A DNA stretch of 64,000 bases, taken from assembly GCA_035552275.1 (NCBI GenBank), contig DASZLR010000141.1, positions 9,186-73,185 on the forward strand. Reading direction: 5' to 3'. Shown one piece after another: positions 1-64,000 of this stretch. Both the position numbers and the translations under genes were made by a program. The notes under the pieces are model-generated. The model was not told the origin of the DNA. It did not search any database and saw only the letters and a list, made by a program, of their open reading frames with translations. Numbering within the stretch: the first letter of the stretch is position 1; every line of letters starts with the position of its first letter. The DNA is from Pseudonocardiaceae bacterium. GTDB taxonomy: Bacteria; Actinomycetota; Actinomycetes; Mycobacteriales; Pseudonocardiaceae.

Positions 1-1
1 C

Positions 2-1159
2 ATCTCGGTGAACCTGCCGGCGACCATCGCCACCAACACCCAGACCGGGGCGCTCGCGGTCACGGTCGACGCGACCGTGCCCGCGACGGCCACCCAGGGC
101 CTGGACCTGGTGGGCGGCACCAATTTGTCAGGCTCGGCGACGGCCAAGGCGACTCTCAACGAGCCGGGCGGCCAGACCCTGGACCTGAACATCCCGCTGA
201 CCATCCCGACGACGGCCATCCCGCAGGATGGCTCGGCGTTCACGGTGCACGCCACCGGTAGCGCGCCGTCGATCCAGTTCGCGACGGCGGGCAGCGGCTC
301 GGTCGTCGTGGACCCCGCCTTCTCGATGGTCCTGCACATCACGAACGCGAGTGGGGCGGCGACGAGCCTGCCTGACCCGTACAACACCAACTGCACGGCC
401 AACACCGGCCAGAACATGCAGCTGGCGACGTTCACGGTGACCGGTGGCAGCGGTGGCGGCACGACCACCACCACGACCACCCCGCCGACCACCACCACGA
501 CCACCCCGCCGACGAGCACCACGACCACCACGACGCCGCCGTCGAGCACCACGACGACGATGTCAATGCCGTCGACGACCACCACCACGACCAGTGCGGG
601 TGGCGGCACGACCACGACCGGTGGCGGTGGCGGTGGCCCGCTGGTGCTGCACTACGCGGTGAACGGCAGCGCTCACCTGACGACCCTGGGTTCGGACATC
701 AAGGTCGGTCCGGGCACTCTGACGGTGAATGTGGACCTGGCGACCGGCAACCTTTCCGGTCCGTTGGCCCTGCCGAACAACACGACCAGCTTCAACCTGT
801 TCGGATTCGTTCCGGGCACGGCCGAGGTCTCGTTGACTCCGACGGGTCCGGTGACCGGAACCTTCAAACAGGGCGTGGTGAACGTCGATGTGAAGGAGAC
901 GGTCGGGCTGGTCAACGTCACCATCTTCGGTGGCATTCCGCTGGTCAGCAACTCCAGCACCTGCCAGACGACCACGCCGTCTGACATCAAGCTGGCGTCC
1001 GGTTCGGACTTCACCATCACCAACGGTGGCAGTTTGTCCGGCAAGTTCGACCTTTCGGGGCTGAACAACAACTGTGGCGGCCTCGGCGGCTTCATCAGCG
1101 TCTTCACCCAGGGCACCGGCAACACGCTCTCGGTGAAGGTCACGCCGACGACGTCCTGA
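2..1159 (+). CDS. Secreted two-domain protein with Thr/Pro-rich linker, paralog 1 of 6 (N-terminus cut off by window edge)
   Basis: The ORF runs off the left edge. Translation from nt 2 (ISVNLPATIATNTQTGA...) aligns residue by residue with the N-domains of paralogs 4, 5 and 6. The Thr/Pro/Gly linker is at about nt 441-640. The C-domain (YAVNGSAHL...NTLSVKVTPTTS) is shared with paralogs 2-5. GC3 is high. Confidence 0.8.
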   Translation: MSVNLPATIATNTQTGALAVTVDATVPATATQGLDLVGGTNLSGSATAKATLNEPGGQTLDLNIPLTIPTTAIPQDGSAFTVHATGSAPSIQFATAGSGSVVVDPAFSMVLHITNASGAATSLPDPYNTNCTANTGQNMQLATFTVTGGSGGGTTTTTTTPPTTTTTTPPTSTTTTTTPPSSTTTTMSMPSTTTTTTSAGGGTTTTGGGGGGPLVLHYAVNGSAHLTTLGSDIKVGPGTLTVNVDLATGNLSGPLALPNNTTSFNLFGFVPGTAEVSLTPTGPVTGTFKQGVVNVDVKETVGLVNVTIFGGIPLVSNSSTCQTTTPSDIKLASGSDFTITNGGSLSGKFDLSGLNNNCGGLGGFISVFTQGTGNTLSVKVTPTTS

Positions 1160-1176
1160 ACTAGCACGCGGTAGTG

Positions 1177-1220
1177 GTTCGCCCCCGGAGGGTTCCTTCC
1201 TCCGGGGGCGAACCGTCTTT
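1177..1220 (+). terminator. Intrinsic terminator hairpin after paralog 1
   Basis: Perfect 16-bp stem ggttcgcccccggagg (1177-1192) / cctccgggggcgaacc (1199-1214) with a 6-nt loop, followed by gtcttt. It starts 18 nt after the stop codon. Confidence 0.8.
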
Positions 1221-1307
1221 CCGGCGGCGAAGATGTTTATCAGATTCGCACTACTCGCTAACTCGAAATTCGAGCGGAAATAACAACAGGTGGGTTCGAT
1301 TCAGATA

Positions 1308-1336
1308 TTGAATACGGAGCCGTGGCGCGGTAGTTT
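1308..1336 (+). promoter_or_regulatory. Sigma-70 (HrdB-like) promoter candidate for paralog 2
   Basis: TTGAAT (1308-1313), 17-nt spacer, TAGTTT (1331-1336). The same architecture recurs upstream of paralogs 4, 5 and 6. Confidence 0.55.
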
Positions 1337-1413
1337 TGTTCGGCAGCATCGCGCTGTCGTAACGACCGCATGCCCGCCCTTCCATTGCCCATGCTGAGGT
1401 GTTCGGAGACAAC

Positions 1414-2790
1414 ATGACAATGAGCCTGAGGTCGAAGCCACTGCTGAGGGGCGTGGCCGCGGTCGCCGCCGCCGGGGCGGTGGCCGGTGCCGTGGTGCTG
1501 GCCGGCGCCGGTTCGGCATCGGCCGCGACCGACACCCTGGCCCTGGACTACGGGTGCGAGTTCCCGGTCCTCATCCAGGCACAGATGCTGCACACGGTCA
1601 TCAACGTGAACCTCCCGCAGAGCATCGCCGTGGGCACCTCGACCGGCCCGATCAACGTCTCCGCCGCCGTGACGGTGCCCGGATCGGCGACCGCCGGCCT
1701 GAACCTGGTCAGCGCGGCGAGCATCGCGGGCACCGCCATCGCGCCGGCGACGCTGGTCGAGCCCAACGGCAGCTCGCTGCAGTTGCAGGTCAACCTCACC
1801 GTGCCGTCGACTCCGGTGCCGCAGGACGGATCGTCGTTCACGGTGAACGCGACCGGTCAACTGCCGCCGATCCAATTCGGACAGTCGGGCACCGCGACGG
1901 TGAGCGTCGGCAACACCATGTCCACCACGTTGGAGCCCAAGCAGAGCGACGGCACGGACACCGGCATCGGCCAGTTCACCTCGGACTGCACCCTGGCCGC
2001 AGGCCAGAACACCCAGCTCGCCAGCATCGCGGTCGGCACGGGGGGCGGTAGCTCGACCAGCACCACGAGCGGCACGTCCACGTCGCCGACGTCGAGCACC
2101 ACGTCGACCTCGCCCACGTCGAGCACCACCTCAACCACGTCGAGCACCACGAGCACCACGTCGAGCACCACGACCACGACGAGCCCGTCGTCCTCCACTA
2201 CCACCACAAGTCCGTCGTCCTCGACCACGGGAACCACCTCGACCACGGCCAGCTCGTCCGGCGGCGGTTCGCTGCATCTGAACTACGCGGTGAACGGCAC
2301 CAGCCACCTGCAATCGCTGGGTTCGGACATCCCGGTGGGTCCGGGCACCCTCGGAGTCGACGTCAACCTCGCCAGCGGCGCCCTGTCCGGCCCGCTGACC
2401 CTGCCGAACAACACCACCTCGTTCAACCTGTTCGGGTTCGTCCCGGGTACCGCGACCGTGGCGTTGATCCCGCAGGGACCGGTGACCGGCACCTTCCAGC
2501 AAGGCGTGGTGAACGCCGACGTGAAGGAGACGATCAGGCTGGTTGATGTCTCGATCTACGGCGTTCCAATCGTCAGCAACTCCACCACCTGTCAGACGAC
2601 CTCGCCGTCGGACATCCAGCTCAAGTCCGGTTCGGACTTCAGCATCGCCAACGGTGGCACGCTGGCCGGCACCTACAGCATCGCTGGGCTGGCGAACAAC
2701 GGCTGTGGCTTCCTCACCTCGTTCATCAGCGCGTTCACCCAGAGCACGGGCAACACGCTGTCGGTGAAGGTCACCCCGACCACGTCCTGA
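1414..2790 (+). CDS. Secreted two-domain protein with Ser/Thr-rich linker, paralog 2
   Basis: I chose the ATG at 1414 (MTMSLRSKPLLRG...) because the conserved box gttcggagacaa lies immediately upstream, as in paralogs 4-6; the ORF track begins at GTG 1399. There is a signal peptide ending in ASA, an N-domain, a linker at about 2038-2268 and a C-domain ending in NTLSVKVTPTTS. Confidence 0.85.
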   Translation: MTMSLRSKPLLRGVAAVAAAGAVAGAVVLAGAGSASAATDTLALDYGCEFPVLIQAQMLHTVINVNLPQSIAVGTSTGPINVSAAVTVPGSATAGLNLVSAASIAGTAIAPATLVEPNGSSLQLQVNLTVPSTPVPQDGSSFTVNATGQLPPIQFGQSGTATVSVGNTMSTTLEPKQSDGTDTGIGQFTSDCTLAAGQNTQLASIAVGTGGGSSTSTTSGTSTSPTSSTTSTSPTSSTTSTTSSTTSTTSSTTTTTSPSSSTTTTSPSSSTTGTTSTTASSSGGGSLHLNYAVNGTSHLQSLGSDIPVGPGTLGVDVNLASGALSGPLTLPNNTTSFNLFGFVPGTATVALIPQGPVTGTFQQGVVNADVKETIRLVDVSIYGVPIVSNSTTCQTTSPSDIQLKSGSDFSIANGGTLAGTYSIAGLANNGCGFLTSFISAFTQSTGNTLSVKVTPTTS

Positions 2791-2802
2791 CCCGAGCCGG
2801 TC

Positions 2803-2854
2803 ACGGGCCCGGTCCCGGGAGTCATCCTCCCGGGACCGGGCCCGTTTTCTTTTC
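2803..2854 (+). terminator. Intrinsic terminator hairpin after paralog 2
   Basis: Perfect 18-bp stem acgggcccggtcccggga (2803-2820) / tcccgggaccgggcccgt (2828-2845) followed by ttttcttttc. Confidence 0.85.
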
Positions 2855-2888
2855 GCGTCTGTTCCGCCACAACAAGAGGGAGATCACC

Positions 2889-4226
2889 GTGAGATCCAGA
2901 CGGAAGCCGTTACCGCGACTGGTGGCCGCGATCGCGGCGATCGGCGCGACTGCCGGCGTCATCACCCTGGCAGCGGTCGGGTCCGCCGCAGCCAACCCGA
3001 ACACGCTGACGACGAACTACCTGTGCGGCATGCCGGTCATCACCGCCCAGACCGCGAGTGTCGTGTTCAGCGATGACGCGCCGACCATTTTCCCGCTGGG
3101 CCAGCCGACCCCGCCGATTCACCTGACCGCGAACGTGACGATGCCAGCGAACACGGACGAGGCGTTCGACCTCGTCGCCGCCGCGACCGCCCAGACCAGC
3201 GGATCGCTGCGGGTGACCATTACCGACGGCGATGAGACCATTCCCGTGTCGGTGCCGCTGACCGCGCCCGACCTTTCGCTGCCGCAAGACGGCTCGCCAT
3301 TCACCCTGCGGCTCTCCGGCGTGATCCCGTCCCAGACCCTGCGGAACGCGTTCTCCGGTGGCCGCTTCTCAACCGGCGCACTGTCGATCAACTGGGATCT
3401 TTTCCAAGCCGGCGGTGTTGAGACATCGCTGGGCAAGTTCACCTCATCCTGCTCGGTGAACCCGCCGGGCCAGGACACCACGCTGCTCACCTGGGGTCCG
3501 CAGTGCGCCGCCGCTGGCGGCGCGTGTACAAGTCCGCCCTCGAGTTCCACCACCACCAGTACCACCACGACCAGCACCACACCGGTGGTGTCCACGCCCA
3601 CGATTTACACGACGTTCCCGAGCACGGACACCACCACGTTGGAGACATCGCCGGTCAGCGACTTCACCACGACGCCCACGAGCCCCACATCAACTACGAC
3701 GGGCGAACCGATCGTCGCGCTGGGCTACGATGTCAACGGCACCAGCCATCTGAAGTCGTTGAATGCCGACATCACGGTCGGTCCGGGCACGCTCACGATC
3801 AGTCTCAATCTCCAGACGGGCGATTTCTCCGGTCCGTTGACCCTGCCGGACAACACCACCTCGTTCGACCTGTTCGGTTTCCTGCCGGGCACGGCAACCG
3901 TGCGGTTGATTCCGCAGGGTCCGGTCACGGGCGTTTTTCATCAAGGTGTGGCGACCGCGGACGCGAAGGAGACAATTCGGTTGACAAATGTGTCCGTTTT
4001 GGGCGTGCCTATCGTCAGTAACTCGACCACCTGTCAGACGGCGGCGCCATCGGACATCTCGCTGGCATCCGGTCCGAACTTCAGTGTGGTGAATGGCGGA
4101 GCCTTGACCGGCGCGTACAGTATTGGCGCGCTGACTGGCTGTGGCGGTCTCGGCCAGTTCATCAGCGCCTTCGCACAGAGTTCCGGCAACACGATCTTGG
4201 TGGCCGTCACCCCGATCGCGCCCTGA
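2889..4226 (+). CDS. Secreted two-domain protein, paralog 3 (most divergent N-domain)
   Basis: GTG start at 2889 preceded by agagggag. Signal peptide MRSRRKPLPRLVAAIAAIGATAG...AAA. Divergent N-domain, Ser/Thr/Pro linker at about 3505-3710, and a conserved C-domain (YDVNGTSHLKSL...NTILVAVTP). Confidence 0.8.
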   Translation: MRSRRKPLPRLVAAIAAIGATAGVITLAAVGSAAANPNTLTTNYLCGMPVITAQTASVVFSDDAPTIFPLGQPTPPIHLTANVTMPANTDEAFDLVAAATAQTSGSLRVTITDGDETIPVSVPLTAPDLSLPQDGSPFTLRLSGVIPSQTLRNAFSGGRFSTGALSINWDLFQAGGVETSLGKFTSSCSVNPPGQDTTLLTWGPQCAAAGGACTSPPSSSTTTSTTTTSTTPVVSTPTIYTTFPSTDTTTLETSPVSDFTTTPTSPTSTTTGEPIVALGYDVNGTSHLKSLNADITVGPGTLTISLNLQTGDFSGPLTLPDNTTSFDLFGFLPGTATVRLIPQGPVTGVFHQGVATADAKETIRLTNVSVLGVPIVSNSTTCQTAAPSDISLASGPNFSVVNGGALTGAYSIGALTGCGGLGQFISAFAQSSGNTILVAVTPIAP

Positions 4227-4302
4227 CGCACCGATCGTTCGCGGTCCGGCCTCCGGCGTTTCACCACGTCGGGGCCGGGCCACCGGATTCAGCCGACCCC
4301 GA

Positions 4303-4369
4303 CGAGTAATCGGTCAGGTGTTAGTTGGTGACCTGACTTTTGTCATTTGTGAGTGATCATTCGGGCAAT
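4303..4369 (+). terminator. Two weak hairpins downstream of paralog 3
   Basis: A 7-bp stem gtcaggt/acctgac (4303-4327) is followed by ttttgtcatt. A 9-bp stem gtgagtgat/atcactcac (4339-4366) is followed by ttt. The ttttgtcatt motif recurs after the terminators at 6150 and 8056. Confidence 0.4.
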
Positions 4370-4447
4370 CACTCACTTTCGGATAATAAGTCGTCCGGAA
4401 GTTTGGTGACAAGTTGGACACTGGCCGCAGTGGCTTCGATTCAGGTA

Positions 4448-4476
4448 TTGAGACCTGCACTACATCGCGGTAACTT
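4448..4476 (+). promoter_or_regulatory. Sigma-70-like promoter candidate for paralog 4
   Basis: TTGAGA (4448-4453), 17-nt spacer, TAACTT (4471-4476). Confidence 0.55.
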
Positions 4477-4639
4477 TGCCCGTCGGTGTAACGCCGGCGT
4501 AATGATCTTTTTGGCCATGCCCTTTTCACTGGCGCGAGGGAGCGAGTGCGAGGCTGACCGGCGGCGCGCTGCGGGGCGCGAGGGTCGCTGGTCAGATGTC
4601 GAGTTCTCGCGCCGGTGCTGATGTGTTCGGAGACAACAC

Positions 4640-6070
4640 ATGAGAGTGTCCCTGAGATCGAAGCCCGTGCTGCGGGCTTTGGCTGGTGTTGCTGCCGCCG
4701 GTGCGGTGGCGAGCGTTGTGGTGTTGGCGACCGGCGGTTCGGCCTCGGCTGCCAGCCTCTCGCTCAATTGGAATTGTCCGTTTCCGCCCCTGGCGGATCA
4801 GACGCTGGCCACCAACATTTCGGTGAATCTGCCGGCGAGTATTCCGGTGAACACGCAGACCGGGGCGATCAACGTCTCGGTCGCCGCGACGGTGCCCACG
4901 ACCGCGACCCAGGGCCTGGACCTGGTGGGCGGCGCGAGCCTGTCGGGCACGGCGTCCGCGTCGGCCACGCTCAACGAGCCGGGTGGCCAGTCGCTGAACA
5001 TCGTCATCCCGATGACCATCCCGGACACCCCGATCCCGCAGGACGGTTCGGCGTTCACCACGAACGCGAGCGGCTCGGCACCGTCGATCCAGTTCGCGAC
5101 GGCTGGTCAGGGCTCGATCATCGTGGGTGGAACGTTCACGATGAACTTGCACATCAAGAACGCCAGTGGCTCCCCCACCAGCCTGCCTGATCCGTACACC
5201 ACCAACTGCACGGCCCTCACCGGCCAGAACATGCAGTTGGCGACGTTCACGGTGACACCGGTGACGACGTCCAGCACTACGACCACGACGCCGACGACTA
5301 CCACGACGACGCCGACTACCACCACGACGACGCCGACGACTACGACGACGACGCCGACCACTACGACTACTACGACAACGACGCCGACGACGACCACCAC
5401 GACGCCGACGACAACCACCACCACGACGACGCCGACGACCACGACGACGACGCCGACCACCACGACTACCACGCCGACGACTACGACCACGACGCCGACG
5501 ACCACCACGACGACGCCCACCACCACCACGACGACGCCGACCACGAGCACCAGCAGTGGCCCGCCGAGTTCGGTGACCTACGGCGTCAGTGGTACGACGC
5601 ACGTCAAGGCGCTGGGCGCCACTGTTCCGCTCGGTCCGGGCTCGCTGGATGTCAGCATCAGCCCGACCGGCGTCACCGGCAATCTGTCCCTGCCGACCGC
5701 GACGGCCAACTTCAACCTGTTCGGGTTCATTCCTGGCACCGCGCAGGTGAAGCTGAGCTCGGCCAGCCCGACGACGATCAACCTGTCGTCCACTGGCGTC
5801 AAGACCGACACCAAGGAGAACATCCAGCTGAGCACGGTGTCGATCTTCGGCATGTCGCTGCTGTCCGCCGGGTCCACCTGCGAGACGAGCACTCCGGCCG
5901 ACATCGCGCTGTCGTCCGGACCGGGCTTCACCTTGCTGAGCGGTGGTACCTTGTCCGGCAGCTACACGATCCCGCGGCTGAGCGGATGCGGCTTCTTCGC
6001 GCCGTTCATCAACGCTTTCACCGCTGGACCGGGCAACACGATCTCCATCACGGCCACGCCGAAGGCGTGA
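4640..6070 (+). CDS. Secreted two-domain protein with (PTTTTTT)n linker, paralog 4
   Basis: ATG at 4640 preceded by gttcggagacaacac. Signal peptide MRVSLRSKPVLRALAGVAAAGAV...ASAAS, N-domain (LNWNCPFPPLADQTLATNISVNLP...), a roughly 100-aa poly-Thr/Pro linker and a divergent C-domain. Confidence 0.85.
   Translation: MRVSLRSKPVLRALAGVAAAGAVASVVVLATGGSASAASLSLNWNCPFPPLADQTLATNISVNLPASIPVNTQTGAINVSVAATVPTTATQGLDLVGGASLSGTASASATLNEPGGQSLNIVIPMTIPDTPIPQDGSAFTTNASGSAPSIQFATAGQGSIIVGGTFTMNLHIKNASGSPTSLPDPYTTNCTALTGQNMQLATFTVTPVTTSSTTTTTPTTTTTTPTTTTTTPTTTTTTPTTTTTTTTTPTTTTTTPTTTTTTTTPTTTTTTPTTTTTTPTTTTTTPTTTTTTPTTTTTTPTTSTSSGPPSSVTYGVSGTTHVKALGATVPLGPGSLDVSISPTGVTGNLSLPTATANFNLFGFIPGTAQVKLSSASPTTINLSSTGVKTDTKENIQLSTVSIFGMSLLSAGSTCETSTPADIALSSGPGFTLLSGGTLSGSYTIPRLSGCGFFAPFINAFTAGPGNTISITATPKA
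5255..5560 (+). repeat. In-frame tandem repeat of about 21 nt encoding (PTTTTTT)n
   Basis: Roughly a dozen imperfect copies of ccg acg acN acc acg acg acg are visible directly in the sequence. The antisense ORF reads as poly-Val/Gly, which is an artefact. Confidence 0.9.
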
Positions 6071-6117
6071 CGCGGGAGATGCCCTCATCGCCGTGAGGCG
6101 ACGGCCTGCTGCAACTT

Positions 6118-6154
6118 GCCCGCCCCCGGGATTCTTCCCGGGGGCGGGCTTTTG
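6118..6154 (+). terminator. Intrinsic terminator after paralog 4
   Basis: 14-bp stem gcccgcccccggga (6118-6131) / tcccgggggcgggc (6136-6149), 4-nt loop, followed by ttttg. Confidence 0.85.
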
Positions 6155-6226
6155 TCATTGCGGAACAAAAAGCACATGTTCGGTTTTAGGGCGAATTGAC
6201 AACAATAAATAAACATCTGAAAGGGG

Positions 6227-6255
6227 TTGAATGCCTGGCAACGCCACGGTAACTT
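6227..6255 (+). promoter_or_regulatory. Sigma-70-like promoter candidate for paralog 5
   Basis: TTGAAT (6227-6232), 17-nt spacer, TAACTT (6250-6255), set in an AT-rich stretch. Confidence 0.55.
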
Positions 6256-6420
6256 CAGCCTTCGTCAATGTCGTGATCCACTGGCACTGACTAGCTAGTG
6301 ACAGTAACTGAATTAATGGATTTGGTACGGGATGCGGCAACGGTTCGGGGACCGGCGCCGTCGACTCCCTGTCTGATGTCGCGTTGTCGTGCCAATGCTG
6401 CTGCGTTCGGAGACAACGAC

Positions 6421-7995
6421 ATGAGAGTAAGTCTGAGGTCAAAGCCGATCCTCAGGGGTTTGGCCGCGGTCGCGGCGGTCGGCGCTGTCGCCGGCACCGT
6501 GGTGCTGGCTTCCGCTGGGACGGCTTCGGCCAACACCGACAGCCTTAAGTTGAACTTCACCTGTCCGTTCCCGCCGTTGGCGGATCAGACGCTGGCCACG
6601 ACGATCAACGTCACCCTGCCGGCGAGCATCCCGACGAACACCCCGACCGGGGCGATCAACGTCGCGGTGGACGCCGCCGTACCCGCTTCCGCCAGCCAGG
6701 GCTTGCAACTGGTTGGCGGGGCTACGCTGGCGGGCACCGCGACCGCGGGCGCGACGCTCAACGAGCCGGGCGGCCAGAAGCTGGACATCAAGATCCCGCT
6801 GACCATCCCGCAGACGAATATTCCGCAGGATGGTTCGGCGTTCACCGTGCATGCGACCGGCGCGGCGCCGTCGATTCAGTTCGCGACGGCTGGCCAGGGC
6901 TCGATCGTGGTGGCCAATACCTTCACGATGGCCCTGCACATCAAGAACGCGCAGGGCCAGGCCACCAGCCTGCCGGAGCCCTACAACACCAACTGCACGG
7001 GGGCCTCCGGGCAGAACTACAACCTGGGCAGCTTCACGGTGACCGGTGGCGGCGGTGGATCCAGCACGACCGGATCCGCGACCGGCACCTCCACCAGCGG
7101 TTCGGGCACCGAAACCTCGGGTACCTCGACTTCGGGCACGGAGACCTCGGGATCGTCGGAGACTTCGGCGACGTCCGCGACTTCGGGCACCGCGACATCG
7201 GGTACCGAGACTTCGGGTACGGAGACCTCTGGAACCGAAACCTCGGGTACGGAGACCTCGGGCACGGACACCTCCACGTCGATGAGCATGCCTAGCTCGT
7301 CGACCGAGACCTCCGGCACTGAGACTTCGGGCACGGAGACTTCGGGTACCGAGACTTCAGGCACGGCGACATCGGGTACGGAGACCTCTGGAACTGAGAC
7401 CTCTGGAACTGAGACTTCGGGTACCGAGACCTCGGGCACGGAGACCTCCACCCCTGGTGGCGGTGGCGGCGGACTGCACCTGGACTACGCGGTCAACGGC
7501 AGCGCACACCTGAAGACCCTGGGTTCGGACATCAAGGTCGGTCCGGGCACCCTCGGCGTTGACGTCAACCTGAGCAGCGGCGAGCTGCACGGGCCGCTGT
7601 CCCTGCCGGAGAACACCACCAACTTCAACCTGTTCGGGTTCATTCAGGGCTCGGCCAAGGTGAAGCTGGTTCCGGTCGGCGACATCACCGGCACCTTCAA
7701 GCAGGGTGTGGTGAACGTCGACGTCAAGGAGAGGGTTCTGCTGGACACGGTGTCGATCTTCGGCATCCCGCTGGTCAGCAACTCCACCACCTGTGAGACG
7801 ACTACGCCGTCTGACATCAAGCTGGCGTCCGGCTCGGACTTCAGCATCAACAACGGTGGCACGTTGTCGGGCACGTACGACCTCTCCGGGCTGAAGAACA
7901 ACGGGTGCGGCTTCCTCACCCCGTTCATCAGCATGTTCACCCAGGGCGCCGGCAACACGCTCTCGGTGAAGGTGACGCCGACCAAGCCAAGCTAA
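6421..7995 (+). CDS. Secreted two-domain protein with (TETSG)n linker, paralog 5
   Basis: I chose the ATG at 6421 (MRVSLRSKPILRG...) because it follows gttcggagacaacgac. The track ORF starts at 6298, but codons upstream of 6421 have low GC3. There is an N-domain, a roughly 140-aa linker and a C-domain. Confidence 0.85.
   Translation: MRVSLRSKPILRGLAAVAAVGAVAGTVVLASAGTASANTDSLKLNFTCPFPPLADQTLATTINVTLPASIPTNTPTGAINVAVDAAVPASASQGLQLVGGATLAGTATAGATLNEPGGQKLDIKIPLTIPQTNIPQDGSAFTVHATGAAPSIQFATAGQGSIVVANTFTMALHIKNAQGQATSLPEPYNTNCTGASGQNYNLGSFTVTGGGGGSSTTGSATGTSTSGSGTETSGTSTSGTETSGSSETSATSATSGTATSGTETSGTETSGTETSGTETSGTDTSTSMSMPSSSTETSGTETSGTETSGTETSGTATSGTETSGTETSGTETSGTETSGTETSTPGGGGGGLHLDYAVNGSAHLKTLGSDIKVGPGTLGVDVNLSSGELHGPLSLPENTTNFNLFGFIQGSAKVKLVPVGDITGTFKQGVVNVDVKERVLLDTVSIFGIPLVSNSTTCETTTPSDIKLASGSDFSINNGGTLSGTYDLSGLKNNGCGFLTPFISMFTQGAGNTLSVKVTPTKPS
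7044..7472 (+). repeat. In-frame 15-nt tandem repeat encoding (TETSG)n in two blocks
   Basis: Units ggN acN gag acN tcN repeat about 20 times. The blocks are interrupted at 7282-7296 by atgagcatgcctagc (MSMPS). The same MSMPS pentapeptide sits mid-linker in paralog 1 (nt 560-574). Confidence 0.9.
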
Positions 7996-8020
7996 CCTCC
8001 TCAGGCACGGTCGCGACGGA

Positions 8021-8059
8021 CTCGCCCCCAGGGTTTTTCCAACCCTGGGGGCGAGTTTT
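8021..8059 (+). terminator. Intrinsic terminator after paralog 5
   Basis: 15-bp stem ctcgcccccagggtt (8021-8035) / aaccctgggggcgag (8041-8055), followed by ttttg. Confidence 0.85.
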
Positions 8060-8122
8060 GTCATTCCCCTTTGTCCTTTGCTGACAAGGATGCGCATCCA
8101 GGCGCGACTTCCGTTGCGAGCC

Positions 8123-8151
8123 TTGAGAGTTCCGGTACGGGCGAGTAACTT
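8123..8151 (+). promoter_or_regulatory. Sigma-70-like promoter candidate for paralog 6
   Basis: TTGAGA (8123-8128), 17-nt spacer, TAACTT (8146-8151). Confidence 0.55.
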
Positions 8152-8225
8152 CAGCCGCCGATATGTCTTTAGCGAACGGCAAAAACTAACAACTGATTTT
8201 CGGGGCCAAGGCGTTCGGAGACAAG

Positions 8226-9257
8226 ATGATAGTGAGACTGAGGTCGAAGTCGGTGCTGAGGGGCGCGGCCGCGTTGATGGTGGCCGGAGCGGTGGCCGGT
8301 GTGGTGATGCTCGCCGAGGCAGGACCGGCGTCAGCCGCCAGCCTTTCGCTCAACTGGACCTGTCCGTTCCCACCGTTGGCGGACCAGACGCTGGCCACCA
8401 ACATTTCGGTGAACCTGCCGGCGAGTATTCCGGTGAACACGCAGACCGGGGCGATCAACGTCTCGGTCGCCGCGACGGTGCCCGCGACGGCCACCCAGGG
8501 CCTGGATCTGGTGGGCGGCGCGAGCCTGTCGGGCACCGCCTCGGCGGCGGCGACGCTCAACGAGCCGGGCGGCCAGAAGCTCAACATCACGATCCCGATG
8601 ACCATCCCGAACACGCCGATCCCGCAGAACGGCACGGCGTTCACCACGAACGCGAGCGGCGCGGCACCGTCGATCCAGTTCGCGACGGCCGGCCAGGGTT
8701 CGATCGTGGTCGGCAACTCGTTCTCGATGGTCCTGCACATCAAGAACTCCAGCGGCGGCGCCACCAGCCTGCCCGAGCCGTACAACACCAACTGCACCGC
8801 GAACTCCGGCCAGAACATGCAGCTGTCGACGTTCACGGTGACCGGTGGCGGCGGTGGCGGTACGACCACCACCACGTCAAGCACCGGCACCACGACGACC
8901 GGAACATCGAGCACCGGCACCACGACAACCGGCACCACGACCACCGGAACGTCGACCACGGGCACCAGCACCACGCCGACGACGGGAACCACCGAGTCCA
9001 CCACCACGGCCGAGTCGCCGACGTCGACGACCCCGGTGGCGACCACCTCGGTCGCGCCGGTCAGCACGACGTCGACCGCCTACGGCTACGTCAACACGGG
9101 CGGCAGCAGCGGATCCGGCAGCAGCGGGACCGGAAGTCTCGCCTATACCGGTGTTTCCGTGCTGGGACCAGTGATCGCCGGCCTAGTGCTGATCATCGGC
9201 GGCGGGACCGCATTGTTGTTCGCCCGACGCCGCCGCGCCGCCGGGAACAGTCGATGA
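8226..9257 (+). CDS. Cell-wall-anchored variant, paralog 6: same N-domain and Thr/Gly linker, with an LAYTG sortase sorting signal instead of the C-domain
   Basis: ATG at 8226 follows gttcggagacaag. The N-domain is nearly identical to paralog 4. The C-terminus GSLAYTGVSVLGPVIAGLVLIIGGGTALLFARRRRAAG is an LAxTG motif plus a hydrophobic helix plus an Arg tail, which is the pattern of actinobacterial class E sortase substrates. Confidence 0.85.
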   Translation: MIVRLRSKSVLRGAAALMVAGAVAGVVMLAEAGPASAASLSLNWTCPFPPLADQTLATNISVNLPASIPVNTQTGAINVSVAATVPATATQGLDLVGGASLSGTASAAATLNEPGGQKLNITIPMTIPNTPIPQNGTAFTTNASGAAPSIQFATAGQGSIVVGNSFSMVLHIKNSSGGATSLPEPYNTNCTANSGQNMQLSTFTVTGGGGGGTTTTTSSTGTTTTGTSSTGTTTTGTTTTGTSTTGTSTTPTTGTTESTTTAESPTSTTPVATTSVAPVSTTSTAYGYVNTGGSSGSGSSGTGSLAYTGVSVLGPVIAGLVLIIGGGTALLFARRRRAAGNSR

Positions 9258-9675
9258 GGTGAGGGCCTGGACCGTCGGCCGGATGGCGGAATGCGCGCCG
9301 GCCGGCGGTCCCCGGTCACGGGCCGGGAGTTCATGATCCCGGTTGAGCGACCGACTCCGGTGTCCTGTCACTGCGGTAACAAGAAAACTGTCCAGGCCGA
9401 ACGTTCCCGCGTGGTTGGCGGTCAGACCTTGCACCGGGGTTCATACGCCAGTAACGTACCCGCCGGTAACTGCGGTCACATTCGGTTGGTCGTGACAACA
9501 GAAGTACTCCGCTGCCCGCCACACCGCCGTGAAGGGAAAGGTTTTTTGTGAACGTTTCTGTTCGCTTGGCGTCGGGTATCGGCCGAGTCGACGTAAAGCC
9601 AGCGTGTAGTCGCCGCTGGTGATCTCGGAACGCGGGTAATGCCAGCACGGCGGAGTAGCGAGAGCGGGAGGTCTG

Positions 9676-10875
9676 ATGGGTGTCGAGGTGGTGGTCGAGG
9701 GGTTGACCAAGTCCTTCGGCCGGCAGACCATCTGGCGGGACGTGAGCCTGACCCTGCCGGCCGGCGAGGTGTCGGTCATGCTCGGCCCGTCGGGAACTGG
9801 TAAGTCGGTGTTCCTGAAGTCGATGATCGGGCTGCTCAAGCCCGAACGCGGCAAGTGCGTCATCGACGGAATCGACACGGTGTCGTGTTCCGAACGTCAG
9901 CTCTACGCGACCCGGAAGCTGTTCGGGGTGCTTTTCCAGGACGGCGCGCTGTTCGGCTCGATGAGCCTTTACGACAATGTGGCCTTTCCGCTGCGGGAGC
10001 ACACCAGGAAGTCGGAGTCGGAGATCCGGCGGATCGTGTTCGAGAAGCTGGAGATGGTCGGTCTGGCCGGCACCGAGACGAAACTGCCCGGCGAGATCTC
10101 CGGCGGTATGCGCAAGCGGGCCGGCCTGGCCCGCGCCCTCGTCCTCGATCCGCAGATCATCCTGTGCGACGAGCCGGACTCCGGTCTGGACCCGGTCCGC
10201 ACGTCCTACATTTCGCAGACTTTGATTGATTTGAACGCGCAGATCGACGCCACGATTCTCATCGTCACGCACAACATCAATATCGCCCGGACCGTGCCGG
10301 ACAATCTCGGCATGCTGTACCGGCGCGAATTGGTGATGTTCGGGCCGCGTGAGGTGCTGCTGACCAGCGAGGAGCCCTCCGTCAAGCAGTTTCTTCGGGG
10401 CAGCCGGATCGGCCCTATTGGAATGTCCGAGGAGAAGGACTCGGCGACTCTGGCCGCCGAGGCCGCGCAGATCGACGCCGGCCACCACGACGGCGGGGTG
10501 GAGGATTTCGACGGAATCGCGCCGCAGATGCTGCCGACGCCGGGACTGCCCGAGCGGCAGGCGGTGCGGAGGCGCAAAGATCGCGTGATGCGCATGCTGC
10601 ACACCCTGCCGGCGCCGGCCCAGCAGGCCATCGTCGAATCGCTGACCCCGGCCGAGGCCCACCGCTACCGGATGGGCGGCGGCGGGACCCTCCCGCACGC
10701 CACCGCCACCACGACGATGCAGCCGAACGTGCCGCCGACCCGCCCGCCAGCGCCACGGCCCGGTCCGGGCGGTCTGCCCCAGCGGCCCGCGCCGAGCGGC
10801 CCACCGGGCAACGAGAACTGGCCGGTCGGCCGGCCGGTGCCGCCGCGCCGTCCCGGCGAGGGAGGCTGGCGCTAG
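9676..10875 (+). CDS. mceG: Mce-associated ABC transporter ATPase (MceG/Mkl, MlaF-like) with a Pro-rich C-terminal tail
   Basis: RBS gggagg precedes the start. Walker A GPSGTGKS, signature LPGEISGGMRKRAGLARAL and Walker B ILCDEPDSGLD are present. It sits first in the yrbE-mce operon. The C-terminal roughly 140 aa are low-complexity and Pro-rich. Confidence 0.9.
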   Translation: MGVEVVVEGLTKSFGRQTIWRDVSLTLPAGEVSVMLGPSGTGKSVFLKSMIGLLKPERGKCVIDGIDTVSCSERQLYATRKLFGVLFQDGALFGSMSLYDNVAFPLREHTRKSESEIRRIVFEKLEMVGLAGTETKLPGEISGGMRKRAGLARALVLDPQIILCDEPDSGLDPVRTSYISQTLIDLNAQIDATILIVTHNINIARTVPDNLGMLYRRELVMFGPREVLLTSEEPSVKQFLRGSRIGPIGMSEEKDSATLAAEAAQIDAGHHDGGVEDFDGIAPQMLPTPGLPERQAVRRRKDRVMRMLHTLPAPAQQAIVESLTPAEAHRYRMGGGGTLPHATATTTMQPNVPPTRPPAPRPGPGGLPQRPAPSGPPGNENWPVGRPVPPRRPGEGGWR

Positions 10876-11684
10876 TGGCCACCCCGACCACCCGGCTCAA
10901 CCTGGACAGCGTGCTGGCCCTGCCCGGCCGCGCGATGTCCCAGGTCGGCAACCTGTTCGCGCTGGGCGCGAGCGTGATCTGGCTGTCCTTCAAACGGCCG
11001 TTCCAACTGCGCGAGTTCATCGAGCAGTTCTGGTTCATCGCCCGGGTCACGATCCTGCCCACGATGTTCGTGTCGATCCCGTTCGGCGCGATCATCTCGC
11101 TGCAACTGGGGTCCCTGACCACCCAGATCGGCGCCGAGTCGTTCACCGGCGCGGCGAGCGTCCTGGCGATCATCCAGCAGGCCAGCCCGGTGGTCACCGC
11201 GCTGCTGGTGGCCGGCGTCGGCGGCTCGGCGATCTGCGCGGACATCGGCGCCCGCACCATCCGCGAGGAGATCGACGCGATGGAGGTGCTGGGCGTCTCG
11301 GCGATCCAGCGCCTGGTGGTGCCCCGGGTGCTGGCCGCGATGCTGGTCGCGATCCTGCTCAACGGCCTGGTCAGCGTGGTCGGTGTGCTCGGCGGCTACT
11401 TCTTCAACGTCGTCCTGCAGGGCGGCACGCCGGGCGCGTACCTGTCCAGCTTCGCCGCCCTGGCCCAGCTTTCCGACCTGTGGGTCGGCGAGATCAAGGC
11501 GGTGATCTTCGGGTTCATCGCCGGAGTGGTCGCCGCCTATCGCGGCCTGCACCCGGCGGCCGGACCGAAGGGCGTCGGCGACTCGGTGAACCAGTCGGTG
11601 GTCATCACCTTCCTGTTGCTGTTCTTCGTGAACGCGGTGCTCACCGCCGTGTACCTGAAGATCGTTCCACCGAAGGCGGTCTGA
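10875..11684 (+). CDS. yrbEA: YrbE/MlaE-family permease A of the Mce system
   Basis: The GTG start overlaps the upstream TAG stop by 1 nt. It is a multi-pass hydrophobic protein with typical YrbE sequence (REEIDAMEVLG, ...YRGL...GPKGVG). Confidence 0.9.
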   Translation: MATPTTRLNLDSVLALPGRAMSQVGNLFALGASVIWLSFKRPFQLREFIEQFWFIARVTILPTMFVSIPFGAIISLQLGSLTTQIGAESFTGAASVLAIIQQASPVVTALLVAGVGGSAICADIGARTIREEIDAMEVLGVSAIQRLVVPRVLAAMLVAILLNGLVSVVGVLGGYFFNVVLQGGTPGAYLSSFAALAQLSDLWVGEIKAVIFGFIAGVVAAYRGLHPAAGPKGVGDSVNQSVVITFLLLFFVNAVLTAVYLKIVPPKAV

Positions 11685-11688
11685 TCGA

Positions 11689-12531
11689 ATGAACGTGACG
11701 GTGACCGCGCGGCTCGGCGCCAACCTGGACCGATCGCTGGGCTTCCTGGACCGGCTCGGCGACCAACTGGTGTTCTACGTGCGCGCGCTGGCCTGGACGC
11801 CGCGGACGGTGCGCCGGTACAGCCGCGAGGTGATCCGGCTGCTGGCCGAGGTCAGCTTCGGGTCCGGCGCGCTGGGCGTGATCGGCGGGACCATCGGCGT
11901 GATGTTCGGCATCACCGCCTTCACCGGCATCGTCGTCGGCATCCAGGGCTACGCCGCGCTGAGCCAGTTGGGCACGGCCGCGTTCACCGGCTTCATCACC
12001 GCCTACTTCAACACCCGGGAGATCGCCCCGCTGACCGCCGGCCTGGCGCTGTCGGCGACCGTCGGCGCCGGCTTCACCGCGCAGCTCGGCGCGATGCGGA
12101 TCTCCGAGGAGGTCGACGCGCTGGAGTCGATGGGCATCCCCAGCCTGCCGTATCTGGTGACCACCCGGATCGTGGCGGGCGCCATCGCGATCATCCCGCT
12201 GTACGGCGTCGGCCTGCTCGTCTCCTACGTCGCCTCCCGCGAGGTGACCGTCCTGATCAACGGGCAGTCGGCCGGCACCTATGACCACTACTTCAACCTG
12301 TTCCTGCCACCGGGCGACGTGGTGCTCTCCTTCCTCAAGGTGCTGATCTTCAGCATCATGGTGATCCTCACGCACTGCTACTACGGCTATCGCGCCACCG
12401 GCGGCCCGGCCGGGGTGGGCGTGGCGGTCGGCAACGCGGTGCGCACCGCCATCGTCACGATCACGGTCACCGACTTCTTCCTGAGCCTGGCGATCTGGGG
12501 CGCGACCACGACGGTCAAGGTGACCGGATGA
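11689..12531 (+). CDS. yrbEB: YrbE/MlaE-family permease B of the Mce system
   Basis: Paralog of the preceding permease (SEEVDALESMG, ...YYGYRATGGPAGVG). Its stop overlaps the mceA start (ATGA). Confidence 0.9.
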   Translation: MNVTVTARLGANLDRSLGFLDRLGDQLVFYVRALAWTPRTVRRYSREVIRLLAEVSFGSGALGVIGGTIGVMFGITAFTGIVVGIQGYAALSQLGTAAFTGFITAYFNTREIAPLTAGLALSATVGAGFTAQLGAMRISEEVDALESMGIPSLPYLVTTRIVAGAIAIIPLYGVGLLVSYVASREVTVLINGQSAGTYDHYFNLFLPPGDVVLSFLKVLIFSIMVILTHCYYGYRATGGPAGVGVAVGNAVRTAIVTITVTDFFLSLAIWGATTTVKVTG

Positions 12532-13787
12532 GCGCGACCAGCGGAGCCCTGTTCAAAACTCGGCGGCGGATCATCGGCGTCGCGTTCCTGGTCGTGCTCG
12601 CGATGCTGATCTGGCTGTCGATCGCGTTGTACAACAAGCAGTTCGCCCCGGAAGTGATGGTCACGCTGGAAACCAGCAGCACGGGCAACGAACTGCACGA
12701 CCACGCCGAGGTGAAGGTGCGCGGCGTGCAGGTCGGCGAGGTCCGGTCGGTGGCCGCCGACGGCGCCAGCGCCCGGATCGAGCTGGCCATCGACCCGGAC
12801 CAAGTGAACTGGCTGCCGGCCAACGTCTCCGCGCAGCTGCTGCCGACCACGCTGTTCGGTCCGCGCTACGTCGACCTGTCGCTGCCGTCCACTCCGGACA
12901 CCCAGCGGCTGGCCAACGGCAGCATCATCGGCGAGGACCACTCGGCCAACGCCATCGAGCTGCAGACGGTGCTGAACAACCTGATGAACCTGCTCGAAGC
13001 CATCCAGCCGCAGAAGCTGTCGGTCACGCTGACGGCGGTGGCGCAGGCGCTGGACGGTCGTGGCGTGGAGCTCGGCCACACCATCACGAACCTGAACACG
13101 CTGCTGCAGCAGCTCAATCCGCAGCTGCCGGCCATCGACAACGACATCACCCAGCTGGTGAACGTGGTCAACGGCTACAACAACTCGGCCCCGCAGATCC
13201 TGCAGGCGTTCGCCGACTTCGCGCAGACCAGCAAGACCATTGTGGACGAGAAGGACAACCTGAACGCGCTGTACACCTCGCTGACCGGCGCGGCGGACGA
13301 CCTGAACAGCTTCTTCGCGCAGAACGGCAACAACATCATCCGGCTGTCCGCGGACAGCCGGACCACGCTGCAGACACTGGCGCAGTACTCGCCGGAGATT
13401 CCGTGCGTGCTGCGGCAACTGGTCGCGTTCGAACCGGAGATGGACCGGGTGCTGGGCGCCGGCACCGGCCAGCCCGGCCTGCACGTGAACCTGACCGTGG
13501 TGCCCTCGCTGGGCCACTACGGCCCGGGTGACTCGCCGGTCTACGACACCGACACCGGCCCGCACTGCCCGGCCGGCACCAGCGCCGATGTGACAGCGAA
13601 TCCCGCGAATCCCAGTGTGTCGCAGCTGCGCGACGCCGGTGTCGGAGCGCCGAACTCGCCGATGGAGAACGAGCTCATCAACGAACTGACCGCGCCCGGC
13701 CTGGGTGAAGCACCCTCGTCGCTGCCCGGCTGGAGCAGCCTGCTGCTCGGCCCGATCTACCGCGGATCGGAGGTGACGATCAAATGA
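12528..13787 (+). CDS. mceA: Mce-family substrate-binding protein MceA
   Basis: N-terminal TM helix followed by an MCE/MlaD domain (VKVRGVQVGEVRSV). First of six consecutive Mce paralogs with overlapping stop/start codons. Confidence 0.9.
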   Translation: MSATSGALFKTRRRIIGVAFLVVLAMLIWLSIALYNKQFAPEVMVTLETSSTGNELHDHAEVKVRGVQVGEVRSVAADGASARIELAIDPDQVNWLPANVSAQLLPTTLFGPRYVDLSLPSTPDTQRLANGSIIGEDHSANAIELQTVLNNLMNLLEAIQPQKLSVTLTAVAQALDGRGVELGHTITNLNTLLQQLNPQLPAIDNDITQLVNVVNGYNNSAPQILQAFADFAQTSKTIVDEKDNLNALYTSLTGAADDLNSFFAQNGNNIIRLSADSRTTLQTLAQYSPEIPCVLRQLVAFEPEMDRVLGAGTGQPGLHVNLTVVPSLGHYGPGDSPVYDTDTGPHCPAGTSADVTANPANPSVSQLRDAGVGAPNSPMENELINELTAPGLGEAPSSLPGWSSLLLGPIYRGSEVTIK

Positions 13788-14797
13788 AGCGCAAGAGCAT
13801 CGCCGGCCCGCTGATCAAGGCGCTGATCTTCGTCCTCGTGACGCTGGCGGCCACCTCCGTGCTCGCGCTGACCATCGCCAACGTCAACGCGGGCAGCCTG
13901 TCCCAGTACAAGGCGGACTTCACCGACGTCACCGGGCTCAACACCGGTGACGACATCCGGATCGCCGGGGTGCGGATCGGCCAGGTCGACGCGATCAGCG
14001 TGGTCAACAAGCGGCAGGCCGAGGTCACCTTCTCCATCGACGCCACCCGCACCCTGCCGGCGTCGGTGACCGCCGCGGTGATGTACCGGAACCTGTTGGG
14101 GCAGCGGTACATCGCGCTCGGCCAGGGGACCGGGGCGGTGGACGCGACGCTGCCGGTCAACGGCACCATCCCGGTCGCCCAGACCTCACCGCCGCTGGAT
14201 CTCACCGAGCTGTTCAACGGCTTCAAGCCGCTGTTCCAGGCGATGTCGCCCAACGACGTCAACCAGCTCTCCAACGAACTGGTCAACGTGTTGCAGGGCG
14301 AGGGCGGCACGATCGACGGCCTGCTGTCGCACATCTCCTCGCTGACCCAGACGCTGGCCGGCAAGGACCAGGCGATCGGGCAGGTGATCGACAACCTGAA
14401 CAACGTGCTCAACACGGTGAACTCCCGCGACGGCGCGCTGCAGAACATGATCAGCACGTTCCAGCAGCTGGTCTCCGGGCTGGCCGCCGACCGGGTGCCG
14501 ATCGGCAACGCGGTCAGCTCGCTGTCCGGCCTCGCCACCAGCACCGCCAATCTGTTGCAGGGCGTCCGGCCGGGACTGCAGCAGGACATCGTCGGGCTGG
14601 GCCAGGTGTCGACCAACCTGGCTAACAACACCCCGCTGGTGAACCAGTTCCTGCAGAACCTGCCGAACAAGCTCAACGCCATCGGCAAGACGGCGTCCTA
14701 CGGCTCGTGGCTGAACCTGTACCTGTGTGAAGCGACGGTGACCAACGTCAGTCCGCCGGCGCCCGGTGTTCCGGACAACCAGCCGAGGTGCCACTGA
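13784..14797 (+). CDS. mceB: Mce-family protein MceB
   Basis: TM helix plus MCE domain (IRIAGVRIGQVDAI). ATGA overlap with mceA. Confidence 0.9.
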   Translation: MKRKSIAGPLIKALIFVLVTLAATSVLALTIANVNAGSLSQYKADFTDVTGLNTGDDIRIAGVRIGQVDAISVVNKRQAEVTFSIDATRTLPASVTAAVMYRNLLGQRYIALGQGTGAVDATLPVNGTIPVAQTSPPLDLTELFNGFKPLFQAMSPNDVNQLSNELVNVLQGEGGTIDGLLSHISSLTQTLAGKDQAIGQVIDNLNNVLNTVNSRDGALQNMISTFQQLVSGLAADRVPIGNAVSSLSGLATSTANLLQGVRPGLQQDIVGLGQVSTNLANNTPLVNQFLQNLPNKLNAIGKTASYGSWLNLYLCEATVTNVSPPAPGVPDNQPRCH

Positions 14798-15777
14798 TGA
14801 AACCGATCCGGGAGCGCAATCCGATCTGGGTCGGCGTGGCCGGCCTGGCGATCATGCTCGTCATCGGGCTGCTGGTGTACTTCGCCGACGACCTGCCGCT
14901 GATCGGCGGCGGCACCACCTACACCGCCGAGTTCACCGAGGCGGCCGGCCTCGTCTCCGGCAACGACGTGACGGTGGCCGGCGTGCGGGTGGGCAACGTG
15001 ACCGGGGTGAGCCTGGACGGCGACCACGTGAAGGTCTCCTTCCGGGTCGACAACGCCTGGATCGGCAACACCAGCACGGCGTCCATCGAGATCAAGACGC
15101 TGCTGGGGGAGAAGTACCTCGCGCTCGACCCCCTCGGACCCAGCACCCAGGACCCGGGCCAGACCATCCCGGTCAGCCGCACCATCTCGCCGTATGACGT
15201 CACCTCGGCGTTCAACGACCTGTCCACCACCGTCGGGCAGATCGACACCTCGCAACTGGCGAACGGCTTCGAGGCGGTGGCCAGCGCGTTCGGCACCAGC
15301 GCGCCGGACATCCGAGGCGCCCTGGACGGGTTGTCCTCGCTGTCCGAGACGATCTCCTCGCGGGACAACCAGCTCGCCCAGCTGCTGTCCAACTCGCAGA
15401 AGATCACCCAGCAGGTGGCCAACGACAACACCCAGTTCCAGAGTCTGCTCACGGACGGCAACCTGCTGCTGGCCGAACTGCAACAGCGCAAGGACGCGAT
15501 CAACGCGCTGCTGTCCAGCTCGGTGCAGCTCGGTCAGCAGATCTCCGGACTGGTGCAGGACAACAACGCCACGCTCGCGCCGACGCTGGCCGAACTGGAC
15601 CAGGTGACGAACGTCTTGCAGCAGAACCAGAACAACCTCAACCAGGCGCTCGCGCTCATCGGCCCGTACTACCGGCTGCTGGGCAACACGCTCGGCAATG
15701 GACGGTGGATGGACGCCTACCTGTGCGGGCTGGTCTCGACCAACGGCTCCTGCATGCCGCCGAAGGTGGGTGGCTGA
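14797..15777 (+). CDS. mceC: Mce-family protein MceC
   Basis: I chose the ATG at 14797 because it overlaps the mceB TGA (tgatg), the same junction used by mceD, E and F. An alternative GTG lies at 14788. MCE domain VTVAGVRVGNVTGV. Confidence 0.85.
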   Translation: MKPIRERNPIWVGVAGLAIMLVIGLLVYFADDLPLIGGGTTYTAEFTEAAGLVSGNDVTVAGVRVGNVTGVSLDGDHVKVSFRVDNAWIGNTSTASIEIKTLLGEKYLALDPLGPSTQDPGQTIPVSRTISPYDVTSAFNDLSTTVGQIDTSQLANGFEAVASAFGTSAPDIRGALDGLSSLSETISSRDNQLAQLLSNSQKITQQVANDNTQFQSLLTDGNLLLAELQQRKDAINALLSSSVQLGQQISGLVQDNNATLAPTLAELDQVTNVLQQNQNNLNQALALIGPYYRLLGNTLGNGRWMDAYLCGLVSTNGSCMPPKVGG

Positions 15778-16835
15778 TGTTCCAGACCAGGTTCTCCCGC
15801 CGGCTGGCCGGCATCGGCGCGATCGTGTTCGCGCTGCTGCTGGTGGTCGCCGGATCGCTGTGGTGGATCTTCCGGGACTACGGCGCCAAGCAGATCACCG
15901 CGTACTTCAATGAGGCCGTCGGCGTCTACGCCGGATCGGACGTGCGCATCCTCGGCGTCGCGATCGGCACGATCGACTCGGTCACCCCGGACGGCCAGCT
16001 GGTCAAGGTGACCATGACGGTCAACGGCGGCATCCAGGTGCCGGCCGACGCCGAGGCGCTGGTCGTCTCGCCGAGCGTGGTCAGCGACCGGTACATCCAG
16101 CTCGCCCCGGCCTTCACCGGCGGTCCGCAGATCACCGACGGCGCGGTGATCCCGGTCAGCCGCACCGAGACCCCGGTGGAGATCGACCAGCTCTACCAGA
16201 GCCTGGACAAGCTGACCACCGCGCTGGGTCCCAACGGCGCCAACAAGAACGGCGCGCTGTCGGACATCATCAACGCCGGCGCGGCCAACCTGCAGGGCAA
16301 CGGCCAGGCGCTGGGCAACATGATCCAGCAGCTCGGCGCGGCCACCCGCACGCTGTCCGGCTCGCAGAAGGACCTGTTCGGCACCATCGACAACCTGGCC
16401 CAGTTCACCCAGATGCTGTCCAACAACGACAGTCAGGTGCGCGGCGCCGAGGACCAGCTCGCCTCGGTGACCCAGTTCCTGTCCGACGACCGGCAGAATC
16501 TCGGCGCGGCGCTCAACGAGCTGGCCAGCGCCCTGGGCCAGGTGCAGACCTTCATCCAGGACAACGAGGGCCGACTGAAGTCCAATGTGGACAAGCTGGC
16601 GGCGATCAGTCAGATCCTGGTGAACCAGCGGGCCTCGTTGGCCCAGGCGCTGGACGCCGGTCCGCTGGCCATCTCCAACCTGCTCAACGCCTACGACCCG
16701 GCGCACGGCACCCTGGACGGCCGCGGCGACATCAACGAGTACAGCATGGGACCGGCCGGCGCGAACGCGCAGTCCGCGCCGATGCTGGGGCTGCCCACCG
16801 CCGGCGGCTCGGGCAGCAGCGGAGGGGGTCAGTGA
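15777..16835 (+). CDS. mceD: Mce-family protein MceD
   Basis: The ATG at 15777 overlaps the mceC TGA. TM helix MFQTRFSRRLAGIGAIVFALLLVVAG. MCE domain VRILGVAIGTIDSV. The track ORF start at 15705 lies inside mceC. Confidence 0.85.
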   Translation: MFQTRFSRRLAGIGAIVFALLLVVAGSLWWIFRDYGAKQITAYFNEAVGVYAGSDVRILGVAIGTIDSVTPDGQLVKVTMTVNGGIQVPADAEALVVSPSVVSDRYIQLAPAFTGGPQITDGAVIPVSRTETPVEIDQLYQSLDKLTTALGPNGANKNGALSDIINAGAANLQGNGQALGNMIQQLGAATRTLSGSQKDLFGTIDNLAQFTQMLSNNDSQVRGAEDQLASVTQFLSDDRQNLGAALNELASALGQVQTFIQDNEGRLKSNVDKLAAISQILVNQRASLAQALDAGPLAISNLLNAYDPAHGTLDGRGDINEYSMGPAGANAQSAPMLGLPTAGGSGSSGGGQ

Positions 16836-17896
16836 TGGGCCGGAAGCTGAAGGTTCCCGCGCTCGCCGCGCTACTGGCCGCGTTCGGCCTGGTGATGTCC
16901 GGCTGCGGGTTCTCGCTGTACAACGTGCCGCTGCCCGGCGGCGCCGATCTCGGCAACCACCCGTACCAGGTCACCGCGCAGTTCCAGGACGTGCTCGACC
17001 TCGTGCCGCAGGCCGCGGTCAAGGTCAACGACGTCGCGGTCGGCAAGGTCGAGTCGATCAACCTGCCGCCCAACGGCTGGATCGCCAACGTCGTCATGCA
17101 GGTCAACGGCGACGTCAAGCTGCCGGCCAACGCCAGCGCCTGGCTGGAGCAGTCCAGCCTGCTCGGCGAGAAGTACGTCTCGCTGGTCGGGCCCACCGAC
17201 GGCAGCGCCGCCGGCACGCTGTCCAACAACGCGGTCATTCCGGTGGAGCGGACCAATCGCAACCCGGAGGTCGAAGAGGTCCTCGGCGCGCTGTCGCTGC
17301 TGCTCAACGGCGGCGGCATCGACCAGATCCACACCATCGACCTGCAGCTCAACGACGCGTTCGCCGGCAACGAGGGGGCGATCCGCTCGGAACTGTCCGG
17401 CCTGACCACCTTCATCGCCAACGCGGACGCGCACAAGCAGGACATCGCCAACGCCATCGACGGCGTCAACCGGCTGTCCGGCACGCTGGCCGCCCGGGAC
17501 CAGCAGATCGGCGCCACTTTGGACAGTGTGCCGGCCGGTCTGCAGATCCTGGCCCAGCAGCGCGGCGAGCTGGTCACCATGCTCAACGCGCTGAACAACC
17601 TGTCCGGGGTCGCGGTGAACACGATCAACCAGAGCAAGGACGACATGGTCGCCGACTTCAACGCGCTCGCGCCGACGCTGCGCCAGTTGGCGGCGGCCGG
17701 GGCGGCGCTGCCGCAGTCGTTGCAGGTCCTGCTGACCTACCCGTTCACCGACGCGGTGACCGGTGACATCCGGGGCGACTACCTGAACGCCTTCGCCACC
17801 CTGACCGGCGACGGCTCGACGGTGATCCCGGCGTCGGCGAGCGGATCGAACATCTCCGGCTCGCCGCTGGTGTCGACCGACCAGGGGGGCAACTGA
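16835..17896 (+). CDS. mceE: Mce-family lipoprotein MceE
   Basis: Lipobox LVMSGC follows the signal peptide. MCE domain VKVNDVAVGKVESI. The ATG at 16835 overlaps the mceD TGA; an alternative GTG lies at 16832. Confidence 0.85.
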   Translation: MGRKLKVPALAALLAAFGLVMSGCGFSLYNVPLPGGADLGNHPYQVTAQFQDVLDLVPQAAVKVNDVAVGKVESINLPPNGWIANVVMQVNGDVKLPANASAWLEQSSLLGEKYVSLVGPTDGSAAGTLSNNAVIPVERTNRNPEVEEVLGALSLLLNGGGIDQIHTIDLQLNDAFAGNEGAIRSELSGLTTFIANADAHKQDIANAIDGVNRLSGTLAARDQQIGATLDSVPAGLQILAQQRGELVTMLNALNNLSGVAVNTINQSKDDMVADFNALAPTLRQLAAAGAALPQSLQVLLTYPFTDAVTGDIRGDYLNAFATLTGDGSTVIPASASGSNISGSPLVSTDQGGN

Positions 17897-19065
17897 TGCT
17901 GACCCGCGGCACGAAGCTCAGGGTGCTGGCCTTCCTGGTGGTCGGCCTCACCGTGATCGTCTACTTGGGACTGACCTACGCGAACCTGGGCCGGCTGGTC
18001 GGGTTGGCCGGCTACTACGTGGTCAAAATGGACGTTCCGCAGGGCGGCGGCATCTACAGCGACGCCGACGTCACCTACCGGGGCGTCTCGGTCGGCCGAG
18101 TCGGCGCGATCAACCTGACCGCCACCGGCGTCGAGATCGAGCTGGACATCAACAACTCCGCGCCGCAGATCCCCAGCGACCTGAGCGCGGCGGTGGCCGA
18201 CCGGTCCGCGGTCGGCGAGCAGTACGTGGACCTCAAGCCCAACTCGAACTCCGGCCCCTACCTCGCCTCGGGCTCGGTGATCGGCGGCGACCAGACCACC
18301 ATTCCGCCGGGCGTCGACGGCCTGCTCACCAACCTCAACACGCTCACCGCCTCGGTGCCCACCCAGGCGCTGCAGACGGTGATCAACGAGCTGTACAACG
18401 CGACGAACGGGCAGGGTCCGAACCTGCAGAACCTGTTGGACACCAGCAGCCAGTTCGTCCAGGCCGCGGTGCAGAATCTGCCGCAGGGCATCCAGCTCAT
18501 CCAGACCAGCCAGCAGGTGCTGACCACGCAGATCGCCGAGACCAACGCGCTGACCCAGTTCAGCGCCAACGCGGCGCTGATCAACCAGCAGCTGGTGCAG
18601 TCCGACGGCGACATCCGGAAGCTGATCGGCGCGGTCCCGGGCCTGGACGACGCGTTGATCAGCATCCTCAAGGACACCAATCCGCAGTTGAGTGTGCTGA
18701 TCGCCAACCTGCTCACCACATCGGAGGTCACCGTCACCCGGCAGCCGGGTATGCGGACCTTGTTGTCCGATCTGCCTAATGCGGTGTCCGTCGGTTCGGC
18801 GATTGTGCGTAACGGGCAGGCGAATTTCGGTATTGAGCTGACGTTCTTCAATCCGCTGCCGTGCACCGCCGGCTATGGCGGCACGCCGTATCGCAACGGA
18901 CTGGACACCTCGCCGGGCGCGCCGCTGAACACGGGCGCGGCGTGCACCTCGCCGCCACCGGGCGGTGAAGTGCGCGGATCGGCGAACGCTCCGTCCAGCG
19001 GGGTGCCGGCGCCGGCTCAGCCCGGCTCGGTCACGTTGAGTAGCCTGCTCGGACTGCCGAACTGA
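17896..19065 (+). CDS. mceF: Mce-family protein MceF
   Basis: The ATG overlaps the mceE TGA. TM helix plus MCE domain (VTYRGVSVGRVGAI). Last gene of the operon. Confidence 0.9.
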   Translation: MLTRGTKLRVLAFLVVGLTVIVYLGLTYANLGRLVGLAGYYVVKMDVPQGGGIYSDADVTYRGVSVGRVGAINLTATGVEIELDINNSAPQIPSDLSAAVADRSAVGEQYVDLKPNSNSGPYLASGSVIGGDQTTIPPGVDGLLTNLNTLTASVPTQALQTVINELYNATNGQGPNLQNLLDTSSQFVQAAVQNLPQGIQLIQTSQQVLTTQIAETNALTQFSANAALINQQLVQSDGDIRKLIGAVPGLDDALISILKDTNPQLSVLIANLLTTSEVTVTRQPGMRTLLSDLPNAVSVGSAIVRNGQANFGIELTFFNPLPCTAGYGGTPYRNGLDTSPGAPLNTGAACTSPPPGGEVRGSANAPSSGVPAPAQPGSVTLSSLLGLPN

Positions 19066-19080
19066 ACCGGCGAACCGAAC

Positions 19081-19128
19081 TATCATTCGCGCACATTGTT
19101 TTGTCTCGAAATTCGCGCGCGAATGATA
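19081..19128. promoter_or_regulatory. 12-bp perfect inverted repeat between mceF and the lipase gene
   Basis: tatcattcgcgc (19081-19092) and gcgcgaatgata (19117-19128) are separated by 24 nt in an AT-rich intergenic region. It could be the mce terminator or an operator for the lipase gene; there is no U-tract. Confidence 0.35.
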
Positions 19129-19202
19129 ATCGGAGATGCTTCACGATGACGACCTAAAATGCTAATATTCGGCACGACCAGCTAATGGTTTGCGCGAAAT
19201 AA

Positions 19203-20543
19203 ATGAGGAGCAACCGACGGACGATGGGGTCCGTCACGTCAGCGGAGGTCGACGTGCCCAATCTGTTCAGCCGTTCGAGTCGTGGCCGCGCGAGGGTGGT
19301 GTGGTCGCTGGCCGTGGTGCTCGCCATCGGCGCCGCGGTCGGGCTGGTGTCGGCCAGCACGAGCTCGGCGGCTTCGCCGTCGACGCCGGCCATCGCCGCC
19401 GCGTCCACGACGAGCATCCCGCCCGGACCGACCGACGACAGCTTCTACACCCCGCCCTCGCCGCTGCCGACCGGCAACCCCGGCGACATCATCCGGTGGC
19501 GCCCGGCCACGGCTGGTCCGACGAGCTTCCAGGGCACGGTCAACGCCTGGAACGTGATGTACCTGTCCACCGACGCGAACGGCAAGCCGGACGCGGTCAC
19601 CGGCACCGTCCTCACGCCCAAGAACGGCACGCCCGCGTCCGAGCCGATCATCGGCTTCGCGCCCGGCACCCAGGGCATGGCGTTCCAGTGCGCTCCGTCG
19701 AAGTACCTGGCCAGGGACGGCTTCTACGAGCAGCCGGCGCTGGACGACTTCATCAACAACGGCTACGCGGTCGCCATCACCGACTACGAGGGCTACCAGC
19801 AGACGCCCAAGGCCACCTACATCACCGGCAAGTCCGAGGGCCCGGCGCTGATCGACGCGGTGCGCGCGGCGCAGAACCTCAGCCAGGCCAGCCTGTCCGC
19901 CACGGCCAAGGTCATCTTCCGCGGCTACTCGCAGGGCGGCGGCGCGGCGATGTGGGCCGGCCAGCTGCAGCCGACCTACGCGCCCCAGCTGAACCTGGTC
20001 GGCGTGGCCGGCGGCGGCGTGCCGGCCGACCTGGTGTCGGTCTCGCTGGCGCTGAACAACGCCAAGGGCTTCGGCTTCCTGATGGCCGCGCTGATCGGTC
20101 TGGACAACGCCTACAACCTGGGCCTGAACAACGACCTCAACTCGGCCGGGCAGGCGGCGGTCAAGGAGCTGACCACCAACGACTGCCTGTACGAGCTGAT
20201 CACCAACTTCGCCGGCAAGAACATCAACACCTACTTCAGCACGAACCCGCTGGGCAGCGCGGCGTTCTCCACCGCCTACTCGACGAACAAGCTGGGCAGC
20301 ACGCCGCCCAAGGTGCCGGTCTACGACTACGGCGGCACCAACGACCAGTTCGTCGCCTACCCGCAGCAGCTGACCCTGGCGCACACCTACTGCTCCGCGG
20401 GCGTGAACCTGACCTGGAAGGACTATCCGTCCGACCACATCGGCCTGATCTACAACGGCAACGCGGACGCGCTGGCCTGGATCAAGGGCGTGCTGGCCGG
20501 CCAGACACCGGCGTCCAACTGCTCGTCCCTGCCCACCTCCTGA
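19203..20543 (+). CDS. Secreted lipase (LIP / secretory lipase family, alpha/beta hydrolase)
   Basis: Signal peptide (VVWSLAVVLAIGAAVGLVSASTSSA). Nucleophile elbow GYSQGG inside FRGYSQGGGAAMWAG. Overall resemblance to actinobacterial secretory lipases. The start codon is uncertain; alternatives include ATG 19224. Confidence 0.75.
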   Translation: MRSNRRTMGSVTSAEVDVPNLFSRSSRGRARVVWSLAVVLAIGAAVGLVSASTSSAASPSTPAIAAASTTSIPPGPTDDSFYTPPSPLPTGNPGDIIRWRPATAGPTSFQGTVNAWNVMYLSTDANGKPDAVTGTVLTPKNGTPASEPIIGFAPGTQGMAFQCAPSKYLARDGFYEQPALDDFINNGYAVAITDYEGYQQTPKATYITGKSEGPALIDAVRAAQNLSQASLSATAKVIFRGYSQGGGAAMWAGQLQPTYAPQLNLVGVAGGGVPADLVSVSLALNNAKGFGFLMAALIGLDNAYNLGLNNDLNSAGQAAVKELTTNDCLYELITNFAGKNINTYFSTNPLGSAAFSTAYSTNKLGSTPPKVPVYDYGGTNDQFVAYPQQLTLAHTYCSAGVNLTWKDYPSDHIGLIYNGNADALAWIKGVLAGQTPASNCSSLPTS

Positions 20544-20604
20544 CCCCGGGCGCCTCCTGATGGGGGATACCCCGCGTAGCCCAACCGGGTGAGGATCGAC
20601 TACT

Positions 20605-20644
20605 GTGTGGCCGGCTTCGGCATCGTCGCCGAAGCCGGCCACAC
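20605..20644 (+). terminator. Strong hairpin after the lipase gene
   Basis: Perfect 17-bp stem gtgtggccggcttcggc / gccgaagccggccacac with a 6-nt loop, 60 nt after the stop. The U-tract is weak. Confidence 0.7.
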
Positions 20645-21179
20645 CTGTCTCGCAGACCCATTCGCGGCGATTTCCGACGCTGTCGAGCGCGCTGTCCGGG
20701 CGCATGTGTGACCTTCCCCGAGCCCGTTCGCGGCCAGTTCGCGCGCCGTTGTGGACGGCCTTCGTGATATTGCGCTGCCTGCATTGTGCGCGGCATTTCC
20801 GTACTCGTAGGTAACTTTCTGAAACTGATCGTTAACGCGGAGTTTCGCCGCCTGTTCAGGATCGGCTCTGGCCTGCGCGAACCCCGCACGGTGGGATGTT
20901 TTGTCACGGGGTTGTCAAGCATTTGGGTGGGACTTGGCACCGTCCAACAGCCGGTCGCCGTTTGGCCTGTTAGGCCGGCCACAAGGCAGCCGGCGGCCGG
21001 CACTCATCCGTGGATAGCCAGCTCAGCCGCTACGCTCTTCCACATACCAACTTCACCCGTCTGGCTTGACTACGAGTGACGGCTTGACATACGGTCACTC
21101 ACCGGATACGTCCAGCCTGCCACAATTCTCCGCCGTTGCCCCGGCAATGCAGCGTGGCACTGTCCCAGCCGGAGGGTTC

Positions 21180-22010
21180 ATGAGAATAGAAGGTAAGTCA
21201 GTTCTCATCACCGGCGCTGGTCATGGAATTGGCGCCGCGCTCGCCCTGCGGCTGGCCGCCGAGAAGCCCCGCGGGATTGTCGTTTCGGACATCGACGAGC
21301 CGGCCGCCAAGGAGGTCGCCGAGCTGGTCTGCCAGCAGGGCGTGCCGGGCGTCGGAGTACGCGCGGACGTGTCATCGGCCGACGAGGTGACCGAACTCAT
21401 CGCCACTACGGAGCGTGAGATCGGCCCGCTGGACGTGATCTGCTCCAACGCCGGGATCTCGACCGCCAAGGGCCTGTTCGCCACCCCCGCCGACTGGGAG
21501 CGCGCCTGGGGCGTGAACGTCGCCGCGCACATCCATCTCGCCCAGGCGGCGCTGCCCGGCATGGTGCGCCGGAAGGAGGGCTACTTCCTGATCACCGCGT
21601 CCGCCGTCGGTCTGCTCGGCCTCCAGGGCGACGCGCCCTATTCGGTGAGCAAGCACGCGGCCGTCGGCTTCGCCGAGTGGCTGGCCTTCACCTACCGGCC
21701 GCGCGGCATCCGGGTCAGCGCGCTCTGCCCGCTGGGCGTCCGCACCGGGCTGCTGATGCCGGCGGTGGAGAGCGGCCACGCCGCCGGCGCCGCGATCGCC
21801 GACGCCGGCCGGATCATGGAACCGGCCGAGGTGGCCGAGGTGGTTGTCCAGGGTTTCGCCGACGAACGGTTCCTGATTCTGCCGCACCCTGAGGTCGCCG
21901 AGATGCACGCACGTAAAGTGGCCGACCCCGACGCCTGGATCGCCGAACAGGCGGCGGCGGGCAGTCGGCACAGTCGGCAGAGCCGGCAGAGTTTGCGCGA
22001 CCGGCGCTGA
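21180..22010 (+). CDS. Short-chain dehydrogenase/reductase (SDR)
   Basis: The ATG at 21180 is preceded by ggaggg. Rossmann motif VLITGAGHGIGAA. Catalytic region YSVSKHAAVG (YxxxK). The track ORF start at 21066 is upstream of the RBS. Confidence 0.85.
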   Translation: MRIEGKSVLITGAGHGIGAALALRLAAEKPRGIVVSDIDEPAAKEVAELVCQQGVPGVGVRADVSSADEVTELIATTEREIGPLDVICSNAGISTAKGLFATPADWERAWGVNVAAHIHLAQAALPGMVRRKEGYFLITASAVGLLGLQGDAPYSVSKHAAVGFAEWLAFTYRPRGIRVSALCPLGVRTGLLMPAVESGHAAGAAIADAGRIMEPAEVAEVVVQGFADERFLILPHPEVAEMHARKVADPDAWIAEQAAAGSRHSRQSRQSLRDRR

Positions 22011-22063
22011 CTCGCGGCCGTGCCCAAGCCGACCAGACCCGAGATCGATCGAAGTGAGGACCG

Positions 22064-25000
22064 ATGAGTGCACGTCCCCAGGGGGCAGACCTGGTCATCG
22101 GCATCACCCCATTGGGTGAGCCGAGTGCCCGGCTCTGCGCGGCCGTGGACGGGGCCGGCGGAATCGGTGTGCTCGATCTCGGCGCGGGCGACCGGCGGGC
22201 CCGCGAGGAGCTCGCGCTGGCGCTGCGCTGGTCGGCCGGCCCGATCGCGGTCCGGGTGGCCCGAGGCTGCGCGCTGCGGCACGCCGACCTGCGCGAGCTG
22301 CTGGGCGCGGACGCGGACCGGATCGACACCGTCGTGCTCGGCTGGCATGCACCCTGGCAGGTACGCGAGCTGCCCGGCCGGGTGCTGGTCGAGGTCACCT
22401 CGCGGGCCGAGGCGGTCCGCGCGGTCCGCGCCGGCGCGCACGGCCTGATCGCCCGGGGCAGCGAGGCCGGCGGCCGGGTCGGCGAGCTCAGCTCGTTCGT
22501 GCTGGCCCAGCACCTGCTCACCGATCCCGAGCTGCGCGAGACGCCGGTGTGGCTGGCCGGCGGCATCGGCCCGCACACCGCCGCCGCCGCGGTGATCGGC
22601 GGAGCCGCCGGGGTCGTGCTGGACACCCAGCTCGCGCTGCTGGCCGAATCCGACCTGCGGCCCGAGGTCGCCGCCGCGCTGGCCGCCAGCGACGGCTCGG
22701 ACACCGCCATCGTGCACGGCCACCGGGTGCTGGCCACCCAGGGCGGTCCGCGCGGGAACGCCGCCGCCGATCTCGCGTCGGTGCCGATGACCGACGTCGA
22801 GATGGCCGACCTGATCGGCGGCCGGGACCTGGCCACCCGGCTGCTGCCGGTCGGCCAGGACGCCTTCCTGGCCACCCGGTTCGCCGAGGAGTTCGGCACC
22901 GCCGCCCGCGCGGTGCGATCGCTGCGCCGGTCGATCACCGACGCGCTGGCCGCCGACGAGCACCCGGTGCTCGCGCCCGGCTCGGCGCTGGCCCGCGCGC
23001 TGGGCACCGACCTGCCGGTCGCGCAGGGGCCGATGACCAGGGTCAGCGACCTGGCCGGCTTCGCGGCGGCCGTCGCCGAGCAGGGGGCACTGCCGTTCGT
23101 CGCGCTCGCGCTGGCCACCGGCGAGCAGACCCGGAAACTCTTGGCGGAGACCCGAGCCACGCTCGGCGCCAGACCATGGGGTGTCGGCGTGCTCGGCTTC
23201 GCGTCCGAGGACATCCGCAAGGCCCAGCTGGAGGTGATCCGCGAGCTGCGGCCCAGCGTCGCGCTCATCGCCGGCGGCAACCCGGCCCAGGCCGCCGCGC
23301 TGGAGTCGGTGGGCATCTCCACCTTCATCCACGTCGCCTCGCCCAACCTGCTGCGCCAGTTCCTGGACGCCGGCGCGCGGAAGTTCGTCTTCGAGGGCGC
23401 CGAATGCGGCGGGCACGTCGGCCCACGGTCCAGCTTCGCGCTGTGGGAGTGCCAGCTGGGCGTGCTCGCCGAGCACCTGGACGACGGCCGGCCCGCCGAC
23501 GGTCTGCAGGTGTTGTTCGCCGGCGGCATCCACGACGAGCGGTCCGCGGCCATGGTCGCGGCCGCCGCCGAGCCGCTGTCCCGGCGTGGCGCGTCGATCG
23601 GCGTGCTGATGGGCACCGGCTACCTGTTCACCGAGGAGGCCGTCGCGCACGGCGCGGTGCAACCGCTGTTCCAGCGGCAGGTGCTGGCCGCCGACGGCAC
23701 CGCGCTGCTGGAGACCGCGCCCGGCCACGCCACCCGCTGCCTGCCCTCGCCGTTCGTGGACACCTTCCAGTCGATCAGCGCTGAACTGGCCGAGCAGGGC
23801 GTGCCGAAGCGCGACGCCTGGGAGAAGCTTGAGCAGCTCAACGTCGGTCGACTGCGCATCGCCAGCAAGGGCATCCGGCGCGAGGGCGCCGAGCTGATCG
23901 AGGTCGGCGAGGACGACCAACTCGCCGAGGGCATGTTCATGGCCGGCCAGGTGGTGGCGCTGCGCTCCCAGGTGACCACCGTGGCCAAGCTGCACGAGGA
24001 CGTCACCAGCGGCGCCGAGCGGTTCCGCGCGGAGCGGATCACCGCGCTGCGGGCCGAACTGGGGCTGACGCGGCCTCAAGATGAAGACCGCGCTGAGCAA
24101 CCAGCCCCGGTGGACGTGGCGATCATCGGCATGGCCTGTGTCTATCCCGGTGCGCCGGATCTGGCCAGCTTCTGGGCCAACATCATCGGCAAGGTGGACT
24201 CGATCACCGAGGTGCCCGCGGACCGCTGGGACACCGACATCTACTACTCCGCCGAGGGCGCCAAGGGCGGCAACAAAGCGGCCGGCGAACGCAGTCGGTC
24301 GAAGTGGGGCGGCTTCCTGGACCAGATCCCGTTCGACGCGCTGCGCTACGGCGTCCCGCCGTCCACGCTGACCGCGATCGAGCCGGTTCAGCTGCTGGCG
24401 CTGGAGATCGCGCACCGCGCGCTGGTCGACTCGGGCTACGCCGATCGCGACGACTTCGACCGGGAGCGGGTCGGCGTGGTGTTCGGCGCCGAGGCCGGCA
24501 GCGATCTGCTCAACACCGGCACCATGCGGATGATGCTGCCGTCCTACCTGGGATCCCTGCCCAAGGAACTGGACGAGCAGCTGCCGAAGGTCACCGAGGA
24601 CACCTTCGCCGGCCAACTGTCCAATGTGATCTCCGGCCGGATCGCCAACCGGCTGGACTTCGGCGGCGCCAGCTACTCCGTCGACGCCGCCTGCGGATCC
24701 TCGCTGGCCGCGCTGGACTCGGCCTGCAAGGACCTGGTCTCCGGGCACGCCGACATGGTCATGTGCGGCGGCGCCGACCTGCACAACGCGGCCAACGACT
24801 TCCTGCTGTTCTCCTCGGTCGGCGCGCTGTCGCCGACCGGCAAGTGCCGGACCTTCGACTCCGCCGCCGACGGCATCGCGCTCGGCGAGGGCGTGGCCTG
24901 CGTGGTGCTCAAGCGGCTGGCCGACGCCGAACGCGACGGCGACCGGATCTACGGCGTCATCGAGGGCGTCGGCAGCGGCAGCGACGGCCGGTCGCTGGGC

Positions 25001-28000
25001 CTCACCGCGCCGCGCCCGGAGGGCCAGCGCCGCGCGTTGGAGCGGGCCTACCAGCGGGCCGGCATCTCGCCGGCCGAGGTCGGGCTGATCGAGGCGCACG
25101 GCACCGGCACCGTCGTCGGCGACCGCACCGAACTGTCCACTTTGGAAGCTGTGTTCGGCGAGGCGGACGTGCCGGCCGGCAGCTGCGTGGTCGGCTCGGT
25201 GAAATCGCAGATCGGACACACCAAGTGCGCCGCCGGGATGGCCGGGCTGATCAAGGCGGCGATGGCCGTGCACACCGGGGTCAAGCCGCCGACGCTGCAC
25301 GTCGACCGGCCCAACCCGGCCTGGCAGGCCGACACCAGCCCGTTCGCCTTCCACAGCGACCCGGCGCCGTGGCTGGTCCCGCCGGCGCAGCGGATCGCCG
25401 GGGTGAGCGCGTTCGGCTTCGGCGGCACCAACTTCCACGCGGTGCTGCGCGGCCACCGGTCCGCCGAGCTGACCCGGCACGGCCTGGCGCAGTGGCCGGT
25501 CGAGCTGTTCACCTTCCGCGGCGTGGACCAGGCGAGCGCCGTCCGCGAGGTGGAGTGGCTGCGCGACCTGACCGCGGTCAACGACGCGCACGGCCGGCCG
25601 TGGACGCTGCGCGACCTGGCCCGCAGCACCGCGCTGCGCGCCGACCGGGGCCGGGCCGCCGTGCGGATCGCCTTGGTGGCCACCGATCTGGACAACCTCG
25701 CCGAGCTGCTGTCCGCCGCGCCGACCAGCACCGGCGACCCGGCTCGGGGCCTGTTCGTGGCAGGCGAATCGGCCGAACCCGGCAAGCTGGCCGTGCTGTT
25801 CCCCGGCCAGGGCAGCCAGAAGCCGGGGATGCTCGCCGAACTGTTCGTCGCCTTCCCGGAGATCCGCCGGCACGCCCGGTCCACTGCGGACCGAGCCGAG
25901 ATCACCGCCGCGATGTTCCCGCCGGCCGTCTTCGACGCCGACGCCCGCCGCGCCGCCGAGGACCGGCTGCGGGACACCGCGATCGCGCAGCCGGCACTGG
26001 GCATCGCCGGTCTCGCGGTGCACCACCTGCTGGGCCGGCTCGGGGTGACGCCGGACCTGGTGGCCGGGCACAGCTACGGCGAGTTGGTCGCGTTGGCCGC
26101 CGCCGGCGCGATCGACCCGGACACCCTGCTGGATCTGAGCGCCGCCCGTGCGAAGTCCATTCTGGACAGTGTGGACAGCGCTGGTGGCGACCCGGGCGCG
26201 ATGGCCGCGGTCGCCGCCGGGCCGGCTGAAGTGGCCCGGATTCTCGCCGAGGCCGGGTTGGCCGACGAAGTCGTGCCGGCCAACCAGAACAGTCCCCGGC
26301 AGACCGTCATCGCCGGCCCGACCGACCGGCTCGACATCGCGCTGGACGCGCTGCGGGCCGCCGGACTGGCCGGCAAGAAACTGCCGGTGGCGTGCGCGTT
26401 CCACAGCCCGGTGGTCGGCGGCGCGGGGGAGCGGTTCGCCGCCGTGCTCGCCGAGCAGGAGATCGCCGCGCCGGAGATTCCGGTGTGGGCCAACCGAACC
26501 GCCGCCGTCTACCGGGCCGAACCGGCCGCCGTGCGGGCCGAACTGGCCGCGCAGATCGGCGCGCCGGTGCGGTTCGTGGACCAGATCGAGGCGATGCACG
26601 CCGACGGCGCCCGGATCTTCCTGGAGGCCGGTCCCGGACGGGTGCTCGGCGGCCTGGTCGACGCCATCCTCGGCGACCGCCCGCACACCACGGTCAGCTG
26701 TGACGGGGGGCTGCGCGGTTTCCTCACCGCCGTCGCCCGGCTCGCCGTGGCCGGAGTCGATCTGCGCACCGGCTGGCTCACCACCGGCCGGGACGCCACC
26801 GACGTCAGCCGCGCCACCCCGTCCCGACGGCCGGGCTGGACCGTCGACGGCCAGACCGTGCGCACCGCGGACGGCAACTACCTGCCCGGCGGTCTCGCGC
26901 CGGCTCGACGTGTGGAGGTGACGATGCCGGGCAGTTCGGTTCCCGCCGGCCAGTCGAGCGGACAGTCCGGGCCGGCGCCGTCCGAGCGCGAGGCGCTGAT
27001 CGCCGAGTACCTGCGGGCCAGCCGTGAGATGGTGGCGGCGCAGCGGGACGTGATGCTCAGCTTCCTCGGCGCGGCGCCCAACCCGGCCGCCCCGGCGCCG
27101 CTGCCGGCGGCGCGGCCCGAACCGCTGCCGACCCAGGTCGCGCCGTCCACACCGGACACCCAGGCCACGCGGCCGACCCCGCCCACACCGGCGCCGACAG
27201 CTCCCGAACCGGCCCGAACACCGACGCCCGATCCCGAACCTGTCGACGCGATGTCGATGGTGGTCGGGCTGATCGCGGAGCGGACCGGCTACCCGGCCGA
27301 GATGATCGAGCCCGATCTCGACCTGGAAGCCGACCTGTCCGTCGACTCGATCAAACGCACCGAGATCGCCGGGGAACTGGCGAGCCGGCTTGGACTGGAC
27401 GGCGCCGACGAGCGGTTCGACGACCTGGTCCGGATGCGCACCACCCAGGCGATGGCCGACTGGATCGACACGCTGGCCGGCGGCGCGCCCGCCGAATCCG
27501 CGGCGCCGGCCGAACCGCCCGGCGAGTCCACTGTGGTCGTTGAACCGGTGCCCGCGCCGGCCGGCGTCGCCGGTGGCCCGGACCTGACCGGCGAGCCGCC
27601 GCAGCGGTTCGTCTGGCGGTTGGCCGAAGCCGACGGCACGCCCGGCGATCCGGCGGTCTTCACCGGCTCCCGGATCGTGCTGGCCGGCGGCGAACCCACC
27701 GTCGTGGAGGCGCTGTCCTCACTGCTGCGCGCGCACGGCGCCCGGGTGACCGCGATCAGCGCGGCCAGCGGGCGCGCCGAGATCGCCGGCCCGGTGGACG
27801 GCCTGGTGTTCCTGGACGCCCTGTGCGCTGCGGACGAACCGGTGCTGCCGGCCGCGTTCGGCCTGTTCCGCGCGGCGCTGCGGCACCAGCCGCGCTGGCT
27901 GCTCGCGGTCGCGCCCAGTACCGACGGCCGGCCCGAGTCGAGCTCGGCGGGGCTGCGCGGGCTGTTCCGCAGCATGGCGCTGGAATATCCGGACTCGATG

Positions 28001-29107
28001 GTCCGGCTGCTGGAGATCGAGGCGGCCACCCAGGCCAACGCGGTCGCGATCGCCGTCATCGGCGAACTGCTCACCGAGGGCCGGCAGCCCGTCATCGTGC
28101 TGGACCGCGACATCCGGCGCGAGTTCACCCTGCAGCGAGCCGGTCTGGGCGCGCTGGCGATGACCGGCGCTGGTCCGGCCGGTGACGGCGCGGCCGAGGC
28201 CGCGGCCGTCGGGCTGGGCCGGGATTCGGTGGTGCTGCTGATCGGCGGCGCCCGCGGCATCACCGCGCGGTTCGCCCGCACCCTCGCCATCGCCAGCGGC
28301 TGCCGGCTGGAACTGGTCGGCCGCACGGCGCCCGGCGTCGAGCCGGAAGCGCCGGTCACCGTGGCGGCCCGGGACCTGCCGGCGCTGCGCGCCGCGCTGG
28401 CCGGCAGCGGACACCAGGGCGGCCCGGCCGCGATCGACCGTGCCGCGAAGGAGATCCTGGCCCGGCGTGAGGTCGCCGAGACACTGGCCGAACTGCGCCG
28501 ACACGGCAGCGAGGCGAACTACCGGGCCGTCGACGTCCGCGACACCCAGGCCATCGGCCAACTCGTCAAACAGGTGCACACCGAGCACGGCCGCATCGAC
28601 GGTGTCGTCTACGCCGCCGGGGTGATCGAGGACAAACTGTTGGCGGAGAAGGACGACGAGTCCTTCGGTCGGGTCTTCGGCACCAAAGTGGATGGTGCGT
28701 CGGCGGTGCTGGCCGAACTGGCCGGGCTGCCCGGCCGGCCCGCGTTCGTGGTGCTGTTCGGCAGTGTCGCGGCGGCGCTGGGCAACCGGGGCCAGACCGA
28801 CTACGCCGCCGCCAACGACGCGCTGGAAACACTGGGCGCGCGGTGGGCGGACCACACCGGCGGCCGGGCGCTGACCGTCCACTGGGGACCCTGGGCGCCC
28901 GCCGACCACCACGGCGGCATGGTGAGCACTGAGCTGGCCCGCGCCTACCACGGCCGGGGCATCGAGCTGATCGACCCGGCTGAGGGCGTCGCCAGCCTGC
29001 TGCGCGAACTGGCCTGGGGCAACGACGAACTGCGCGCGGTCGTGCTCAACGCCGCACTCGCCTGGACCGAAGCGACCGCGGTGGCACCGGAGACGGGAGG
29101 ACGATGA
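22064..29107 (+). CDS. Iterative type I PKS / secondary-lipid synthase-like megasynthase: ER(NMO-like)-ER(NMO/PfaD-like)-KS-AT-ACP-KR
   Basis: 2347 aa.
- **ER region:** two nitronate-monooxygenase/PfaD-type TIM-barrel repeats. Residues about 1-300 contain GSEAGGRVG; residues about 310-640 contain QGPMTRVSD and EGAECGGHVG.
- **KS:** from nt about 24110, with Cys877 in DAACGSS (nt 24692), EAHGTGT and GHTKCAAG.
- **AT:** GHSYGE with Ser1337 (nt 26072), and a CAFH motif.
- **ACP:** LSVDSIKRTEI with Ser1762 (nt 27347), which is PUFA-synthase style.
- **KR:** LLIGGARGITARF, at nt about 28240. Confidence 0.9.
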   Translation: MSARPQGADLVIGITPLGEPSARLCAAVDGAGGIGVLDLGAGDRRAREELALALRWSAGPIAVRVARGCALRHADLRELLGADADRIDTVVLGWHAPWQVRELPGRVLVEVTSRAEAVRAVRAGAHGLIARGSEAGGRVGELSSFVLAQHLLTDPELRETPVWLAGGIGPHTAAAAVIGGAAGVVLDTQLALLAESDLRPEVAAALAASDGSDTAIVHGHRVLATQGGPRGNAAADLASVPMTDVEMADLIGGRDLATRLLPVGQDAFLATRFAEEFGTAARAVRSLRRSITDALAADEHPVLAPGSALARALGTDLPVAQGPMTRVSDLAGFAAAVAEQGALPFVALALATGEQTRKLLAETRATLGARPWGVGVLGFASEDIRKAQLEVIRELRPSVALIAGGNPAQAAALESVGISTFIHVASPNLLRQFLDAGARKFVFEGAECGGHVGPRSSFALWECQLGVLAEHLDDGRPADGLQVLFAGGIHDERSAAMVAAAAEPLSRRGASIGVLMGTGYLFTEEAVAHGAVQPLFQRQVLAADGTALLETAPGHATRCLPSPFVDTFQSISAELAEQGVPKRDAWEKLEQLNVGRLRIASKGIRREGAELIEVGEDDQLAEGMFMAGQVVALRSQVTTVAKLHEDVTSGAERFRAERITALRAELGLTRPQDEDRAEQPAPVDVAIIGMACVYPGAPDLASFWANIIGKVDSITEVPADRWDTDIYYSAEGAKGGNKAAGERSRSKWGGFLDQIPFDALRYGVPPSTLTAIEPVQLLALEIAHRALVDSGYADRDDFDRERVGVVFGAEAGSDLLNTGTMRMMLPSYLGSLPKELDEQLPKVTEDTFAGQLSNVISGRIANRLDFGGASYSVDAACGSSLAALDSACKDLVSGHADMVMCGGADLHNAANDFLLFSSVGALSPTGKCRTFDSAADGIALGEGVACVVLKRLADAERDGDRIYGVIEGVGSGSDGRSLGLTAPRPEGQRRALERAYQRAGISPAEVGLIEAHGTGTVVGDRTELSTLEAVFGEADVPAGSCVVGSVKSQIGHTKCAAGMAGLIKAAMAVHTGVKPPTLHVDRPNPAWQADTSPFAFHSDPAPWLVPPAQRIAGVSAFGFGGTNFHAVLRGHRSAELTRHGLAQWPVELFTFRGVDQASAVREVEWLRDLTAVNDAHGRPWTLRDLARSTALRADRGRAAVRIALVATDLDNLAELLSAAPTSTGDPARGLFVAGESAEPGKLAVLFPGQGSQKPGMLAELFVAFPEIRRHARSTADRAEITAAMFPPAVFDADARRAAEDRLRDTAIAQPALGIAGLAVHHLLGRLGVTPDLVAGHSYGELVALAAAGAIDPDTLLDLSAARAKSILDSVDSAGGDPGAMAAVAAGPAEVARILAEAGLADEVVPANQNSPRQTVIAGPTDRLDIALDALRAAGLAGKKLPVACAFHSPVVGGAGERFAAVLAEQEIAAPEIPVWANRTAAVYRAEPAAVRAELAAQIGAPVRFVDQIEAMHADGARIFLEAGPGRVLGGLVDAILGDRPHTTVSCDGGLRGFLTAVARLAVAGVDLRTGWLTTGRDATDVSRATPSRRPGWTVDGQTVRTADGNYLPGGLAPARRVEVTMPGSSVPAGQSSGQSGPAPSEREALIAEYLRASREMVAAQRDVMLSFLGAAPNPAAPAPLPAARPEPLPTQVAPSTPDTQATRPTPPTPAPTAPEPARTPTPDPEPVDAMSMVVGLIAERTGYPAEMIEPDLDLEADLSVDSIKRTEIAGELASRLGLDGADERFDDLVRMRTTQAMADWIDTLAGGAPAESAAPAEPPGESTVVVEPVPAPAGVAGGPDLTGEPPQRFVWRLAEADGTPGDPAVFTGSRIVLAGGEPTVVEALSSLLRAHGARVTAISAASGRAEIAGPVDGLVFLDALCAADEPVLPAAFGLFRAALRHQPRWLLAVAPSTDGRPESSSAGLRGLFRSMALEYPDSMVRLLEIEAATQANAVAIAVIGELLTEGRQPVIVLDRDIRREFTLQRAGLGALAMTGAGPAGDGAAEAAAVGLGRDSVVLLIGGARGITARFARTLAIASGCRLELVGRTAPGVEPEAPVTVAARDLPALRAALAGSGHQGGPAAIDRAAKEILARREVAETLAELRRHGSEANYRAVDVRDTQAIGQLVKQVHTEHGRIDGVVYAAGVIEDKLLAEKDDESFGRVFGTKVDGASAVLAELAGLPGRPAFVVLFGSVAAALGNRGQTDYAAANDALETLGARWADHTGGRALTVHWGPWAPADHHGGMVSTELARAYHGRGIELIDPAEGVASLLRELAWGNDELRAVVLNAALAWTEATAVAPETGGR

Positions 29108-31986
29108 CCGACATGACTGACCTGTCCCCGCCGTCGGTGCGCGGGGTGGTCGAGCCGGACCGGATGCTGCACCTGTCCGCCCCCGACCGGGCGGGCCTGG
29201 CCGCGCTGCTGGCCGCCCCCGACGAGGAACTGCTCGCCGGATCCCGGTCAGCCGGATCAGACCCGGACGGATCAGCTGGCTGCCGGCTGGGCATCGTCGC
29301 GCCCAACGCCAAACGCCTTGGCCTGGCAAGGAAACTGGTCGCCAGCGGCAAGCCGTGGCGCGGCCGCAACGACATCTGGTTCAGCCCCCGGCCACTGCTG
29401 CGCGAGCCGGGCGCCGGGATCGCGTTCCTGTTTCCCGGCCTGGAAGGCGAGTTCGCGCCGCGGTGCGACGATGTGGCGCGCTGGCTGGACGCGCCCGCGC
29501 CGGCGGCCAACCTGGAGACCGTCGGCCAGCACGCGGAGGGCGTGATCGCGGTCAGCCGCATGCTGGACGAGGCGTTGCGGCGACTGAACATCCGCCCCGC
29601 CGCACTCGCCGGGCACAGCATCGGCGAGTGGACCGCCATGATGGGCGGCGGGATGATGGGCCACACCAGCACGGCCGAGTTCTTCGCCCGAATCGACCTG
29701 GACTCGATGCTGGTGCGCGGTTTCGACTTCGGCGTGCTCGGCTGCCCTGCCGACCGGGTCGCCGACGCGCTGACCCAGCGGCCGGACCTGGTGCTGTCAC
29801 ACGAGAACTCCACCAACCAGACGGTGGTCTGCGGGCCGGTGGACACCGTCGCCGGGTTGGTCGCGGAGTTCCGCGCGCGCGGGGTGATCTGCCAGGTGCT
29901 GCCGTTCCAGTCCGGGTTCCACACCCCGATGCTGCGCCGCAACCTGGACCACTTCGTCACCGAGATCGCCGGCCTGCCGATGGGCCGGGCGGAGATTCCG
30001 GTCTGGTCGGCGACCACCGCCGCGCCGTTCCCCACCGATTCCCAGGACATCCGCGAGCTGTACGTCCGGCACCTGCTGGAGCCGGTGCGTTGGCGTGGCC
30101 TGATGCTGGCCATGCACGAGGCCGGCATCAGGGTGTTCGTGCAGGTCGGGCCCGGCCAGCTCGGCTCACTGGTGGACGACACGCTGCGCGAGCACGAGCA
30201 CCTGACGATCGCCGCCAACTCGGCGCACCGGACCGGCCTGGACCAACTGCGCCGGCTGGCCACCGCCGTCTGGGTGGAGGGCGGCCGGCCGGACTTCGCC
30301 GTGCTGGATTCCGAGTTCGCGCCCCGGCCGGTCGAGGTCGCGAAACCGGCTCCGGCTCCCGTCGCGGAACCGACCCCCGAGCCGATCCAGGCGATCGTGA
30401 ATCCCGATCTGCCGGCGAGCGCGCTGGCGGTGGCCCAACTGGATGGCCTGAGCGAACGGTTCCCGCTCGCCGCCGAGCTGTCCGCGCTGATGCGGGAAAC
30501 GGCCGATGCGGTGAGCGCCGTGCTGCGCGCCAGCGCCGAGAATCCGGAAACCCCGGCCGCGCCCCGGCCAACCCCGCGTCCGGTCGCCGCGCAACCGGAG
30601 CCGGCCGGCCAGGACAGCGTGCTGCACGTGTCCACCACCGCTATGCCCTACCTGGTGGACCACTGCTTCGCCAGGCAGCGGCCGGGCTGGCCGGACGAGA
30701 CGGACCGGCGGCCGGTGGTGCCGGCCACCACGATGATCCAGCACATGATGGACGCGGCCGAACGGGGAGGCCGACGGACGATCGGCCTGGACGATGTGCG
30801 CCTGCACCGGTGGCTGGTGGCCTCGCCGCCGCAGGACGTGGTGGTGCGGGTCGTTCCGCTGGACGCCGACCGGGTGCGGGTCACCCTGGGCGAGCACGCC
30901 GAGGCCGTGGTGCTGCTCGGCCGCGACTACCCGGCGCCGACCGAGGGCGTCTGGCCGAAGTGGCCGGACGAGGGGCCGACCGCGCTGACCGCGCACGACA
31001 TGTACGAGCAGCGGTGGATGTTCCACGGCCCCCAGTTCCAGGCGATCACCCGATCGGTCGCGATCGCCCCGCTCGGCGTCCGCTGCGAGCTGACCGTGCT
31101 GGACGCACCGGGCGCCCTGCTCGACGGCGTGGGCCAGGTGCTCGGCCAGTGGCTGGCGGAACTGCAGCCACACCGGCCGGCCGCGTTCCCGGCTCGGATC
31201 AACCGGATCCGCTTCCACGGACCGCAGCCGCCGACCGGCGCCACCACCGACTGTGCCCTGCGGATCACCGAGGTCCGGCACGAGCTGATCGAAGCCGACA
31301 TGCAGGTGTCGTTGGCCGGCCGGCCGATCGTCTCGGTCAGCGGCTGGCAGGACGTTCGGCTGGACAGCGACCAGCCCGACAGCGCGGTCAACCGGTTCCC
31401 CGAGCTGAGCACGTTGGCGGCGCGGCAGCGCGGCGGCTGGTGGCTGCTCGCGGATCGCCTGCTGGGCCTGGCATCCCGGGAGTTCTACCTGTTCAAGTAC
31501 CTCGCCGCCGAGGAGCGCGCCGAGTACTTCGCCTGCCCGCCGCGGGAACGTCGGCGGTGGCTGATGCGCCGGTTCGTGGTCAAGGACGCCGTGCGCGGCT
31601 GGTTGTGGGACGACGGCGCGGGTCCGCTGTTCCCCGCCGAGATCGCCGTCCGCGAGGACGACGCCGGCCAGTTCGCGGTGTCCGGCCGGTATGGGCTGCT
31701 GCTGCCGCCGCTGTCGGTCGCGGTGGCCGACTGCCAGGAGACGGCGGTCGCCATGGTGCGCCCGGACTCCCCGAGCGATGTGCCCAACCGGATCCACATC
31801 GCCGAGGTGGTGCCCGGGGTGGACGTCAACCGGGCGGCCGTCGCGGCGTTCGATCTCGGGACGACACACCGGCGGAGGGTTCGCGCCGAGTTGGTGAACA
31901 ATCCGGAGGGCCTACCATCTCGGCAATACGTCGTCGCCTGGACAATAGGCGCGACTCAGGAAAAGCAGGAGGAAGGCACACGATGA
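29104..31986 (+). CDS. AT-like / dehydratase / PPTase-like tridomain protein
   Basis: ATGA overlap with the upstream PKS gene.
- **AT-like:** GIAFLFPGLEGEF and LAGHSIGEW, with Ser172 (nt 29617).
- **DH:** PYLVDHCF, with His520 (nt 30661).
- **C-terminal tail (about 180 aa):** LAAEERAEYFACPPRERRRWLMRRFVVKDAVRGWL resembles the N-terminal motif region of Sfp-type PPTases, as fused in enediyne-type PKSE. Canonical GxDxE and WxxKExxK motifs are not clearly visible. Confidence 0.75.
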   Translation: MTDMTDLSPPSVRGVVEPDRMLHLSAPDRAGLAALLAAPDEELLAGSRSAGSDPDGSAGCRLGIVAPNAKRLGLARKLVASGKPWRGRNDIWFSPRPLLREPGAGIAFLFPGLEGEFAPRCDDVARWLDAPAPAANLETVGQHAEGVIAVSRMLDEALRRLNIRPAALAGHSIGEWTAMMGGGMMGHTSTAEFFARIDLDSMLVRGFDFGVLGCPADRVADALTQRPDLVLSHENSTNQTVVCGPVDTVAGLVAEFRARGVICQVLPFQSGFHTPMLRRNLDHFVTEIAGLPMGRAEIPVWSATTAAPFPTDSQDIRELYVRHLLEPVRWRGLMLAMHEAGIRVFVQVGPGQLGSLVDDTLREHEHLTIAANSAHRTGLDQLRRLATAVWVEGGRPDFAVLDSEFAPRPVEVAKPAPAPVAEPTPEPIQAIVNPDLPASALAVAQLDGLSERFPLAAELSALMRETADAVSAVLRASAENPETPAAPRPTPRPVAAQPEPAGQDSVLHVSTTAMPYLVDHCFARQRPGWPDETDRRPVVPATTMIQHMMDAAERGGRRTIGLDDVRLHRWLVASPPQDVVVRVVPLDADRVRVTLGEHAEAVVLLGRDYPAPTEGVWPKWPDEGPTALTAHDMYEQRWMFHGPQFQAITRSVAIAPLGVRCELTVLDAPGALLDGVGQVLGQWLAELQPHRPAAFPARINRIRFHGPQPPTGATTDCALRITEVRHELIEADMQVSLAGRPIVSVSGWQDVRLDSDQPDSAVNRFPELSTLAARQRGGWWLLADRLLGLASREFYLFKYLAAEERAEYFACPPRERRRWLMRRFVVKDAVRGWLWDDGAGPLFPAEIAVREDDAGQFAVSGRYGLLLPPLSVAVADCQETAVAMVRPDSPSDVPNRIHIAEVVPGVDVNRAAVAAFDLGTTHRRRVRAELVNNPEGLPSRQYVVAWTIGATQEKQEEGTR

Positions 31987-32288
31987 CGGTCCCACAGGCG
32001 TCCTCGGAAACAGCGGTGCTCGGGGAGATCCGCACCATTCTCGCCGAAGTGCTGGATCTGTCCGATGTGGATGACATCGAGATCACCGCGGAGATGTCGC
32101 TGATCGACGATCTCGGACTGGAGAGCATCGACCTGGTGAGCATCGGCTCCATGTTGACCGAACGCTACGGCGAGCAGGTCAATCTGGCCTCGTTCCTCGC
32201 CGACCAGGAGATGGACGATGTCATCAAGCTGACCGTTGGCGGATTGGTCGACTTCGTGGCGAGTCGGCTCTCGAACGACCAGGCCTAG
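31983..32288 (+). CDS. Discrete acyl carrier protein
   Basis: 101 aa. ATGA overlap with the upstream gene. Phosphopantetheine site DDLGLESIDLVS. Acidic helical protein. Confidence 0.85.
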   Translation: MTVPQASSETAVLGEIRTILAEVLDLSDVDDIEITAEMSLIDDLGLESIDLVSIGSMLTERYGEQVNLASFLADQEMDDVIKLTVGGLVDFVASRLSNDQA

Positions 32289-32304
32289 GAGCCTCGACGT
32301 GGCA

Positions 32305-33129
32305 ATGATGTCGGTGAACGGCCTGCGCACCCACTACCAGTGGATGCGGGCGAAGAACCCGCGTCCGGGCGGGGCGCCCACGGTAGTGTGCGTGCACGGC
32401 ATCGGCTATGACAGCCTGGCCAGCTTCTATCTGACGCTGGCGTCCCCGCTGTCCGAGGCCGGTTACGACGTGCTCACCTACGATCTGCGCGGGCACGGCC
32501 GCACCGAGCGGCCGGCTACCGGCTACCGGCTGGGCGACTTCGTGGACGATTTCGAGGTGCTGCTCAAGCAGTTGCAGGTCGACGGGCCGATTCACCTGCT
32601 GGGCAACAGCTTCGGCGGCACGCTGGCGTTCAGCTACGCGGTCCGCAACCCCGGCCGGGTGGCCAGCATCGTCGGGATCGAATCCGAGCCGGCGACCGAG
32701 GTGTGGTCGGACAAGATGAGTCGGACCATGGCCAATGTGGTCGAGCTGATGGGCGATGAGGGGTTCCTCGGGTGGGTCACCGAGATCTGGGGCAAGCACC
32801 ACGCCCGGTTGAACAAGGCGGCCGCCGAGGGCGTCGGACAGACGTCGATCGTGGCGGAGCTGGCCGAGGGACCGCTGCTGTCCCAGGCGGAGCTGGACCA
32901 GATCACCTGCCCGGTGCTGTCCATTGTGGGCGATGAGGGGTACCAGCAGGACGATCTGGGCGCGGTCGCCGCGCTGCTGCCGGACTGCCGCACCGAGGTC
33001 ATCGAGGGCCAGGACCATTCGGTGCTGGTCGAGCGGCACCAGACCGTCCGCAAGCTGCTGCTGAGCTGGCTCGACGAGCACGAGGCCGGCAGCGTCGCCG
33101 ACGAACTGCTGGAGGACGGCGCGGCGTGA
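32305..33129 (+). CDS. Alpha/beta hydrolase (possible thioesterase/acyltransferase for product release)
   Basis: VVCVHGIGYDS oxyanion region, nucleophile elbow GNSFGG, and C-terminal GQDHSV (His). An alternative GTG start lies at 32299. Confidence 0.8.
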   Translation: MMSVNGLRTHYQWMRAKNPRPGGAPTVVCVHGIGYDSLASFYLTLASPLSEAGYDVLTYDLRGHGRTERPATGYRLGDFVDDFEVLLKQLQVDGPIHLLGNSFGGTLAFSYAVRNPGRVASIVGIESEPATEVWSDKMSRTMANVVELMGDEGFLGWVTEIWGKHHARLNKAAAEGVGQTSIVAELAEGPLLSQAELDQITCPVLSIVGDEGYQQDDLGAVAALLPDCRTEVIEGQDHSVLVERHQTVRKLLLSWLDEHEAGSVADELLEDGAA

Positions 33130-34262
33130 GACGGTTCCTGTTCGTCGTTCCGCCGCTGGTGGGCCACATCAACCCCGCCGCCAGCGTCGCCGATGAACTG
33201 CGTTCCCGGGGGCACCAGATCGCCTGGGCCGGAGACGAGGGGATCCTGCGGCCGCTGCTGGGAGGTGCGGCGGCCGGTGACACGATCTACTCCTGTGGGC
33301 TGACCGCGCCGGCCGAGCGGCCGGCGCAGCTGCGCGGGTTCGCCGCGCTGAAGTACTTGTGGGAGGACATCTTCACCCCGCTGGCCGAGGCGATGGAGCC
33401 CGGTGTGCGGGCGGCGGTGGCCGAGTTCCGGCCCGACCTGCTGGTGGTGGACCAGCAGGCACTGGCCGGCGCGCTGGTCGCGGAGCGGCTCGGCCTGCCC
33501 TGGGTGACTTCGGCCAGCACCTCGGGCGAGTTCATCGACCCGCTGGAGGGCATGCCGAAGGTGCAGCAGTGGCGACAGGACCAGATGCGCGGACTGCGGG
33601 AGCGGTTCGGTGATCCGGACGCGAAGAGCGATCTCAGGTTCTCGCCGTATCTGGTGTTGGCGTTCACGACTGAGGCGATGGTCGGCGAAACCAGCGGGTT
33701 CGACTTCCCGGTGTCCTTCGTCGGCCCGGTCCGCCGGCCGTCGGCCGGCGGACCGTCGGACCCGTCGTTGGTGTTCGTCAGCCTGGGCACCATGAACACC
33801 GACTCCGGTGCGCGGTTCCTCCGCGAATGTGTGGCGGCGTTGCGGGATCGGCCGAACCTGCGGGCCATTGTCGTGGACCCGGGCGGCGCCATCACCGACG
33901 CTCCGCCGCCACATGTGGTGATGGAGCGGCATGTCGACCAGCTCGCCGTGCTGGCCCGCGCCAGCGCCGTTGTGTGCCATGGTGGCCACAACACCGTCTG
34001 CGAGGCGCTGGCCCGTGGGCTCCCGCTGGTCATCGCGCCGATCCGAGACGACCAGCCGGTGATCGCCGAGCAGGTGAAACAGGCCGGCGCCGGGCTGCGG
34101 CTGCGGTTCGACCGGATCCGCGCGGACAAGATCGGCCAGGCCATCGACACCGTGCTGACCGATCCGGCCTACCGGGTGGCGGCGGGCCAAGTCCAGGAGT
34201 CGTTCCGGTTGGCCGGCGGTGCGCCCGCCGCCGCCGACGAGCTGTCCGCCGTCGCCGGGTAA
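33126..34262 (+). CDS. GT1-family (MGT/UDP-glycosyltransferase) glycosyltransferase
   Basis: The GTG start overlaps the upstream TGA. N-terminal FVVPPLVGHINP. C-terminal nucleotide-sugar motif VVCHGGHNTVCEALARGLPLVIAPIRDDQ. Confidence 0.85.
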   Translation: MRRFLFVVPPLVGHINPAASVADELRSRGHQIAWAGDEGILRPLLGGAAAGDTIYSCGLTAPAERPAQLRGFAALKYLWEDIFTPLAEAMEPGVRAAVAEFRPDLLVVDQQALAGALVAERLGLPWVTSASTSGEFIDPLEGMPKVQQWRQDQMRGLRERFGDPDAKSDLRFSPYLVLAFTTEAMVGETSGFDFPVSFVGPVRRPSAGGPSDPSLVFVSLGTMNTDSGARFLRECVAALRDRPNLRAIVVDPGGAITDAPPPHVVMERHVDQLAVLARASAVVCHGGHNTVCEALARGLPLVIAPIRDDQPVIAEQVKQAGAGLRLRFDRIRADKIGQAIDTVLTDPAYRVAAGQVQESFRLAGGAPAAADELSAVAG

Positions 34263-34286
34263 CAGGTTCGAAGCGGCCGGACAGCC

Positions 34287-34336
34287 GACGATGCCGGCGG
34301 CGGGACACCGGACCGTGCCCCGCCGCCGGCATCGTC
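34287..34336 (+). terminator. Hairpin terminator ending the PKS-GT operon
   Basis: Perfect 18-bp stem gacgatgccggcggcggg (34287-34304) / cccgccgccggcatcgtc (34319-34336), 25 nt after the GT stop. Confidence 0.75.
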
Positions 34337-34697
34337 AGGTACGGCGTGACAATACCTCAGAAAAGCCATCCGATAACGTGGCCGAGAGCGTCAAGAATAG
34401 CATGACCAGCACCCAAGATCATCTGTGATCCTTTCATAGTGCGATTTCTCAGCGGTTAGCTTAACCGTTGGGCGGCAACCTCGACATGGTTGTCGGAGTT
34501 ACTGTATTGCCGGGCTCGTGGAGGAGTCAAGGAAGCGTCGACCACAGATCGAAATTTACCTATCGAGCACATTTATCGGTGGTCTAATTGTCACTCTGAT
34601 GACTAGTTCCATAGCTTGCGTCAGCGCGGATGATCAAGGTCGGGGTCGCACGACGGTGGCTCAGCGAACTCCAAGAAACCATGTATAACCAGGGTTT

Positions 34698-34715
34698 TTG
34701 TCATCTGGTTGACAA
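34698..34715. promoter_or_regulatory. Palindrome TTGTCA-N6-TGACAA in the low-GC leader upstream of the reductase/desaturase operon
   Basis: ttgtcatctggttgacaa, seen directly. It lies in a roughly 580-nt unusually AT-rich intergenic region and is a candidate operator. Confidence 0.35.
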
Positions 34716-34805
34716 GTCAAGCACTCGAGAAAGTGGGTGTTCGCGACGGATTGACCATAGGCTCCAGGTGACACCTTGACATGGTCCCCGAGCTATCCGT
34801 ACGGT

Positions 34806-34829
34806 ATCTCCGACAGATGTGTCGGAGAT
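34806..34829. promoter_or_regulatory. Perfect 10-bp inverted repeat in the same leader
   Basis: atctccgaca gatg tgtcggagat, about 85 nt upstream of the reductase start. It could be an operator or an RNA hairpin. Confidence 0.35.
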
Positions 34830-34913
34830 ATGAAAGGAATATCCGGCCGTGTTACCAAGGTATACGCTGGTGGCGCGGTTAATTGGATATTTCCTGATTT
34901 CCTGATCTGGAGA

Positions 34914-36017
34914 ATGGCGGTGTTGATGAGTCTGGGGCTTGCGCGCACTGGCCGCTGGCTGCTGAATTCGCGGGTGGTCAGCGCGCTGGCCGTGCCGCAC
35001 GGCGTGGACCGGTATCTGGGCCTGGTCAATCCGCTCTGGTCGACGCACGAGGTGCGCGCGGTCGTCGTCGACGTCGCACACCACACCGCGGACAGCGTCA
35101 CCATCACCCTGCGGCCCAACGGCAACTGGGCCGGCGCCCAGGCCGGGCAGTATGTGCGGTTGGCGGTGGAGATCGACGGCGCCCGCCGCACGCGGTGTTT
35201 CTCGGTCGCCAGCTCCGCGCATCGGGCGGACGGTCTGATCGAGATCACCACGAAGGTGAACCCGGCCGGCGCCGTGTCCCGATACCTGAAGCAGCACGCG
35301 CGGCCCGGCCTGCGGATGGTGCTGTCGCCGGCCGAGGGCGAATTCACGCTGCCGGCCAGGGTGCCCGAGCGGCTGCTGTTGATCAGCGGCGGCAGCGGGA
35401 TCACGCCGGTGATGTCCATCCTGCGCACCCTGATCGACCAGCGGTATCCCGGCCGGATCACCTTCCTGCACTATGCCCGCACCCCAGCCGACGTCATCTA
35501 CCGCGCCGAACTCGCCGCGCTGGCCGCGGCGCGCCCGCGGCTCACGCTGGTCAATGTCTACACCCGGTCACCGGGGGCCAGCCGGTTCAGCGGGGAGCGG
35601 TTGGGCCAGGTCGCACCCGACTACGCCAAGGCGCTGACCTACGTCTGTGGCCCGGCCCCGCTGCTGGAAGCGGTGGCGGGGCTGTGGCGCGCGGAAGGGA
35701 TCGCCGACCGGCTGATGATCGAGCGGTTCACCCTCGTGTCACCCGTCGTGGACACCGAGAACGCGGTGGGCACGGTGCGGTTCACCCGCAGCGGTGTCAG
35801 CGCCCGCAACGACGGCCGCACGGTGCTGGAGCAGGCCGAGGCGGCCGGGTTGCGCCCGGAGCACGGCTGTCGGATGGGCATCTGCCACACCTGCGTCGCC
35901 CTGAAGACCATCGGCTCGGTCCGCGACGTGCGCAACGACGTGATCAGCGCCGAGCCCGATGAACGCATCCAGCTCTGCGTCACCGCACCGTGCGGCGATG
36001 TCGAGTTGGACCTCTGA
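34914..36017 (+). CDS. Ferredoxin-NAD(P) reductase-type oxidoreductase with a C-terminal 2Fe-2S domain (desaturase electron donor, Rv3230c-like)
   Basis: FNR-like FAD/NAD region (RCFSVAS, LLISGGSGITP). C-terminal plant-type ferredoxin Cys cluster CRMGICHTCV. GC3 is low upstream of 34914, so the TTG at 34776 in the track was rejected; ATG 34926 is an alternative start. Confidence 0.8.
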   Translation: MAVLMSLGLARTGRWLLNSRVVSALAVPHGVDRYLGLVNPLWSTHEVRAVVVDVAHHTADSVTITLRPNGNWAGAQAGQYVRLAVEIDGARRTRCFSVASSAHRADGLIEITTKVNPAGAVSRYLKQHARPGLRMVLSPAEGEFTLPARVPERLLLISGGSGITPVMSILRTLIDQRYPGRITFLHYARTPADVIYRAELAALAAARPRLTLVNVYTRSPGASRFSGERLGQVAPDYAKALTYVCGPAPLLEAVAGLWRAEGIADRLMIERFTLVSPVVDTENAVGTVRFTRSGVSARNDGRTVLEQAEAAGLRPEHGCRMGICHTCVALKTIGSVRDVRNDVISAEPDERIQLCVTAPCGDVELDL

Positions 36018-36018
36018 C

Positions 36019-37149
36019 ATGACAACCGACGGCGACCGAGGAGGGGACATGCGGACACCCGAACAGTGGGACGAGCTCGGCCGGGAACTCGACGCGATCC
36101 GTCGAGAGCTGGTCGAGGACCTCGGCGCGCGGGACGCGGCGTACATCCGCCGCGTCCTCAAGGCACAGCAGTGGTTCGAGGTGGCGGGCCGGGCACTGTT
36201 GTGGGCCGGCCGGTTCCCGCCCGCGTGGCTGGCCGGCACGGCGGCGCTGTCGGTCTCCAAAATCCTGGACAACATGGAGATCGGCCACAATGTCATGCAC
36301 GGTCAGTACGACTGGATGGGTGACCCCGCACTGAACTCGAAGATGTTCGAATGGGACACGGTGTGCCCGGCGGAACAGTGGCGGCACGCCCACAACTACG
36401 TGCATCACACCTACACGAATATCGTCGGCAAGGACCGAGACATCGGATACGGAATTCTGCGGATGGTCGAGGCGCAGAAATGGAGCCTGTACTACATCGG
36501 CAATCCGGTCTATGCGTTCCTGCTGATGATCGCGTTCGAGTGGGGCGTGATGCTGCACGATCTGGAGATCGAGAAGATCGTTGCCGGGAAGAAGACGTGG
36601 GCGCAGACCAAGGGCTCCCGCCGGCAGATGTGGCACAAGGGGGTCAAGCAGGTCGTCAAGGACTACCTGCTGTTCCCGCTCCTGTCCGGCCGTGGCGCGG
36701 CAGCCACCCTGGCCGGCAACGCCACCGCGAACCTGGTGCGCAACCTGTGGGCGTTCAGCATCATTTTCTGCGGGCATTTTCCGGACGGCGTGGCCGACTT
36801 CACCGAGAAGGAATGCCAGAACGAGACCCGCGGCCAGTGGTACTACCGGCAGATGCTCGGCTCGTCCAACATCGATGGCGGCAAGCTGTTCCACGTCATG
36901 ACCGGGAATCTGGACTTCCAGATCGAACACCACCTGTTCCCGGACATTCCGGCCCGGCGCTACCAGGAGATCGCGCCGCGGATTCGGGAGATCTGCGACC
37001 GCTACGGCCTGAACTACAACACCGGCCCGCTGGGCAAGCAGATCGGCAGCGTGTGGCAGAAGATCTTCCGCCTCGCCCTGCCGCCGAAACGCCGTGCCGC
37101 ACCGACCGACGGCCACCACCTTCGGGCCGTGCCCGCGACCGCCGCCTGA
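36019..37149 (+). CDS. desA3: Membrane fatty acyl desaturase (DesA3-like acyl-CoA desaturase)
   Basis: Three His boxes are present: HNVMHG, HNYVHH and QIEHHLFP. The ATG lies 1 nt after the reductase stop. The reductase-plus-desaturase pairing matches mycobacterial Rv3230c/DesA3. Confidence 0.85.
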   Translation: MTTDGDRGGDMRTPEQWDELGRELDAIRRELVEDLGARDAAYIRRVLKAQQWFEVAGRALLWAGRFPPAWLAGTAALSVSKILDNMEIGHNVMHGQYDWMGDPALNSKMFEWDTVCPAEQWRHAHNYVHHTYTNIVGKDRDIGYGILRMVEAQKWSLYYIGNPVYAFLLMIAFEWGVMLHDLEIEKIVAGKKTWAQTKGSRRQMWHKGVKQVVKDYLLFPLLSGRGAAATLAGNATANLVRNLWAFSIIFCGHFPDGVADFTEKECQNETRGQWYYRQMLGSSNIDGGKLFHVMTGNLDFQIEHHLFPDIPARRYQEIAPRIREICDRYGLNYNTGPLGKQIGSVWQKIFRLALPPKRRAAPTDGHHLRAVPATAA

Positions 37150-37164
37150 CCCGAGGGAGGACTC

Positions 37165-38958
37165 ATGACAGTGACACCGGCACAAGCACAATGGACGCCC
37201 GAGATCGGAGCGACCGAGGAACAATCGCTGCCGGCCGCGGTGGCTCGGTGGGCCGAGCTACAGGGCGACGAGCGAGCGGTCGCCTTCGTTGACTACCTGA
37301 GCGACCCGGACGAGACCACCACCGCACTGACCTGGCGGCAGCTCAATACCCGGGTGGACGCGGTCGCGGCCCGGTGCCAGCAGCTGGCCAAGCGGGGCGA
37401 CCGGGCGGGTGTCCTGATCGGACAGTCGGCGGACTATGTGGTCGCCTTCCTCGGCGCGCTGCGGGCGGGGTTGGTCGCGGTGCCGATGTTCGACCCGGCT
37501 CCGCTGCCGGGACACCTGGAGCGGCTCGCCGCGGTGATGGCCGACTGCGAGCCCGCGCTCGTGCTGACTACCGAGGGCCACGCTGACGCGGTCGAAGACT
37601 TTCTCCTTGAACATTCGCTGCTCGGTCCTCGACTCATCACCGTGGACAGCCTGCCGCCGGTGACCGCCGGGGAGTACCAGCCGGCGCGGCTGCGGCCCGA
37701 CGATCTCGCCTACCTGCAGTACACCTCGGGTTCGACCCGGACCCCGGCCGGAGTGATGATCACGCACGGGAACGTGGTGGCCAACGCCCAGCACGGTTAC
37801 GACGCCTACTGCTGTGAGCGCGGCCGCACCACCTCGGTGAGTTGGCTGCCGTTGTTCCACGACATGGGGCTGGTGGTCGGCCTGGCCACGCCGATACTCG
37901 GCGGCTTCCCGGCCACGCTGATGGACCCGCTGGCGTTCCTCGCCCGGCCGCAGCGGTGGCTGGAACAACTCGCCGCGACCCCCGGACCGGCGGTGTCCGC
38001 CGCGCCCAACTTCGCCTACGGCTACACCGCCTCGCGCACCTCGGAGCAGGAGAAGGCGTCGTTGCGGCTGGACCACGTCGTGTCGCTCGGGGACGGCAGC
38101 GAACCCGTGCTGCCGGCCACGCTGAACGCGTTCTATGGAAAGTTCGCCGACTGCGGTCTGGCGCCACGGATGCACCGGCACACCTATGGCCTGGCCGAAG
38201 CGGTGGTCATGGTCTCGGTGTCGGCTGCCGGTGCCCCGCCCCGGCAGGCCAGTTTCGACCGAGCCAGCCTCGCCGCTGGCAAGGCTGTCATCGTCGAGCC
38301 GGGAATCGAGTCGAGTTCGACACTGGTGTCAGCCGGACAACCGGTCGACCAGCTCATCCGGATCGTCAACCCGGAGACCGCGGCCGTCCTGCCGGACGGC
38401 GAGGTCGGCGAGATCTGGGCGAGCGGGCCGAACGTCGGACAGGGCTACTGGGGCCGGAAAGCCGACTCGGTGAGCGTGTTCCAAGCCCAACTCTTCGACG
38501 AGCACGACCAATTGGTCGCGTCCTACCCGGGCCGATCCGGCTGGCTGCGAACCGGTGACCTGGGCCTCGTCCTGGACGGCGATCTGTTCATCACCGGCCG
38601 GCTCAAGGACCTGATCATCGTCGATGGCCACAACCACTACCCCCAGGATATCGAGTACACCGTCGAGCGTGCCCATCCGGCGATCCGCCGGCACGCCGTC
38701 GCAGCGTTCTCCGTGCCCACCGAGTTCGGTGAACGAGCCGTCGTGGTGGCCGAGCGGGCCAAACAGGTGACGGCGAACCAACTAGAAGGCGTCGATGTCG
38801 CCGGCGTCGTCCGCGCCGCCGTCTCTCAGCAGCACGGACTGTCCCTACGGGACGTCCTGGTCATCGGCCCCGGTGAACTGCCCCGCACGTCCAGCGGCAA
38901 GATCCAACGGTCCGCCTGCCGGACGCGGTACGCCGAGGATGCCTTCGGAGCCGGCTAG
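37165..38958 (+). CDS. Fatty acyl-AMP ligase (FAAL, FadD32-like)
   Basis: RBS gggagg precedes the start. Adenylation motifs LQYTSGSTRTPAGVMITHGN, WLRTGDLG and PRTSSGKIQR. Size and N-terminal pattern are typical of FAALs. Confidence 0.8.
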   Translation: MTVTPAQAQWTPEIGATEEQSLPAAVARWAELQGDERAVAFVDYLSDPDETTTALTWRQLNTRVDAVAARCQQLAKRGDRAGVLIGQSADYVVAFLGALRAGLVAVPMFDPAPLPGHLERLAAVMADCEPALVLTTEGHADAVEDFLLEHSLLGPRLITVDSLPPVTAGEYQPARLRPDDLAYLQYTSGSTRTPAGVMITHGNVVANAQHGYDAYCCERGRTTSVSWLPLFHDMGLVVGLATPILGGFPATLMDPLAFLARPQRWLEQLAATPGPAVSAAPNFAYGYTASRTSEQEKASLRLDHVVSLGDGSEPVLPATLNAFYGKFADCGLAPRMHRHTYGLAEAVVMVSVSAAGAPPRQASFDRASLAAGKAVIVEPGIESSSTLVSAGQPVDQLIRIVNPETAAVLPDGEVGEIWASGPNVGQGYWGRKADSVSVFQAQLFDEHDQLVASYPGRSGWLRTGDLGLVLDGDLFITGRLKDLIIVDGHNHYPQDIEYTVERAHPAIRRHAVAAFSVPTEFGERAVVVAERAKQVTANQLEGVDVAGVVRAAVSQQHGLSLRDVLVIGPGELPRTSSGKIQRSACRTRYAEDAFGAG

Positions 38959-38983
38959 GGCCGGCCGATCACCTTCGCGCTGG

Positions 38984-39175
38984 TCAACGCGCCAGACCGA
39001 ATCTGTGAAGTTGGTTGACTCGGGGTTTTTGTTCCCGGTCAATGTATTTTGGCGGGATGAAGATGGGCGTGCCATTGTCCACGTCTACTTTCCAGGTGGA
39101 GTGGTGGATCAAACCATGATGGGCGCGGCACAACAGCACCAGATTGTCCAATGAGGTCGATCCGCCATCGGCCCA
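38984..39175 (-). CDS. DUF222/HNH endonuclease, exon 2 (3' part of an intron-interrupted gene)
   Basis: Reading the minus strand from 39175 gives WADGGSTSLDNLVLLCRAHHGLIHHSTWKV...GLAR followed by a stop. This is the second half of an HNH motif and is contiguous in frame with exon 1 once 39176-43878 is removed. Confidence 0.85.
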   Translation of the reverse strand, partial: WADGGSTSLDNLVLLCRAHHGLIHHSTWKVDVDNGTPIFIPPKYIDREQKPRVNQLHRFGLAR

Positions 39176-39240
39176 GTGAGGATCGGCCAGGGGCGCGGTG
39201 ACCATCTTTCGATGGTTCCGTTTCCCCTGGCCGCCCTCCC

Positions 39241-39274
<34 letters not shown>

Positions 39275-39282
39275 TCCACGAG

Positions 39283-40737
39283 TCACGCTGTGGCGGTTGT
39301 CGGTTCGTCCCACGGCGTTGGGATCTTGCTGCCCCGGTAACGGTAACGTTTGATCGTCATCGTAGTGGGTTGGTAGAGCCTGACGCCATCGTGTTCCGGA
39401 ATCGATCCGTCGTAATAGTGGCGGATGATCCACCGTTTGCTGGTGCGCGGGTGTTTGTTGTTCAGCCATCTCCAGATCCGCCACCACAGGTAGTTTTGCA
39501 GACTGTGGTAGGCGGCGCTGGACGACCCGTGCCGGAAATACTGTGACCATCCTCGGGTCATACTGTTGAGTTGCCGCAACAACTCACTCAAGGATTGGTG
39601 GGTGATCCGTTTGGTAACCGTCTTCACCTTCCGTCGAATAGCCTGTTGGGACTTCTTCGACGGGTAGGAGTAGATCAGCTTCCGGTTGCTCCCCTTCTGG
39701 GTGTGCCGCTGGATGTGGAACCCCAGAAAGTCGAAGCCCTCGTCGATATGCACAACCTGCGTTTTCTCCGGAGCCAGCCGCAACCCGACCTCGGACAGGA
39801 CGTCACCGACCTCCTCCCACTGCGCTTGCGCGTGCGCCCGAGTGCCGTTCACCAGGATCACGAAATCGTCCGCGTACCGCACCAGGCGGTACGTGGCTTT
39901 CCCGCGACGCCGATACCGCATCCGAGCGTCCGCGTTGCGGTGCGCGTTCCATCTCGCATCGAAATAATCATCGAGATGAGACAGGGCGAGATTGGCCAGC
40001 AGAGGTGAAAGAATTCCACCCTGCGGGGTCCCGGTATTGGTGTCCCGATTGAGTCCCCGCTCGTCCAGGACCCCGGCCTTCAGGAACGCCTTCACCAGGC
40101 TGATCACCCGCTTGTCGGTGGCACGTCGACGCAACCGATCCAGCAGAGCGGTATGGTCGATCTCATCGAAACACGCGGCGATATCGCCCTCGAAGACCCA
40201 CTCATACCCCTCGCGGGCGTACTTACGGATCTCTTCGATAGCGTCCTGAGCACGACGTTCCGGCCGGAACCCATAACTGGACGGACCGAAATCCGTTTCC
40301 AGGATCGGTTCCAACACCAGCTTCAAGGATGCCTGCACGACACGGTCGGCAATCGTGGGAATACCCAGGCTACGCAGTTTGCCGTTCGCCTTCGGGATCA
40401 CCGTGCGCCGTACCGGAACCGGGCGAAACGTCCGGGCCTTCAATTGCACCCGAACCTCCTCCAGGAACCCGTCCACACCGCGCTGGGAGTCTTCGATCGA
40501 CCGCGCGGTCCGCTTGTCGATCCCCGCACTCCGGGCACCCTTGTTCTCCCGAACCCGACTCCATGCCGTGACAAGGAATGCCGGGTCCGCCACGAGGTTG
40601 TACAGATCATCGAACCGACGACCGGAATCGGCCGCCGCCCAACGGTGCAGTTTCGTCTGCATCCCCAGTACCCGCCGTCTTGCCGTGTCCGGCACGGCTA
40701 GCAGGGCACCAATATTCATCGGCGCGTCTTCTGGCAT
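39283..40737 (-). CDS. Group II intron-encoded reverse transcriptase/maturase (no endonuclease domain), outer intron
   Basis: RT motifs are present (GIPTIADRVVQ, RYADDFVILV) along with the maturase X region. The protein ends RYRYRGSKIPTPW without a C-terminal HNH. I chose the ATG at 40737 (MPEDAPMNIG...) because the track start at 40812 would cross the predicted inner-intron junction. Confidence 0.85.
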   Translation of the reverse strand: MPEDAPMNIGALLAVPDTARRRVLGMQTKLHRWAAADSGRRFDDLYNLVADPAFLVTAWSRVRENKGARSAGIDKRTARSIEDSQRGVDGFLEEVRVQLKARTFRPVPVRRTVIPKANGKLRSLGIPTIADRVVQASLKLVLEPILETDFGPSSYGFRPERRAQDAIEEIRKYAREGYEWVFEGDIAACFDEIDHTALLDRLRRRATDKRVISLVKAFLKAGVLDERGLNRDTNTGTPQGGILSPLLANLALSHLDDYFDARWNAHRNADARMRYRRRGKATYRLVRYADDFVILVNGTRAHAQAQWEEVGDVLSEVGLRLAPEKTQVVHIDEGFDFLGFHIQRHTQKGSNRKLIYSYPSKKSQQAIRRKVKTVTKRITHQSLSELLRQLNSMTRGWSQYFRHGSSSAAYHSLQNYLWWRIWRWLNNKHPRTSKRWIIRHYYDGSIPEHDGVRLYQPTTMTIKRYRYRGSKIPTPWDEPTTATA

Positions 40738-40833
40738 AAACAGATCCTTCCGCTGCTGACTCGCTGTCGCCCTTCGCCATGTGGACGGCTTTGTCGGGTA
40801 GCCGGAGCGCATTGCTGCGCCCCGGCCCCCTCA

Positions 40834-40868
40834 GAACCGTGCGTGCCACTCGTCGCGGCACACGGCTC
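40834..40868 (-). ncRNA. Group II intron domain V (inner intron)
   Basis: The minus strand reads GAGCCGTGTGCCGCGACGAGTGGCACGCACGGTTC. It has an AGC triad and a basal stem GAGCCGTG/CACGGTTC, and it overlaps the IEP stop codon. Confidence 0.8.
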
Positions 40869-42669
40869 AAGCAAGCCGTGATGGCTCGCAGGCAGACAGA
40901 AATGCCGGTCCTCCGAAGCTGTCGGCATTGTGCCGACGTTTGCAGGAGGTGTGCACGAGACGGATGACCGTGTCCGACATGCCGAGTCCACTGTCGACGG
41001 TGACATGGTGCCTGCTCATCGCCTTGCGGATCACCACCATCCACCGCTCCCATTCGCGTGGGCTCTGTGGCTGGTGGTCAGCGTGCAAGAGGAGTTCACC
41101 GCAGAGTGGGCAGCGCCCATGTTGCAGCTTGAGCAGCCGCAGCCCGAACGCATCAATCGGCGGCGGCGCTCCTTTGCGTCGCCTATCGGCCCAATAGTCG
41201 GTCAGGCCCGGATCGTCTGGCGACGACGTGCCGGAGACCATCTGGTGTCGGACGATCTTCGTCCAGGCGAACTTGCGTAGATGGGCGTTGGTGTCACGGT
41301 CACCGAAGACCCATCTGTCCTGTCTGGACTTGTTGAACTGGCCGAAGTACCGGGTGACGATCCAGTGCCTCGACTTGTTCTGGTGGCCATGCTTGGCCCA
41401 CTTGTAGGCGAGCTTCCACATGTAGTCGTCCAGCGCCGTGAACGCCGTGCTGGACACCACCGTCCGGTAGTAGGCCGACCAGCCGCGCACGATCGGATCG
41501 ATCGCGTGCAGCACTGCACTGACATTGGCCCCGCGCAGGGCTTTCATTTCGGTGCGGAGCCGTTCCCGGATCCGTCTCAAGGCCGCCGGGCTCGGCTTGA
41601 TCAGCAGCTTGCCGTCGTATCGGCGGACGTTGAACCCCAAGAAGTCGAAGCCATCCTGTTCAACGTGGACGATGCGCGTCTTGTCCTCGTTGAACGCCAG
41701 ACCTCTCGGGGCCAGCCAGACGGCGAGCCGTGTCTTGACCTGTTCGGCCTCGTCGCGTGAATGACACAACGCGACCAGGTCGTCGGCATACCTGATCAGC
41801 GCCGGGCAGCCTTCCACCGACTCGGCGGCGTGCGTGCCGAGCTTGCGGTAGCGGACACCGGCGGCCTGTTCCAATCCATGCAAGGCAACGTTGAGCAACA
41901 AGGGACTGACGACTCCGCCCTGGGGAGTTCCTTCTTCGGTCGGAGTCAACCGATCACGCTCGACCACTCCCGCTTTCAGCCACTGCTCGACCAACCCTCT
42001 CGCGGGGAACGAGCCGAGCTGGGCGAGGAGGTGGTTGTGGTCGATGCGGTCGAACGCCGCTGTCAGATCCGCGTCCAACACCCACATCCGCCGAGGGTTG
42101 CGGCCCTTGAGCGTGAGATAGATGGCTGAGATCGCGTCCTGACAGCCGCGGCCGGGCCTGAAGCCGTAGGACTTCGGCTCGAACCGCGCTTCCCACTCAG
42201 GTTCCAGCGCGTTGACCACCCGCGCTTGAAGGACCCGGTCAGCGATCACCGGGATACCCAAGGGGCGCTGCTTTCCGTTGGCCTTCGGGATCAGCACTCG
42301 CTTGACCGGCCGGGGCTTCCACGACGACGAGCGATACTGCGCCCAGCGGGCCAACTCGGCCTTGGACTGCGGCAGCAACGCCGTCCTTCCATCCACCCCA
42401 GGGGTCGTGCGACCAGCGTTGATCTCCGTCACTCGGCGAACGCTCAGCAGTGTGTTCGCGCGAGATCGGAGCATCAGCTTCTGTAAGTTGCGGACCCGTT
42501 TGAGGTCCCCTGCCTGCGACGCCGTGAAGATCCTCTGCCTCAGACGCCGTACGTCGTCCTCGAGGGCCCGCCAGTCGATCGCTTGCCAGTCAAGGATTCT
42601 GTCCTCTGGTCCGTTCACCACCGTTGTGGTGGTGTCCAACTTGTCCGTCGGTTCTGGTGTCATCCTCAT
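40867..42669 (-). CDS. Group II intron-encoded reverse transcriptase/maturase with a C-terminal HNH endonuclease domain, inner intron
   Basis: 600 aa. The N-terminus DWQAIDWRALEDDVRRLRQRIF is typical of IEPs. RT motifs GIPVIADRVLQ and IRYADDLVAL are present, as is an X domain. The C-terminal CPLCGELLL...HHV...VHTSCKRRH is an En domain. Confidence 0.9.
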   Translation of the reverse strand: MRMTPEPTDKLDTTTTVVNGPEDRILDWQAIDWRALEDDVRRLRQRIFTASQAGDLKRVRNLQKLMLRSRANTLLSVRRVTEINAGRTTPGVDGRTALLPQSKAELARWAQYRSSSWKPRPVKRVLIPKANGKQRPLGIPVIADRVLQARVVNALEPEWEARFEPKSYGFRPGRGCQDAISAIYLTLKGRNPRRMWVLDADLTAAFDRIDHNHLLAQLGSFPARGLVEQWLKAGVVERDRLTPTEEGTPQGGVVSPLLLNVALHGLEQAAGVRYRKLGTHAAESVEGCPALIRYADDLVALCHSRDEAEQVKTRLAVWLAPRGLAFNEDKTRIVHVEQDGFDFLGFNVRRYDGKLLIKPSPAALRRIRERLRTEMKALRGANVSAVLHAIDPIVRGWSAYYRTVVSSTAFTALDDYMWKLAYKWAKHGHQNKSRHWIVTRYFGQFNKSRQDRWVFGDRDTNAHLRKFAWTKIVRHQMVSGTSSPDDPGLTDYWADRRRKGAPPPIDAFGLRLLKLQHGRCPLCGELLLHADHQPQSPREWERWMVVIRKAMSRHHVTVDSGLGMSDTVIRLVHTSCKRRHNADSFGGPAFLSACEPSRLA

Positions 42670-43878
42670 CGTTTCTTCACGAGCTCACCTGGCCCACGTC
42701 AGCACCCTTTCGGGTCCGGGTATCGACCCGGTATCCGGCCAGTTATCCGAAGCGACCGGCGAAGGAACTGGTTATGCTGCCTCGGTTTCCTGCTTCCTTT
42801 CGGCGACCGGCATTGGCTTCTTGGGCCATCCTGCGTCCGCTGGAGGATCGGGCCTTCCTCACGGTCGGCTTGCCGGAAACATCGTTGTTCCCGGACTCCA
42901 ACGGAGTTGTCACGTTCCGCACGAGCGAGATCCGACCGGGGTGGGTGCCCCCTATACCCCGAGGACGACGGTGTTCTCCCGACCAGCATAGGGTCTTCCG
43001 GTCGGCGTCTGCCGCTTTTCAGCGGCCAGTCCTTGACCCTGCTGCAACATCCCATCGGCGGGGTTTCCGATGACGAGGCATCATCAGGGGTTCACTCGCG
43101 TTCACCCGTCCGGTCTTCCCCGTGACCTGTGACTCCCGGATGGAACGGGAGTCCTTGGGTCTGTTCACCTGAGCTTCGAACCCCGCCGTTACCAGCGACG
43201 CACGTCAGGCCGGGGACAGATCCACGAACACCGACCTGGAACTACACCTTCGACATCAGTCGAACCTCCAAAATGCGTTCACTCAACTCGTGCGACCTCG
43301 TGTCGCACCCCGCCCTCGGACTACTACGGCGACTCCGCCCCACTCCGAGACCATCGATGGGCAATGGCATCTACCCGCCGCACCACCGGCCGTGGCGCGA
43401 GTAGGGAGTCCCGAACTGGTTCCCGTGTTCACGTGATTCCGATCGATGGAGGAGGCATCCAGCTTTACCCCGACGGCTCCCCGCGAGTACGCCACAGACA
43501 TTCCCCGCAGGCTGCCCGAACCCACCAACCCGATTCGGACGGGCGCTACACCTACCATTCGGTTCACGCGCACCGCTTACCGACCCACATGCACCGCCAG
43601 CCAAAACTTACCGTGACGGTGACATCCATCCACCAGGTTCGAGTCGGTTCCACTTAACGAGGCCTCAGACACTGGTTTCTCGCGTATACCTTTCCATCTC
43701 GCTCACCGAGCCCGCCTCATCTGGCAGTGCTGACACGACTCGACTTTGTCAGGGCCGCTTGCCACCCAACCCACCATTCCCACGGGTCAGGCTGCCCTCA
43801 GCTTCACCGAACCGCTGTGACGATTCGGCGGCAGAGTCCTTTCACCTCCGCTCGGAAATCACGCGCCTCACGGCGCAC

Positions 43879-44919
43879 GTGCACACGGTGGTGCGCGTTT
43901 GTCCATTGTGGAGGACGATCGCAGCTCGGAAACGCGCATCCTCGGTCCCGGAACACCAACGCCTTCCGGATCGCGGTCGGGATCGTGCGGCTGCTCCGAC
44001 CGACATCGAGGGGTTCGGAGCGGGACCCGAGCACCATGGGCAGGATGCGCGCATCGCAGGCGATCCGCCGGGCCTGGGAGGCTTTCAGGCTCAGTCCGCC
44101 TTCCAGGGTGGCGGTGTGCAGGGTTGCGCCGGCGACTTGGTCGCGTAGCACGTCCCAGGGCAGGGTGACGGTGAGGTGCGGTTTCTGGCCGCCGTCCTCG
44201 GGGAGTTCGCCGGAGTCGGTGACGAGTTTGAAGACATCGGCCAGGGCGTCGCCGTGGCGCTCGGCGAGCGTGCGGCGGTCCGGCCGACCCTCGTCGCCGC
44301 GCGGTGTGGACAGTGCGGACAGGGTTCCGGTGAACAGGGCCCCGGTTTCGGGTTCCAGATCACAGATCGCGACGACCCGTCCGGATTTCTTCACGGTGTA
44401 GCGGACTTCGTTGCGCGGTGTGGCGAGCTCGTCTTCGTGCGGCGCCGATCCGTCCTGGTCCTCGCGGGCGAGGATCTCACGGCCCAGCCGCCGCACGATC
44501 AACGGATCCAACTGGTGGGCGGCCTGCACCAGAATCCGCTGCGTCGACTCGTACAACTCGGGGGCCAGGGGTGGGAGTTTGGCGAGGGTGTCCACGATGA
44601 CCGTGATGTGCTCGGGGTGTAGCACCCCGGCATCAGCGGCCGCCCCCATGATCGACCACTTCTCGAGTTGTCCGGCCCGCTGCACCCGGCGCTTCGCGTC
44701 GGCGGTGGTGATCGCCAACCGGTCGTGCAGCAACGCCGCGGTGTCCCGATGCCCCCAGTCGCGGGCCACACCACGGCGGTCCAACTCGCCGATGGCGCGC
44801 AGCATCCGCGCGTGTCGCAGCCGATCCTCACGCTCCAACTCGGCGATCTGATCGAGCAACTCCTCATCACCGCAACGCCACCATCCGGCGTCCGGCGCGT
44901 CTTCCCGTTGAGTGCTCAT
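43879..44919 (-). CDS. DUF222/HNH endonuclease (13E12-repeat-family-like), exon 1
   Basis: The N-terminus MSTQREDAPDAGWWRCGDEELLDQIAELER... has DUF222-like character. The exon ends ...CAFPSCDRPPQWTNAHHRVH at 43879. The track ORF continues into the intron for 24 codons and then stops. Confidence 0.85.
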
Positions 44920-45020
44920 ACCTCCATGATCACCGGGAAGTGATCGCGGCGCATCACTCGATCGAGTGATAGGTCGAACGAATGTTCGATACGCTGAGTG
45001 ATGCTGGCGGGTCGAGAAAG

Positions 45021-46397
45021 CTAGTCCTCTTCGGACTTTTCGTCCTCGGGCCGGCTCAACAACTTCTGACCGCGCAGCGACAGTTCCATCTCCAGCCGCT
45101 CGTCCGGGTTGTTGAGACGGTCGCCGAACAGCGCCTCAAGCTGCCGCATCCGGTACCGCACCGTCTGCGGGTGCACGTCCAGCGCCTTCGCGATCTCCGG
45201 CACCGCGCCCCGGGTTTCCAACCACGACAACAATGTCTCGGCCAACCTGGCCCGCTGGTTGGGGGACAGGTCGGCCAGCGGCGCGAGGCTGCGCTTGGCG
45301 AGTTCGCCGACCAGCAACTCGTCGGTCAGCAGCCACATGGTGGACAGGTGATCCCGGCACCAGACCACCGGATCGTCGGCGATGGCGCCGGTGTGCACCA
45401 GGCCCAGCGCCCGGCGGGCCCACTGCAGCGACTTGGGCGCCTCAGCCACCGGAACATCCGGGCCGACGACCGCCCGCCAGCCGGGCAACTCGGCCGAGAA
45501 GTCGCGCAGGTGCGTCTCCGGATCGGCGGTGATCATGGTGGGCTGCGCGCTTTCCAGGTCCACCAACATGGCCAGGTCGAATTCCGGCAGCGGCAAATCC
45601 TCGTCATCGACGGCAGCCGCGGCACTGCCGACGCCGATGGCGCCGACGTCGCCGTCCCGGCTCGGTTCGAGGGCGACCACGCACAGTCGTTCGGGCAGCG
45701 GCCAGTTGGTGGCCTTGGCCAGTTCGGCGATCGCGGCCGAGGACGCCGGCGGCTGTTGCAGGATCATCTCGGACAGCCGCTGGCGGCGCCGGTCGAAGGT
45801 GCCGGCAGCGCGGGCCTGCTCGGCCGCGTATCCCTCCAGCGACAGAATCGAGATGTCGTTGACGAAGGCGAAAATGGCCTCGGCGCCCACCGACAGCGCG
45901 GCGGTCGGTATTCCCATCGACATGCCGATCGCGGACACCGCCCGCCAGGCGGCCCGCCCGCCGACCCGGTACGCGGCCTGCAGCGAGTCCATCGTGCGGC
46001 CCTCGCGGAATTCCAGCCGCCCGCGCTGGCGCAGCGCGTCGGCCCACTCGCTCTGGCCGTGCTCCGGTTTGCCGACCGAGTCGATGCAGTGCGCGATCGC
46101 CGCGTGCACGCCCCTGGTCATCAGCTTGCCCAGCCGGCTGTCCGGATCGTCGGTGTACTCGGGCACCGCGCGGCGGATCTCGGCCATCACGTCCCGGGCG
46201 ATGCGGCTGGCGTGCGGCTTGAACCGAAGCGCGATCTCGCGGGGCATGGTGGCCCAGAGGTCGCCAGACGATCCGATATCGCCGGTAGCTCGCCGACCGT
46301 CCGCGCCTTTGCCGCCTACCACGGTCAACGGCCGGCGACCGCTAGAGTGCACGACGGAGCCTCCCGGACGGCCTGCACTGACAGTCATGATCGTCAC
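45021..46397 (-). CDS. PucR/CdaR-family transcriptional regulator
   Basis: The C-terminal HTH LDVHPQTVRYRMRQLEALFGDRLNNPDERLEMELSLR is the PucR C-terminal signature. The true start may lie downstream of 46397. Confidence 0.75.
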   Translation of the reverse strand: MTIMTVSAGRPGGSVVHSSGRRPLTVVGGKGADGRRATGDIGSSGDLWATMPREIALRFKPHASRIARDVMAEIRRAVPEYTDDPDSRLGKLMTRGVHAAIAHCIDSVGKPEHGQSEWADALRQRGRLEFREGRTMDSLQAAYRVGGRAAWRAVSAIGMSMGIPTAALSVGAEAIFAFVNDISILSLEGYAAEQARAAGTFDRRRQRLSEMILQQPPASSAAIAELAKATNWPLPERLCVVALEPSRDGDVGAIGVGSAAAAVDDEDLPLPEFDLAMLVDLESAQPTMITADPETHLRDFSAELPGWRAVVGPDVPVAEAPKSLQWARRALGLVHTGAIADDPVVWCRDHLSTMWLLTDELLVGELAKRSLAPLADLSPNQRARLAETLLSWLETRGAVPEIAKALDVHPQTVRYRMRQLEALFGDRLNNPDERLEMELSLRGQKLLSRPEDEKSEED

Positions 46398-46630
46398 CCT
46401 CCGCTACCACAGCTGACCGTGATGCGCATACTGGTCAGTACGGCAGCGCCCAAATTTGTCGGCTGACGATAAGATTACCTCGCCTCTGTGTCAATAGGTG
46501 GTACCACACGCCCACCCCTATGGGGTACACCGGGGTCTCACTATTCACCGACAGTGCCGAGGGTTGGCTCGCCCTGGTGGTTATGCGAGGCTGTTTCCGC
46601 ACAATCGGCGACGTCAGGGCGGCAGGGGCC

Positions 46631-48631
46631 ATGCGCGGAACGCACCGCCGCGGGCTCCGCCATATCGCGGTCGCCGGCGGCCTGCTGGGGCTACTCGGCG
46701 TGGGCGTGGTCGCCTTGAGCGGCAACACATCCGATCTCGGCCCGGTTCCGGACTCCGCCGCGCCCCCGCCGAACTACCTTGGCCTGGACAGCTACCTGCA
46801 CTGGGACAAGTTGCCGTACCTGGAAATCGGTGACCGGGTCGGTGGCCAGTCCACTGCGGATCCCGGCGGCAGCAACAGCGTCGGCAACGGGTTGGGGAGT
46901 CTGCCCGACGGCGAACGGGTTCTGTTCGACCAGGCCGGTCCGGGCGTGGCGACTTTTTTGCGAATGCAGCAGGGCACGGGCGGCCCGTGGCGGTTGCGCC
47001 AGGACGGCGTCGACACCGTGATCGGCGCCAACGACCTCGGCCAGCGGCGGCCGACGACAGCCCCCGGCGTGCGGTTTCCCTATCCGCTGTCGCTCAACAA
47101 GACGGAAAGCCAGGGCAGCAGCGTCGTCGCCACCGCCCTGCCCTTTGGCCGGGACCTGAGCCTGACCTCGTCGTCGGCCAACGGGAATTTCTATTCGCTG
47201 TACCGAAAACTGCCGATCGACGCGCCGCTGCCGCAACAGAACGCGGACACCGTCAACCGGGTGGCGGCGCTGCTGCGGTCGTCCGCGAGCGATCTCCTGC
47301 CGGCGGATCTCACCGCGCAGCGGGGCACCCTGTCGCTGGCCGGCGGCGCGTCCGGCACGGTGACCACCATCGCGGGCAGCCAGGAAATCCGGACGATCAC
47401 CTTCGCGGTGCCGGTCGCCGACATGGTGTCGTTCGGGGACGCCCGGCTGCGTATCTACTGGAACGGCGAGTCGGCGCCGAGCGTGGACGCGCCGATCGGG
47501 TACCTGGCCGGGGACGGCGGCGGGGTCTATCAGCCGGCCGGTCGACCGCTGGTGGGCGCTTTTCCCAGTGATATCACCGCGATCACCGGCCCGGATGGCA
47601 GCCCGTATCTGCGGTTCAGTCTGTACTGGCCGATGCCGTTCACCGCGGGGGCGCGCATCGAGCTGGCGTCCGGACCGGTGGCGACCGGTCCGGTGAGCTG
47701 GTCGGTGGGGTACCAGCGGTTCACCGATCCACCCAACTGGGTCGGCACATTCCACGCCAACTACACCGAGATCCCGCGTCCCACGCCCGGTCAGGACATG
47801 AGCTTCCTGGACTATCGGGGCAGCGGCAAACTGGTCGGCACGGTGATCAATTTCGGCGCGGTGGGCACCACCCTGGAGGGGGACCCGCACATCTATCTCG
47901 ACGGCAGCCGCACGCCGCAGATCGTCGGCACCGGAACCGAGGAATGGGGGATGGGCGGCGACTACTGGAACAATGGCCGGCAGACGACACTGCCGCTGGC
48001 CGGACTGCCGTCCACGAACGACAATCCACAAGGGACTGATGTGGACGGGGCCGCCGAATACCGGTTCCTGATCGCCGACAGCATTCCGTTCAACAGCCGG
48101 ATCGTGGTCAACTGGGAACACGGCGGGGTGAACGAGTCGACGCCGCCGTATCGGGCCACCATGCTGTGGTACGGCAATCCGAACCCCACGGCGGTGCGCA
48201 CCGATCAGTTGGCGGCGTCGGGTGGAAGCGGCTACCGACTGGACTCGGCGTACGAGTACACGGTGACCGCGCCGACGGTCGGCGGGACGATGACCGCGAC
48301 CACCGGGCAGGCTGATTTCGTGCTGAAGCCGCGACCGGACAACGTGGGCGCCTTCCTGCGTCGCACTTTTGATTCGTGTGTGCCGAATCAGCGCGCCACG
48401 GTGCTGGTCGACGGCCGGTTCGCCGGCACCTGGTACGACCCGGGCGGATCACCGCGCGCCGAGAATCGGTGCTGGCGGCAGGAGGACTTTCCGTTGCCCG
48501 CCAGCCTCACCGAAGGCCGCGACGCGATCACCGTCACCGTGCGGAACGCGCCATCGCCCAGCGCCGGGCTACCCGCCGGCACGGTGTGGACCGCGGCCGA
48601 CTACGCGCTGTACAGCTTCGTCACCGCGTGA
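46631..48631 (+). CDS. Secreted DUF2961 / GH172-like protein
   Basis: I chose the ATG at 46631 (MRGTHRRGLRHIAVAGGLLGLLGVGVVALSG signal/TM). The region EGDPHIYLDGSRTPQIVGTGTEEWGMGGDYW resembles the DUF2961 core (EGDE..DG...GTG.EDYF). The call is from memory of the family and was not searched. Confidence 0.5.
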   Translation: MRGTHRRGLRHIAVAGGLLGLLGVGVVALSGNTSDLGPVPDSAAPPPNYLGLDSYLHWDKLPYLEIGDRVGGQSTADPGGSNSVGNGLGSLPDGERVLFDQAGPGVATFLRMQQGTGGPWRLRQDGVDTVIGANDLGQRRPTTAPGVRFPYPLSLNKTESQGSSVVATALPFGRDLSLTSSSANGNFYSLYRKLPIDAPLPQQNADTVNRVAALLRSSASDLLPADLTAQRGTLSLAGGASGTVTTIAGSQEIRTITFAVPVADMVSFGDARLRIYWNGESAPSVDAPIGYLAGDGGGVYQPAGRPLVGAFPSDITAITGPDGSPYLRFSLYWPMPFTAGARIELASGPVATGPVSWSVGYQRFTDPPNWVGTFHANYTEIPRPTPGQDMSFLDYRGSGKLVGTVINFGAVGTTLEGDPHIYLDGSRTPQIVGTGTEEWGMGGDYWNNGRQTTLPLAGLPSTNDNPQGTDVDGAAEYRFLIADSIPFNSRIVVNWEHGGVNESTPPYRATMLWYGNPNPTAVRTDQLAASGGSGYRLDSAYEYTVTAPTVGGTMTATTGQADFVLKPRPDNVGAFLRRTFDSCVPNQRATVLVDGRFAGTWYDPGGSPRAENRCWRQEDFPLPASLTEGRDAITVTVRNAPSPSAGLPAGTVWTAADYALYSFVTA

Positions 48632-48669
48632 ATCGGCCCGCCGGCACGGCGACATGGGCGAACTGAGGT

Positions 48670-48742
48670 GCGGGTCGCGGCCAGGCGCGGTAGTGGCCGC
48701 GACCCGCGGCCCGTGACCAGCCGTGTTTCGGCCGGTCACGGG
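48670..48742. terminator. Two adjacent hairpins between convergent genes (bidirectional terminator region)
   Basis: 14-bp stem gcgggtcgcggcca / tggccgcgacccgc (48670-48707) and 9-bp stem cccgtgacc / ggtcacggg (48710-48742). Confidence 0.6.
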
Positions 48743-48750
48743 CGGTCGTG

Positions 48751-49818
48751 TCAGCTCGACAGGCCCAGCGTCGAGGCGATCGACGGCCAGGTCTTGTCGA
48801 ACTCGCGCTGCCAGTACGGCCACGAGTGCGTGCCGTTGCCGTAGTAGTCCGTCGTCACTGGAATGCCCTGCTGCTGCATCATGTTCGTGAAGCTCTGCGA
48901 CGACTGGAGCACCCACGGCTCGATGAGGTCGCCGTTCGCCGACGGCGATCCCGGCGTGTCCAGCGGCCCGGGCGAACCGTTCCCGGACGACACGAACAAC
49001 TTGATGCCCTTGAACGCCTGCGGATGGTCGTACGGGTTGTGGGCGTTCCAGATGCCTATGTTCATGTAGGGATCACCCCACAGCGCCCACGGGTTGGAGC
49101 CGTCCCGACCCAGCACCGCCCACTGGATGAACTGCTGCACCGAATACAACTCGGTGTTCGGGATGCCGCTGTAGGAGAACGCTCCCTGGAACATGCCCGG
49201 ATTCTGGAAGGCGTACTCCAACGCGCCGAACCCGCCGATGGACAGCCCGGCGACGACCCTGCGCGTGCCGGCTCGGAAGTCCCGGGTCAGGATCTGCAGC
49301 AGTTCCTTGGTGTGGAACGTGGACCAGTCCGGCTTGTTCGCGCCCCAGTTCCACCACGCCGAGTACATGCCGTCCTCGCCGTCGGCGGGCATCACGATCA
49401 GCGCGTCGGAACTCGCCGTGACGTTCTCCACGTCGGTGTTGATCGTCCAGTCCTGGTAGTCGTTCTGGTCGTTGGACCCGCTCAGCAGGTACAGCACCGG
49501 CCAGCTCTGGCCGGGCTGGCTGCTCCAGTCCGCCGGCAGTTCCACCCGAACCGGCTCGGTGGCGCCCACCGCCGGCGAGGAGATCTGCACGTCGAGGGTG
49601 CGCGCGTCGACCTGGGTCTCCGAGACGATGCTCGCGCCGTCGTCGGCGCTGGCGGTGCCGGTTCCGTCCAGGCCGACGGCCGCCGAGGCGGTGCCCGCCT
49701 GCCAGGCCACGATCCCGGACGCGACAACGGTTCCGCCGACCAGGATGCTCACGATCCGACGCCCCCGCCAGCGTCGGCGCGGAGCCGCCCGATCGGCTGC
49801 TCTTCGGGTGAACCTCAT
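48751..49818 (-). CDS. Secreted esterase of the esterase D / antigen 85 (mycolyltransferase-like) family
   Basis: Arg-rich signal peptide (RRRWRGRRIVSILVGG...ASAAV). PVLYLLSG and VAGLSIGGFGALEYA (GxSxGG) are typical of PF00756-type esterases. It lies 27 nt downstream of accD on the same strand. Confidence 0.75.
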   Translation of the reverse strand: MRFTRRAADRAAPRRRWRGRRIVSILVGGTVVASGIVAWQAGTASAAVGLDGTGTASADDGASIVSETQVDARTLDVQISSPAVGATEPVRVELPADWSSQPGQSWPVLYLLSGSNDQNDYQDWTINTDVENVTASSDALIVMPADGEDGMYSAWWNWGANKPDWSTFHTKELLQILTRDFRAGTRRVVAGLSIGGFGALEYAFQNPGMFQGAFSYSGIPNTELYSVQQFIQWAVLGRDGSNPWALWGDPYMNIGIWNAHNPYDHPQAFKGIKLFVSSGNGSPGPLDTPGSPSANGDLIEPWVLQSSQSFTNMMQQQGIPVTTDYYGNGTHSWPYWQREFDKTWPSIASTLGLSS

Positions 49819-49845
49819 ACGTGAGCCTCCTTGATCACATTCCGC

Positions 49846-51450
49846 TCAAAGCGGGATATTGCCGTGCTTGCGGGCCGGAATCGTGCTTCTCTTCTGTCGC
49901 AGCATCCGCAGTGCGCTCGCGACCTCAGTTCTGGTGTGCGCCGGCCGAATCACCCGGTCGACGTAGCCGCGCTCGGCGGCCGCGTACGGCGTCGCGACGG
50001 TTCGCTGGTACTGCGTGGTCAGTTCTCGACGCAGCCGGCCCCGCTCCGGCTCGTCCTGTTTGGACAGCCCTCGGCCGTGCAGCACCTGCACCGCGCCGAC
50101 CGCACCCATCACCGCGATCTCGGCCGTCGGCCAGGCGAGGTTCACGTCCGCGCCGAGGTGCTTGGAGCCCATCACCGCATAGCCGCCGCCGTAGGCCTTT
50201 CGGGTCACCACGGTGACCTTCGGGACGGTGGACTCGGCGTAGGCGTAGATCAGCTTGGCGCCCCGGCGGATGATGCCCTGCCGCTCCTGCGCGACGCCGG
50301 GCAGATAACCGGGCACGTCGGCGAAGGTCAGCAGCGGAATGCCGAACGCGTCGCAGAACCGGACGAACCGAGCCGCCTTCTCGGACGCGTCGATGTCGAT
50401 GGCGCCGGCGAAGTGCCGGGGCTGGTTGGCCACCACACCCACGGTGTGCCCCTCGACCCGGCCGAACGCGCAGATCATGTTGGGCGCGAACCGGTCGTGC
50501 ACCTGGAGCACGTCGCCGTCGTCCACCACCCGGCGGAGCACGTCGAGCATGTCGTAGCCCTGGTCGCCGGCGTCGGGCACGATGCCGTCCAGCTCCAGAT
50601 CCGCCGCGGTCAGCTCGTGCTCGGTGTCGTCGGCGTAGGCCGGCGGCGGACTGGTGTTGTTGCTGGGCAGGTAGCCCAGCAGGGTCTTCACCCAGTCGAT
50701 GGCGTCGGTCTCGTCCGCCGCCAGATAGTGCGAGTTGCCGGACACCGTGCTGTTGGTGAGCGGACCGCCGAGCTCTTCCAGGGTCACGTGCTCGCCGGTC
50801 ACGGCGGACACCACCTCCGGTCCGGTGATGACCATGTGCGAGGTGTTGTCCACCATCACGGTGAAGTCGGTGATCGCGGGGGAGTAGACCGAGCCGCCGG
50901 CGCACGGGCCCAGGATCAGCGAGATCTGCGGGATCACCCCGGAGGCCAGCGTGTTGCGCCGGCCCAGCTCGGCGTAGTACGCCAGCGAGACCACGCCCTC
51001 CTGGATGCGCGCGCCGCCGGAGTCGTTGATGCCGATCAGCGGGCAGCCGATCCGCATCGCGAGGTCCATCACCTTCAGCACCTTGGCCCCGAACGCCTCG
51101 CCCATGCTGCCGCCGAACACGCTGAAGTCCTGGGAGAACAGGCATACCCGGCGGCCGTCGACGGTGGCGTGCCCGGTGACCACGCCGTCGCCGTACGGGC
51201 GGCTGGCGTCCATGCCGAAATCGGTGCAGCGGTGCCGGGCGAGCTGGTCGGTCTCCACGAACGATCCCGGATCCACCAGCAGCTCGATCCGCTCCCGCGC
51301 GGTCAGCTTGCCCTTGGGGTGCTGGCGCTCCACGGCCCGCTTCTCCGCGATACGCAGCGCGTCGTCCTGCCGCATCAGCAGGTCGTCGATCAGCGACGCG
51401 GTGCCCGATGTCAGGTCGCGAACCTCAGCGTTGAACATCTCATCGAACAT
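49846..51450 (-). CDS. accD: Acyl-CoA carboxylase carboxyltransferase beta subunit (AccD family)
   Basis: 534 aa. GKLTARERIELLVDPGSF, GINDSGGARIQEG and PQISLILGPCAGG are present, along with the second CT repeat. Its start lies 1 nt after the PKS stop. Confidence 0.9.
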   Translation of the reverse strand: MFDEMFNAEVRDLTSGTASLIDDLLMRQDDALRIAEKRAVERQHPKGKLTARERIELLVDPGSFVETDQLARHRCTDFGMDASRPYGDGVVTGHATVDGRRVCLFSQDFSVFGGSMGEAFGAKVLKVMDLAMRIGCPLIGINDSGGARIQEGVVSLAYYAELGRRNTLASGVIPQISLILGPCAGGSVYSPAITDFTVMVDNTSHMVITGPEVVSAVTGEHVTLEELGGPLTNSTVSGNSHYLAADETDAIDWVKTLLGYLPSNNTSPPPAYADDTEHELTAADLELDGIVPDAGDQGYDMLDVLRRVVDDGDVLQVHDRFAPNMICAFGRVEGHTVGVVANQPRHFAGAIDIDASEKAARFVRFCDAFGIPLLTFADVPGYLPGVAQERQGIIRRGAKLIYAYAESTVPKVTVVTRKAYGGGYAVMGSKHLGADVNLAWPTAEIAVMGAVGAVQVLHGRGLSKQDEPERGRLRRELTTQYQRTVATPYAAAERGYVDRVIRPAHTRTEVASALRMLRQKRSTIPARKHGNIPL

Positions 51451-51451
51451 C

Positions 51452-54400
51452 TCAGGGCTCCTTGCGACCGTGCTCCGCCGAGCCGAGGGCGTCGGCGAGG
51501 TGGTGTGCCAGGACCGCCACGTTCGGCGGGTCGATCATGGTCACGTGGTCACCCGGCACCCGGACCACGCGCAGGTCGGCGCACAGCTCGTCCCAGCCCA
51601 ACGCCTCGTCGGTGCGCAGGTAGCGCGGGTCCAGCGAGGTGGTCAGCTGGTGCTGGTCGGCGGCCCGCAGCAACAGGACCCGCCCGTCGTACGGCCGCGG
51701 TTGGTACCGCTCGGACACCCGAGCATCCACATAGGACGTGTACTGGTGGCGCAGCACCGCCTCGCCCAGATCGGGCACCCGGCTGGACAGTCTGTCCAGC
51801 ACGAACCTGATCTGCTCCGGTTCATCCAATGTGGACAACTCAGTGATGGAGATGTCCAGCCGCACGCCGTAGGTGTGCTCGACGTGCTCGGCGAACCGGG
51901 CGAACCGCTCCAGCAACAGCACCTGTGGCGAGGCGTTGGGCGCGGGCAGCGGCAGGATCGAGTCGATCATCGCCACCAGCGACACCCGCTGCCCGGCCTT
52001 GGTCAGCACCGAGGCCACCTCGTACGCCAGACAGCCGCCGAACGACCAGCCGCCCAGCAGGTACGGGCCGTCCGGCTGGATCTCACGCAGCAGCTCGACG
52101 TACCGGGCGGCCTTGTCCTCGACAGTGTCCACATCGTCCAGTCGCTCGTAGCCGTAGCACGGCCGTCCATTCGGCAGCGCGGCGATCAGCGGCTGGTACA
52201 CGCTCGTCGGTCCGCCCGCCGGGTGGAACAGGTGCAGTGGCACATCGGCGCCCTCGGCCCGCAGTGCGCGTACCACCATCTGATGTGGATTGTCCTCGAA
52301 CGAGGACCGGAGCAGGTCGGCCATCACCGCGATGGTCGGGTTGGCGAACAGCGACTCAACCTCGGGCACCGGGCCGCGGTCGCCGATCCGGTCCGCGATC
52401 AGCGCCCGTACCTGGTCGGCCAGCACATCGTCGCCGCCGACCGCGAAGAAGTCGTCATGCACACCCATTCCGTTGCGGCCCAACACATCCCGCCACAGCA
52501 GGGCCAGCCAACGTTCGGTGGCGTCGCGCGGCCCGATCGGCCCATGCGCCGCCGGCGCGGCAGGAATCCGCTCGGCGTTCGGCTGGGCGGCGGCGGGTTG
52601 CGGGGTGGGCACGGTGGGTACGGTGGGTTGCGGGCCAGGCGGGGAAGGCACGGTGGGTTGCGGGCCAGGCGGGGAGGGCACGGTGGGTACAGTGATGCCC
52701 ACGGTCGCGGCCAGCTCGTCCGCGACGTCGGCGAGGCTCGCGCCGCGCAGCAGCGCCGAGACCGGTGGCGGCACGCCGAGATCGTGTTGCACCGCCGCGC
52801 GCATCCGCATCGCCATCAGCGAGTCCAGCCCGAGCTGGGTGAGCGGCAGGTGCTGGTCCAGCCGGTCCGGCGTGGTGCCGATCAGCCCGGCCAGCAGGTT
52901 CGCCAGCCGGTTGCGCAGCACGTCCACGCCTTCGTCCGGCGCCATTCGGCGCACCGCTGCCAAGCCCGGCCAGTCATCCCCGCCGGCCGAACCGTCCACA
53001 GTGGTCGGACCGGCGCCGGCCAGCAGGTCGGCGAGGAACGGCCGGCTCGCCAGTTCCGGGTAAAGGTCCAGGGTCGTCGCCAGGTCCACCCGGGCGACGC
53101 CGGTGGCCGCCCGGCCGCCGGCCAAGATCGTCTCCATCGCCGCGACGCCCTGCTCCGGTCGCAGCGCCGCCAGCACCGCGTTGGCCCGGTCCGCTCCGTC
53201 AGCGTCCGCGCGTTCCCAAGCGCCCCACTGGATGGTGGTCGCTGGCAGGCCCTGCCGGCGGCGGTCGGCGACCAGCCCGTCCAGCCAGGCGTTGGCGGTG
53301 GCATAGGCGGCCTGGCCCGGCGACCCGAACAGCGCGGCGACCGACGAGAACACCAGCCACCAGTCCAGCGGCACGTCCGCGGTGGCCTCGTGCAGCGCGG
53401 CGCCACCGAGCACCTTGGGGCGCCACACCGTCATCAGGTCATCCTCGGTCAGCTCGATGGCCAGCCGGTCGGCCAGCACGCCGGCCGCGTGCACCACGCC
53501 GTAAAGCGGCAGGCCGTCGGCTTGAGCGTGGTCGACCAGTCGTCGGGCCACGCCCGGCTCGGCGATGTCGCCGGGCACCACGTCGATCTCGGTGCCATTC
53601 GCCCGCAGTTCGCCCAGCACCGCGATGGTCGCCGGGGAGGGCCCGTGGCGGCCGCTGAGCACCACCCGTCTGGCCCCGCCGGCAACCAGCCAGCGGGCCA
53701 CCCGCAGACCGAGCTCGCCGAGACCTCCGGTGATCAGGTAGGCGCCGGGCCGGACAGTCCGGCCCGCGGGCTCGACGCCGGACTCGGCCTGGGCCAGGTC
53801 GGTGCGGGCCAGCCGGGCGGTGTAGCGGACATCGCCGCGCCAGGCGACCTCGTCGGCGGCGGAGTCGGCGCGCAACTCGTCGGCCAGGTGGTCCACGGTC
53901 GCGCCGGCGCCGAGGTCCACCAGGCTGGCGCGCAGCTCGGGATGCTCGAACGCGAGCACCCGGACCAACGCCCGCAGACAACCCAGGCCCGGCGCGCCGG
54001 ATTCGGCCGGGTCCACCGCTGTGCCGCCGACGGTGACGAACCACAGTCGCGGCGTCGGGTCCGAGCGTCGTTCCAACTCGCGGACCCACGCCGCCGCCGT
54101 GTGCACCCACTGCCGGGCCCGCGCCGGATCGGTGTAGTCGTCGGCCGGGCCGGCGATCAGCACCACGTCCGACGGGCGGATGTCGCCGATGTCCTGGTCG
54201 TCCGGACGATCGTGGCCGTGCACCGGCGTCGCCCGGTCGCCGTGCTCGGCCAGCAGATCCGCCAGCGCGGCTCGGTCCACAGTGGACTTGTCGGTGTCGT
54301 CTGTGCCGTCGGTGGCCAGCAGCCAGGCGCGCGGTCGCCGCGCGGCCGGCGGCAGCGGGTCCGGCTTCCAGCGCAGCTCGAAACCGAGATCGCGCGGATC

Positions 54401-57400
54401 GGCGGGCAATTCGGCCAGGCTCATCCGGTGGGCCCGGACATCGGCGATCTCGGCCAGCACCTCCTCGTCGGGACCGACGAGTTGCACCGTGCCGACCAGG
54501 GTCTGACCGCCGTCGACCGGACGGAGCACGGCGTCACACCGCACCCCGCGTGCCGGATCGCCGTAAACCTGTGCGGAGCCGATCGCCCTCGGCAGGTAGA
54601 CGCCGGTGGAGTCGGCCTGGCCGTACCCGGCGGCGACCAGCGCGTGCAGGCACGCGTCGGCGAGCGCGGGATGCAGGCCGAACGCCGGATGCGCGGTGGT
54701 CGGATCGGGCAGCGTCACCGACGCCGAGGCGCGGCCGGGCACCGCGCGCACGTCGCGCAGGCCGCGGAACGCCGGACCGTACTGCTGTCCGGACCGGGCC
54801 AGCACCGGATACAGGTCGAGCGGTTCGCCCTCGGTGACCGATCCCAACGGGTTCGGCGGCGGCGCGTCGTCCGGCCGCACGAAGGCGGTGGCGTGCAGCG
54901 TCCAGCCACCACCGGCCGCCGGCGCCGACACGGTCACCCGACCACCAGCGCCCACCGCGCCGACCGGCTCGAACACGGTGGTGACCTCGGTGCTGGCCGA
55001 CAGCGGCAGTAGCTCGCGGAGGTCGAGGTTCTCCACCCGCACCCGGTCCACGCCCAGCGCCGTTCGGCCGGCGGATCGGGCCATCTCCAGGTATCCGGTC
55101 GCGGGCAGCACGCTCACCCCGTAGGCCTGGTGATCGGCCAGCCAGGGCAGCGCCTCGGTGCCGATGTCGGCCTGCCAGGCGTGCCGGCCGTCCGGCATGG
55201 CGACATGCGAGTCCAGCAGTGGATGGTGGTTCGTTCTGGGCTTGGCGCTCGGCGCGGCGATCCAATGCCGCTCGTGCTGCCAGGCCGGTCCGGGCAGGTC
55301 GAGGACGGGGGAGCGGGGGTAGCGGAGGGTGAGCACGTCGGCGTGGCCGTGCGCGTGCAGCGCGGCGACGGTCGGCAGACAACCGTCCTGTTCGGACTTC
55401 CGGTTCAGGCTGCCGAGCGCCAGCACGCCGCCGACATTCTCGGCGGCGGCGGTCTGCTCGACCGACCCGATCGCGATCGGATGCGGCGCGATCTCGACGA
55501 AGGTTCGGTGTCCGTCGGCCAGCGTCGCGGCCAGCGCCTGGGTGAACCGGACCGGGCGGCGCAGGTTGGCCGCCCAGTAATCGATGTCGAAGCGTGGCTG
55601 AGCGCGCGGGTCGTCCAGCACGCTGGAGTAGCACGGCACCCGGGGCGGCGTCGGCTCGACGGCGGCGATGGCGGCGCGGAACTCGGCCAGCAGCGGCTCG
55701 ACCGCCGCCGAGTGCCCGGCCCCGCCGACCGGCAGCTTGCGGGCCAACCGGCCCAGTGCTTCCGCGTGCCGGACCAGCGCGTCGATCTGCTCCGGCGGCC
55801 CGCCGACGGTGCACTGCGCCGGGGCGCCGTAGACGGCGATCGACACGTCGGGGAATTCGGCGCGCAGCGCGGCAAGTTCGGTCGCGGACAGCTCGACCAC
55901 CGCCATCGCGCCCTGCCCGGCGTTGTCCACGCCGGCGAGTAGCCGCGATCGGGCCGTGACGATCCGCAGTCCCTGTTCCACGTCCAGCGCGCCGGCGACG
56001 ACCGCGGCGGCGATCTCGCCCATCGAATGCCCGACCACGGCCGCCGGATGCACGCCCTGCGCACGCCAGAACTCGGCCAGTGCGACCTGCATGCCGAACA
56101 GCACCGGTTGCAGGACGCTGAGGTCGGTCAGCATCTCGTCGCTGCCCAGCGCCTCGCGCAAGGAGAACCCAGCGACTGAACGGAAACTCGGCGCCAGCGT
56201 GACCACCGCGCGTCGGAAGTCTGGTTCGGCGGCCAGCAGCCGACGACCCATCCCAGCCCACTGCGACCCGTACCCGGAGAACACGAACACCGGCCCGGTC
56301 CCGCTGCCAGGCCCATTACCACGAACCCGGCTGCCGGCGGATTGCGCTGTCCACAACGAATCCGGTTGTCCACAGGACGCCGAATCGCCCTTCGCCGGCC
56401 CCGTCGGCGCCGATAGACTGGCCACGGGGCCGCCCCCGGGTGGGTGGGGGGTATCTACGGGTGCTGGCGGGGTGCGTTGCGGCGCTTGGGTTTCGGGGAC
56501 CCGCGGGGCCGCCAGGCGGGTGCGGGCGAGGGTGACAGCGGGCGACGGTTCGCCCGCGGCGAGGGCGCGCAGCGCGGCGGCCAGATCGTCCCGGTTCGCG
56601 GCGACCACGGCGGCGCGGACGGTCAGGTGGTCGCGGCGGGCAACCAGCGCGGCGGCGACATCAGCCAGCGGGACCGGCCGTCCGGCCGGTGAGAGGATCC
56701 ATTCCGCCAGGTCGGCTGCGCGGGCCCGAACCCCCGCCTCCGACATCGCCGACAGCGCGAACACCTGCGCCGACTCGGCCGAGGGGGCATCGGAGTCCAT
56801 CGGCGGTGCCGCCGACCATTCCTCCATCACCACGTGCGCGTTGCTGCCGCCGAAGCCAAACGCCGACACACCGGCGCAGGCCAGCCCGGAGTAGCGCGGC
56901 CACGCCAGCGGCGTCGCCGCCACCGACAGCTTCAGCGCGTCGAAGTCGATCAGCGGGTTCGGCTCGTGGTAGTGCAGGCTGGCCGGGATCCGGCCGTTCG
57001 CCAGCGCAAGCACCACTTTGATCAGGCCGACGATCCCGGCCGCGCCCTCCAGGTGGCCGAGGTTCGTCTTCACCGAGCCGAGCAGCAGCGGCCGGTCGCC
57101 ACTCCGGCCAGCGCCGAGCACCTCGCCCAGCGCGGCCGCTTCGATCGGGTCGCCGAGCAGCGTGCCGGTGCCATGCGCCTCCACATAGTCCACAGTGGCC
57201 GGATCGACATCGGCCGCCGTGTACACGTCGCGCAACAGCGCGGCCTGCGCCTCCGGATTCGGCGCCATCAGTCCATTCGAACGGCCGTCGCTGTTCGTTC
57301 CACTGCCGCGGATCAGCGCCAGCACCCGGTCGTCCGCGCGGCGCGCGTCGGACAACCGCCGCAAGATGACCACACCGCAGCCCTCGCCGCGCGCGATACC

Positions 57401-58351
57401 GTTGGCCGACGCGTCGAATGCCTTGCACCGGCCGTCCGGGGCCAGCACGCCCGCATGGCCGAAAGCGGCGGTGACGGCCGGCGTCAGCAGCGTGTTGACT
57501 CCGCCGACCACCGCCAAGTCGATCTCGCCCGCGCGCAGCGCCCGCACCGCCTGGTGCACCGCCACCAGCGACGACGAGCACGCCGTGTCCACCACCACGC
57601 TCGCGCCGCGCAGGTCGAGCAGATACGACAGCCGGTTGGCGATCACGCTGCCCGCCGCGCCGGTCGCCGACCACGCGTCAACCGCGTCGATATCGGCCAT
57701 GCTCAGCGATCCGTACTCGGTCGCCGACACACCCATGAACACGCCGGTGCGGCTGCCGCGCAGCGAGCCGGGCGCGATGCCGGCCTGCTCCAGCGCCGCC
57801 CACGCCACTTCCAGCACGATCCGCTGCTGCGGGTCCATCACCGCGGCCTCGCGCGGGGTGATGCCGAAGAACGCGGCGTCGAATCCGGCGACATCGTCCA
57901 GGTAACCGCCGAGCGGCGCCTGGGTCTCGGCCGGCCAGCGGCCCTCCGGTGGCGAGCCGATGACGTCCCGGCCGGAGTCCAGCAGGTTCCAGAACCGCCC
58001 AGCCGACTCGACGCCGCCGGGCAGCCGGCAGTCGACGCCGATCACCGCGATCGGCTCGCCGGCATCGCTGACCCCGCCGCGGGAAACCCCTGGAGCGGCA
58101 GCCGAATCGCCGGTCAGCGCGGCCACCATCGAGGCGATGCTCGGGTGCTGGTAGACAAACGTGGGCCCCAGCGCGCGTCCGACCACATCGGACAGTTCGG
58201 TGGCCAGGGTCACCGCGTTCCGCGAGGACAGGCCGAATTCATGCACCGCTCGGTCGACCTGCACCTCGCCCACCGTGAGCTCCGTCAGTGCGGCTACCCG
58301 GGCGGTCAGCCACCCGGTCAGCTCATCCGGCCCCATCGACTTACTGGTCAT
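51452..58351 (-). CDS. Type I PKS: ACP-KS-AT-DH-KR-ACP-(degenerate carrier)-TE
   Basis: I chose the ATG at 58351 (MTSKSMGPDEL...), which overlaps the FAAL stop (ATGACCAGTAA).
- **N-ACP:** EFGLSS, nt about 58333-58112.
- **KS:** 58057-56816, with DTACSSS, EAHGTGT and NLGHLEGAAG.
- **AT:** 56302-55391, with GHSMGE and a GAGH specificity motif.
- **DH:** 55234-54401, with HPLLD, LADHQAYGVSVLP and ADACLH.
- **KR:** 53743-53201, with YLITGGLGELG and the S...Y...N catalytic residues.
- **ACP:** 52948-52721, with LGLDS.
- **PCP-like domain:** 52528-52301, with GGDD in place of GGDS.
- **TE:** 52258-51491, with GWSFGG. Confidence 0.9.
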   Translation of the reverse strand: MTSKSMGPDELTGWLTARVAALTELTVGEVQVDRAVHEFGLSSRNAVTLATELSDVVGRALGPTFVYQHPSIASMVAALTGDSAAAPGVSRGGVSDAGEPIAVIGVDCRLPGGVESAGRFWNLLDSGRDVIGSPPEGRWPAETQAPLGGYLDDVAGFDAAFFGITPREAAVMDPQQRIVLEVAWAALEQAGIAPGSLRGSRTGVFMGVSATEYGSLSMADIDAVDAWSATGAAGSVIANRLSYLLDLRGASVVVDTACSSSLVAVHQAVRALRAGEIDLAVVGGVNTLLTPAVTAAFGHAGVLAPDGRCKAFDASANGIARGEGCGVVILRRLSDARRADDRVLALIRGSGTNSDGRSNGLMAPNPEAQAALLRDVYTAADVDPATVDYVEAHGTGTLLGDPIEAAALGEVLGAGRSGDRPLLLGSVKTNLGHLEGAAGIVGLIKVVLALANGRIPASLHYHEPNPLIDFDALKLSVAATPLAWPRYSGLACAGVSAFGFGGSNAHVVMEEWSAAPPMDSDAPSAESAQVFALSAMSEAGVRARAADLAEWILSPAGRPVPLADVAAALVARRDHLTVRAAVVAANRDDLAAALRALAAGEPSPAVTLARTRLAAPRVPETQAPQRTPPAPVDTPHPPGGGPVASLSAPTGPAKGDSASCGQPDSLWTAQSAGSRVRGNGPGSGTGPVFVFSGYGSQWAGMGRRLLAAEPDFRRAVVTLAPSFRSVAGFSLREALGSDEMLTDLSVLQPVLFGMQVALAEFWRAQGVHPAAVVGHSMGEIAAAVVAGALDVEQGLRIVTARSRLLAGVDNAGQGAMAVVELSATELAALRAEFPDVSIAVYGAPAQCTVGGPPEQIDALVRHAEALGRLARKLPVGGAGHSAAVEPLLAEFRAAIAAVEPTPPRVPCYSSVLDDPRAQPRFDIDYWAANLRRPVRFTQALAATLADGHRTFVEIAPHPIAIGSVEQTAAAENVGGVLALGSLNRKSEQDGCLPTVAALHAHGHADVLTLRYPRSPVLDLPGPAWQHERHWIAAPSAKPRTNHHPLLDSHVAMPDGRHAWQADIGTEALPWLADHQAYGVSVLPATGYLEMARSAGRTALGVDRVRVENLDLRELLPLSASTEVTTVFEPVGAVGAGGRVTVSAPAAGGGWTLHATAFVRPDDAPPPNPLGSVTEGEPLDLYPVLARSGQQYGPAFRGLRDVRAVPGRASASVTLPDPTTAHPAFGLHPALADACLHALVAAGYGQADSTGVYLPRAIGSAQVYGDPARGVRCDAVLRPVDGGQTLVGTVQLVGPDEEVLAEIADVRAHRMSLAELPADPRDLGFELRWKPDPLPPAARRPRAWLLATDGTDDTDKSTVDRAALADLLAEHGDRATPVHGHDRPDDQDIGDIRPSDVVLIAGPADDYTDPARARQWVHTAAAWVRELERRSDPTPRLWFVTVGGTAVDPAESGAPGLGCLRALVRVLAFEHPELRASLVDLGAGATVDHLADELRADSAADEVAWRGDVRYTARLARTDLAQAESGVEPAGRTVRPGAYLITGGLGELGLRVARWLVAGGARRVVLSGRHGPSPATIAVLGELRANGTEIDVVPGDIAEPGVARRLVDHAQADGLPLYGVVHAAGVLADRLAIELTEDDLMTVWRPKVLGGAALHEATADVPLDWWLVFSSVAALFGSPGQAAYATANAWLDGLVADRRRQGLPATTIQWGAWERADADGADRANAVLAALRPEQGVAAMETILAGGRAATGVARVDLATTLDLYPELASRPFLADLLAGAGPTTVDGSAGGDDWPGLAAVRRMAPDEGVDVLRNRLANLLAGLIGTTPDRLDQHLPLTQLGLDSLMAMRMRAAVQHDLGVPPPVSALLRGASLADVADELAATVGITVPTVPSPPGPQPTVPSPPGPQPTVPTVPTPQPAAAQPNAERIPAAPAAHGPIGPRDATERWLALLWRDVLGRNGMGVHDDFFAVGGDDVLADQVRALIADRIGDRGPVPEVESLFANPTIAVMADLLRSSFEDNPHQMVVRALRAEGADVPLHLFHPAGGPTSVYQPLIAALPNGRPCYGYERLDDVDTVEDKAARYVELLREIQPDGPYLLGGWSFGGCLAYEVASVLTKAGQRVSLVAMIDSILPLPAPNASPQVLLLERFARFAEHVEHTYGVRLDISITELSTLDEPEQIRFVLDRLSSRVPDLGEAVLRHQYTSYVDARVSERYQPRPYDGRVLLLRAADQHQLTTSLDPRYLRTDEALGWDELCADLRVVRVPGDHVTMIDPPNVAVLAHHLADALGSAEHGRKEP
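52608..52690 (-). repeat. 30-nt tandem repeat encoding a Pro-rich interdomain linker (VPSPPGPQPT x2 plus partial copies)
   Basis: On the plus strand, cggtgggttgcgggccaggcggggaRggca occurs at 52621-52650 and 52651-52680 with one mismatch, flanked by partial cggtgggta units. Confidence 0.9.
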
Positions 58352-60113
58352 CGGCGAGGTACTGGTCGCGGCAGGCGAATCGGGCGATCTTGCCGCTGGA
58401 CGTCCGGGGCAGCGAGTCGGCCGGCACCAGCCGGACGTCCCGTAGCGCCAGGCCGTGGCCCTCGGACACCGCCGCCCGCACGGCCACCCGCACCTCGGCC
58501 TCGTCGATGTCGTCCGCCGACACTTTCCGAGCCAGCTCGGCCAGCACCACCGCCTGCTCACCGGACTCACCCGACACGGTGAACGCGACGGTGTTGTTCC
58601 GCCGGATCGCGGTGTGCGCGTGCTCCACGGTCTGCTCGATGTCGTGCGGGTAGTGGTTACGGCCGTCCACGATGATCATGTCCTTGATCCGGCCGGTGAC
58701 GAACAGCTCGCCGTCGTGTCGAACGCCGAGGTCGCCGGTGCGCAGCCACCAGCGCGGGTCGGTCGCGGCGCCCTCCTCGTCGCGCAACTGGTTGTGGAAC
58801 GTCCGCGCGGTCTCCTCCGGCTGACCCCAGTAGCCGTGCCCGACATTCGCACCGCTCACCCAGACCTCGCCGACCTCGCCGTCGCCGCGCGCCCGCCGGG
58901 TCTCCGGGTCCACGATCGCCACGTCCTGGTCGACCGGGATGCCGCAGGACACCAGTTCGACCGCACCGTCCGCACCTTCGGCCATCGGCACCGCCTGCCC
59001 TGCCGCCAGCCGCGCCCGGTCCAGCACCCGCCGCACCGGCGGCTGGCCGGGCACGCTGGCGGACACGAACACGGTGGCCTCGGCCAAGCCATAGGAGGGT
59101 CGGTGCGCCTCCGGTCGCAGCCCGCACTCGGCGAACGCGCTCCGGAACTTCTCGATCGCCGCCGACCGCACCGGCTCCGCGCCGTCGATCAGCGTGGTCA
59201 CCGTGTCCAGCCGCAGCCGCAGCTTGTCCTGGTCGGACACCCGCGCCGCGCACACCGCGTAGGCGAAGTTCGGCGCCGCGCTGATCGTGCCCGGGTTCGC
59301 CGACATCGCGCGCAGCCAGCGTTCCGGCCGCTCGATGAACGCGAACGGGTCGATCAGCACCGTGCGCACCCCGGCCACCAGCGGCGCGGCCACCGCCAGC
59401 ATCAGACCCATGTCGTGGAACAGCGGCAGCCAGCTCACCATGGTCGAGTGGCCCGGCCGCACCTGGTACGCCCGGATGGCGTGGCGCGCGTTCGCGATCA
59501 CGTTGCCATGGCTGACCATCACACCGCGCGGCGCGCCGGTGGAACCCGAGGTGTACTGCAGATAGGCGAGATCGTCCGGGCGCACCGGCACCGGCGCGTC
59601 CTTGCCGAACATCGCGCCGGCCGGGGGCAGGTCGTCCACGGCCACCGGCTCGGTCACCGCGAGACCGGTCGAGTCGATGAACGCCGCGACGTCCGCCCGG
59701 TGGGCCGAGGTGGTGAGAATCGCGGCGGGCGAGCAGTCGCGCAGCACGGCTTCCAGCCGGCCGGCGTGGCCGGGCAGGCTCGGCGCGAACAGCGGAACGG
59801 CGACGGCTCCGGCCCGCAGCGCACCCAGGAACGCCGCGACGTAGTCCGGGCACTGGTCGATCAGCACCGCCACCGGTTGGCCGACATTGACCCGACGGCG
59901 CAGCGCGGCGGCCACCGCGGTCACCCGGTCGTCCAACCGCTGCCAGGTCCATGAGGTCTGCGTCCCACCGGGCCGCTCGCGGTAGTCGAGCCAGTTGATC
60001 GCGGTCTGGTCACCGGCCAGCGCCGCCCACTGCGTCAGCAGACCGGGCAGCGAGGTGTCATCGGCCTCGCGCGTCACCACCGAAACGCCGAACGAAGCTA
60101 TGCCAGAACTCAT
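58341..60113 (-). CDS. Fatty acyl-AMP ligase (FAAL, FadD32-like) loading the downstream PKS
   Basis: I chose the ATG at 60113, preceded by gaggag 7 nt upstream; the track start is 60164. Motifs are LQYTSGSTGAPRGVMVSHGN, WLRTGDLG and PRTSSGKIAR. The stop overlaps the PKS start. Confidence 0.85.
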   Translation of the reverse strand: MSSGIASFGVSVVTREADDTSLPGLLTQWAALAGDQTAINWLDYRERPGGTQTSWTWQRLDDRVTAVAAALRRRVNVGQPVAVLIDQCPDYVAAFLGALRAGAVAVPLFAPSLPGHAGRLEAVLRDCSPAAILTTSAHRADVAAFIDSTGLAVTEPVAVDDLPPAGAMFGKDAPVPVRPDDLAYLQYTSGSTGAPRGVMVSHGNVIANARHAIRAYQVRPGHSTMVSWLPLFHDMGLMLAVAAPLVAGVRTVLIDPFAFIERPERWLRAMSANPGTISAAPNFAYAVCAARVSDQDKLRLRLDTVTTLIDGAEPVRSAAIEKFRSAFAECGLRPEAHRPSYGLAEATVFVSASVPGQPPVRRVLDRARLAAGQAVPMAEGADGAVELVSCGIPVDQDVAIVDPETRRARGDGEVGEVWVSGANVGHGYWGQPEETARTFHNQLRDEEGAATDPRWWLRTGDLGVRHDGELFVTGRIKDMIIVDGRNHYPHDIEQTVEHAHTAIRRNNTVAFTVSGESGEQAVVLAELARKVSADDIDEAEVRVAVRAAVSEGHGLALRDVRLVPADSLPRTSSGKIARFACRDQYLADDQ

Positions 60114-60395
60114 CCCGCGGCTCCTCACGCCAGTTGGTGACGCCGGCGCGGGCATGCAGCCCAAAAAACACGGGTAATCCGCGACGTGATTAGCGCCGTG
60201 TCCTGTCGCCGTCCCGGCTCAAATTCGACTTGGCTCACCGTAATTGGCCGCCCGGTCGCCCGTCAACGGCCGGGACAGTGGATGTGTCTATTCCGGACGG
60301 CCGTTAGGAACGGCTTTGTGAATTATATGAGCAGCCGGTCGTCGGGACTTGTGGCAAAGCTACAGACACGGCCCGTTTTCCCCAGCCGGCGGATG

Positions 60396-61571
60396 CTAGC
60401 GGAACGCGTTCAGGCCGGTCACCGCGTTGCCGACGGTCAACGCGTGCACTTCCTCGGTGCCCTCGTAGGTGAGCACCGTTTCCAGGTTCGCGGCGTGCCG
60501 CATCACCGGGTACTCCAGCGTGATGCCGTTCGCGCCGAGCACCGTCCGGGCGCTGCGGGCGACGTCCAGCGCGGCCCGCACGTTGGCCAGCTTGCCCAGG
60601 CTGACCTGGCTGGGGTGCAGCGATCCCGCGTCCTTGAGCCGGCCGAGGGTGAGCGCGACCAGCCCGGCCCGGTTCACCTCGACCACCATGTCGGCGAGTT
60701 TGCGCTGGGTCAGCTGGAAACCGCCCAACGGCCGGCCGAACTGCTCGCGGGTGAGGCTGTACTCCAGGGCTGACTCATAGCAGGTCCGCGCCGCCCCGAC
60801 CGCGCCCCAGACGATGCCGAACCGGGCTTCGTTCAGGCAGCTCAGTGGGCCGCGCAGGCCCCGGGCCTCGGGCAGCATCGCCTCGGCCGGCAGCCGCACG
60901 CCCGCCAGGACCAGCTCGGCGGTCACCGAAGCGCGCAGCGAAAGCTTGTGGTGCACCTCGTTCGCGGTGAATCCGGGCGTGTCGGTGGGCACCACGAACC
61001 CGCGAACGCCCTCGTCGGTGCGCGCCCATACCACCGCCACCGAGGCCAGCGTGCCGTTGGTGATCCACATCTTGGCGCCGTCCAGCACCCAGTCCGAGCC
61101 GTCCCGCCGGGCGCGGGTGCGCATCGAGCCCGGATCGCTGCCGGAATCCGGCTCGGTGAGGCCGAAGCAGCCGATGACCTCGCCCGTTGCCAGCCGGGGC
61201 AGCCATTCCCGGCGCTGCGCCTCGCTGCCCCAGTGGTGGATCGCGAACATCGCCAGCGAGCCCTGCACGGACACGAAGCTGCGCAGCCCGGAGTCGATCG
61301 CCTCCAGTTCTCGGCAGGCCACCCCATAGGCGACCGCGCTGGACCCGGCGCAGCCGTAGCCGGTCAGGTGCATCCCGAAGACACCCAGCTCACCGAGGCC
61401 GGCGGCGATCTCGCGGGGCAGCGTGCCGCGCTCGTACCAGTCCGCCACGTGCGGCGCGAGCTTCGACCGCGCGTAGTCGCGCACGGTGTCCCGCACATCG
61501 CGTTCGGTGTCGTCCAGTTGGGCGTCCAGGGCCAGGAAGTCGCGCGGATCGGGCGTCTCGGACGTGCTCAT
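60396..61571 (-). CDS. Acyl-CoA dehydrogenase, glutaryl-CoA dehydrogenase-like
   Basis: CFGLTEPDSGSDPGSM and DGAKMWITNG are present, along with the C-terminal ...TYEGTEEVH. Overall length is 391 aa. Confidence 0.8.
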   Translation of the reverse strand: MSTSETPDPRDFLALDAQLDDTERDVRDTVRDYARSKLAPHVADWYERGTLPREIAAGLGELGVFGMHLTGYGCAGSSAVAYGVACRELEAIDSGLRSFVSVQGSLAMFAIHHWGSEAQRREWLPRLATGEVIGCFGLTEPDSGSDPGSMRTRARRDGSDWVLDGAKMWITNGTLASVAVVWARTDEGVRGFVVPTDTPGFTANEVHHKLSLRASVTAELVLAGVRLPAEAMLPEARGLRGPLSCLNEARFGIVWGAVGAARTCYESALEYSLTREQFGRPLGGFQLTQRKLADMVVEVNRAGLVALTLGRLKDAGSLHPSQVSLGKLANVRAALDVARSARTVLGANGITLEYPVMRHAANLETVLTYEGTEEVHALTVGNAVTGLNAFR

Positions 61572-61842
61572 CGAAAAGTGCTCCTCACCTGGCGTTTCCT
61601 CGTCCGGCCGGCGCTGGGCGGACGCGGAACATGTGTATCAGACGGCGGTCGCGGTGGCGCTTCTTGTCATAGTCGTCACAAATGGTTCATCATGACTGCG
61701 CAGCCGATTATGAAGGCGCCAGGCCGGCTGTCCGAGCGGGATCCGCAGGCGATTGAGCACACCGCAGGGAGGTTCTTCACCGGTATTCTCTTGCTTGCCG
61801 GAGATGAACGCGACCGCCGGTACTGACCGACAGGATACGTGC

Positions 61843-62805
61843 ATGGAGCGACCGCGGATCGAAGTGCTCGATCTCGGGAAGTCGTACGGTCAGGTCAACG
61901 CGCTGGCCAATGTCACTCTCCGGGTCGGCGCGGGCACGGTGCTCGGCGTGTTGGGGCACAACGGCGCCGGAAAGACGACACTGGTCGACATTCTCGCCAC
62001 CCGCGGCCGGCCCACCACGGGCTCGGCCAAGGTGTGCGGGTGGGACGTGGTCAAGCACGGCGACAAGGTGCGCGAGCGGATCGGCATGACCAGCCAGTTC
62101 GTCGCGGTCGACGACGGCATGACCGGCCGGGACAACCTGATCCTGCTGGCTCGCCTGCTCGGCGCCAACGCGCGCCAGGCCAAGGCCAGGGCCGAGGAGC
62201 TGTTGGAGGCGTTCGACCTGGTCGACGCCGCGAACCGGAAATCGTCCACCTACTCCGGCGGGATGCGTCGGCGGCTGGACCTGGCCGCCAGCCTGATCAG
62301 CCGGCCCGACGTGCTGTTCCTGGACGAGCCCACCACCGGTCTCGACCCGGCCAGCCGCACCGACGTGTGGGGGTTCGTGGAACGGCTGGCCGCCGACGGC
62401 ACCACCGTGTTCCTCACCACCCAGTACCTGGAGGAAGCCGACCGGCTGGCGCACCAGGTGGTGGTGCTCGCGGCCGGCTACGTCGTCGCCTCCGGCACCC
62501 CCGACCAGCTCAAGGCCGGCATCGGCAAGCGGCACGTGATGGTGACCCTGGCCAGCTCGCACGCCACCTTCCACGCGGCGGCCGCGCTGACCCGGCATCG
62601 GCTGTCTCCGGTGGCGGACGCGAAACTGTGCACCGTGATGGTGCCGATTCCGGAAGCCGGTGATATCGCGGCCGTGGTGCGCGCGTTGGACTCGGCGCGC
62701 ATCCCGATCCAGGATCTCAAGATCAGCGAACCCAGCCTGAACGATGTGTACATGGCGCTGCACCGCTCGGGATGGAACAGCGACGGGTGGCGGTCGGCCT
62801 CATGA
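61843..62805 (+). CDS. ABC transporter ATP-binding protein (DrrA-like, ABC-2 exporter family)
   Basis: The ATG at 61843 gives MERPRIEVLDLGKSYG. Walker A GHNGAGKTT, signature YSGGMRRRLDLA and Walker B LFLDEPTTGLD are present. Confidence 0.85.
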   Translation: MERPRIEVLDLGKSYGQVNALANVTLRVGAGTVLGVLGHNGAGKTTLVDILATRGRPTTGSAKVCGWDVVKHGDKVRERIGMTSQFVAVDDGMTGRDNLILLARLLGANARQAKARAEELLEAFDLVDAANRKSSTYSGGMRRRLDLAASLISRPDVLFLDEPTTGLDPASRTDVWGFVERLAADGTTVFLTTQYLEEADRLAHQVVVLAAGYVVASGTPDQLKAGIGKRHVMVTLASSHATFHAAAALTRHRLSPVADAKLCTVMVPIPEAGDIAAVVRALDSARIPIQDLKISEPSLNDVYMALHRSGWNSDGWRSAS

Positions 62806-63800
62806 CCCAGCACTCCGCCGCCGCTGACCGGCGCGCCGACACCGCGCGGCAGCTGCAGCGGCGACCCCTGCGCCCCGCGCAGCCGCAGCGACCCGAGCCC
62901 GTCCCGGAGCCGGAGCAGCAGCCCCCGCACCGGCAGCGGCACGCGATGCAGGAGGAGACCCAGGCGTTCTACCTGCGGCACGAGGACGTGACCCAGGTGT
63001 TGCGGCCGATCCGCGAACGGCCGTGGTCCAGCAGCGGGTTCGGCAGCCAGGTGTGGGTGCTCACCGTCCGCTCGCTGCGCACCGTGTTCGGCGACTTCAA
63101 GCTGGTCTTCTTCGGACTGTTGCAGCCAGTCGTGCTGTTGCTGCTGTTCAGCCAGGTGTTCAAGGGCGTCGGCTCGCTGCCGTCGGTGTCGGTCTACCGG
63201 ACCTACGTCAACTACCTGATGCCGGCCACCCTGGTCAACATCGCGATGACCACCGCGATGTCCTCGGGTGTCGGGCTGTTGGCCGAGATCTACACCGGGT
63301 TCATCGGCCGGCTGCGCGCGATGCCGATCAACATGCTCTCGGTGCTGGTCGCGCGCACCTTGTCCGACGCCGTGCGGCTGGCGGTGCAACTGGTGGTGAT
63401 CGTCGTCGCCGCCGTGTTGTTCCTGGACTTCCGGCCGGCCGGCGTGCTCGGCATCACCGCCGCCACCGCGCTGTCCGTGGTGGCCGGCTGGGGTCTGGGC
63501 TGGCTGTTCGTGGCGATCGCGACCTGGCAGAACAAGCCGGAGACGATGCAGGCCGTCTCGTTCATCGTGATGTTCCCGCTGATGTTCGCGTCCAACGCGT
63601 ACATGCCGGTGCAGGCGCTGCCCGGCTGGTTGCAACTGGTGGCCAAGGGCAACCCGCTGACCTACGTGATCAGCGCCGAGCGGGAACTGTCGCTGGGTCT
63701 GCCGATCGACTCGGCACTGCCGATCGCGCTCGCCCTGGTGGCCGCCGCCGCGCTCATCGGCGGGTTCGCCTCGGCCCGCAACTTTCGCCGCACCCGCTAG
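62802..63800 (+). CDS. ABC-2 type transporter permease (DrrB-like)
   Basis: The ATG at 62802 overlaps the ATPase stop (ATGA). A roughly 90-aa Arg/Pro/Gln-rich cytoplasmic N-terminus is followed by six hydrophobic segments typical of ABC-2 permeases. Confidence 0.8.
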   Translation: MTQHSAAADRRADTARQLQRRPLRPAQPQRPEPVPEPEQQPPHRQRHAMQEETQAFYLRHEDVTQVLRPIRERPWSSSGFGSQVWVLTVRSLRTVFGDFKLVFFGLLQPVVLLLLFSQVFKGVGSLPSVSVYRTYVNYLMPATLVNIAMTTAMSSGVGLLAEIYTGFIGRLRAMPINMLSVLVARTLSDAVRLAVQLVVIVVAAVLFLDFRPAGVLGITAATALSVVAGWGLGWLFVAIATWQNKPETMQAVSFIVMFPLMFASNAYMPVQALPGWLQLVAKGNPLTYVISAERELSLGLPIDSALPIALALVAAAALIGGFASARNFRRTR

Positions 63801-64000
63801 TCGGTGACAAAGACCCGGCCGCTTCGCCGCCTGCGGTGACAAAACTTCGGCTGGTCCGGTGACGCGATCCGAAATGGACGTGGCCGGCATCGGCGTGTCG
63901 GCGTAACCTATCGCACCGCTGTGACATAGGACACCCGGCGCGTGGCCGGTGGAAGGATCAATGATGATCAGGATGTCACGGGCTCGGCTGGGTGTCGGCG

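What the first reader, a model, noticed from the sequence alone, without database searches (positions are those of the whole stretch)
1..9257. Tandem array of six paralogous secreted two-domain proteins of unknown function
Six consecutive same-strand genes encode the same modular protein.
- **Signal peptide:** Sec-type, M-R-V-S-L-R-S-K-P...ASA.
- **Domain A:** a roughly 190-aa N-domain with two conserved Cys (NCPFPPLADQ ... NTNCT).
- **Linker:** low-complexity Thr/Ser/Pro/Gly.
- **Domain B:** a roughly 170-aa C-domain with two conserved Cys (YAVNGSAHL ... STTCxT ... CG ... NTLSVKVTP).

I do not recognise either domain as a characterised family. Both look beta-rich. Four copies are followed by clear hairpin terminators and four have their own promoter-like boxes, so the copies appear to be largely independently expressed cassettes rather than one operon. 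The array sits directly upstream of a lipid-uptake mce operon. Copy number, individual regulation and surface or secreted localisation suggest a diversified surface or extracellular binding family. Possible roles are substrate capture, adhesion or a phage-receptor decoy, but all of these are speculation.
Basis: partly seen in the sequence, partly recalled or inferred. Interest (0 to 1): 0.7.

Follow-up and report, generated by a model that had tools for sequence, protein, structure and literature searches.

The report
Mce-linked array of DUF6801 surface proteins
Six neighbouring genes in a soil actinomycete encode secreted or wall-anchored proteins of a catalogued but unstudied family (DUF6801), five of which also carry an uncatalogued beta-barrel domain, and relatives of these genes sit beside lipid-import (Mce) operons in several other actinomycetes, so they are candidate outside-the-cell helpers of lipid uptake.

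Summary
The array is real, with one correction. Five genes (g1-g5) encode signal peptide, domain A, Thr/Ser/Pro/Gly linker and domain B. The sixth (g6) has no domain B and ends in a class-E sortase sorting signal (LAYTG, hydrophobic stretch, RRRR).

- **Domain A:** Pfam DUF6801 in all six genes. NCBI already names g2 and g6 [quoted passage not shown]. It is predicted to be an Ig/arrestin-like beta-sandwich.
- **Domain B:** no Pfam or NCBIfam model, but widespread (1173 clusters at 50% identity). It almost always lies at the C-terminus, either stand-alone or fused to DUF6801, fn3 or Ig domains. It is predicted to be an 11-strand beta-barrel, with only weak resemblance to HtaA, YceI, lipocalin and small outer-membrane-protein barrels.
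- **Mce link:** supported. A+B genes lie 29-54 nt upstream of mkl-yrbE-mce in two Streptomyces species and one metagenome contig. They lie next to mce in two other Streptomyces species, and upstream of 5 of 49 metagenomic mkl loci.
- **Lipase link:** in 43 Amycolatopsis loci and one labelled Streptomyces, an A+B pair sits next to a lipase orthologous to the one that follows mce in this window.
- **Separate expression:** hairpins and a duplicated promoter-like box and ribosome-binding site fit separate expression. No transcript data were available.

Best reading (about 0.4): extracytoplasmic accessory proteins of the Mce lipid importer. Function is inferred, not shown.

The parts
1..1159 (+). 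g1, 5'-truncated by the window edge: DUF6801 (partial, 8-439), Thr/Pro/Gly linker (440-637), domain B (638-1156)
   Evidence: ORF. Pfam DUF6801 E 7.8e-19. Local domain B HMM 3.7e-54.
1176..1214 (+). hairpin with a 16-17 bp G+C-rich stem after g1; terminator-like
   Evidence: RNA fold. Coordinates.
1308..1336 (+). promoter-like box TTGAAT-N17-TAGTTT upstream of g2; conserved GTTCGGAGACAA at 1401-1412
1414..2790 (+). g2 (NCBI HWE89895.1): signal peptide, DUF6801 (1531-2034), Ser/Thr linker, domain B (2269-2787)
2803..2845 (+). 19-bp hairpin plus T-tract after g2; intrinsic-terminator-like
2889..4226 (+). g3, the most divergent copy: signal peptide, DUF6801 (3000-3500), linker with two extra Cys, domain B (3711-4223). 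It has its own GAGGGAG ribosome-binding site and no shared promoter box.
4243..4347 (+). two weaker hairpins after g3 (4243-4281, 4312-4337) followed by TTTTGTCATT
4448..4476 (+). promoter-like box TTGAGA-N17-TAACTT upstream of g4; GTTCGGAGACAA at 4625-4636
4640..6070 (+). g4: signal peptide, DUF6801 (4751-5254), 103-aa (T6P)n linker, divergent domain B (5564-6067)
6118..6159 (+). 14-bp hairpin plus TTTTGTCATT after g4; intrinsic-terminator-like
6227..6255 (+). promoter-like box TTGAAT-N17-TAACTT upstream of g5; GTTCGGAGACAA at 6405-6416
6421..7995 (+). g5: signal peptide, DUF6801 (6538-7041), 143-aa (TETSG)n linker, domain B (7471-7992)
8021..8065 (+). 15-bp hairpin plus TTTTGTCATT after g5; terminator-like
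8123..8151 (+). promoter-like box TTGAGA-N17-TAACTT upstream of g6; GTTCGGAGACAA at 8213-8224
8226..9257 (+). g6 (NCBI HWE89901.1, annotated from a later start): signal peptide, DUF6801 (8337-8840), Thr/Gly linker, sortase sorting signal LAYTG + TM + RRRR (about 9138-9254). No domain B.
   Evidence: One search gives weak LAXTG NCBIfam hits, below cutoff.
9269..9311 (+). hairpin after g6 (no T-tract), inside the 418-nt spacer before mkl
9676..19065 (+). linked Mce transporter operon: mkl ATPase 9676-10875, yrbEA 10875-11684, yrbEB 11689-12531, six Mce/MlaD genes 12528-19065
   Evidence: Pfam ABC_tran, MlaD and Mce4_CUP1. ORFs.
19203..20543 (+). LIP-family secretory lipase. Its orthologues (55-60% identity) sit beside A+B gene pairs in Amycolatopsis.
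   Evidence: Pfam PF03583 E 3e-45. Synteny.

Best explanation
The array is a lineage-specific expansion, by duplication and recombination, of an actinobacterial family of extracytoplasmic proteins. These proteins probably work with the adjacent Mce lipid importer and the LIP lipase.

Each protein is exported by a Sec signal peptide. It carries a disulfide-bonded Ig/arrestin-like beta-sandwich (DUF6801), followed by a long Thr/Ser/Pro/Gly spacer that is probably O-glycosylated and extended.

In g1-g5 the spacer ends in domain B. Domain B is a roughly 170-aa, disulfide-bonded, 11-strand beta-barrel. I propose that it binds a hydrophobic ligand.

In g6 the spacer ends in an LAYTG sorting signal, so a class-E sortase would attach the protein covalently to peptidoglycan.

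Proposed mechanism: in or on the thick wall of this monoderm actinomycete, the barrel-bearing proteins, perhaps organised around the wall-anchored g6, capture lipids or sterols freed by the secreted lipase. They then pass them to the Mce needle for import.

- **Shown:** gene structures, domain identities, export and anchor signals, predicted folds, conserved synteny.
- **Inferred:** ligand binding, glycosylation, any contact with Mce, and separate regulation of the copies.
For: **Domains and signals**
- All six genes hit DUF6801.
- Signal peptides, and the LAYTG + TM + RRRR tail in g6.

**Predicted folds**
- Domain A: pLDDT 92.9, a beta-sandwich. Best PDB match is 3lso, an uncharacterised C. 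diphtheriae "membrane anchored protein" (prob 1.0, TMq 0.52), followed by arrestin, ApaG, pilin and adhesin domains.
- Domain B: pLDDT 83.8, 11 long strands plus one helix. The best matches are ligand-binding or small barrels: HtaA/HtaB (prob 0.96), DynF, the YceI-like BcnB, lipocalin-like proteins, nitrobindin, avidin, and OmpA/W/X (TM up to 0.51).
- Conserved positions in domain B are Gly, Cys, Pro, Asn and aromatic residues, not a catalytic set.

**Context reached from the A/B side**
- An A+B gene lies 29-54 nt upstream of mkl-yrbE-mce on the same strand in S. albus, S. iconiensis and a JGI metagenome contig.
- A+B, A-LAxTG and A-WxL genes lie just downstream of mce in Streptomyces sp. BR1 and S. 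melanogenes. Next to them is the same NMO-KS-AT-KR polyketide synthase (PKS) that follows mce in this window.
- 44 of 45 genome-contig loci (43 Amycolatopsis, one labelled Streptomyces) place an A+B tandem pair divergently next to the orthologue of the window's LIP lipase. In L029 an mceF gene lies 6.5 kb further on.

**Context reached from the mce side**
- 5 of 49 metagenomic mkl loci with at least 2 kb of upstream sequence carry A/B genes upstream.

**Other hints of hydrophobic ligands**
- Fatty-acid beta-oxidation genes flank the Streptomyces loci.
- Stand-alone domain B genes elsewhere sit next to TetR regulators and an MMPL transporter.
- UniRef labels three stand-alone domain B proteins "Polyisoprenoid-binding protein YceI".
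Against: - There is no experimental or sequence-level evidence for lipid binding. Structural matches are weak: no Foldseek hit reaches E <= 1e-3, and TM-scores are 0.3-0.5. The profile search against PDB sequences found nothing.
- YceI and HtaA Pfam models do not hit, even in the proteins that UniRef names YceI.
- About 90% of sampled mkl loci lack A/B genes, so the family is not a general Mce component.
- Several A or B genes lie far from any mce operon.
- Domain B occupies the position that LAxTG or WxL modules occupy in paralogues. It almost always sits at the extreme C-terminus behind varied passenger domains. That is equally the signature of a wall- or surface-attachment module.
- Many of the synteny examples are orthologous loci within a single genus, so they are not independent observations.
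Confidence: 0.4

Rival explanations
1. A general cell-surface display or adhesion complex, analogous to the Csc/WxL clusters of Firmicutes. DUF6801 would be the displayed functional head (adhesin or surface-property protein). Domain B, WxL and LAxTG would be three interchangeable ways of holding it on the wall. The position next to mce would reflect shared envelope or hydrophobic-surface biology, not a part in transport.
For: - DUF6801 paralogues in one Streptomyces locus end in LAxTG, in WxL (PF13731, 25.3 bits) or in domain B. A WxL-interacting-protein-like gene sits among them.
- Domain B is almost always at the extreme C-terminus, behind fn3, Ig, PKD, cadherin or DUF6801 passenger domains joined by low-complexity linkers.
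- Domain A resembles pilin, adhesin and arrestin-type sandwiches and a C. diphtheriae membrane-anchored protein.
- g6 is a sortase substrate by sequence.
Against: - Most domain B proteins found are stand-alone secreted proteins of about 200 aa with nothing to anchor.
- Domain B shows no detectable homology to WxL (hhalign probability 0.4%).
- Tight, probably co-transcribed placement in front of mkl in several lineages points to more than loose co-location.
- The window holds no WxL or WxLIP gene among the ORFs scanned.
Confidence: 0.3
2. A diversified set of variable surface proteins, such as phage-receptor decoys, immune- or predator-evasion variants, or contingency genes. Each copy would be expressed from its own promoter to vary the cell surface.
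For: - The paralogues are mosaic. Domain A groups g1/g4/g5/g6 (72-87% identity), with g2 at about 48% and g3 at about 30%. Domain B groups g1/g2/g5 (74-76%), with g4 at 46-52%.
- A 90-97% nucleotide-identity tract links g4 and g6, set in flanks of 63-78%, which indicates gene conversion.
- The copies have individual hairpins and upstream boxes.
- Linker repeats vary widely.
Against: - There are no phage, invertase or phase-variation elements in or beside the array.
- The family sits at conserved positions beside mce and lipase genes across genera, which fits a housekeeping accessory role better.
- Most relatives have only one or two copies.
Confidence: 0.08
3. Haem or metal acquisition proteins of the HtaA type. 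Domain B would bind haem through Tyr/His and relay it to a membrane transporter.
For: - The best Foldseek matches of domain B are the HtaA CR domain and HtaB of Corynebacterium (E 4.6e-3, prob 0.96).
- The window copies share Tyr6 and His13.
- The family includes sortase-anchored members, as haem-relay systems do.
Against: - TM-scores are only 0.27-0.33, with rmsd above 8 A.
- The Pfam HtaA model does not hit at E <= 1.
- His13 is not among the invariant or nearly invariant columns in the wider family.
- No haem ABC transporter or haem oxygenase lies nearby. The neighbours are lipid genes.
Confidence: 0.04

Closest known systems
Pfam DUF6801 (PF20611) proteins of Actinomycetota, e.g. Streptomyces DUF6801-LAxTG proteins (P0004, P0006)
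   Same: - All six window genes match the full-length model above its gathering score.
- g6 has the same architecture as the Streptomyces proteins: signal peptide, DUF6801, Pro/Thr linker, LAxTG, TM, basic tail. Identity is 42-43%.
- The DUF6801 + domain B architecture is common: 50 of the 108 top domain B hits have it.
   Different: - The family has no described function, and no paper in the searchable library mentions it.
- Six tandem copies is an unusual expansion. Relatives examined here have one to three copies.
Mce-associated accessory proteins of actinobacterial Mce transporters (Mas/Mam proteins; Casali & Riley 2007, PMC1810536)
   Same: They are extracytoplasmic proteins encoded in or beside mce operons, often as paralogous sets, and proposed as accessory ligand-handling partners.
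   Different: - According to PMC1810536, Mas proteins have an N-terminal membrane helix and a partly alpha-helical conserved domain, and they lie downstream of mceF.
- The proteins here are all-beta, have a cleaved signal peptide, lie mostly upstream of mkl, and occur at only about 10% of sampled mkl loci.
- I ran no sequence comparison with Mas proteins.
Csc / WxL cell-surface protein clusters of Firmicutes (WxL proteins, DUF916/WxLIP, small LPXTG protein)
   Same: - Paralogous secreted proteins are clustered with a sortase-anchored member.
- In Streptomyces sp. BR1 and S. melanogenes the DUF6801 cluster really does include a WxL-domain paralogue and a WxLIP-like gene.
   Different: - The window has no WxL or WxLIP gene among the ORFs scanned.
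- Domain B is not detectably related to WxL.
- The head domain (DUF6801) and the link to mce are specific to actinomycetes.
Small ligand-binding beta-barrels: HtaA/HtaB haem-binding domains, YceI-like proteins (BcnB), DynF, lipocalin-like proteins
   Same: They are secreted, about 170 aa, and form up-and-down barrels of long strands with one helix. They are the best structural matches of domain B. A UniRef label calls some stand-alone members YceI.
   Different: - No sequence-level relationship is detectable.
- TM-scores are only 0.3-0.5.
- The conserved disulfide and the GPG and GNT motifs are features of domain B itself.

Membership tests
Pfam DUF6801 (PF20611) | Match to the family HMM above the gathering score (26 bits) over most of the 161-position model | tested here: met
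   58-105 bits. Model positions 1-161 are covered in g2-g6 and 21-161 in the truncated g1.
Class E sortase substrates (LAxTG cell-wall sorting signal) | C-terminal LAxTG pentapeptide, then a hydrophobic segment, then a positively charged tail, in a protein with an N-terminal signal peptide | tested here: met
   g6 only: LAYTG, a 24-residue hydrophobic stretch (VSVLGPVIAGLVLIIGGGTALLFA), then RRRR. NCBIfam LAXTG models hit weakly, below cutoff. g1-g5 end with domain B and have no such signal.
Class E sortase substrates (LAxTG cell-wall sorting signal) | A class E sortase encoded in the genome and actual wall attachment | not testable with these tools
   No sortase was found among the window ORFs scanned. 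The rest of the MAG is not available. Attachment needs experiment.
HtaA haem-binding domain (PF04213) | Match to the HtaA HMM, and a conserved haem-ligating Tyr with a partner His | tested here: not met
   No Pfam hit at E <= 1. Foldseek gives prob 0.96 but TM only 0.31. His13 is not conserved across the family, whereas Tyr6 is about 90% conserved.
YceI-like polyisoprenoid-binding proteins (PF04264) | Match to the YceI HMM, and an 8-stranded lipocalin-like barrel | tested here: not met
   No Pfam hit at E <= 10, even for the proteins that UniRef labels YceI. The YceI-like BcnB gives TM 0.38 and prob 0.44. The model has 11 strands.
WxL surface domain (PF13731) / Csc-type cluster | WxL-domain protein(s), a DUF916/WxLIP protein and a small sortase-anchored protein in one locus | tested here: not met
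   Window proteins give no WxL or WxLIP hit. hhalign of domain B against WxL gives probability 0.4%. The feature is met in the related Streptomyces locus L049.
Mce transporter operon (neighbour, not the array itself) | mkl ATPase, two YrbE/MlaE permeases and six MlaD/Mce-domain genes in one operon | tested here: met
   (ABC_tran, MlaD and Mce4_CUP1 hits). Homology of the yrbE genes to the Streptomyces loci reaches E about 1e-119 to 1e-134.
Mas/Mam Mce-associated proteins | Conserved roughly 160-aa Mas domain after an N-terminal membrane helix; genes downstream of mceF | not tested
   No Mas sequence was compared. Position (upstream of mkl) and the all-beta prediction differ from the description in PMC1810536.

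The most novel reading that the evidence does not exclude
DUF6801 proteins and domain B proteins together form a previously unrecognised extracellular arm of Mce lipid importers in monoderm actinomycetes such as Streptomyces and Pseudonocardiaceae. A third uncatalogued secreted family of about 205 aa, seen with them in other loci, may also belong. Domain B would be a new family of lipid-binding beta-barrels that capture substrates, for example products of the LIP lipase, in the cell wall. It would deliver them to the tip of the Mce needle, playing the part of a substrate-binding protein that Mce systems are not known to have. The six-copy array would then encode a panel of binders with different specificities, each regulated separately.
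Probability: 0.25. Interest if true: 0.7.

Novelty: new member of a known kind. Interest (0 to 1): 0.45.

Why it matters
It is not clear how substrates reach the tip of an Mce transporter, especially in actinomycetes that have no outer membrane. The substrate and role of the single Streptomyces mce cluster are also still uncertain (PMC3552289, PMC13451039).

A secreted protein family that repeatedly sits in front of mkl-yrbE-mce, or beside the lipase that accompanies it, is a concrete and testable candidate for the missing extracellular step.

Separately, domain B is a large family (more than 1000 clusters at 50% identity) with no Pfam or NCBIfam model. Defining it would improve the annotation of many actinobacterial secreted proteins.

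If the surface-anchor reading is right instead, domain B would be a new wall-association module alongside LAxTG and WxL. In either case the array itself is an ordinary paralogue expansion of a catalogued family.

Tried and rejected
- **Are A and B diverged copies of one fold?** hhalign of 43 A sequences against 105 B sequences gave probability 2.7%. The secondary HMM cross-hits seen were all insignificant. Rejected.
- **Is domain B related to WxL?** hhalign probability 0.4%. Rejected, although the WxL side had only two sequences.
- **PDB by sequence.** Nothing for domain B (one 0.15 E-value hit to a phage linking protein was ignored). For domain A, only low-complexity linker matches.
- **YceI or HtaA membership by Pfam.** No hits.
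- **Word-indexed protein search.** A single domain B query found only one relative. This reflects the index and not rarity, because the exhaustive search found 1173 clusters.
- **The search for related loci.** The diverse domain B alignments failed for lack of a conserved stretch. The narrower alignment recovered essentially one orthologous Amycolatopsis locus, so its 45 loci count as roughly one observation.
- **The look-up of encoding contigs for g6 (P0002).** No record.
- **Literature.** No paper mentions DUF6801. PDB code 3LSO and SCO2423 gave nothing useful. The Actinoplanes SrtE-substrate paper gives no domain information linking its Cwp proteins to DUF6801.
- **Rfam.** No RNA family in the long 5' regions of the array.

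Full report
**1. What is in the sequence**

Positions 1-9257 hold six consecutive + strand ORFs:
- g1, 1-1159 (5' end lost at the window edge)
- g2, 1414-2790
- g3, 2889-4226
- g4, 4640-6070
- g5, 6421-7995
- g6, 8226-9257

The alignment shows a shared plan.
- **Signal peptide.** A Sec-type signal peptide: MRVSLRSKP..., then an Ala/Val-rich core ending in ASA.
- **Domain A.** About 165 aa, with Cys near each end.
- **Linker.** 66-143 aa and 71-99% Thr/Ser/Pro/Gly. It is built from different short DNA repeats in each copy.
- **Domain B (g1-g5 only).** About 170 aa, with two conserved Cys.

g6 is different. After its linker it ends in SLAYTG, then VSVLGPVIAGLVLIIGGGTALLFA, then RRRRAAGNSR. That is an LAxTG-type sortase sorting signal (weak NCBIfam LAXTG hits). 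A local HMM scan finds domain A only in these six genes and domain B only in these five across the whole 64-kb window.

**2. Identity of the domains**

Domain A is Pfam DUF6801 (PF20611) in all six genes, at 58-105 bits against a cutoff of 26. The window comes from a Pseudonocardiaceae metagenome-assembled genome. g2 and g6 are NCBI HWE89895.1 and HWE89901.1, both named "DUF6801 domain-containing protein". No paper in the searchable library mentions DUF6801.

Domain B matches nothing in Pfam or NCBIfam, and nothing in PDB sequences. It is not rare, however.
- An exhaustive profile search of 1.84 billion representative proteins found 1173 clusters at E <= 1e-3, of which 703 were at E <= 1e-10.
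- In the top hits the domain almost always ends the protein.
- It occurs alone behind a signal peptide in proteins of about 200 aa (the commonest form). It also occurs after DUF6801 (50 of 108 proteins), fn3 (29 of 108) or other Ig-like domains. No Pfam family covers domain B itself.

Domains A and B are not detectably related to each other (hhalign probability 2.7%).

**3. Predicted structures**

*Domain A.* It models confidently (pLDDT 92.9) as a beta-sandwich with one short helix. Its best PDB match is 3lso, an uncharacterised "putative membrane anchored protein" of Corynebacterium diphtheriae (E 1.1e-3, prob 1.0, TMq 0.52). Arrestin, ApaG, pilin and adhesin domains follow. This is the kind of fold seen in Gram-positive surface proteins.

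*Domain B.* It models at pLDDT 83.8 and pTM 0.75 from only six sequences. The model has eleven strands, several of them 11-17 residues long, and one helix. No PDB match reaches E <= 1e-3. The list is led by the haem-binding HtaA/HtaB domains (prob 0.96 but TM about 0.31). It continues with DynF, the YceI-like BcnB, lipocalin-like proteins, nitrobindin, avidin, and the 8-stranded barrels OmpA, OmpW, OmpX and PagL (TM up to 0.51).

I read this as an up-and-down beta-barrel that is not a member of any solved family. Conserved columns are Gly, Pro, Cys, Asn and a few aromatic residues. That pattern suits a binding or structural module, not an enzyme.

**4. Regulatory anatomy**

Long G+C-rich hairpins follow g1, g2, g4 and g5, three of them with T-tracts. 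Weaker hairpins follow g3 and g6.

Upstream of g2, g4, g5 and g6 lie two shared elements: a box TTGARW-N17-TARYTT, and the string GTTCGGAGACAA placed one to four bases before the start codon. Each occurs only at those four places in the window. g3 and mkl lack both.

These patterns were derived from the sequences themselves. They show that the duplication unit included the flanking DNA, and they are compatible with one transcript per gene. They do not demonstrate it. Rfam finds no known RNA element in the array.

**5. Evolution of the array**

The two domains give conflicting groupings.
- Domain A: g1, g4, g5 and g6 are 72-87% identical, g2 about 48% and g3 about 30%.
- Domain B: g1, g2 and g5 are 74-76% identical, g3 57-70% and g4 46-52%.

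g4 and g6 share a tract of 90-97% nucleotide identity (about 4795-5090) inside flanks of 63-78%. The paralogues have therefore exchanged segments, and the linkers evolve freely.

**6. Genomic context here and elsewhere**

In the window the array is followed by:
- mkl (9676-10875), yrbEA/B and six mce genes (to 19065)
- a LIP-family secretory lipase (19203-20543)
- a short-chain dehydrogenase (SDR)
- a PUFA-synthase-like polyketide synthase (PKS) with NMO-KS-AT-ACP-KR domains (22064-29107), and further lipid-type genes

*Starting from A/B proteins in other organisms.*
- In S. albus and S. iconiensis, a stand-alone domain B gene, a gene of about 205 aa for an uncatalogued secreted protein, and an A+B gene precede mkl-yrbE-mce on the same strand. 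The A+B gene ends 29-54 nt before mkl. Fatty-acid beta-oxidation genes lie nearby.
- A JGI metagenome contig shows the same order, with a 51-nt gap.
- In Streptomyces sp. BR1 and S. melanogenes the mce genes are followed by Mas-like genes, DUF5819 and HTTM. Next come an A+B gene, an A-LAxTG gene, a WxLIP-like gene and an A-WxL gene. The same type of NMO-KS-AT-KR PKS as in the window follows.
- The genome scan found 45 loci, of which 44 are labelled Amycolatopsis. In 44 of the 45, a tandem pair of A+B genes lies divergently next to a lipase that is 55-60% identical to the window's LIP. The exception, L030, is cut at the contig end. One locus reaches an mceF gene 6.5 kb beyond the lipase.
- Three stand-alone domain B genes lie next to TetR regulators, one of them with an MMPL transporter, and have no mce nearby. 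One divergent DUF6801 gene lies in a mobile-element context.

*Starting from mkl.* Among 80 metagenomic loci, 49 have at least 2 kb of upstream sequence, and 5 of those carry A/B genes upstream. Four of them carry a clear A+B gene and three the full set of 205-aa gene, stand-alone B gene and A+B gene.

The linkage to mce is therefore real and recurrent, but it is confined to a minority of mce loci. Many of the supporting loci are orthologous to one another.

**7. Interpretation**

*Firm conclusions.* These are exported proteins. One is a sortase substrate by sequence. They belong to a catalogued but unstudied family. Their genes are repeatedly tied to an Mce lipid importer and a secreted lipase.

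*Preferred mechanism (about 0.4).* The barrel-bearing proteins capture hydrophobic substrates in or on the cell wall and hand them to the Mce system. The mechanism rests on three things:
- the gene context
- the barrel fold of domain B
- the TetR, MMPL and beta-oxidation neighbours of relatives

*Main rival (about 0.3).* Paralogues swap domain B for LAxTG or WxL, and domain B always sits at the C-terminus behind varied passenger domains. That is what a wall-attachment module looks like, with DUF6801 as the functional head. The abundance of stand-alone domain B proteins argues against a pure anchor.

*Other readings.*
- Surface-variation or decoy: has only the mosaicism and the separate promoters in its favour.
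- HtaA-like haem binding: fails the sequence and conservation tests and does not fit the neighbours.

**8. Comparison with the known, and novelty**

The array is a new, unusually expanded member of the DUF6801 family. The A+B architecture is already frequent in databases.

As far as the searchable literature shows, two things are not described. One is the domain B family itself. The other is the recurrent placement of A, B and the 205-aa family at mce loci. The descriptions of actinobacterial mce clusters read here (PMC1810536, PMC3552289, PMC13451039) do not mention them.

I score interest at 0.45. The array itself is ordinary, but it gives a concrete and testable lead for the Mce field.

Noticed in passing
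L047 12621-13238; L050 12845-13462; L054 9238-9900; L064 341-3757 (four tandem copies); L078 2-571; L127 1152-1946: A third secreted protein family of about 205-220 aa (signal peptide, several Cys, no Pfam hit) recurs just upstream of the stand-alone domain B gene and the A+B gene in front of mkl-yrbE-mce. The Streptomyces and metagenome copies are 34-38% identical. It is absent from this window.
   Followed up: partly
window 39176-43239, - strand: Two adjacent group II introns. Rfam finds Intron_gpII domains at 39176-39276 and 40793-40870, and a D1-D4 match at 43151-43239. Reverse-transcriptase/maturase ORFs lie at 39283-40812 and 40867-42669. This stretch has lower G+C (0.63) than its surroundings.
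   Followed up: partly
window 22064-31986; L049 14248-20993; L052 14243-21017: A PUFA-synthase-like PKS (NMO enoyl reductase, KS, AT, ACP, KR; 2347 aa), followed by an AT-containing partner, lies downstream of mce and the lipase. The same kind of PKS lies next to the DUF6801 cluster and mce in Streptomyces sp. BR1 and S. melanogenes. The conserved neighbourhood is therefore larger than the array plus mce. G+C rises to 0.72-0.75 over this PKS.
   Followed up: partly
L001-L045, about 1-7000 (e.g. L020 123-5827; L029 1818-6982): In Amycolatopsis, three paralogous PucR-type regulators (HTH_30) lie between the LIP lipase and, in L029, the end of an mce operon. The window has one homologue far away at 45021-46397 (- strand). 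S. albus has a PucR-like gene next to its stand-alone domain B gene.
   Followed up: partly
L049 11110-13396 (- strand); L052 11129-13427: Streptomyces DUF6801 paralogues include one with a C-terminal WxL domain (PF13731, 25.3 bits), next to a WxL-interacting-protein-like gene (PF06030, 25.9 bits, just below cutoff). This is a Csc/WxL-type surface cluster in an actinomycete, fused to a DUF6801 head.
   Followed up: partly
L046 9157-10603; L048 9127-10600; L051 4215-5593: Stand-alone domain B genes in Actinokineospora, Saccharopolyspora and a Streptomyces each sit next to a TetR-family regulator. In L048 an MMPL transporter is also nearby. This looks like a separate, non-mce subfamily context.
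   Followed up: no
window 4640-7995 (g4, g5): The public annotation seems to split or shorten some copies. Five accession numbers fall between g2 (HWE89895) and g6 (HWE89901), where I see three genes. A 165-aa protein equal to domain B of g4 alone (P0009) is in the protein library, and the full-length g4 and g5 products are not. The repetitive linkers may have disturbed gene calling or assembly.
   Followed up: partly
window 4338-4347, 6150-6159, 8056-8065: The decamer TTTTGTCATT directly follows the hairpins after g3, g4 and g5. The duplicated unit therefore includes the 3' flank as well as the promoter region.
   Followed up: no
window 51452-58570, - strand: A second, modular type I PKS (KS-AT-DH-KR-ACP-ACP-TE, 2372 aa) lies in another high-G+C stretch (0.73-0.74). 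An acyl-CoA dehydrogenase lies at 60396-61571.
   Followed up: no

Follow-up and report, generated by a model that had tools for sequence, protein, structure and literature searches.

A probable reduced member of a Type M-like secondary lipid synthase family, with a glycolipid as predicted product, in a Pseudonocardiaceae bacterium

Results

The 64-kb window (the whole stretch of DNA that was analysed) contains six plus-strand genes at 21180-34262, encoding an SDR, a 2347-aa megasynthase, an AT-DH protein, a free ACP, an alpha/beta hydrolase, and a GT1 glycosyltransferase, in this order. The preliminary description had listed the same six genes at the same coordinates. Start and stop codons overlap at 29104 and 31983 (ATGA) and at 33126 (GTGA), and 53 nt separate the SDR gene from the megasynthase gene; the genes form a translationally coupled operon, whose GC3 equals that of the neighbouring genes. 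The operon does lie, as first proposed, between a gap and a strong putative terminator. The gap is a 636-bp intergenic region from the stop of a lipase gene to the start of the SDR gene (20544-21179, plus strand), presumably with a promoter or regulatory role; a hairpin at 20605-20644 belongs to the lipase gene, and neither a sigma-70 consensus site nor an Rfam family was found in this region. On the downstream side, an inverted repeat (34287-34308 and 34315-34336, plus strand) with 22-nt arms, 95% complementary, folds with -56.6 kcal/mol (z = -6.1 against shuffles). This hairpin at 34287-34336 is the likely operon terminator, and was missed by a simple terminator scan because it has no T-tract.

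The megasynthase (22064-29107) has the domain order pseudo-ER-ER-KS-AT-ACP-KR in Pfam and NCBIfam searches, both ER units being FabK-like. The Pfam matches are to NMO/ER, KS, AT, PP-binding, and KR, and the top NCBIfam model is PfaA (TIGR02813), with 868 bits, less than its cutoff of 1010. More than 100 full-length homologues share 56-65% identity with it. The ketosynthase KS1 (24113-25447; Pfam ketoacyl-synt and Ketoacyl-synt_C) has a Cys-His-His site, whose motifs, read from the sequence (DAACGSS, EAHGTGT, IGHTK), are invariant in the homologues. AT1 (25784-26695; Pfam Acyl_transf_1, FabD TIGR00128 at 170.7 bits) is of the malonyl type (FPGQGSQ, GHSYG, AFHS), with an Arg at +25 from the Ser. 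The single integrated ACP (LEADLSVDSIKRTEI; 27260-27463; Pfam PP-binding, aa 1733-1800) carries the PUFA-synthase-style motif noticed earlier, LSVDSIKRTEI, at aa 1758-1768 and only once in the protein. The KR (28229-28897; Pfam KR, E 6e-32) has the motifs GGARGIT and YAAAN, also invariant in the homologues.

The two FabK-like units span aa 18-217 and aa 309-655. The first, ER_a (22064-22933; 46.6 bits to the FabK model), is a TIM-barrel unit without the catalytic His (ARGSEAGGRVGE); the family consensus has an Arg at the position of the invariant GGHVG His of ER_b, and the predicted structure is confident (pLDDT 89). The second, ER_b (22976-24043; 91.9 bits), has the invariant enoyl reductase motif FEGxECGGHVGP. 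In a Foldseek search with its predicted structure, FabK was the top match (E 4e-19, TMt 0.86-0.88) and PfaD ranked only 36th (TMt 0.54); the label "PfaD-style" given to this reductase is therefore unsupported. The "ER-ER" reading holds in that two reductase units are present, but only the second retains the catalytic His.

The second synthase protein (29104-31986, plus strand; 960 aa) comprises a KS-AT linker remnant, AT2, a PKS-type DH, and a degenerate PPTase. Its first approximately 100 aa match, in an alignment, the KS-AT linker found in relatives with a second KS (KS2); this protein has therefore lost a KS. AT2 (29401-30303) is a Ser-His acyltransferase without a malonyl-binding signature (FPGLEGEF, GHSIGE, GFHTPM, in invariant alignment columns). 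GHSxGE and GFHTPM are kept, GLEGE stands in place of GQGSQ, no conserved Arg corresponds to FabD R117, and the FabD model gives only 71 bits. In its Ser-His site and missing malonyl-binding residues AT2 is PfaB-like; published work ascribes long-chain transfer or release to PfaB-type ATs.

The dehydratase (30616-31383; LVDHCF..P, FHGPQF, LLDGVGQ) has a weak Pfam PKS_DH_N match, and homologues of this region carry PS-DH. Its AF2 model (pLDDT 91.5) confirms a PKS-type double-hotdog fold, with the DH domains of MlnB, MAS-like, and CurJ as top Foldseek matches (E about 1e-14, TMt 0.70-0.75). The Sfp-type PPTase region (31426-31983) was identified by alignment with the intact PPTase of a related locus (L003; Pfam ACPS). 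It reads IHIAEV where relatives have GIDVEE, and an internal deletion of approximately 70 aa takes out the WxxKEAxxK motif; the AF2 model still gives this region a good fold. The tail described as PPTase-like is thus homologous to a real PPTase domain, but with its motifs destroyed it is a non-functional remnant. The PPTase motif is absent from every KS2-less locus. One ACP, one KS, and a dead PPTase make up an unusually minimal set, which counts against the explanation preferred below.

With a Cys-His-His KS, a malonyl-type AT, a KR, a PKS-type DH, and a FabK-type ER, the proposal of a single-KS synthase that works iteratively and is fully equipped for reduction is upheld. A synthase resembling enediyne PKSE or a polyene synthase, whose ER would be inactive or rarely used and whose product would be a conjugated polyene, shares with this system the domain order, the DSIKR-type ACP motif, and the PKS-type DH. 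However, the catalytic motif of ER_b is invariant family-wide, the domains are divided between two proteins, and a second AT is present. A hot-dog thioesterase and enediyne cassette genes were found nowhere in the 64-kb window, the best HMM for the KS-AT region was PfaA and not a PKSE-like model, and the 60 best solved-structure matches to this region include no enediyne PKS. We consider such a synthase extremely unlikely, in agreement with the initial view that the operon encodes no enediyne PKSE; the view that it is neither a canonical Pfa nor a canonical Hgl synthase is also supported.

The free ACP (31983-32288; 101 aa, DDLGLESID; NCBIfam ACP models) occurs at the same position in related loci. 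The alpha/beta hydrolase (about 32299-33129; Pfam Abhydrolase_1 and Thioesterase) is a candidate chain-release or transfer enzyme; the Ser of GNSFGG and His240 are invariant in a 16-locus alignment, and its PDB matches are generic only. The glycosyltransferase (33126-34262) is of the MGT / UDP-glucosyltransferase type (TIGR01426 MGT, 166 bits, below the cutoff of 260), and its top PDB sequence matches are the UDP-glucosyltransferases YjiC and OleD/OleI. The score below the MGT family cutoff and an acceptor that is not predictable also count against the preferred explanation.

The GT might be an MGT-type self-resistance or xenobiotic-inactivating enzyme that is present by chance, and the product a free fatty acid or lipid. 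Its best family match is indeed macrolide glycosyltransferase (TIGR01426 and the OleI/Mgt models), and its closest solved relatives, YjiC and OleD, are promiscuous. However, its start overlaps the hydrolase stop, complete loci from two orders all have it at the same position, and its scores lie not only below the MGT cutoff but far below the cutoffs of resistance enzymes; a chance neighbour is very improbable. The GT is the last core gene in every related locus long enough. Both hydrolase and GT follow the synthase genes in every sufficiently long related locus, which supports reading them as integral parts of the system.

Species genomes contain at least 576 related loci, in Streptomyces and Pseudonocardiales. 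We compared 83 loci (Streptomyces, Pseudonocardiales, and others), 68 of which contain KS2. The order megasynthase, [KS2]-AT2-DH-PPT, ACP, hydrolase, GT is kept in every sufficiently long locus among the 83. The KS2 of the relatives is an active-looking KS and not a CLF, and the loci without it, the window included, form a monophyletic Pseudonocardiales subclade. The reported absence of a KS-CLF pair is true of the window operon, but only because its subclade lost KS2; it is not a family trait. An ABC-2 exporter pair adjoins the GT in four loci (L001, L005, L007, L016), and L047 has a single homologue.

The SDR gene (21180-22010, plus strand; 276 aa; Pfam adh_short, E 6.5e-40) has an ATG preceded by the ribosome-binding site GGAGGG, and a called gene with exactly this product is already in the databases. 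Of the 15 KS2-less loci, 12 have a homologue directly before the megasynthase gene; the 68 loci with KS2 have none there. By this distribution the SDR is an accessory confined to the subclade without KS2, in which KS2 was lost, the PPTase was already degenerate, and the SDR was gained. Since the hydrolase and the SDR are generic, the roles proposed for them are guesses.

These losses could also mark a decaying remnant, with the cluster of the subclade making nothing: KS2 is missing, the PPTase motifs are destroyed, and the PPTase remnant has changed more quickly than the other regions (48% identity to L004, where they have 66-79%). Against this, every ORF of the operon is intact and coupled, its GC3 shows no departure from the surroundings, and the subclade, an old one, has acquired an SDR and conserved it; according to the literature, actinomycetes commonly have trans PPTases. 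All remaining catalytic motifs are conserved across 16 KS2-less members of several genera, and this conservation together with monophyly argues for function over decay, for which we see hardly any likelihood.

A Mce lipid-transport locus (9676-19065, plus strand; MceG ATPase, two MlaE permeases, and six MlaD/Mce proteins by Pfam) is an associated neighbourhood outside the operon. Seven further KS2-less loci have its orthologue (69-78% identity) 3-6 kb downstream of their GT gene, and none was found beside the cluster in the 68 loci that contain KS2. Among the 14 KS2-less loci with enough flank, 8 have the Mce locus and a secretory lipase linked to the cluster. The window also encodes a FadD32-like FAAL (37165-38958), preceded by a reductase-desaturase pair, and in L006, L008, L012, L015, L017, L022, and L024 a 699-aa AMP-binding acyl-CoA synthetase (ACS) follows the GT.

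These genes bear on whether the same enzymes extend a pre-made fatty acid and build no chain de novo. The Mce transporter and secreted lipase would supply the fatty acid, an acyl-CoA synthetase or FAAL would activate it, whether imported or from primary metabolism, and the free ACP and AT2 would load it as starter, with KS1 adding a few cycles before glycosylation. The ACS in seven loci, the window FAAL, the linkage of Mce locus and lipase, and the missing malonyl-binding residues of AT2 fit this scheme, as does the A. mirum Type M cluster, which starts with an "ACS-ACP" gene. However, the 68 loci with KS2 lack ACS, FAAL, and Mce genes and yet keep AT2 and the free ACP. The window FAAL lies beyond the terminal hairpin of the operon and has no useful homology to the ACS of the relatives, and the ArsA-type enzyme is described as making its own C22-C26 chains. 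FAAL-primed PKSs normally need no loading AT, which also speaks against this scheme. We regard it as unlikely.

Discussion

Shulse & Allen (2011) catalogued a "Type M" class of secondary lipid synthases, with no product assigned. Its architecture, ER-KS-MAT-ACP-KR / KS-AT-PPTase / ACP, equals that of the operon family; the family is likened to the named Type M examples by architecture and taxonomy, and not by sequence comparison. Types N and O share the architecture as well. By architecture, and again not by sequence, the closest characterised relative is ArsA (Type P), a FAS from Azotobacter whose products are the C22-C26 acyl chains found in phenolic lipids.

A search of literature and libraries yielded no compound linked to the operon family, and no product, expression, or mutant data were found for any member. 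Papers of 2011, 2018, and 2026 report no product for such synthases, or that few secondary lipids are known; this agrees with the earlier statement that the operon could not be assigned to a characterised pathway. "Orphan" is apt in this sense only, given the number of related loci and a family already catalogued as Type M.

We think it fairly probable that the operon is a reduced version of the Type M secondary lipid synthases: a type I FAS/PKS that makes a long acyl chain iteratively and with full reduction, after which the chain is released and glycosylated. Gene content with its intact catalytic motifs, the folds of DH and ER, the structure of the operon, and the synteny across the family are observed; in the following scheme we infer how long and how far reduced the chain is, what AT2, free ACP, hydrolase, and SDR do, and which sugar is attached and where. 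KS1, AT1, the single ACP, KR, and ER_b, with the DH acting in trans, would carry out repeated, largely fully reducing cycles to give a long acyl chain. Because the in-cis PPTase is dead, the ACPs would need activation by a PPTase from outside the operon. AT2, together with the free ACP, may move a long acyl group, either in handing off the finished chain or in loading a pre-made fatty-acyl starter. The hydrolase may release or transfer the chain, the SDR of the subclade may adjust one oxygen function, and the GT1 enzyme would attach a hexose, probably from UDP-glucose. A glycolipid is thus a reasonable prediction for the product. The window operon is not a one-off; it belongs, in reduced form, to a large family that had already been catalogued.

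Organization of the operon

Six genes lie in the same orientation on the + strand within positions 21180-34262 of the window. The first encodes an SDR (21180-22010, 276 aa; GGAGGG precedes the start at 21180, and the product is exactly that of the recorded gene call). It is followed by a megasynthase (22064-29107, 2347 aa), an AT-DH protein referred to here as the second protein (29104-31986, 960 aa), a free ACP (31983-32288, 101 aa) whose start overlaps the stop of the second protein, an alpha/beta hydrolase (about 32299-33129), and a GT1 glycosyltransferase (33126-34262). At three junctions the start codon overlaps the preceding stop codon (ATGA at 29104, ATGA at 31983, and GTGA at 33126), and the gap between the SDR and the megasynthase is 53 nt. 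On the 5' side there is a 636-bp intergenic gap, and the lipase gene before this gap has its own hairpin. On the 3' side the operon is followed by an inverted repeat (34287-34308 / 34315-34336) with 22-nt arms that are 95% complementary; the predicted fold has -56.6 kcal/mol (z = -6.1 vs. shuffles). The presence, outline, and coordinates of the operon in the preliminary description were thus confirmed by six co-oriented genes, coupled junctions, and a strong closing hairpin.

A simple terminator scan did not pick up the hairpin at the operon end because it has no T-tract, and a promoter scan upstream of the operon found nothing. Rfam matched the hairpin (34287-34339, +) to mir-598 with 27.8 bits, below the gathering score of 69; the match was dismissed as spurious, arising by chance from the long perfect stem. 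The G+C content is 72-75% in the cluster versus 64-69% in the flanks. GC3 is alike in the two (0.87-0.92 vs. 0.85-0.97) and uniform across the window; the G+C difference therefore stems from amino-acid composition. Horizontal transfer, as judged from composition, was rejected for the same reason, and there is no sign of recent transfer in the composition. A flanking carboxyltransferase is 75-77% identical to Amycolatopsis proteins, which assigns the host to the Pseudonocardiaceae.

Domains of the megasynthase

Pfam and NCBIfam models gave the domain order ER-KS-MAT-ACP-KR, with one ACP. The ketosynthase (KS1) has Cys-His-His (DAACGSS, EAHGTGT, IGHTK). The acyltransferase (AT1) contains FPGQGSQ, GHSYG, an Arg 25 residues past the Ser, and AFHS, and is therefore of the malonyl type. 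The single PP-binding domain carries one DSIKR motif (LSVDSIKRTEI), and the KR has GGARGIT and YAAAN. The catalytic residues of KS1, AT1, ACP, and KR are invariant across 18-30 homologues. The top-scoring model for the KS-AT region was that of PfaA (TIGR02813), whose 868 bits fall below the cutoff of 1010. More than 100 full-length homologues of the megasynthase (identity 56-65%) were found, in Streptomyces, Actinokineospora, Kutzneria, Amycolatopsis, Allokutzneria, Crossiella, Micromonospora, and others.

Within the N-terminal 680 aa lie two FabK-like units, ER_a (aa 18-217) and ER_b (aa 309-655), and FabK was the sole NCBIfam model matched by each. When an AF2 model of this region (pLDDT 89, pTM 0.91) was searched with Foldseek, FabK was the best match (E 4e-19, TMt 0.86-0.88), and PfaD appeared at rank 36 (TMt about 0.5). 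ER_b has the invariant motif FEGxECGGHVGP. The corresponding motif of ER_a is ARGxEAGGRVGE, in which the Arg is the family consensus. Given this Arg, as opposed to the invariant GGHVG of ER_b, the tandem arrangement is a pseudo-ER followed by a true ER.

A shortened second protein

The second protein is clearly homologous to full KS-AT-DH-PPTase proteins (43-50% identity), and its residues about 15-100 align to the KS-to-AT linker of these longer relatives. Homology and the retained linker together identify it as a derived variant of the KS-AT-DH-PPTase protein, not the canonical form. Its homologues come in three forms: KS-AT-DH-PPTase proteins of about 1500 aa, KS-AT-DH proteins of about 1350 aa with a degenerate PPTase, and AT-DH proteins of about 900 aa with a degenerate PPTase, which is the form in the window. 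The second KS (KS2) of the long forms has Cys-His-His and is therefore not a chain-length factor.

The acyltransferase of this protein (AT2) keeps GHSIGE and GFHTPM, has FPGLEGEF where GQGSQ is expected, and does not conserve the position equivalent to FabD Arg117. Read against the FabD residues, the sequence points to a non-malonyl, PfaB-like acyltransferase. PfaB and a related thraustochytrid AT-like domain function in long-chain transfer or release. The DH had a weak Pfam match and contains the His, GPxF, and DxxxQ motifs. Its AF2 model (pLDDT 91.5) matched the PKS double-hotdog DHs MlnB, MAS-like, and CurJ in Foldseek (E about 1e-14, TMt 0.70-0.75); this PKS-type double hotdog is the only DH in the operon.

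The C-terminal tail can be aligned to the PPTase domain that is found, with a Pfam ACPS match, in Streptomyces relatives. Neither of the motifs of Sfp-type PPTases, the Mg-binding GxD(I/V)E and (W/F)xxKE(A/S)xxK, is present: the tail has IHIAEV for GIDVEE, and WxxKEAxxK was lost in an internal deletion of ~70 aa. Judged from these motifs, the tail is a folded, presumably catalytically dead PPTase remnant. Two domain assignments in the preliminary description therefore need amending. Its "PPTase-like tail" is indeed homologous to a PPTase domain, but with both motifs gone it is not a working PPTase. Its "ER-ER", described as PfaD-style, does consist of two units, but these match FabK rather than PfaD in model and fold, and the first is a pseudo-ER.

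Related loci and the loss of KS2

We scanned one genome per species with two AT2-specific peptide patterns, which recovered at least 576 related loci. The survey set of 83 loci consisted of three retrieved separately and the best 80 of these at least 576. The order megasynthase / (KS2-)AT2-DH-PPT / ACP / hydrolase / GT was found in every long-enough locus among the 83. A further possibility, that the GT is a resistance enzyme, is contradicted by this universal synteny and by the coupling of the genes, and we consider it very unlikely.

KS2 is present in 68 of the 83 loci; in most of the Streptomyces ones a methyltransferase gene has been added 3' of the GT. The remaining 15 loci and the window lack KS2, and the PPTase is degenerate in all of them. 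An SDR gene lies upstream in 12 of these 15 and in none of the KS2-containing loci of the survey. The KS2-less loci group into one clade in a neighbour-joining tree of AT2-DH, and the sister of this clade consists of Pseudonocardiales loci (L002, L009, and L011) that contain KS2 and have a degenerate PPTase. Thus KS2 was lost once, and the PPTase was already dead by then. The motifs are conserved throughout this multi-genus clade, which contradicts the idea of a decaying cluster and makes it highly improbable.

The nearest relatives of the window are L004, a Pseudonocardiaceae MAG, and L001. Both subtypes occur in Kutzneria: the locus from K. albida (L002) contains KS2 and a degenerate PPTase, whereas that from K. 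viridogrisea (L013) is KS2-less and bears the SDR. Both forms of the second protein are also listed among the homologues from K. albida itself, so that the two subtypes coexist in one genome.

Linkage to an Mce system and other neighbours

A complete Mce system (MceG ATPase, two MlaE permeases, and six MlaD/Mce proteins) is located at 9676-19065 (+) in the window. Six tandem DUF6801 paralogues (8-9257, +) immediately precede the Mce locus, and the synthase cluster is likewise flanked by DUF6801 genes in the related loci L006, L008, L012, L013, L024, and L047. Seven other KS2-less loci carry an orthologous Mce system (MceG 69-75%, permeases 69-78% identity to the window), located 3-6 kb downstream of the GT and thus on the opposite side of the cluster compared to the window. 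In these seven loci, the Mce genes come after an acyl-CoA synthetase and a DUF6801 gene. No Mce system was found near the cluster in the KS2-containing loci of the survey of 83.

The Mce linkage and the acyl-CoA synthetase (ACS) context support two readings. In one, the Mce system traffics the product; in the other, the pathway elongates an imported, ACS/FAAL-activated fatty acid. The latter is the main rival explanation. It is favored by the position of the orthologous Mce systems after an acyl-CoA synthetase and by the ACS-ACP gene that opens the Type M cluster of A. mirum (table in Shulse & Allen, 2011); we nevertheless regard it as unlikely.

A secretory lipase gene (PF03583; 19203-20543, +) lies directly upstream of the operon, and a homologous lipase is found at the same position in loci L015, L022, and L047. 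On the 3' side of the hairpin, at 34776-38958 (+), are genes for an FNR-like FAD/NAD/2Fe-2S reductase, a membrane fatty-acid desaturase, and a FadD32-like fatty acyl-AMP ligase. This trio, a possible second lipid-modifying unit, is not conserved beside the cluster in relatives. Two adjacent group II intron reverse transcriptase/maturase genes follow at 39283-42669 (-), one at least 90% identical to a Lentzea protein; together with a nearby DUF222 gene (43804-44919), they mark a mobile-element patch. At 49846-60164 (-), genes for a FAAL, a 2372-aa PKS, and an acyl-CoA carboxyltransferase are arranged in the order fadD32-pks13-accD4. The PKS, for which Pks13 was the best model (1361 bits, below the cutoff of 2100), has additional DH and KR domains; the three genes make up a Pks13-like condensing system, here in a non-mycolate family. 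An ABC-2 exporter pair at 61753-63800 (+) is 65% and 61% identical to the pair directly 3' of the GT in L001, the closest relative. Such a pair adjoins the GT in several relatives; in the window it is 27 kb away, past the mobile-element patch.

Comparison with known synthases

In Table S1 of Shulse & Allen (2011), Type M has the architecture "ER-KS-MAT-ACP2-KR / KS-AT-PPTase / ACP", with Actinosynnema mirum, three Frankia, Renibacterium salmoninarum, and S. avermitilis (NP_828536-8, SAV_7360-7362) as hosts; a PKS-type DH, hydrolase, and GT are not recorded in this catalogue. The window resembles Type M in the domain order of the megasynthase, a second protein that contains an AT and ends in a PPTase domain, a free ACP directly downstream, PPTase motifs of the PKS rather than the PUFA type, and its actinomycete host. 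It differs in that the second protein has no KS and a degenerate, dead PPTase, in having one integrated ACP instead of two, and in the extra SDR; the named examples are compared by architecture only. The canonical Type M architecture plus hydrolase and GT was found in 68 of the 83 surveyed loci. It is identical in more than 60 Streptomyces loci homologous to the window, which lend indirect support to a putative kinship of the KS with the named Type M KS domains (S. avermitilis, Frankia, A. mirum).

The same order recurs in Types N and O, and the Azotobacter ArsA (Type P) is ER-KS-MAT-ACP-KR (Shulse & Allen, 2011). In the KS and PPTase trees, Type P lies with Type M in the half that comprises Types M-T. 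A product is known among these for Type P alone, namely the C22-C26 acyl chains of phenolic cyst lipids, whereas Type M is entered as uncharacterised. ArsA works iteratively and makes saturated very-long chains (C22-C26) for alkylresorcinol and alkylpyrone cyst lipids. A. vinelandii ArsA/ArsD and the window are alike, by architecture, in domain order and the single ACP. However, the Ars chain is passed to two type III PKSs in a proteobacterial host, whereas the window has a free ACP, a hydrolase, and a GT; no type III PKS was found in the whole 64-kb window.

The cyanobacterial heterocyst glycolipid synthase (Hgl, Type F; Hgl-like clusters are labelled "hglE-KS" by antiSMASH) follows a broadly similar scheme, in which a long, partly oxygenated chain is produced by an iterative Pfa-like synthase and then glycosylated. 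A conserved GT1 gene is present in the operon and may correspond to the dedicated lipid glycosyltransferase of Hgl, with a lipid as its putative acceptor. Hgl has KS and CLF-AT proteins and an ACP-TE/reductase release protein, which are absent from the window, and separate ER and KR, whereas in the window a FabK-like ER forms part of the megasynthase and the DH belongs to the PKS type. Similarity to the Pfa PUFA synthase (PfaABCDE) is seen in the best match of the KS-AT to the PfaA model, the DSIKR-type ACP motif, and AT2, which like PfaB would be a non-malonyl Ser-His acyltransferase beside a (here lost) KS-like domain. In contrast to Pfa, there are no tandem ACPs, no PfaC KS-CLF with its two FabA-like DH/isomerase domains, and no PfaD-type ER, and the TIGR02813 score is below cutoff.

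The order KS-AT-ACP-KR-DH-PPTase with an integrated PPTase superficially resembles the enediyne PKSEs SgcE, CalE8, and DynE8. However, a PKSE is one polypeptide without an ER or second AT; the window has two proteins, two ER-like units, and a second AT. Neither a hot-dog thioesterase nor enediyne cassette genes were found among the annotated ORFs of the whole window. The absent cassette and the invariant ER contradict a PKSE-like polyene synthase, for which we see hardly any chance. The S. coelicolor "EPA" cluster (SCO0124-0127) was rejected as a match, as it is Type L with a separate ER and KS-CLF-AT-DH2.

We searched the literature for PUFA-like Streptomyces clusters, hglE-KS, domain-order strings, fattiviracin/cycloviracin/glucolipsin, SAV_7360-2, and ArsA/ArsD; no link between a BGC of this synthase family and a product was found (the ArsA/ArsD query was swamped by arsenic-resistance ars genes). 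According to the Ikeda group (2018), SAV_7361 and SACE_2343, two PKSs that bear a PPTase, make products that "have not been identified", and a 2026 paper gives heterocyst glycolipids, phenolic lipids, zeamines, fabclavines, megapolipeptins, and chitinimines as the few known secondary lipids. Macrocyclic glycolipids (glucolipsins, cycloviracins) as products are pure speculation. The preliminary description had called the operon unassignable. No characterised pathway matches, as it held, but the operon is a reduced variant of a catalogued, widespread orphan family, the Type M-like synthases.

Proposed function and significance

With one active KS, a malonyl AT, a KR, a DH, one catalytic ER, and two carrier proteins, the operon probably encodes an iterative, reducing type I FAS/PKS whose long chain is released and glycosylated. 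We count the Ser-His acyltransferase AT2, the hydrolase with its Ser-His catalytic residues, and the UDP-glucosyltransferase-like GT1 among the facts supporting the same reading. PDB sequence searches with the hydrolase and the SDR returned generic relatives only. A long, mostly saturated chain would be assembled on the integrated ACP, and the long acyl group shuttled by AT2 and the free ACP. The hydrolase would release or transfer the chain, the GT would add a hexose, and the SDR may tune one oxygen function; the carriers would be activated by a PPTase acting in trans. The more specific proposal, that the KS2-less subclade, with this operon, makes an actinomycete glycolipid not described so far (a (hydroxy)acyl glycoside with a long or very long chain) and that a dedicated Mce system traffics or recycles it, is quite doubtful.

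The operon reveals no new kind of machinery; cultured carriers of the synthase family already exist, and a specialist would recognise the type. What is new is the minimal architecture, the dead PPTase, the pseudo-ER, the kinship of the ER to FabK and not PfaD, a KS2-less/SDR subclade that arose once, and the link to Mce. The window represents the minimal set of the family: one KS, one integrated ACP, no PPTase in cis, a conserved hydrolase-GT pair, and an extra SDR. Its small size (13 kb) would suit a construct for heterologous expression, and the Mce link gives a testable hint on the destination of the product. Hundreds of Streptomyces and Pseudonocardiales species carry Type M-like operons, and the products of these operons were unidentified in the literature of 2011 and 2018. 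If the glycolipid proposal is true, it would provide the first product for Type M synthases, orphan since 2011, and the first case in which an Mce transporter is linked genetically to a pathway that synthesises an endogenous lipid.

Follow-up and report, generated by a model that had tools for sequence, protein, structure and literature searches.

A probable two-level twintron in an actinobacterial DUF222/HNH nuclease gene, and the recurrence of its inner intron in the domain IV hairpin of related introns

How did two group II introns, each with a protein of its own, come to occupy a single insert in a nuclease gene? This is the question raised by a locus in the window, the 64,000-nucleotide stretch of Pseudonocardiaceae DNA analyzed here, and the initial annotation had answered it by reading the insert as one intron nested within another. 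Our analyses indicate that the element is very probably a true twintron of two levels, situated within an actinobacterial DUF222/HNH nuclease gene, and that the inner lineage probably homes repeatedly into the domain IV hairpin of the outer one. The features are collected in the table below. Both introns and the host gene are single-copy in the window.

Features of the twintron locus, all on the minus strand, and related loci with the identical nesting site
Feature	Position or loci	Strand	Evidence
4703-nt insert, splitting the DUF222/HNH gene within the HNH motif	43878..39176	minus	
Host gene exon 1: DUF222 and first half of the HNH motif (...TNAHHRVH)	43879..44919	-	ORF; Pfam DUF222 E=1.2e-32
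Host gene exon 2: remaining half of the HNH motif (WADGGSTSLDNLVLLCRAHH...), through to stop codon	38984..39175	-	Pfam HNH in joined protein
Outer intron, 570-nt 5' segment: GUGCG terminus, domains I-III, 5' strand of domain IV basal hairpin	43309..43878	-	
Inner intron, 2516 nt, chloroplast-like/IIB type, complete	40793..43308	-	End-to-end alignment with relatives; consensus fold
Outer intron 3' segment, 1617 nt: 3' strand of domain IV hairpin, protein ORF, domains V and VI	39176..40792	-	
Domain IV basal hairpin of outer intron	5' strand 43333..43309, 3' strand 40792..40766	-	
Inner intron EBS2 (UCGGA); its partner in the 5' flank is UCCGA at -12..-8	43066..43070	-	Exon covariation
Inner intron EBS1 loop (AAGACCCUAUG); only CCC pairs, with GGG ending the 5' flank	42987..42997	-	Exon covariation
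Inner intron-encoded protein, 600 aa: RVT_N, RT (YADD), maturase, C-terminal Cys/His domain at En position	40867..42669	-	
Inner intron domains V and VI, 3' end ...CUACCCGAC	40793..40870	-	Rfam RF00029, 52.1 bits
Outer intron-encoded protein, 484 aa: RT (YADD) and maturase, endonuclease domain absent	39283..40737	-	Pfam RVT_1, GIIM
Nested loci, identical site	L082/83, L084, L085, L086-88, L092, L093, L108, L123, L172, L173, L174		

The evidence for nesting is carried by uninterrupted relatives of the outer intron. When its two parts (43878-43309 and 40792-39176) are joined, the outer intron measures 2187 nt and has termini of the GUGYG/AY type, running from GTGCGCC at 43878 to ...CCTCAC at 39176. 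The joined sequence aligned from position 1 to positions 2143-2187, in a single blastn HSP, with each of ten uninterrupted relatives of 2112-2165 nt, and since these alignments run across outer position 570/571, the empty site exists in relatives. Of 80 relatives, 79 have an intact 37-nt sequence over this junction, and in L013 and L014 it is identical. After in-silico removal of the inner intron, RNAalifold folded the outer intron (nine sequences) with 176 predicted pairs, 81 of them showing compensatory changes. The nested arrangement of the initial annotation, together with its boundaries as judged from solo copies and the foldability of the outer intron, is therefore upheld, and its placing of the inner intron some 55 nt upstream of the outer-protein start was read directly, with the ATG at 40737. 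The two domain V hairpins that it had assigned, one per intron, were recovered as matches to Rfam RF00029 (gathering score 40) at 39176-39276, with 61.1 bits for the outer intron, and at 40793-40870.

The ends of the inner intron are likewise delimited by its relatives. It begins with GTGCGAC at 43308 and ends with ...CTACCCGAC (...CCCGAC) at 40793, which are again GUGYG/AY termini. More than 50 relatives have identical ends, beginning with GTGCGACA and finishing with CTACCCGAC in many unrelated flanks, and more than 40 non-nested relatives (~70-78% identity) carry the same ends in transposase genes and at other sites. End to end, the inner intron aligns at 72-83% with L082-L086, L092, L123 and L172-L174. 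The RNAalifold consensus of seven relatives has 193 pairs, 49 of which are compensatory, with domains I, II and III closing at alignment columns 7-409, 415-487 and 489-646, respectively; Rfam RF02012 (D1-D4) matches 43151-43239, within the inner intron. For the 3' domains, domain V was taken as a 34-nt hairpin bearing the AGC triad, with domain VI and its bulged A behind it. By inspection, this A lies 7 nt from the 3' end of the inner intron (CUA/CCCGAC, the slash following the A).

The sequence GTGCGCG at ~43572 was considered as an alternative 5' end of the inner intron and rejected, as it is a conserved piece of outer domain I that is found in solo relatives too. It adjoins a window-specific insertion of ~38 nt.

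The two introns encode proteins of different lineages, which are ~37% identical. The outer intron is an endonuclease-less member of a large actinobacterial family: its ORF of 484 aa contains RVT_1 and GIIM and, as the initial annotation had it, nothing past the maturase domain. Its protein scores 394.7 bits with NCBIfam TIGR04416 (cutoff 300 bits), is 77% identical to the protein of the solo intron L001, and has comparable scores against the TeI4h protein (4.6e-60) and GsI-IIC (3.4e-53). The inner protein matches Pfam RVT_N, RVT_1 and GIIM and scores 326.7 bits with TIGR04416 (cutoff 300), and its best PDB match is the TeI4h protein (E=1.5e-104). The 600-aa ORF looks intact, as previously proposed, and a Cys/His pattern stands at the En position, but the searches gave no confirmation of an HNH endonuclease there. 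The inner C-terminus has no Pfam HNH match even at E<=10 and no PDB sequence match by phmmer, and the profile alignment of the inner protein to TeI4h (against the PDB) ends at the first CxxC. The AF2 model is of low confidence (pLDDT 58), and its Foldseek matches are to reverse transcriptases only. Nevertheless, a CxxC...H-x-D-H...HxxC pattern is conserved where the TeI4h protein has its En domain, with C520, C523, H573 and C576 conserved in addition to a D531/H532 pattern. These residues suggest a putative divergent, zinc-binding, En-like domain.

The outer intron is inserted within the codons of the HNH motif of its host gene (HHxxH/WxxGG, the slash marking the intron). Ligation of the exons gives a 410-aa product with DUF222 and HNH domains, and the Pfam HNH match exceeds its cutoff (26.7 vs 21.4 bits) only in the joined protein, where the domain spans the junction. 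As predicted from the joined exons, the host gene is otherwise intact, and it is the catalytic motif that the twintron interrupts. L001, L003, L004, L005 and L035 occupy the same HNH site, and the closest outer relatives lie at this site in other DUF222 genes. A literature search for actinobacterial twintrons, or for group II introns in DUF222/REP13E12 genes, found nothing relevant.

The inner intron sits between the G and the A of a GAAAG terminal loop, in a highly conserved hairpin at the base of outer domain IV. The empty target reads GGNCGGG/AAAGCC, also written GGNCGGG/AAAGCCGN'CC, with the slash at the insertion point. Across 66 distinct sequences, 99% of the cells in the hairpin alignment are paired and 11 of the 16 pairs show compensatory changes; the covariation score is 0.472 vs 0.127 for shuffled alignments, and none of 500 shuffles reaches it. 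From its position and conservation, we infer that the hairpin is a candidate for the protein-binding DIVa element.

Recognition of this site by the inner intron was analyzed through covariation of its candidate guide sequences with the exons. Across the inner family, the EBS2 position covaries with the exons (4.45 bp observed vs 3.19 shuffled), and in 47 non-nested relatives the EBS1 loop varies in step with IBS1 (5.02 bp observed vs 2.46 shuffled). Exon covariation and the shuffling controls validate the assignment of both elements. Two other candidates were discarded. The CCCCGCC at inner nt ~247 is a perfect complement of GGCGGG, but it is invariant with other exons and lies inside a predicted stem. 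A conserved UGCCUCG hairpin loop, considered as EBS2, is constant whatever the exons, the true EBS2 being the next 5 nt. In the window, EBS2 pairs over 5 bp, and EBS1 pairing is limited to 3 bp (CCC x GGG), compared with a family mean of 5.0. This imbalance is general: EBS1-IBS1 is 2-4 bp in all nested copies vs ~5 bp in non-nested relatives, and EBS2 is fully matched to the site (5 bp) in nearly all nested copies, with 4 bp in L086. A search for an alternative pairing register of the nested EBS1 loops found none that was consistent. For the outer intron, inspection of the alignment for EBS sites revealed no convincing covarying loop.

Because the EBS1-IBS1 pairing is short in the nested copies, efficient splicing or retrohoming of the inner intron is not assured. 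The inner intron is flanked on either side by one strand of the domain IV hairpin, and therefore exon-exon pairing may partly replace the EBS1-IBS1 tether, which would explain the degeneration of EBS1 in all nested copies. A broader, tentative reading, to which we give somewhat less than even weight, is that a "hyperparasitic" chloroplast-like lineage homes into the domain IV hairpin loop of unrelated endonuclease-less introns across Actinobacteria, with exon-exon pairing standing in part for EBS1-IBS1. If this were true, splicing of the inner intron would control the formation of the outer protein-binding site.

The arrangement extends well beyond the window. An inner-type intron is found at exactly this site in 12 independent loci, which belong to Streptomyces, Kitasatospora, Nonomuraea and metagenomes. 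Cultured carriers include Streptomyces chiangmaiensis and S. umbrinus. Among isolate genomes, one long contig of 10.4 Mb (Streptomyces) and one of 1.1 Mb (Nonomuraea) show the same junctions, as does a metagenome contig that is 100% identical to the window and possibly from the same source. In further nested loci, L086-88, L123, L173 and L174, both ORFs are intact. The nest of L086 is three levels deep, and L172 has a second inner-type intron within the ORF of the outer protein. The nested inner proteins group in a single clade, whereas their outer hosts are spread over different subclades, a pattern that points to repeated homing. Since the same intron-in-intron arrangement is present in several actinobacterial genomes, the inner intron appears to be a parasite specialized on the outer one.

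Alternatively, a single ancient insertion may have created a composite element that has since been copied by the outer machinery, with the inner intron a passenger no longer homing alone. We regard this as unlikely, although it has attractions: the weak EBS1 match in nested copies fits relaxed selection on the intron's own target recognition, inner and outer divergence stand in a roughly constant ratio from pair to pair, and for the T. elongatus twintrons composite mobility has been put forward as one possible route (PMC2882425). Other observations speak against it. Among the three complete twintrons (that of the window, L086 and L123), the outer proteins share 57-60% identity, and each is much closer to solo relatives, at 72-78%. 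In the same pairs, the inner protein has clearly less synonymous divergence than the outer one (0.83 vs 1.45, and 1.3 vs 2.3), but these values are near saturation, and the argument for a younger inner lineage is only semi-quantitative. Furthermore, the inner protein is under purifying selection (dN/dS 0.15-0.19) and EBS2 is still matched to the site. Loss of the inner intron from a twintron by splicing could also give rise to solo outer introns, which would blur the tree argument.

Another possibility would be that the locus is a decaying fossil, in which the arrival of the inner intron disrupted the protein-binding hairpin of the outer one, efficient splicing is lost in both introns and the DUF222/HNH gene amounts to a pseudogene. 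The 3-bp EBS1-IBS1 pairing in the window could be read in this way; in addition, the host gene belongs to a multi-copy, probably dispensable DUF222 family, and bacterial twintrons usually lie outside housekeeping genes (PMC4424553). We nevertheless consider decay quite improbable. Both ribozymes and both ORFs look intact, as judged from full-length reading frames that keep YADD, dN/dS values within 0.15-0.25 (the range for the outer protein alone is the same), domain V/VI scores above the Rfam threshold in both introns, and folds with compensatory changes. Moreover, the exons are still in frame and restore the HNH motif on joining, and intact pairs of ORFs are present in several other nested loci. 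As for the absence of nesting altogether, tandem introns or an assembly chimera of two repeated elements are extremely improbable: both families are repeats often assembled as separate short contigs (many loci are 2.1-2.2 kb), and the outer family does form real arrays, tandem and nested (L086), but 40792-39176 alone would be without domains I-III, the joined outer halves are collinear with ten solo introns with an exact junction, and the long Streptomyces and Nonomuraea isolate contigs and the metagenome contig share the junctions.

We thus return to a twintron with repeated homing, for which the following course may be proposed. The inner lineage would retrohome specifically into the outer domain IV hairpin, targeted by EBS2 (UCGGA x UCCGA) and the short EBS1 match (CCC x GGG), probably with help from the inner protein. 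After transcription, the inner intron would splice first and restore the hairpin, and the outer intron would splice next, restoring the HNH reading frame. As an alternative, the outer intron may reach its fold and splice before the inner one has left, since large inserts are tolerated in domain IV.

Twintrons are already on record in both bacteria and archaea, and domain IV insertions are among them. The precedent for homing into domain IV of another intron is T. elongatus, in which TeI3 (family F3) introns lie inside TeI4 (family F1) introns (Mohr, Ghanem & Lambowitz 2010, PMC2882425). As in the window, the inner introns occupy one conserved domain IV site adjoining the start of the outer-protein ORF, and several diverged outer copies carry the insertion, which was read as retrohoming into another mobile intron (PMC2882425); the likeness of the inner protein to TeI4h adds to the resemblance. 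However, the T. elongatus inner introns have no ORF, share an ancestor with the outer introns and are mobilized by the outer protein, whereas the window combines two lineages, each with its own protein. The T. elongatus site lies between the first two ATGs of the ORF, as opposed to a hairpin loop upstream of the ATG, and the system is confined to one genome, while the present arrangement spans several actinobacterial genera.

In Methanosarcina acetivorans, introns likewise home site-specifically into group II introns and build multi-level nests, as summarized for Dai & Zimmerly 2003 in PMC4424553, and similar nests occur among the relatives of the window, in L086 and L172. According to that summary (PMC4424553), the Methanosarcina nests are archaeal, contain up to five introns and have no flanking coding exons, whereas the window twintron interrupts an otherwise intact protein-coding gene. 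The twintron of Trichodesmium erythraeum resembles that of the window in being ~5 kb, with ORFs in both introns, and in lying in a protein-coding gene (Pfreundt & Hess 2015, PMC4649490). Sequential splicing was shown experimentally in that organism, which provides a model for the splicing proposed here (PMC4649490). Its inner intron, however, is in domain I of the host intron, and other bacteria have no known homologue, in contrast to the domain IV loop and the recurrence across genera seen here.

Bacterial twintrons have been described as rare and usually outside protein-coding genes (PMC4649490, PMC4424553). Against this background, the window twintron stands out in interrupting the catalytic motif of an otherwise intact gene, in uniting two lineages with their own proteins and in recurring across genera. 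On the sequences compared, the new elements are the GAAAG-loop insertion site, the 12-locus recurrence and the single nested inner clade with varied outer hosts. The locus offers a natural system for asking how one retroelement comes to target a conserved functional RNA/DNA element of another, in what order nested ribozymes fold and splice, and how much EBS1-IBS1 pairing is needed when the exons are kept together otherwise. Annotation pipelines miss the outer intron of a twintron (PMC8919778), and therefore loci of this type are probably under-annotated.

The initial annotation had proposed that one group II intron (inner) interrupts domain IV of another (outer), and this nesting was borne out from both sides: the outer halves are collinear with uninterrupted relatives, and the inner ends are reproduced in unrelated flanks. 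Joined in silico, 43878-43309 and 40792-39176 yield a 2187-nt intron. Ten uninterrupted relatives (2112-2165 nt; from Actinophytocola, Amycolatopsis, Mycobacterium, Kutzneria, Streptomyces and others) each match it in a single blastn HSP that runs from position 1 to 2143-2187. Of 80 relatives, 79 retain the 37-nt junction sequence CCGTAGTAGTCCGAGGGCGGG/AAAGCCGTCCACATGG intact, and it is identical at two of the loci found by database searches (L013 and L014). For the segment 43308-40793, more than 50 relatives gave alignments spanning its whole length; they start with GTGCGACA and end with CTACCCGAC in many unrelated flanks. Boundaries in solo copies and the fold of the outer intron without 40793-43308 (81 of 176 pairs compensatory) both came out for nesting; the inner 5' region, folded with its relatives, gave domains I-III (49 of 193 predicted pairs compensatory). 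Tandem introns and an assembly chimera were rejected, since the joined outer intron is collinear with its relatives and the junctions recur elsewhere, including in isolate-genome contigs of 10.4 Mb and 1.1 Mb. The whole 4703 nt of the window twintron recur with 100% identity in a metagenome contig (L081), which may derive from the same source. The motif GTGCGCG at about 43572 was rejected as an alternative inner 5' end, because it belongs to outer domain I and is conserved there. In the same domain, the window carries about 38 inserted nt (43569..43606, minus strand; columns 276-313 of alignment A2) that are missing from all eight aligned relatives.

All twintron features lie on the minus strand, and the ends read from the sequence agree exactly with the coordinates first assigned to both introns.

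Features of the twintron and its host gene in the window
Feature	Position	Strand	Remarks
Host exon 1 (DUF222 ORF)	44919..43879	-	upstream of 43878; last residues ...TNAHHRVH
Outer 5' end	43878	-	GTGCGCC; read directly from sequence
Domain IV hairpin	43333..43309 + 40792..40766	-	two strands split by inner intron
Inner 5' end	43308	-	GTGCGAC; read directly from sequence
D1-D4 match	43151-43239	-	Rfam
EBS2	43070..43066	-	5 nt following conserved hairpin
EBS1	42997..42987	-	terminal loop of ~10-11 nt
Inner protein ORF, 600 aa	42669..40867	-	RVT_N, RVT_1, GIIM
Group II domain V/VI module	40793-40870	-	Rfam, 52.1 bits, above threshold
Inner 3' end	40793	-	...CTACCCGAC; read directly from sequence
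Outer protein ORF, 484 aa	40737..39283	-	RVT_1, GIIM; no domain past maturase
Group II domain V/VI module	39176-39276	-	Rfam, 61.1 bits, above threshold
Outer 3' end	39176	-	...CCTCAC; read directly from sequence
Host exon 2	39175..38984	-	downstream of 39176; frame resumes WADGGSTSLDNLVLLCRAHH..., stop at 38984

Joining the host exons restores a 410-aa product, and only in this joined protein does Pfam HNH exceed its cutoff, with a match that spans the junction (26.7 bits). The closest outer-intron relatives (L001, L003, L004, L005 and L035) interrupt the same HHxxH/WxxGG site in other DUF222/HNH genes. The positions of both outer ends thus follow from protein logic together with a conserved homing site. 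In two other twintrons the outer intron is not in an HNH gene, but follows ...DPFHVVK (L082:2829) or ...SRTYYDKK (L092:1818), motifs that look like those of transposases.

Both intron-encoded proteins score above the cutoff of the NCBIfam group II RT/maturase model, carry YADD and are under purifying selection (dN/dS 0.15-0.25). The inner protein is closest to that of Thermosynechococcus elongatus TeI4h (E=1.5e-104; profile 8.8e-127; 39% identity by Foldseek), and the inner intron is called chloroplast-like/IIB-type on this basis. Its C-terminal 80 aa contain conserved C520, C523, H573 and C576 with a D531/H532 pattern, at the position of the TeI4h endonuclease (En) domain, and the TeI4h alignment extends to the first CxxC. 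These residues found no match among HNH models or solved structures, and the AF2 model is too weak to decide; the description of this protein as endonuclease-containing is plausible, with a putative En domain. An En domain is absent from the outer protein, whose homologue-supported start is at 40737 (MPEDAPMN), preceded by GGAAGGA; the mechanical ORF reaches an upstream ATG at 40812, within the inner intron (509 aa; 40738..40812, minus strand).

At its base, outer domain IV carries a hairpin of three helices, and the inner intron is inserted in the terminal loop of this hairpin (GAAAG). Among 66 distinct sequences, pairing holds in 99% of cells and compensatory changes occur at 11 of 16 pairs; covariation scores 0.472, compared to 0.127 for shuffles (0/500 reach 0.472) and 0.147 or less in slid controls. 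Loops and bulges hardly vary, although the proteins of these introns are only about 55% identical. Its position and conservation make the hairpin a putative DIVa-type site at which the intron-encoded protein would bind.

The sites EBS1 and EBS2, which pair with IBS1 and IBS2 in the 5' flank, were located using 47 dereplicated non-nested relatives of the inner intron. Both covary with the exons, EBS1 with a mean of 5.02 contiguous pairs versus 2.46 in shuffles (maximum 3.09), and EBS2 with 4.45 versus 3.19. The EBS2 partner in nested copies is UCCGA at -12..-8 (UCGGA x UCCGA); of seven copies analysed, six form 5 bp and one, L086 from Streptomyces chiangmaiensis, forms 4 bp. EBS1 pairing in nested copies is just 2-4 nt (in the window 3 nt, CCC x GGG), and a search for an alternative register in these copies found none. 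We hypothesize that strong EBS1-IBS1 pairing is dispensable because the flanks, as the two strands of a 16-bp hairpin, would tether the 5' exon to the 3' exon. Two points are worth following: how weakly EBS1 matches, and the inner intron's apparent specialisation on the domain IV hairpin.

Inner-type introns sit at exactly the same loop position in metagenomes (L082/83, L092, L093, L108, L123), Streptomyces sp. (L084), Nonomuraea (L085), S. chiangmaiensis and related assemblies (L086-88), Kitasatospora (L172), Streptomyces sp. ISL-86 (L173) and S. umbrinus (L174). The nested copies form a single clade in the inner-protein tree, and all members at least 79% identical with readable flanks are nested. 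The complete twintron hosts (window, L086 and L123; n=3) fall into three subclades of the outer-protein tree, their proteins being 57-60% identical to one another versus 72-78% to solo relatives. Synonymous divergence is lower for the inner than the outer protein in the same pairs (0.83 versus 1.45; 1.3 versus 2.3), values that are near saturation. Given the single nested clade, the dispersed hosts and the lower inner divergence, the simplest reading is that the outer introns had already diverged when one inner lineage homed into them, repeatedly and site-specifically, as was also argued for the T. elongatus twintrons (PMC2882425).

Twintrons are already known, from T. elongatus, Methanosarcina (nested arrays, reviewed in PMC4424553), Wolbachia (PMC8919778) and Trichodesmium. 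In the Trichodesmium case the inner intron is placed in domain I; splicing was shown to proceed in sequence, and the authors considered theirs the sole known such arrangement interrupting a bacterial protein-coding gene (PMC4649490). Our literature search found no description of an actinobacterial twintron. Whereas T. elongatus inner introns lack an ORF and interrupt domain IV of outer introns to which they are related (PMC2882425), the window element is notable in that it combines two unrelated lineages, each with its own ORF, targets a hairpin loop, recurs across genera and interrupts a protein-coding gene.

Other nests were also observed. S. chiangmaiensis JBHTFT010000001.1 holds a three-level nest (L086:1130-8160), whose host is a 5' fragment of an outer-type intron (GTGCGCCGTGAGGCGCAG...) resuming at ~8030-8156, with a complete solo outer-type intron at host position ~18 (L086:1148-3290) and a full twintron at ~42 (outer from 3315, inner 3849-6391); the outer family therefore homes into itself too. 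Kitasatospora sp. JBHXDN010000139.1 has two inner-family introns, one in the hairpin loop (L172:74-2614) and another (71% identical; L172:3679) in the outer-protein ORF after ...GAGGGGTTCGATTTTCTCG (GFDFLG RT motif), the latter resembling Methanosarcina homing into intron ORFs. In the Actinomycetota MAG JALYZO010000188.1 (L027:69-2494 and 2811 onward), an inner-family intron of a different subclade interrupts outer-type domain I at about outer position 196, and the domain IV hairpin site of the same outer intron (L027:2823) is empty.

Among the inner-family relatives L089-L171, most non-nested members interrupt conserved motifs of what appear to be transposase coding sequences (...GGCCAGTAC/TGG..., ...AAAAAGAAG/GAAC..., ...CAGGCCGAG/CGG..., ...CGCTGGG/A...); taken together, the family seems to be directed at other mobile elements. 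The first and penultimate positions of group II introns interact, and in these relatives they covary accordingly, from G1/A to U1/G: one group of copies reads GTGCGACA...CTACCCGAC, another TTGCGACA...CTACCCGGC.
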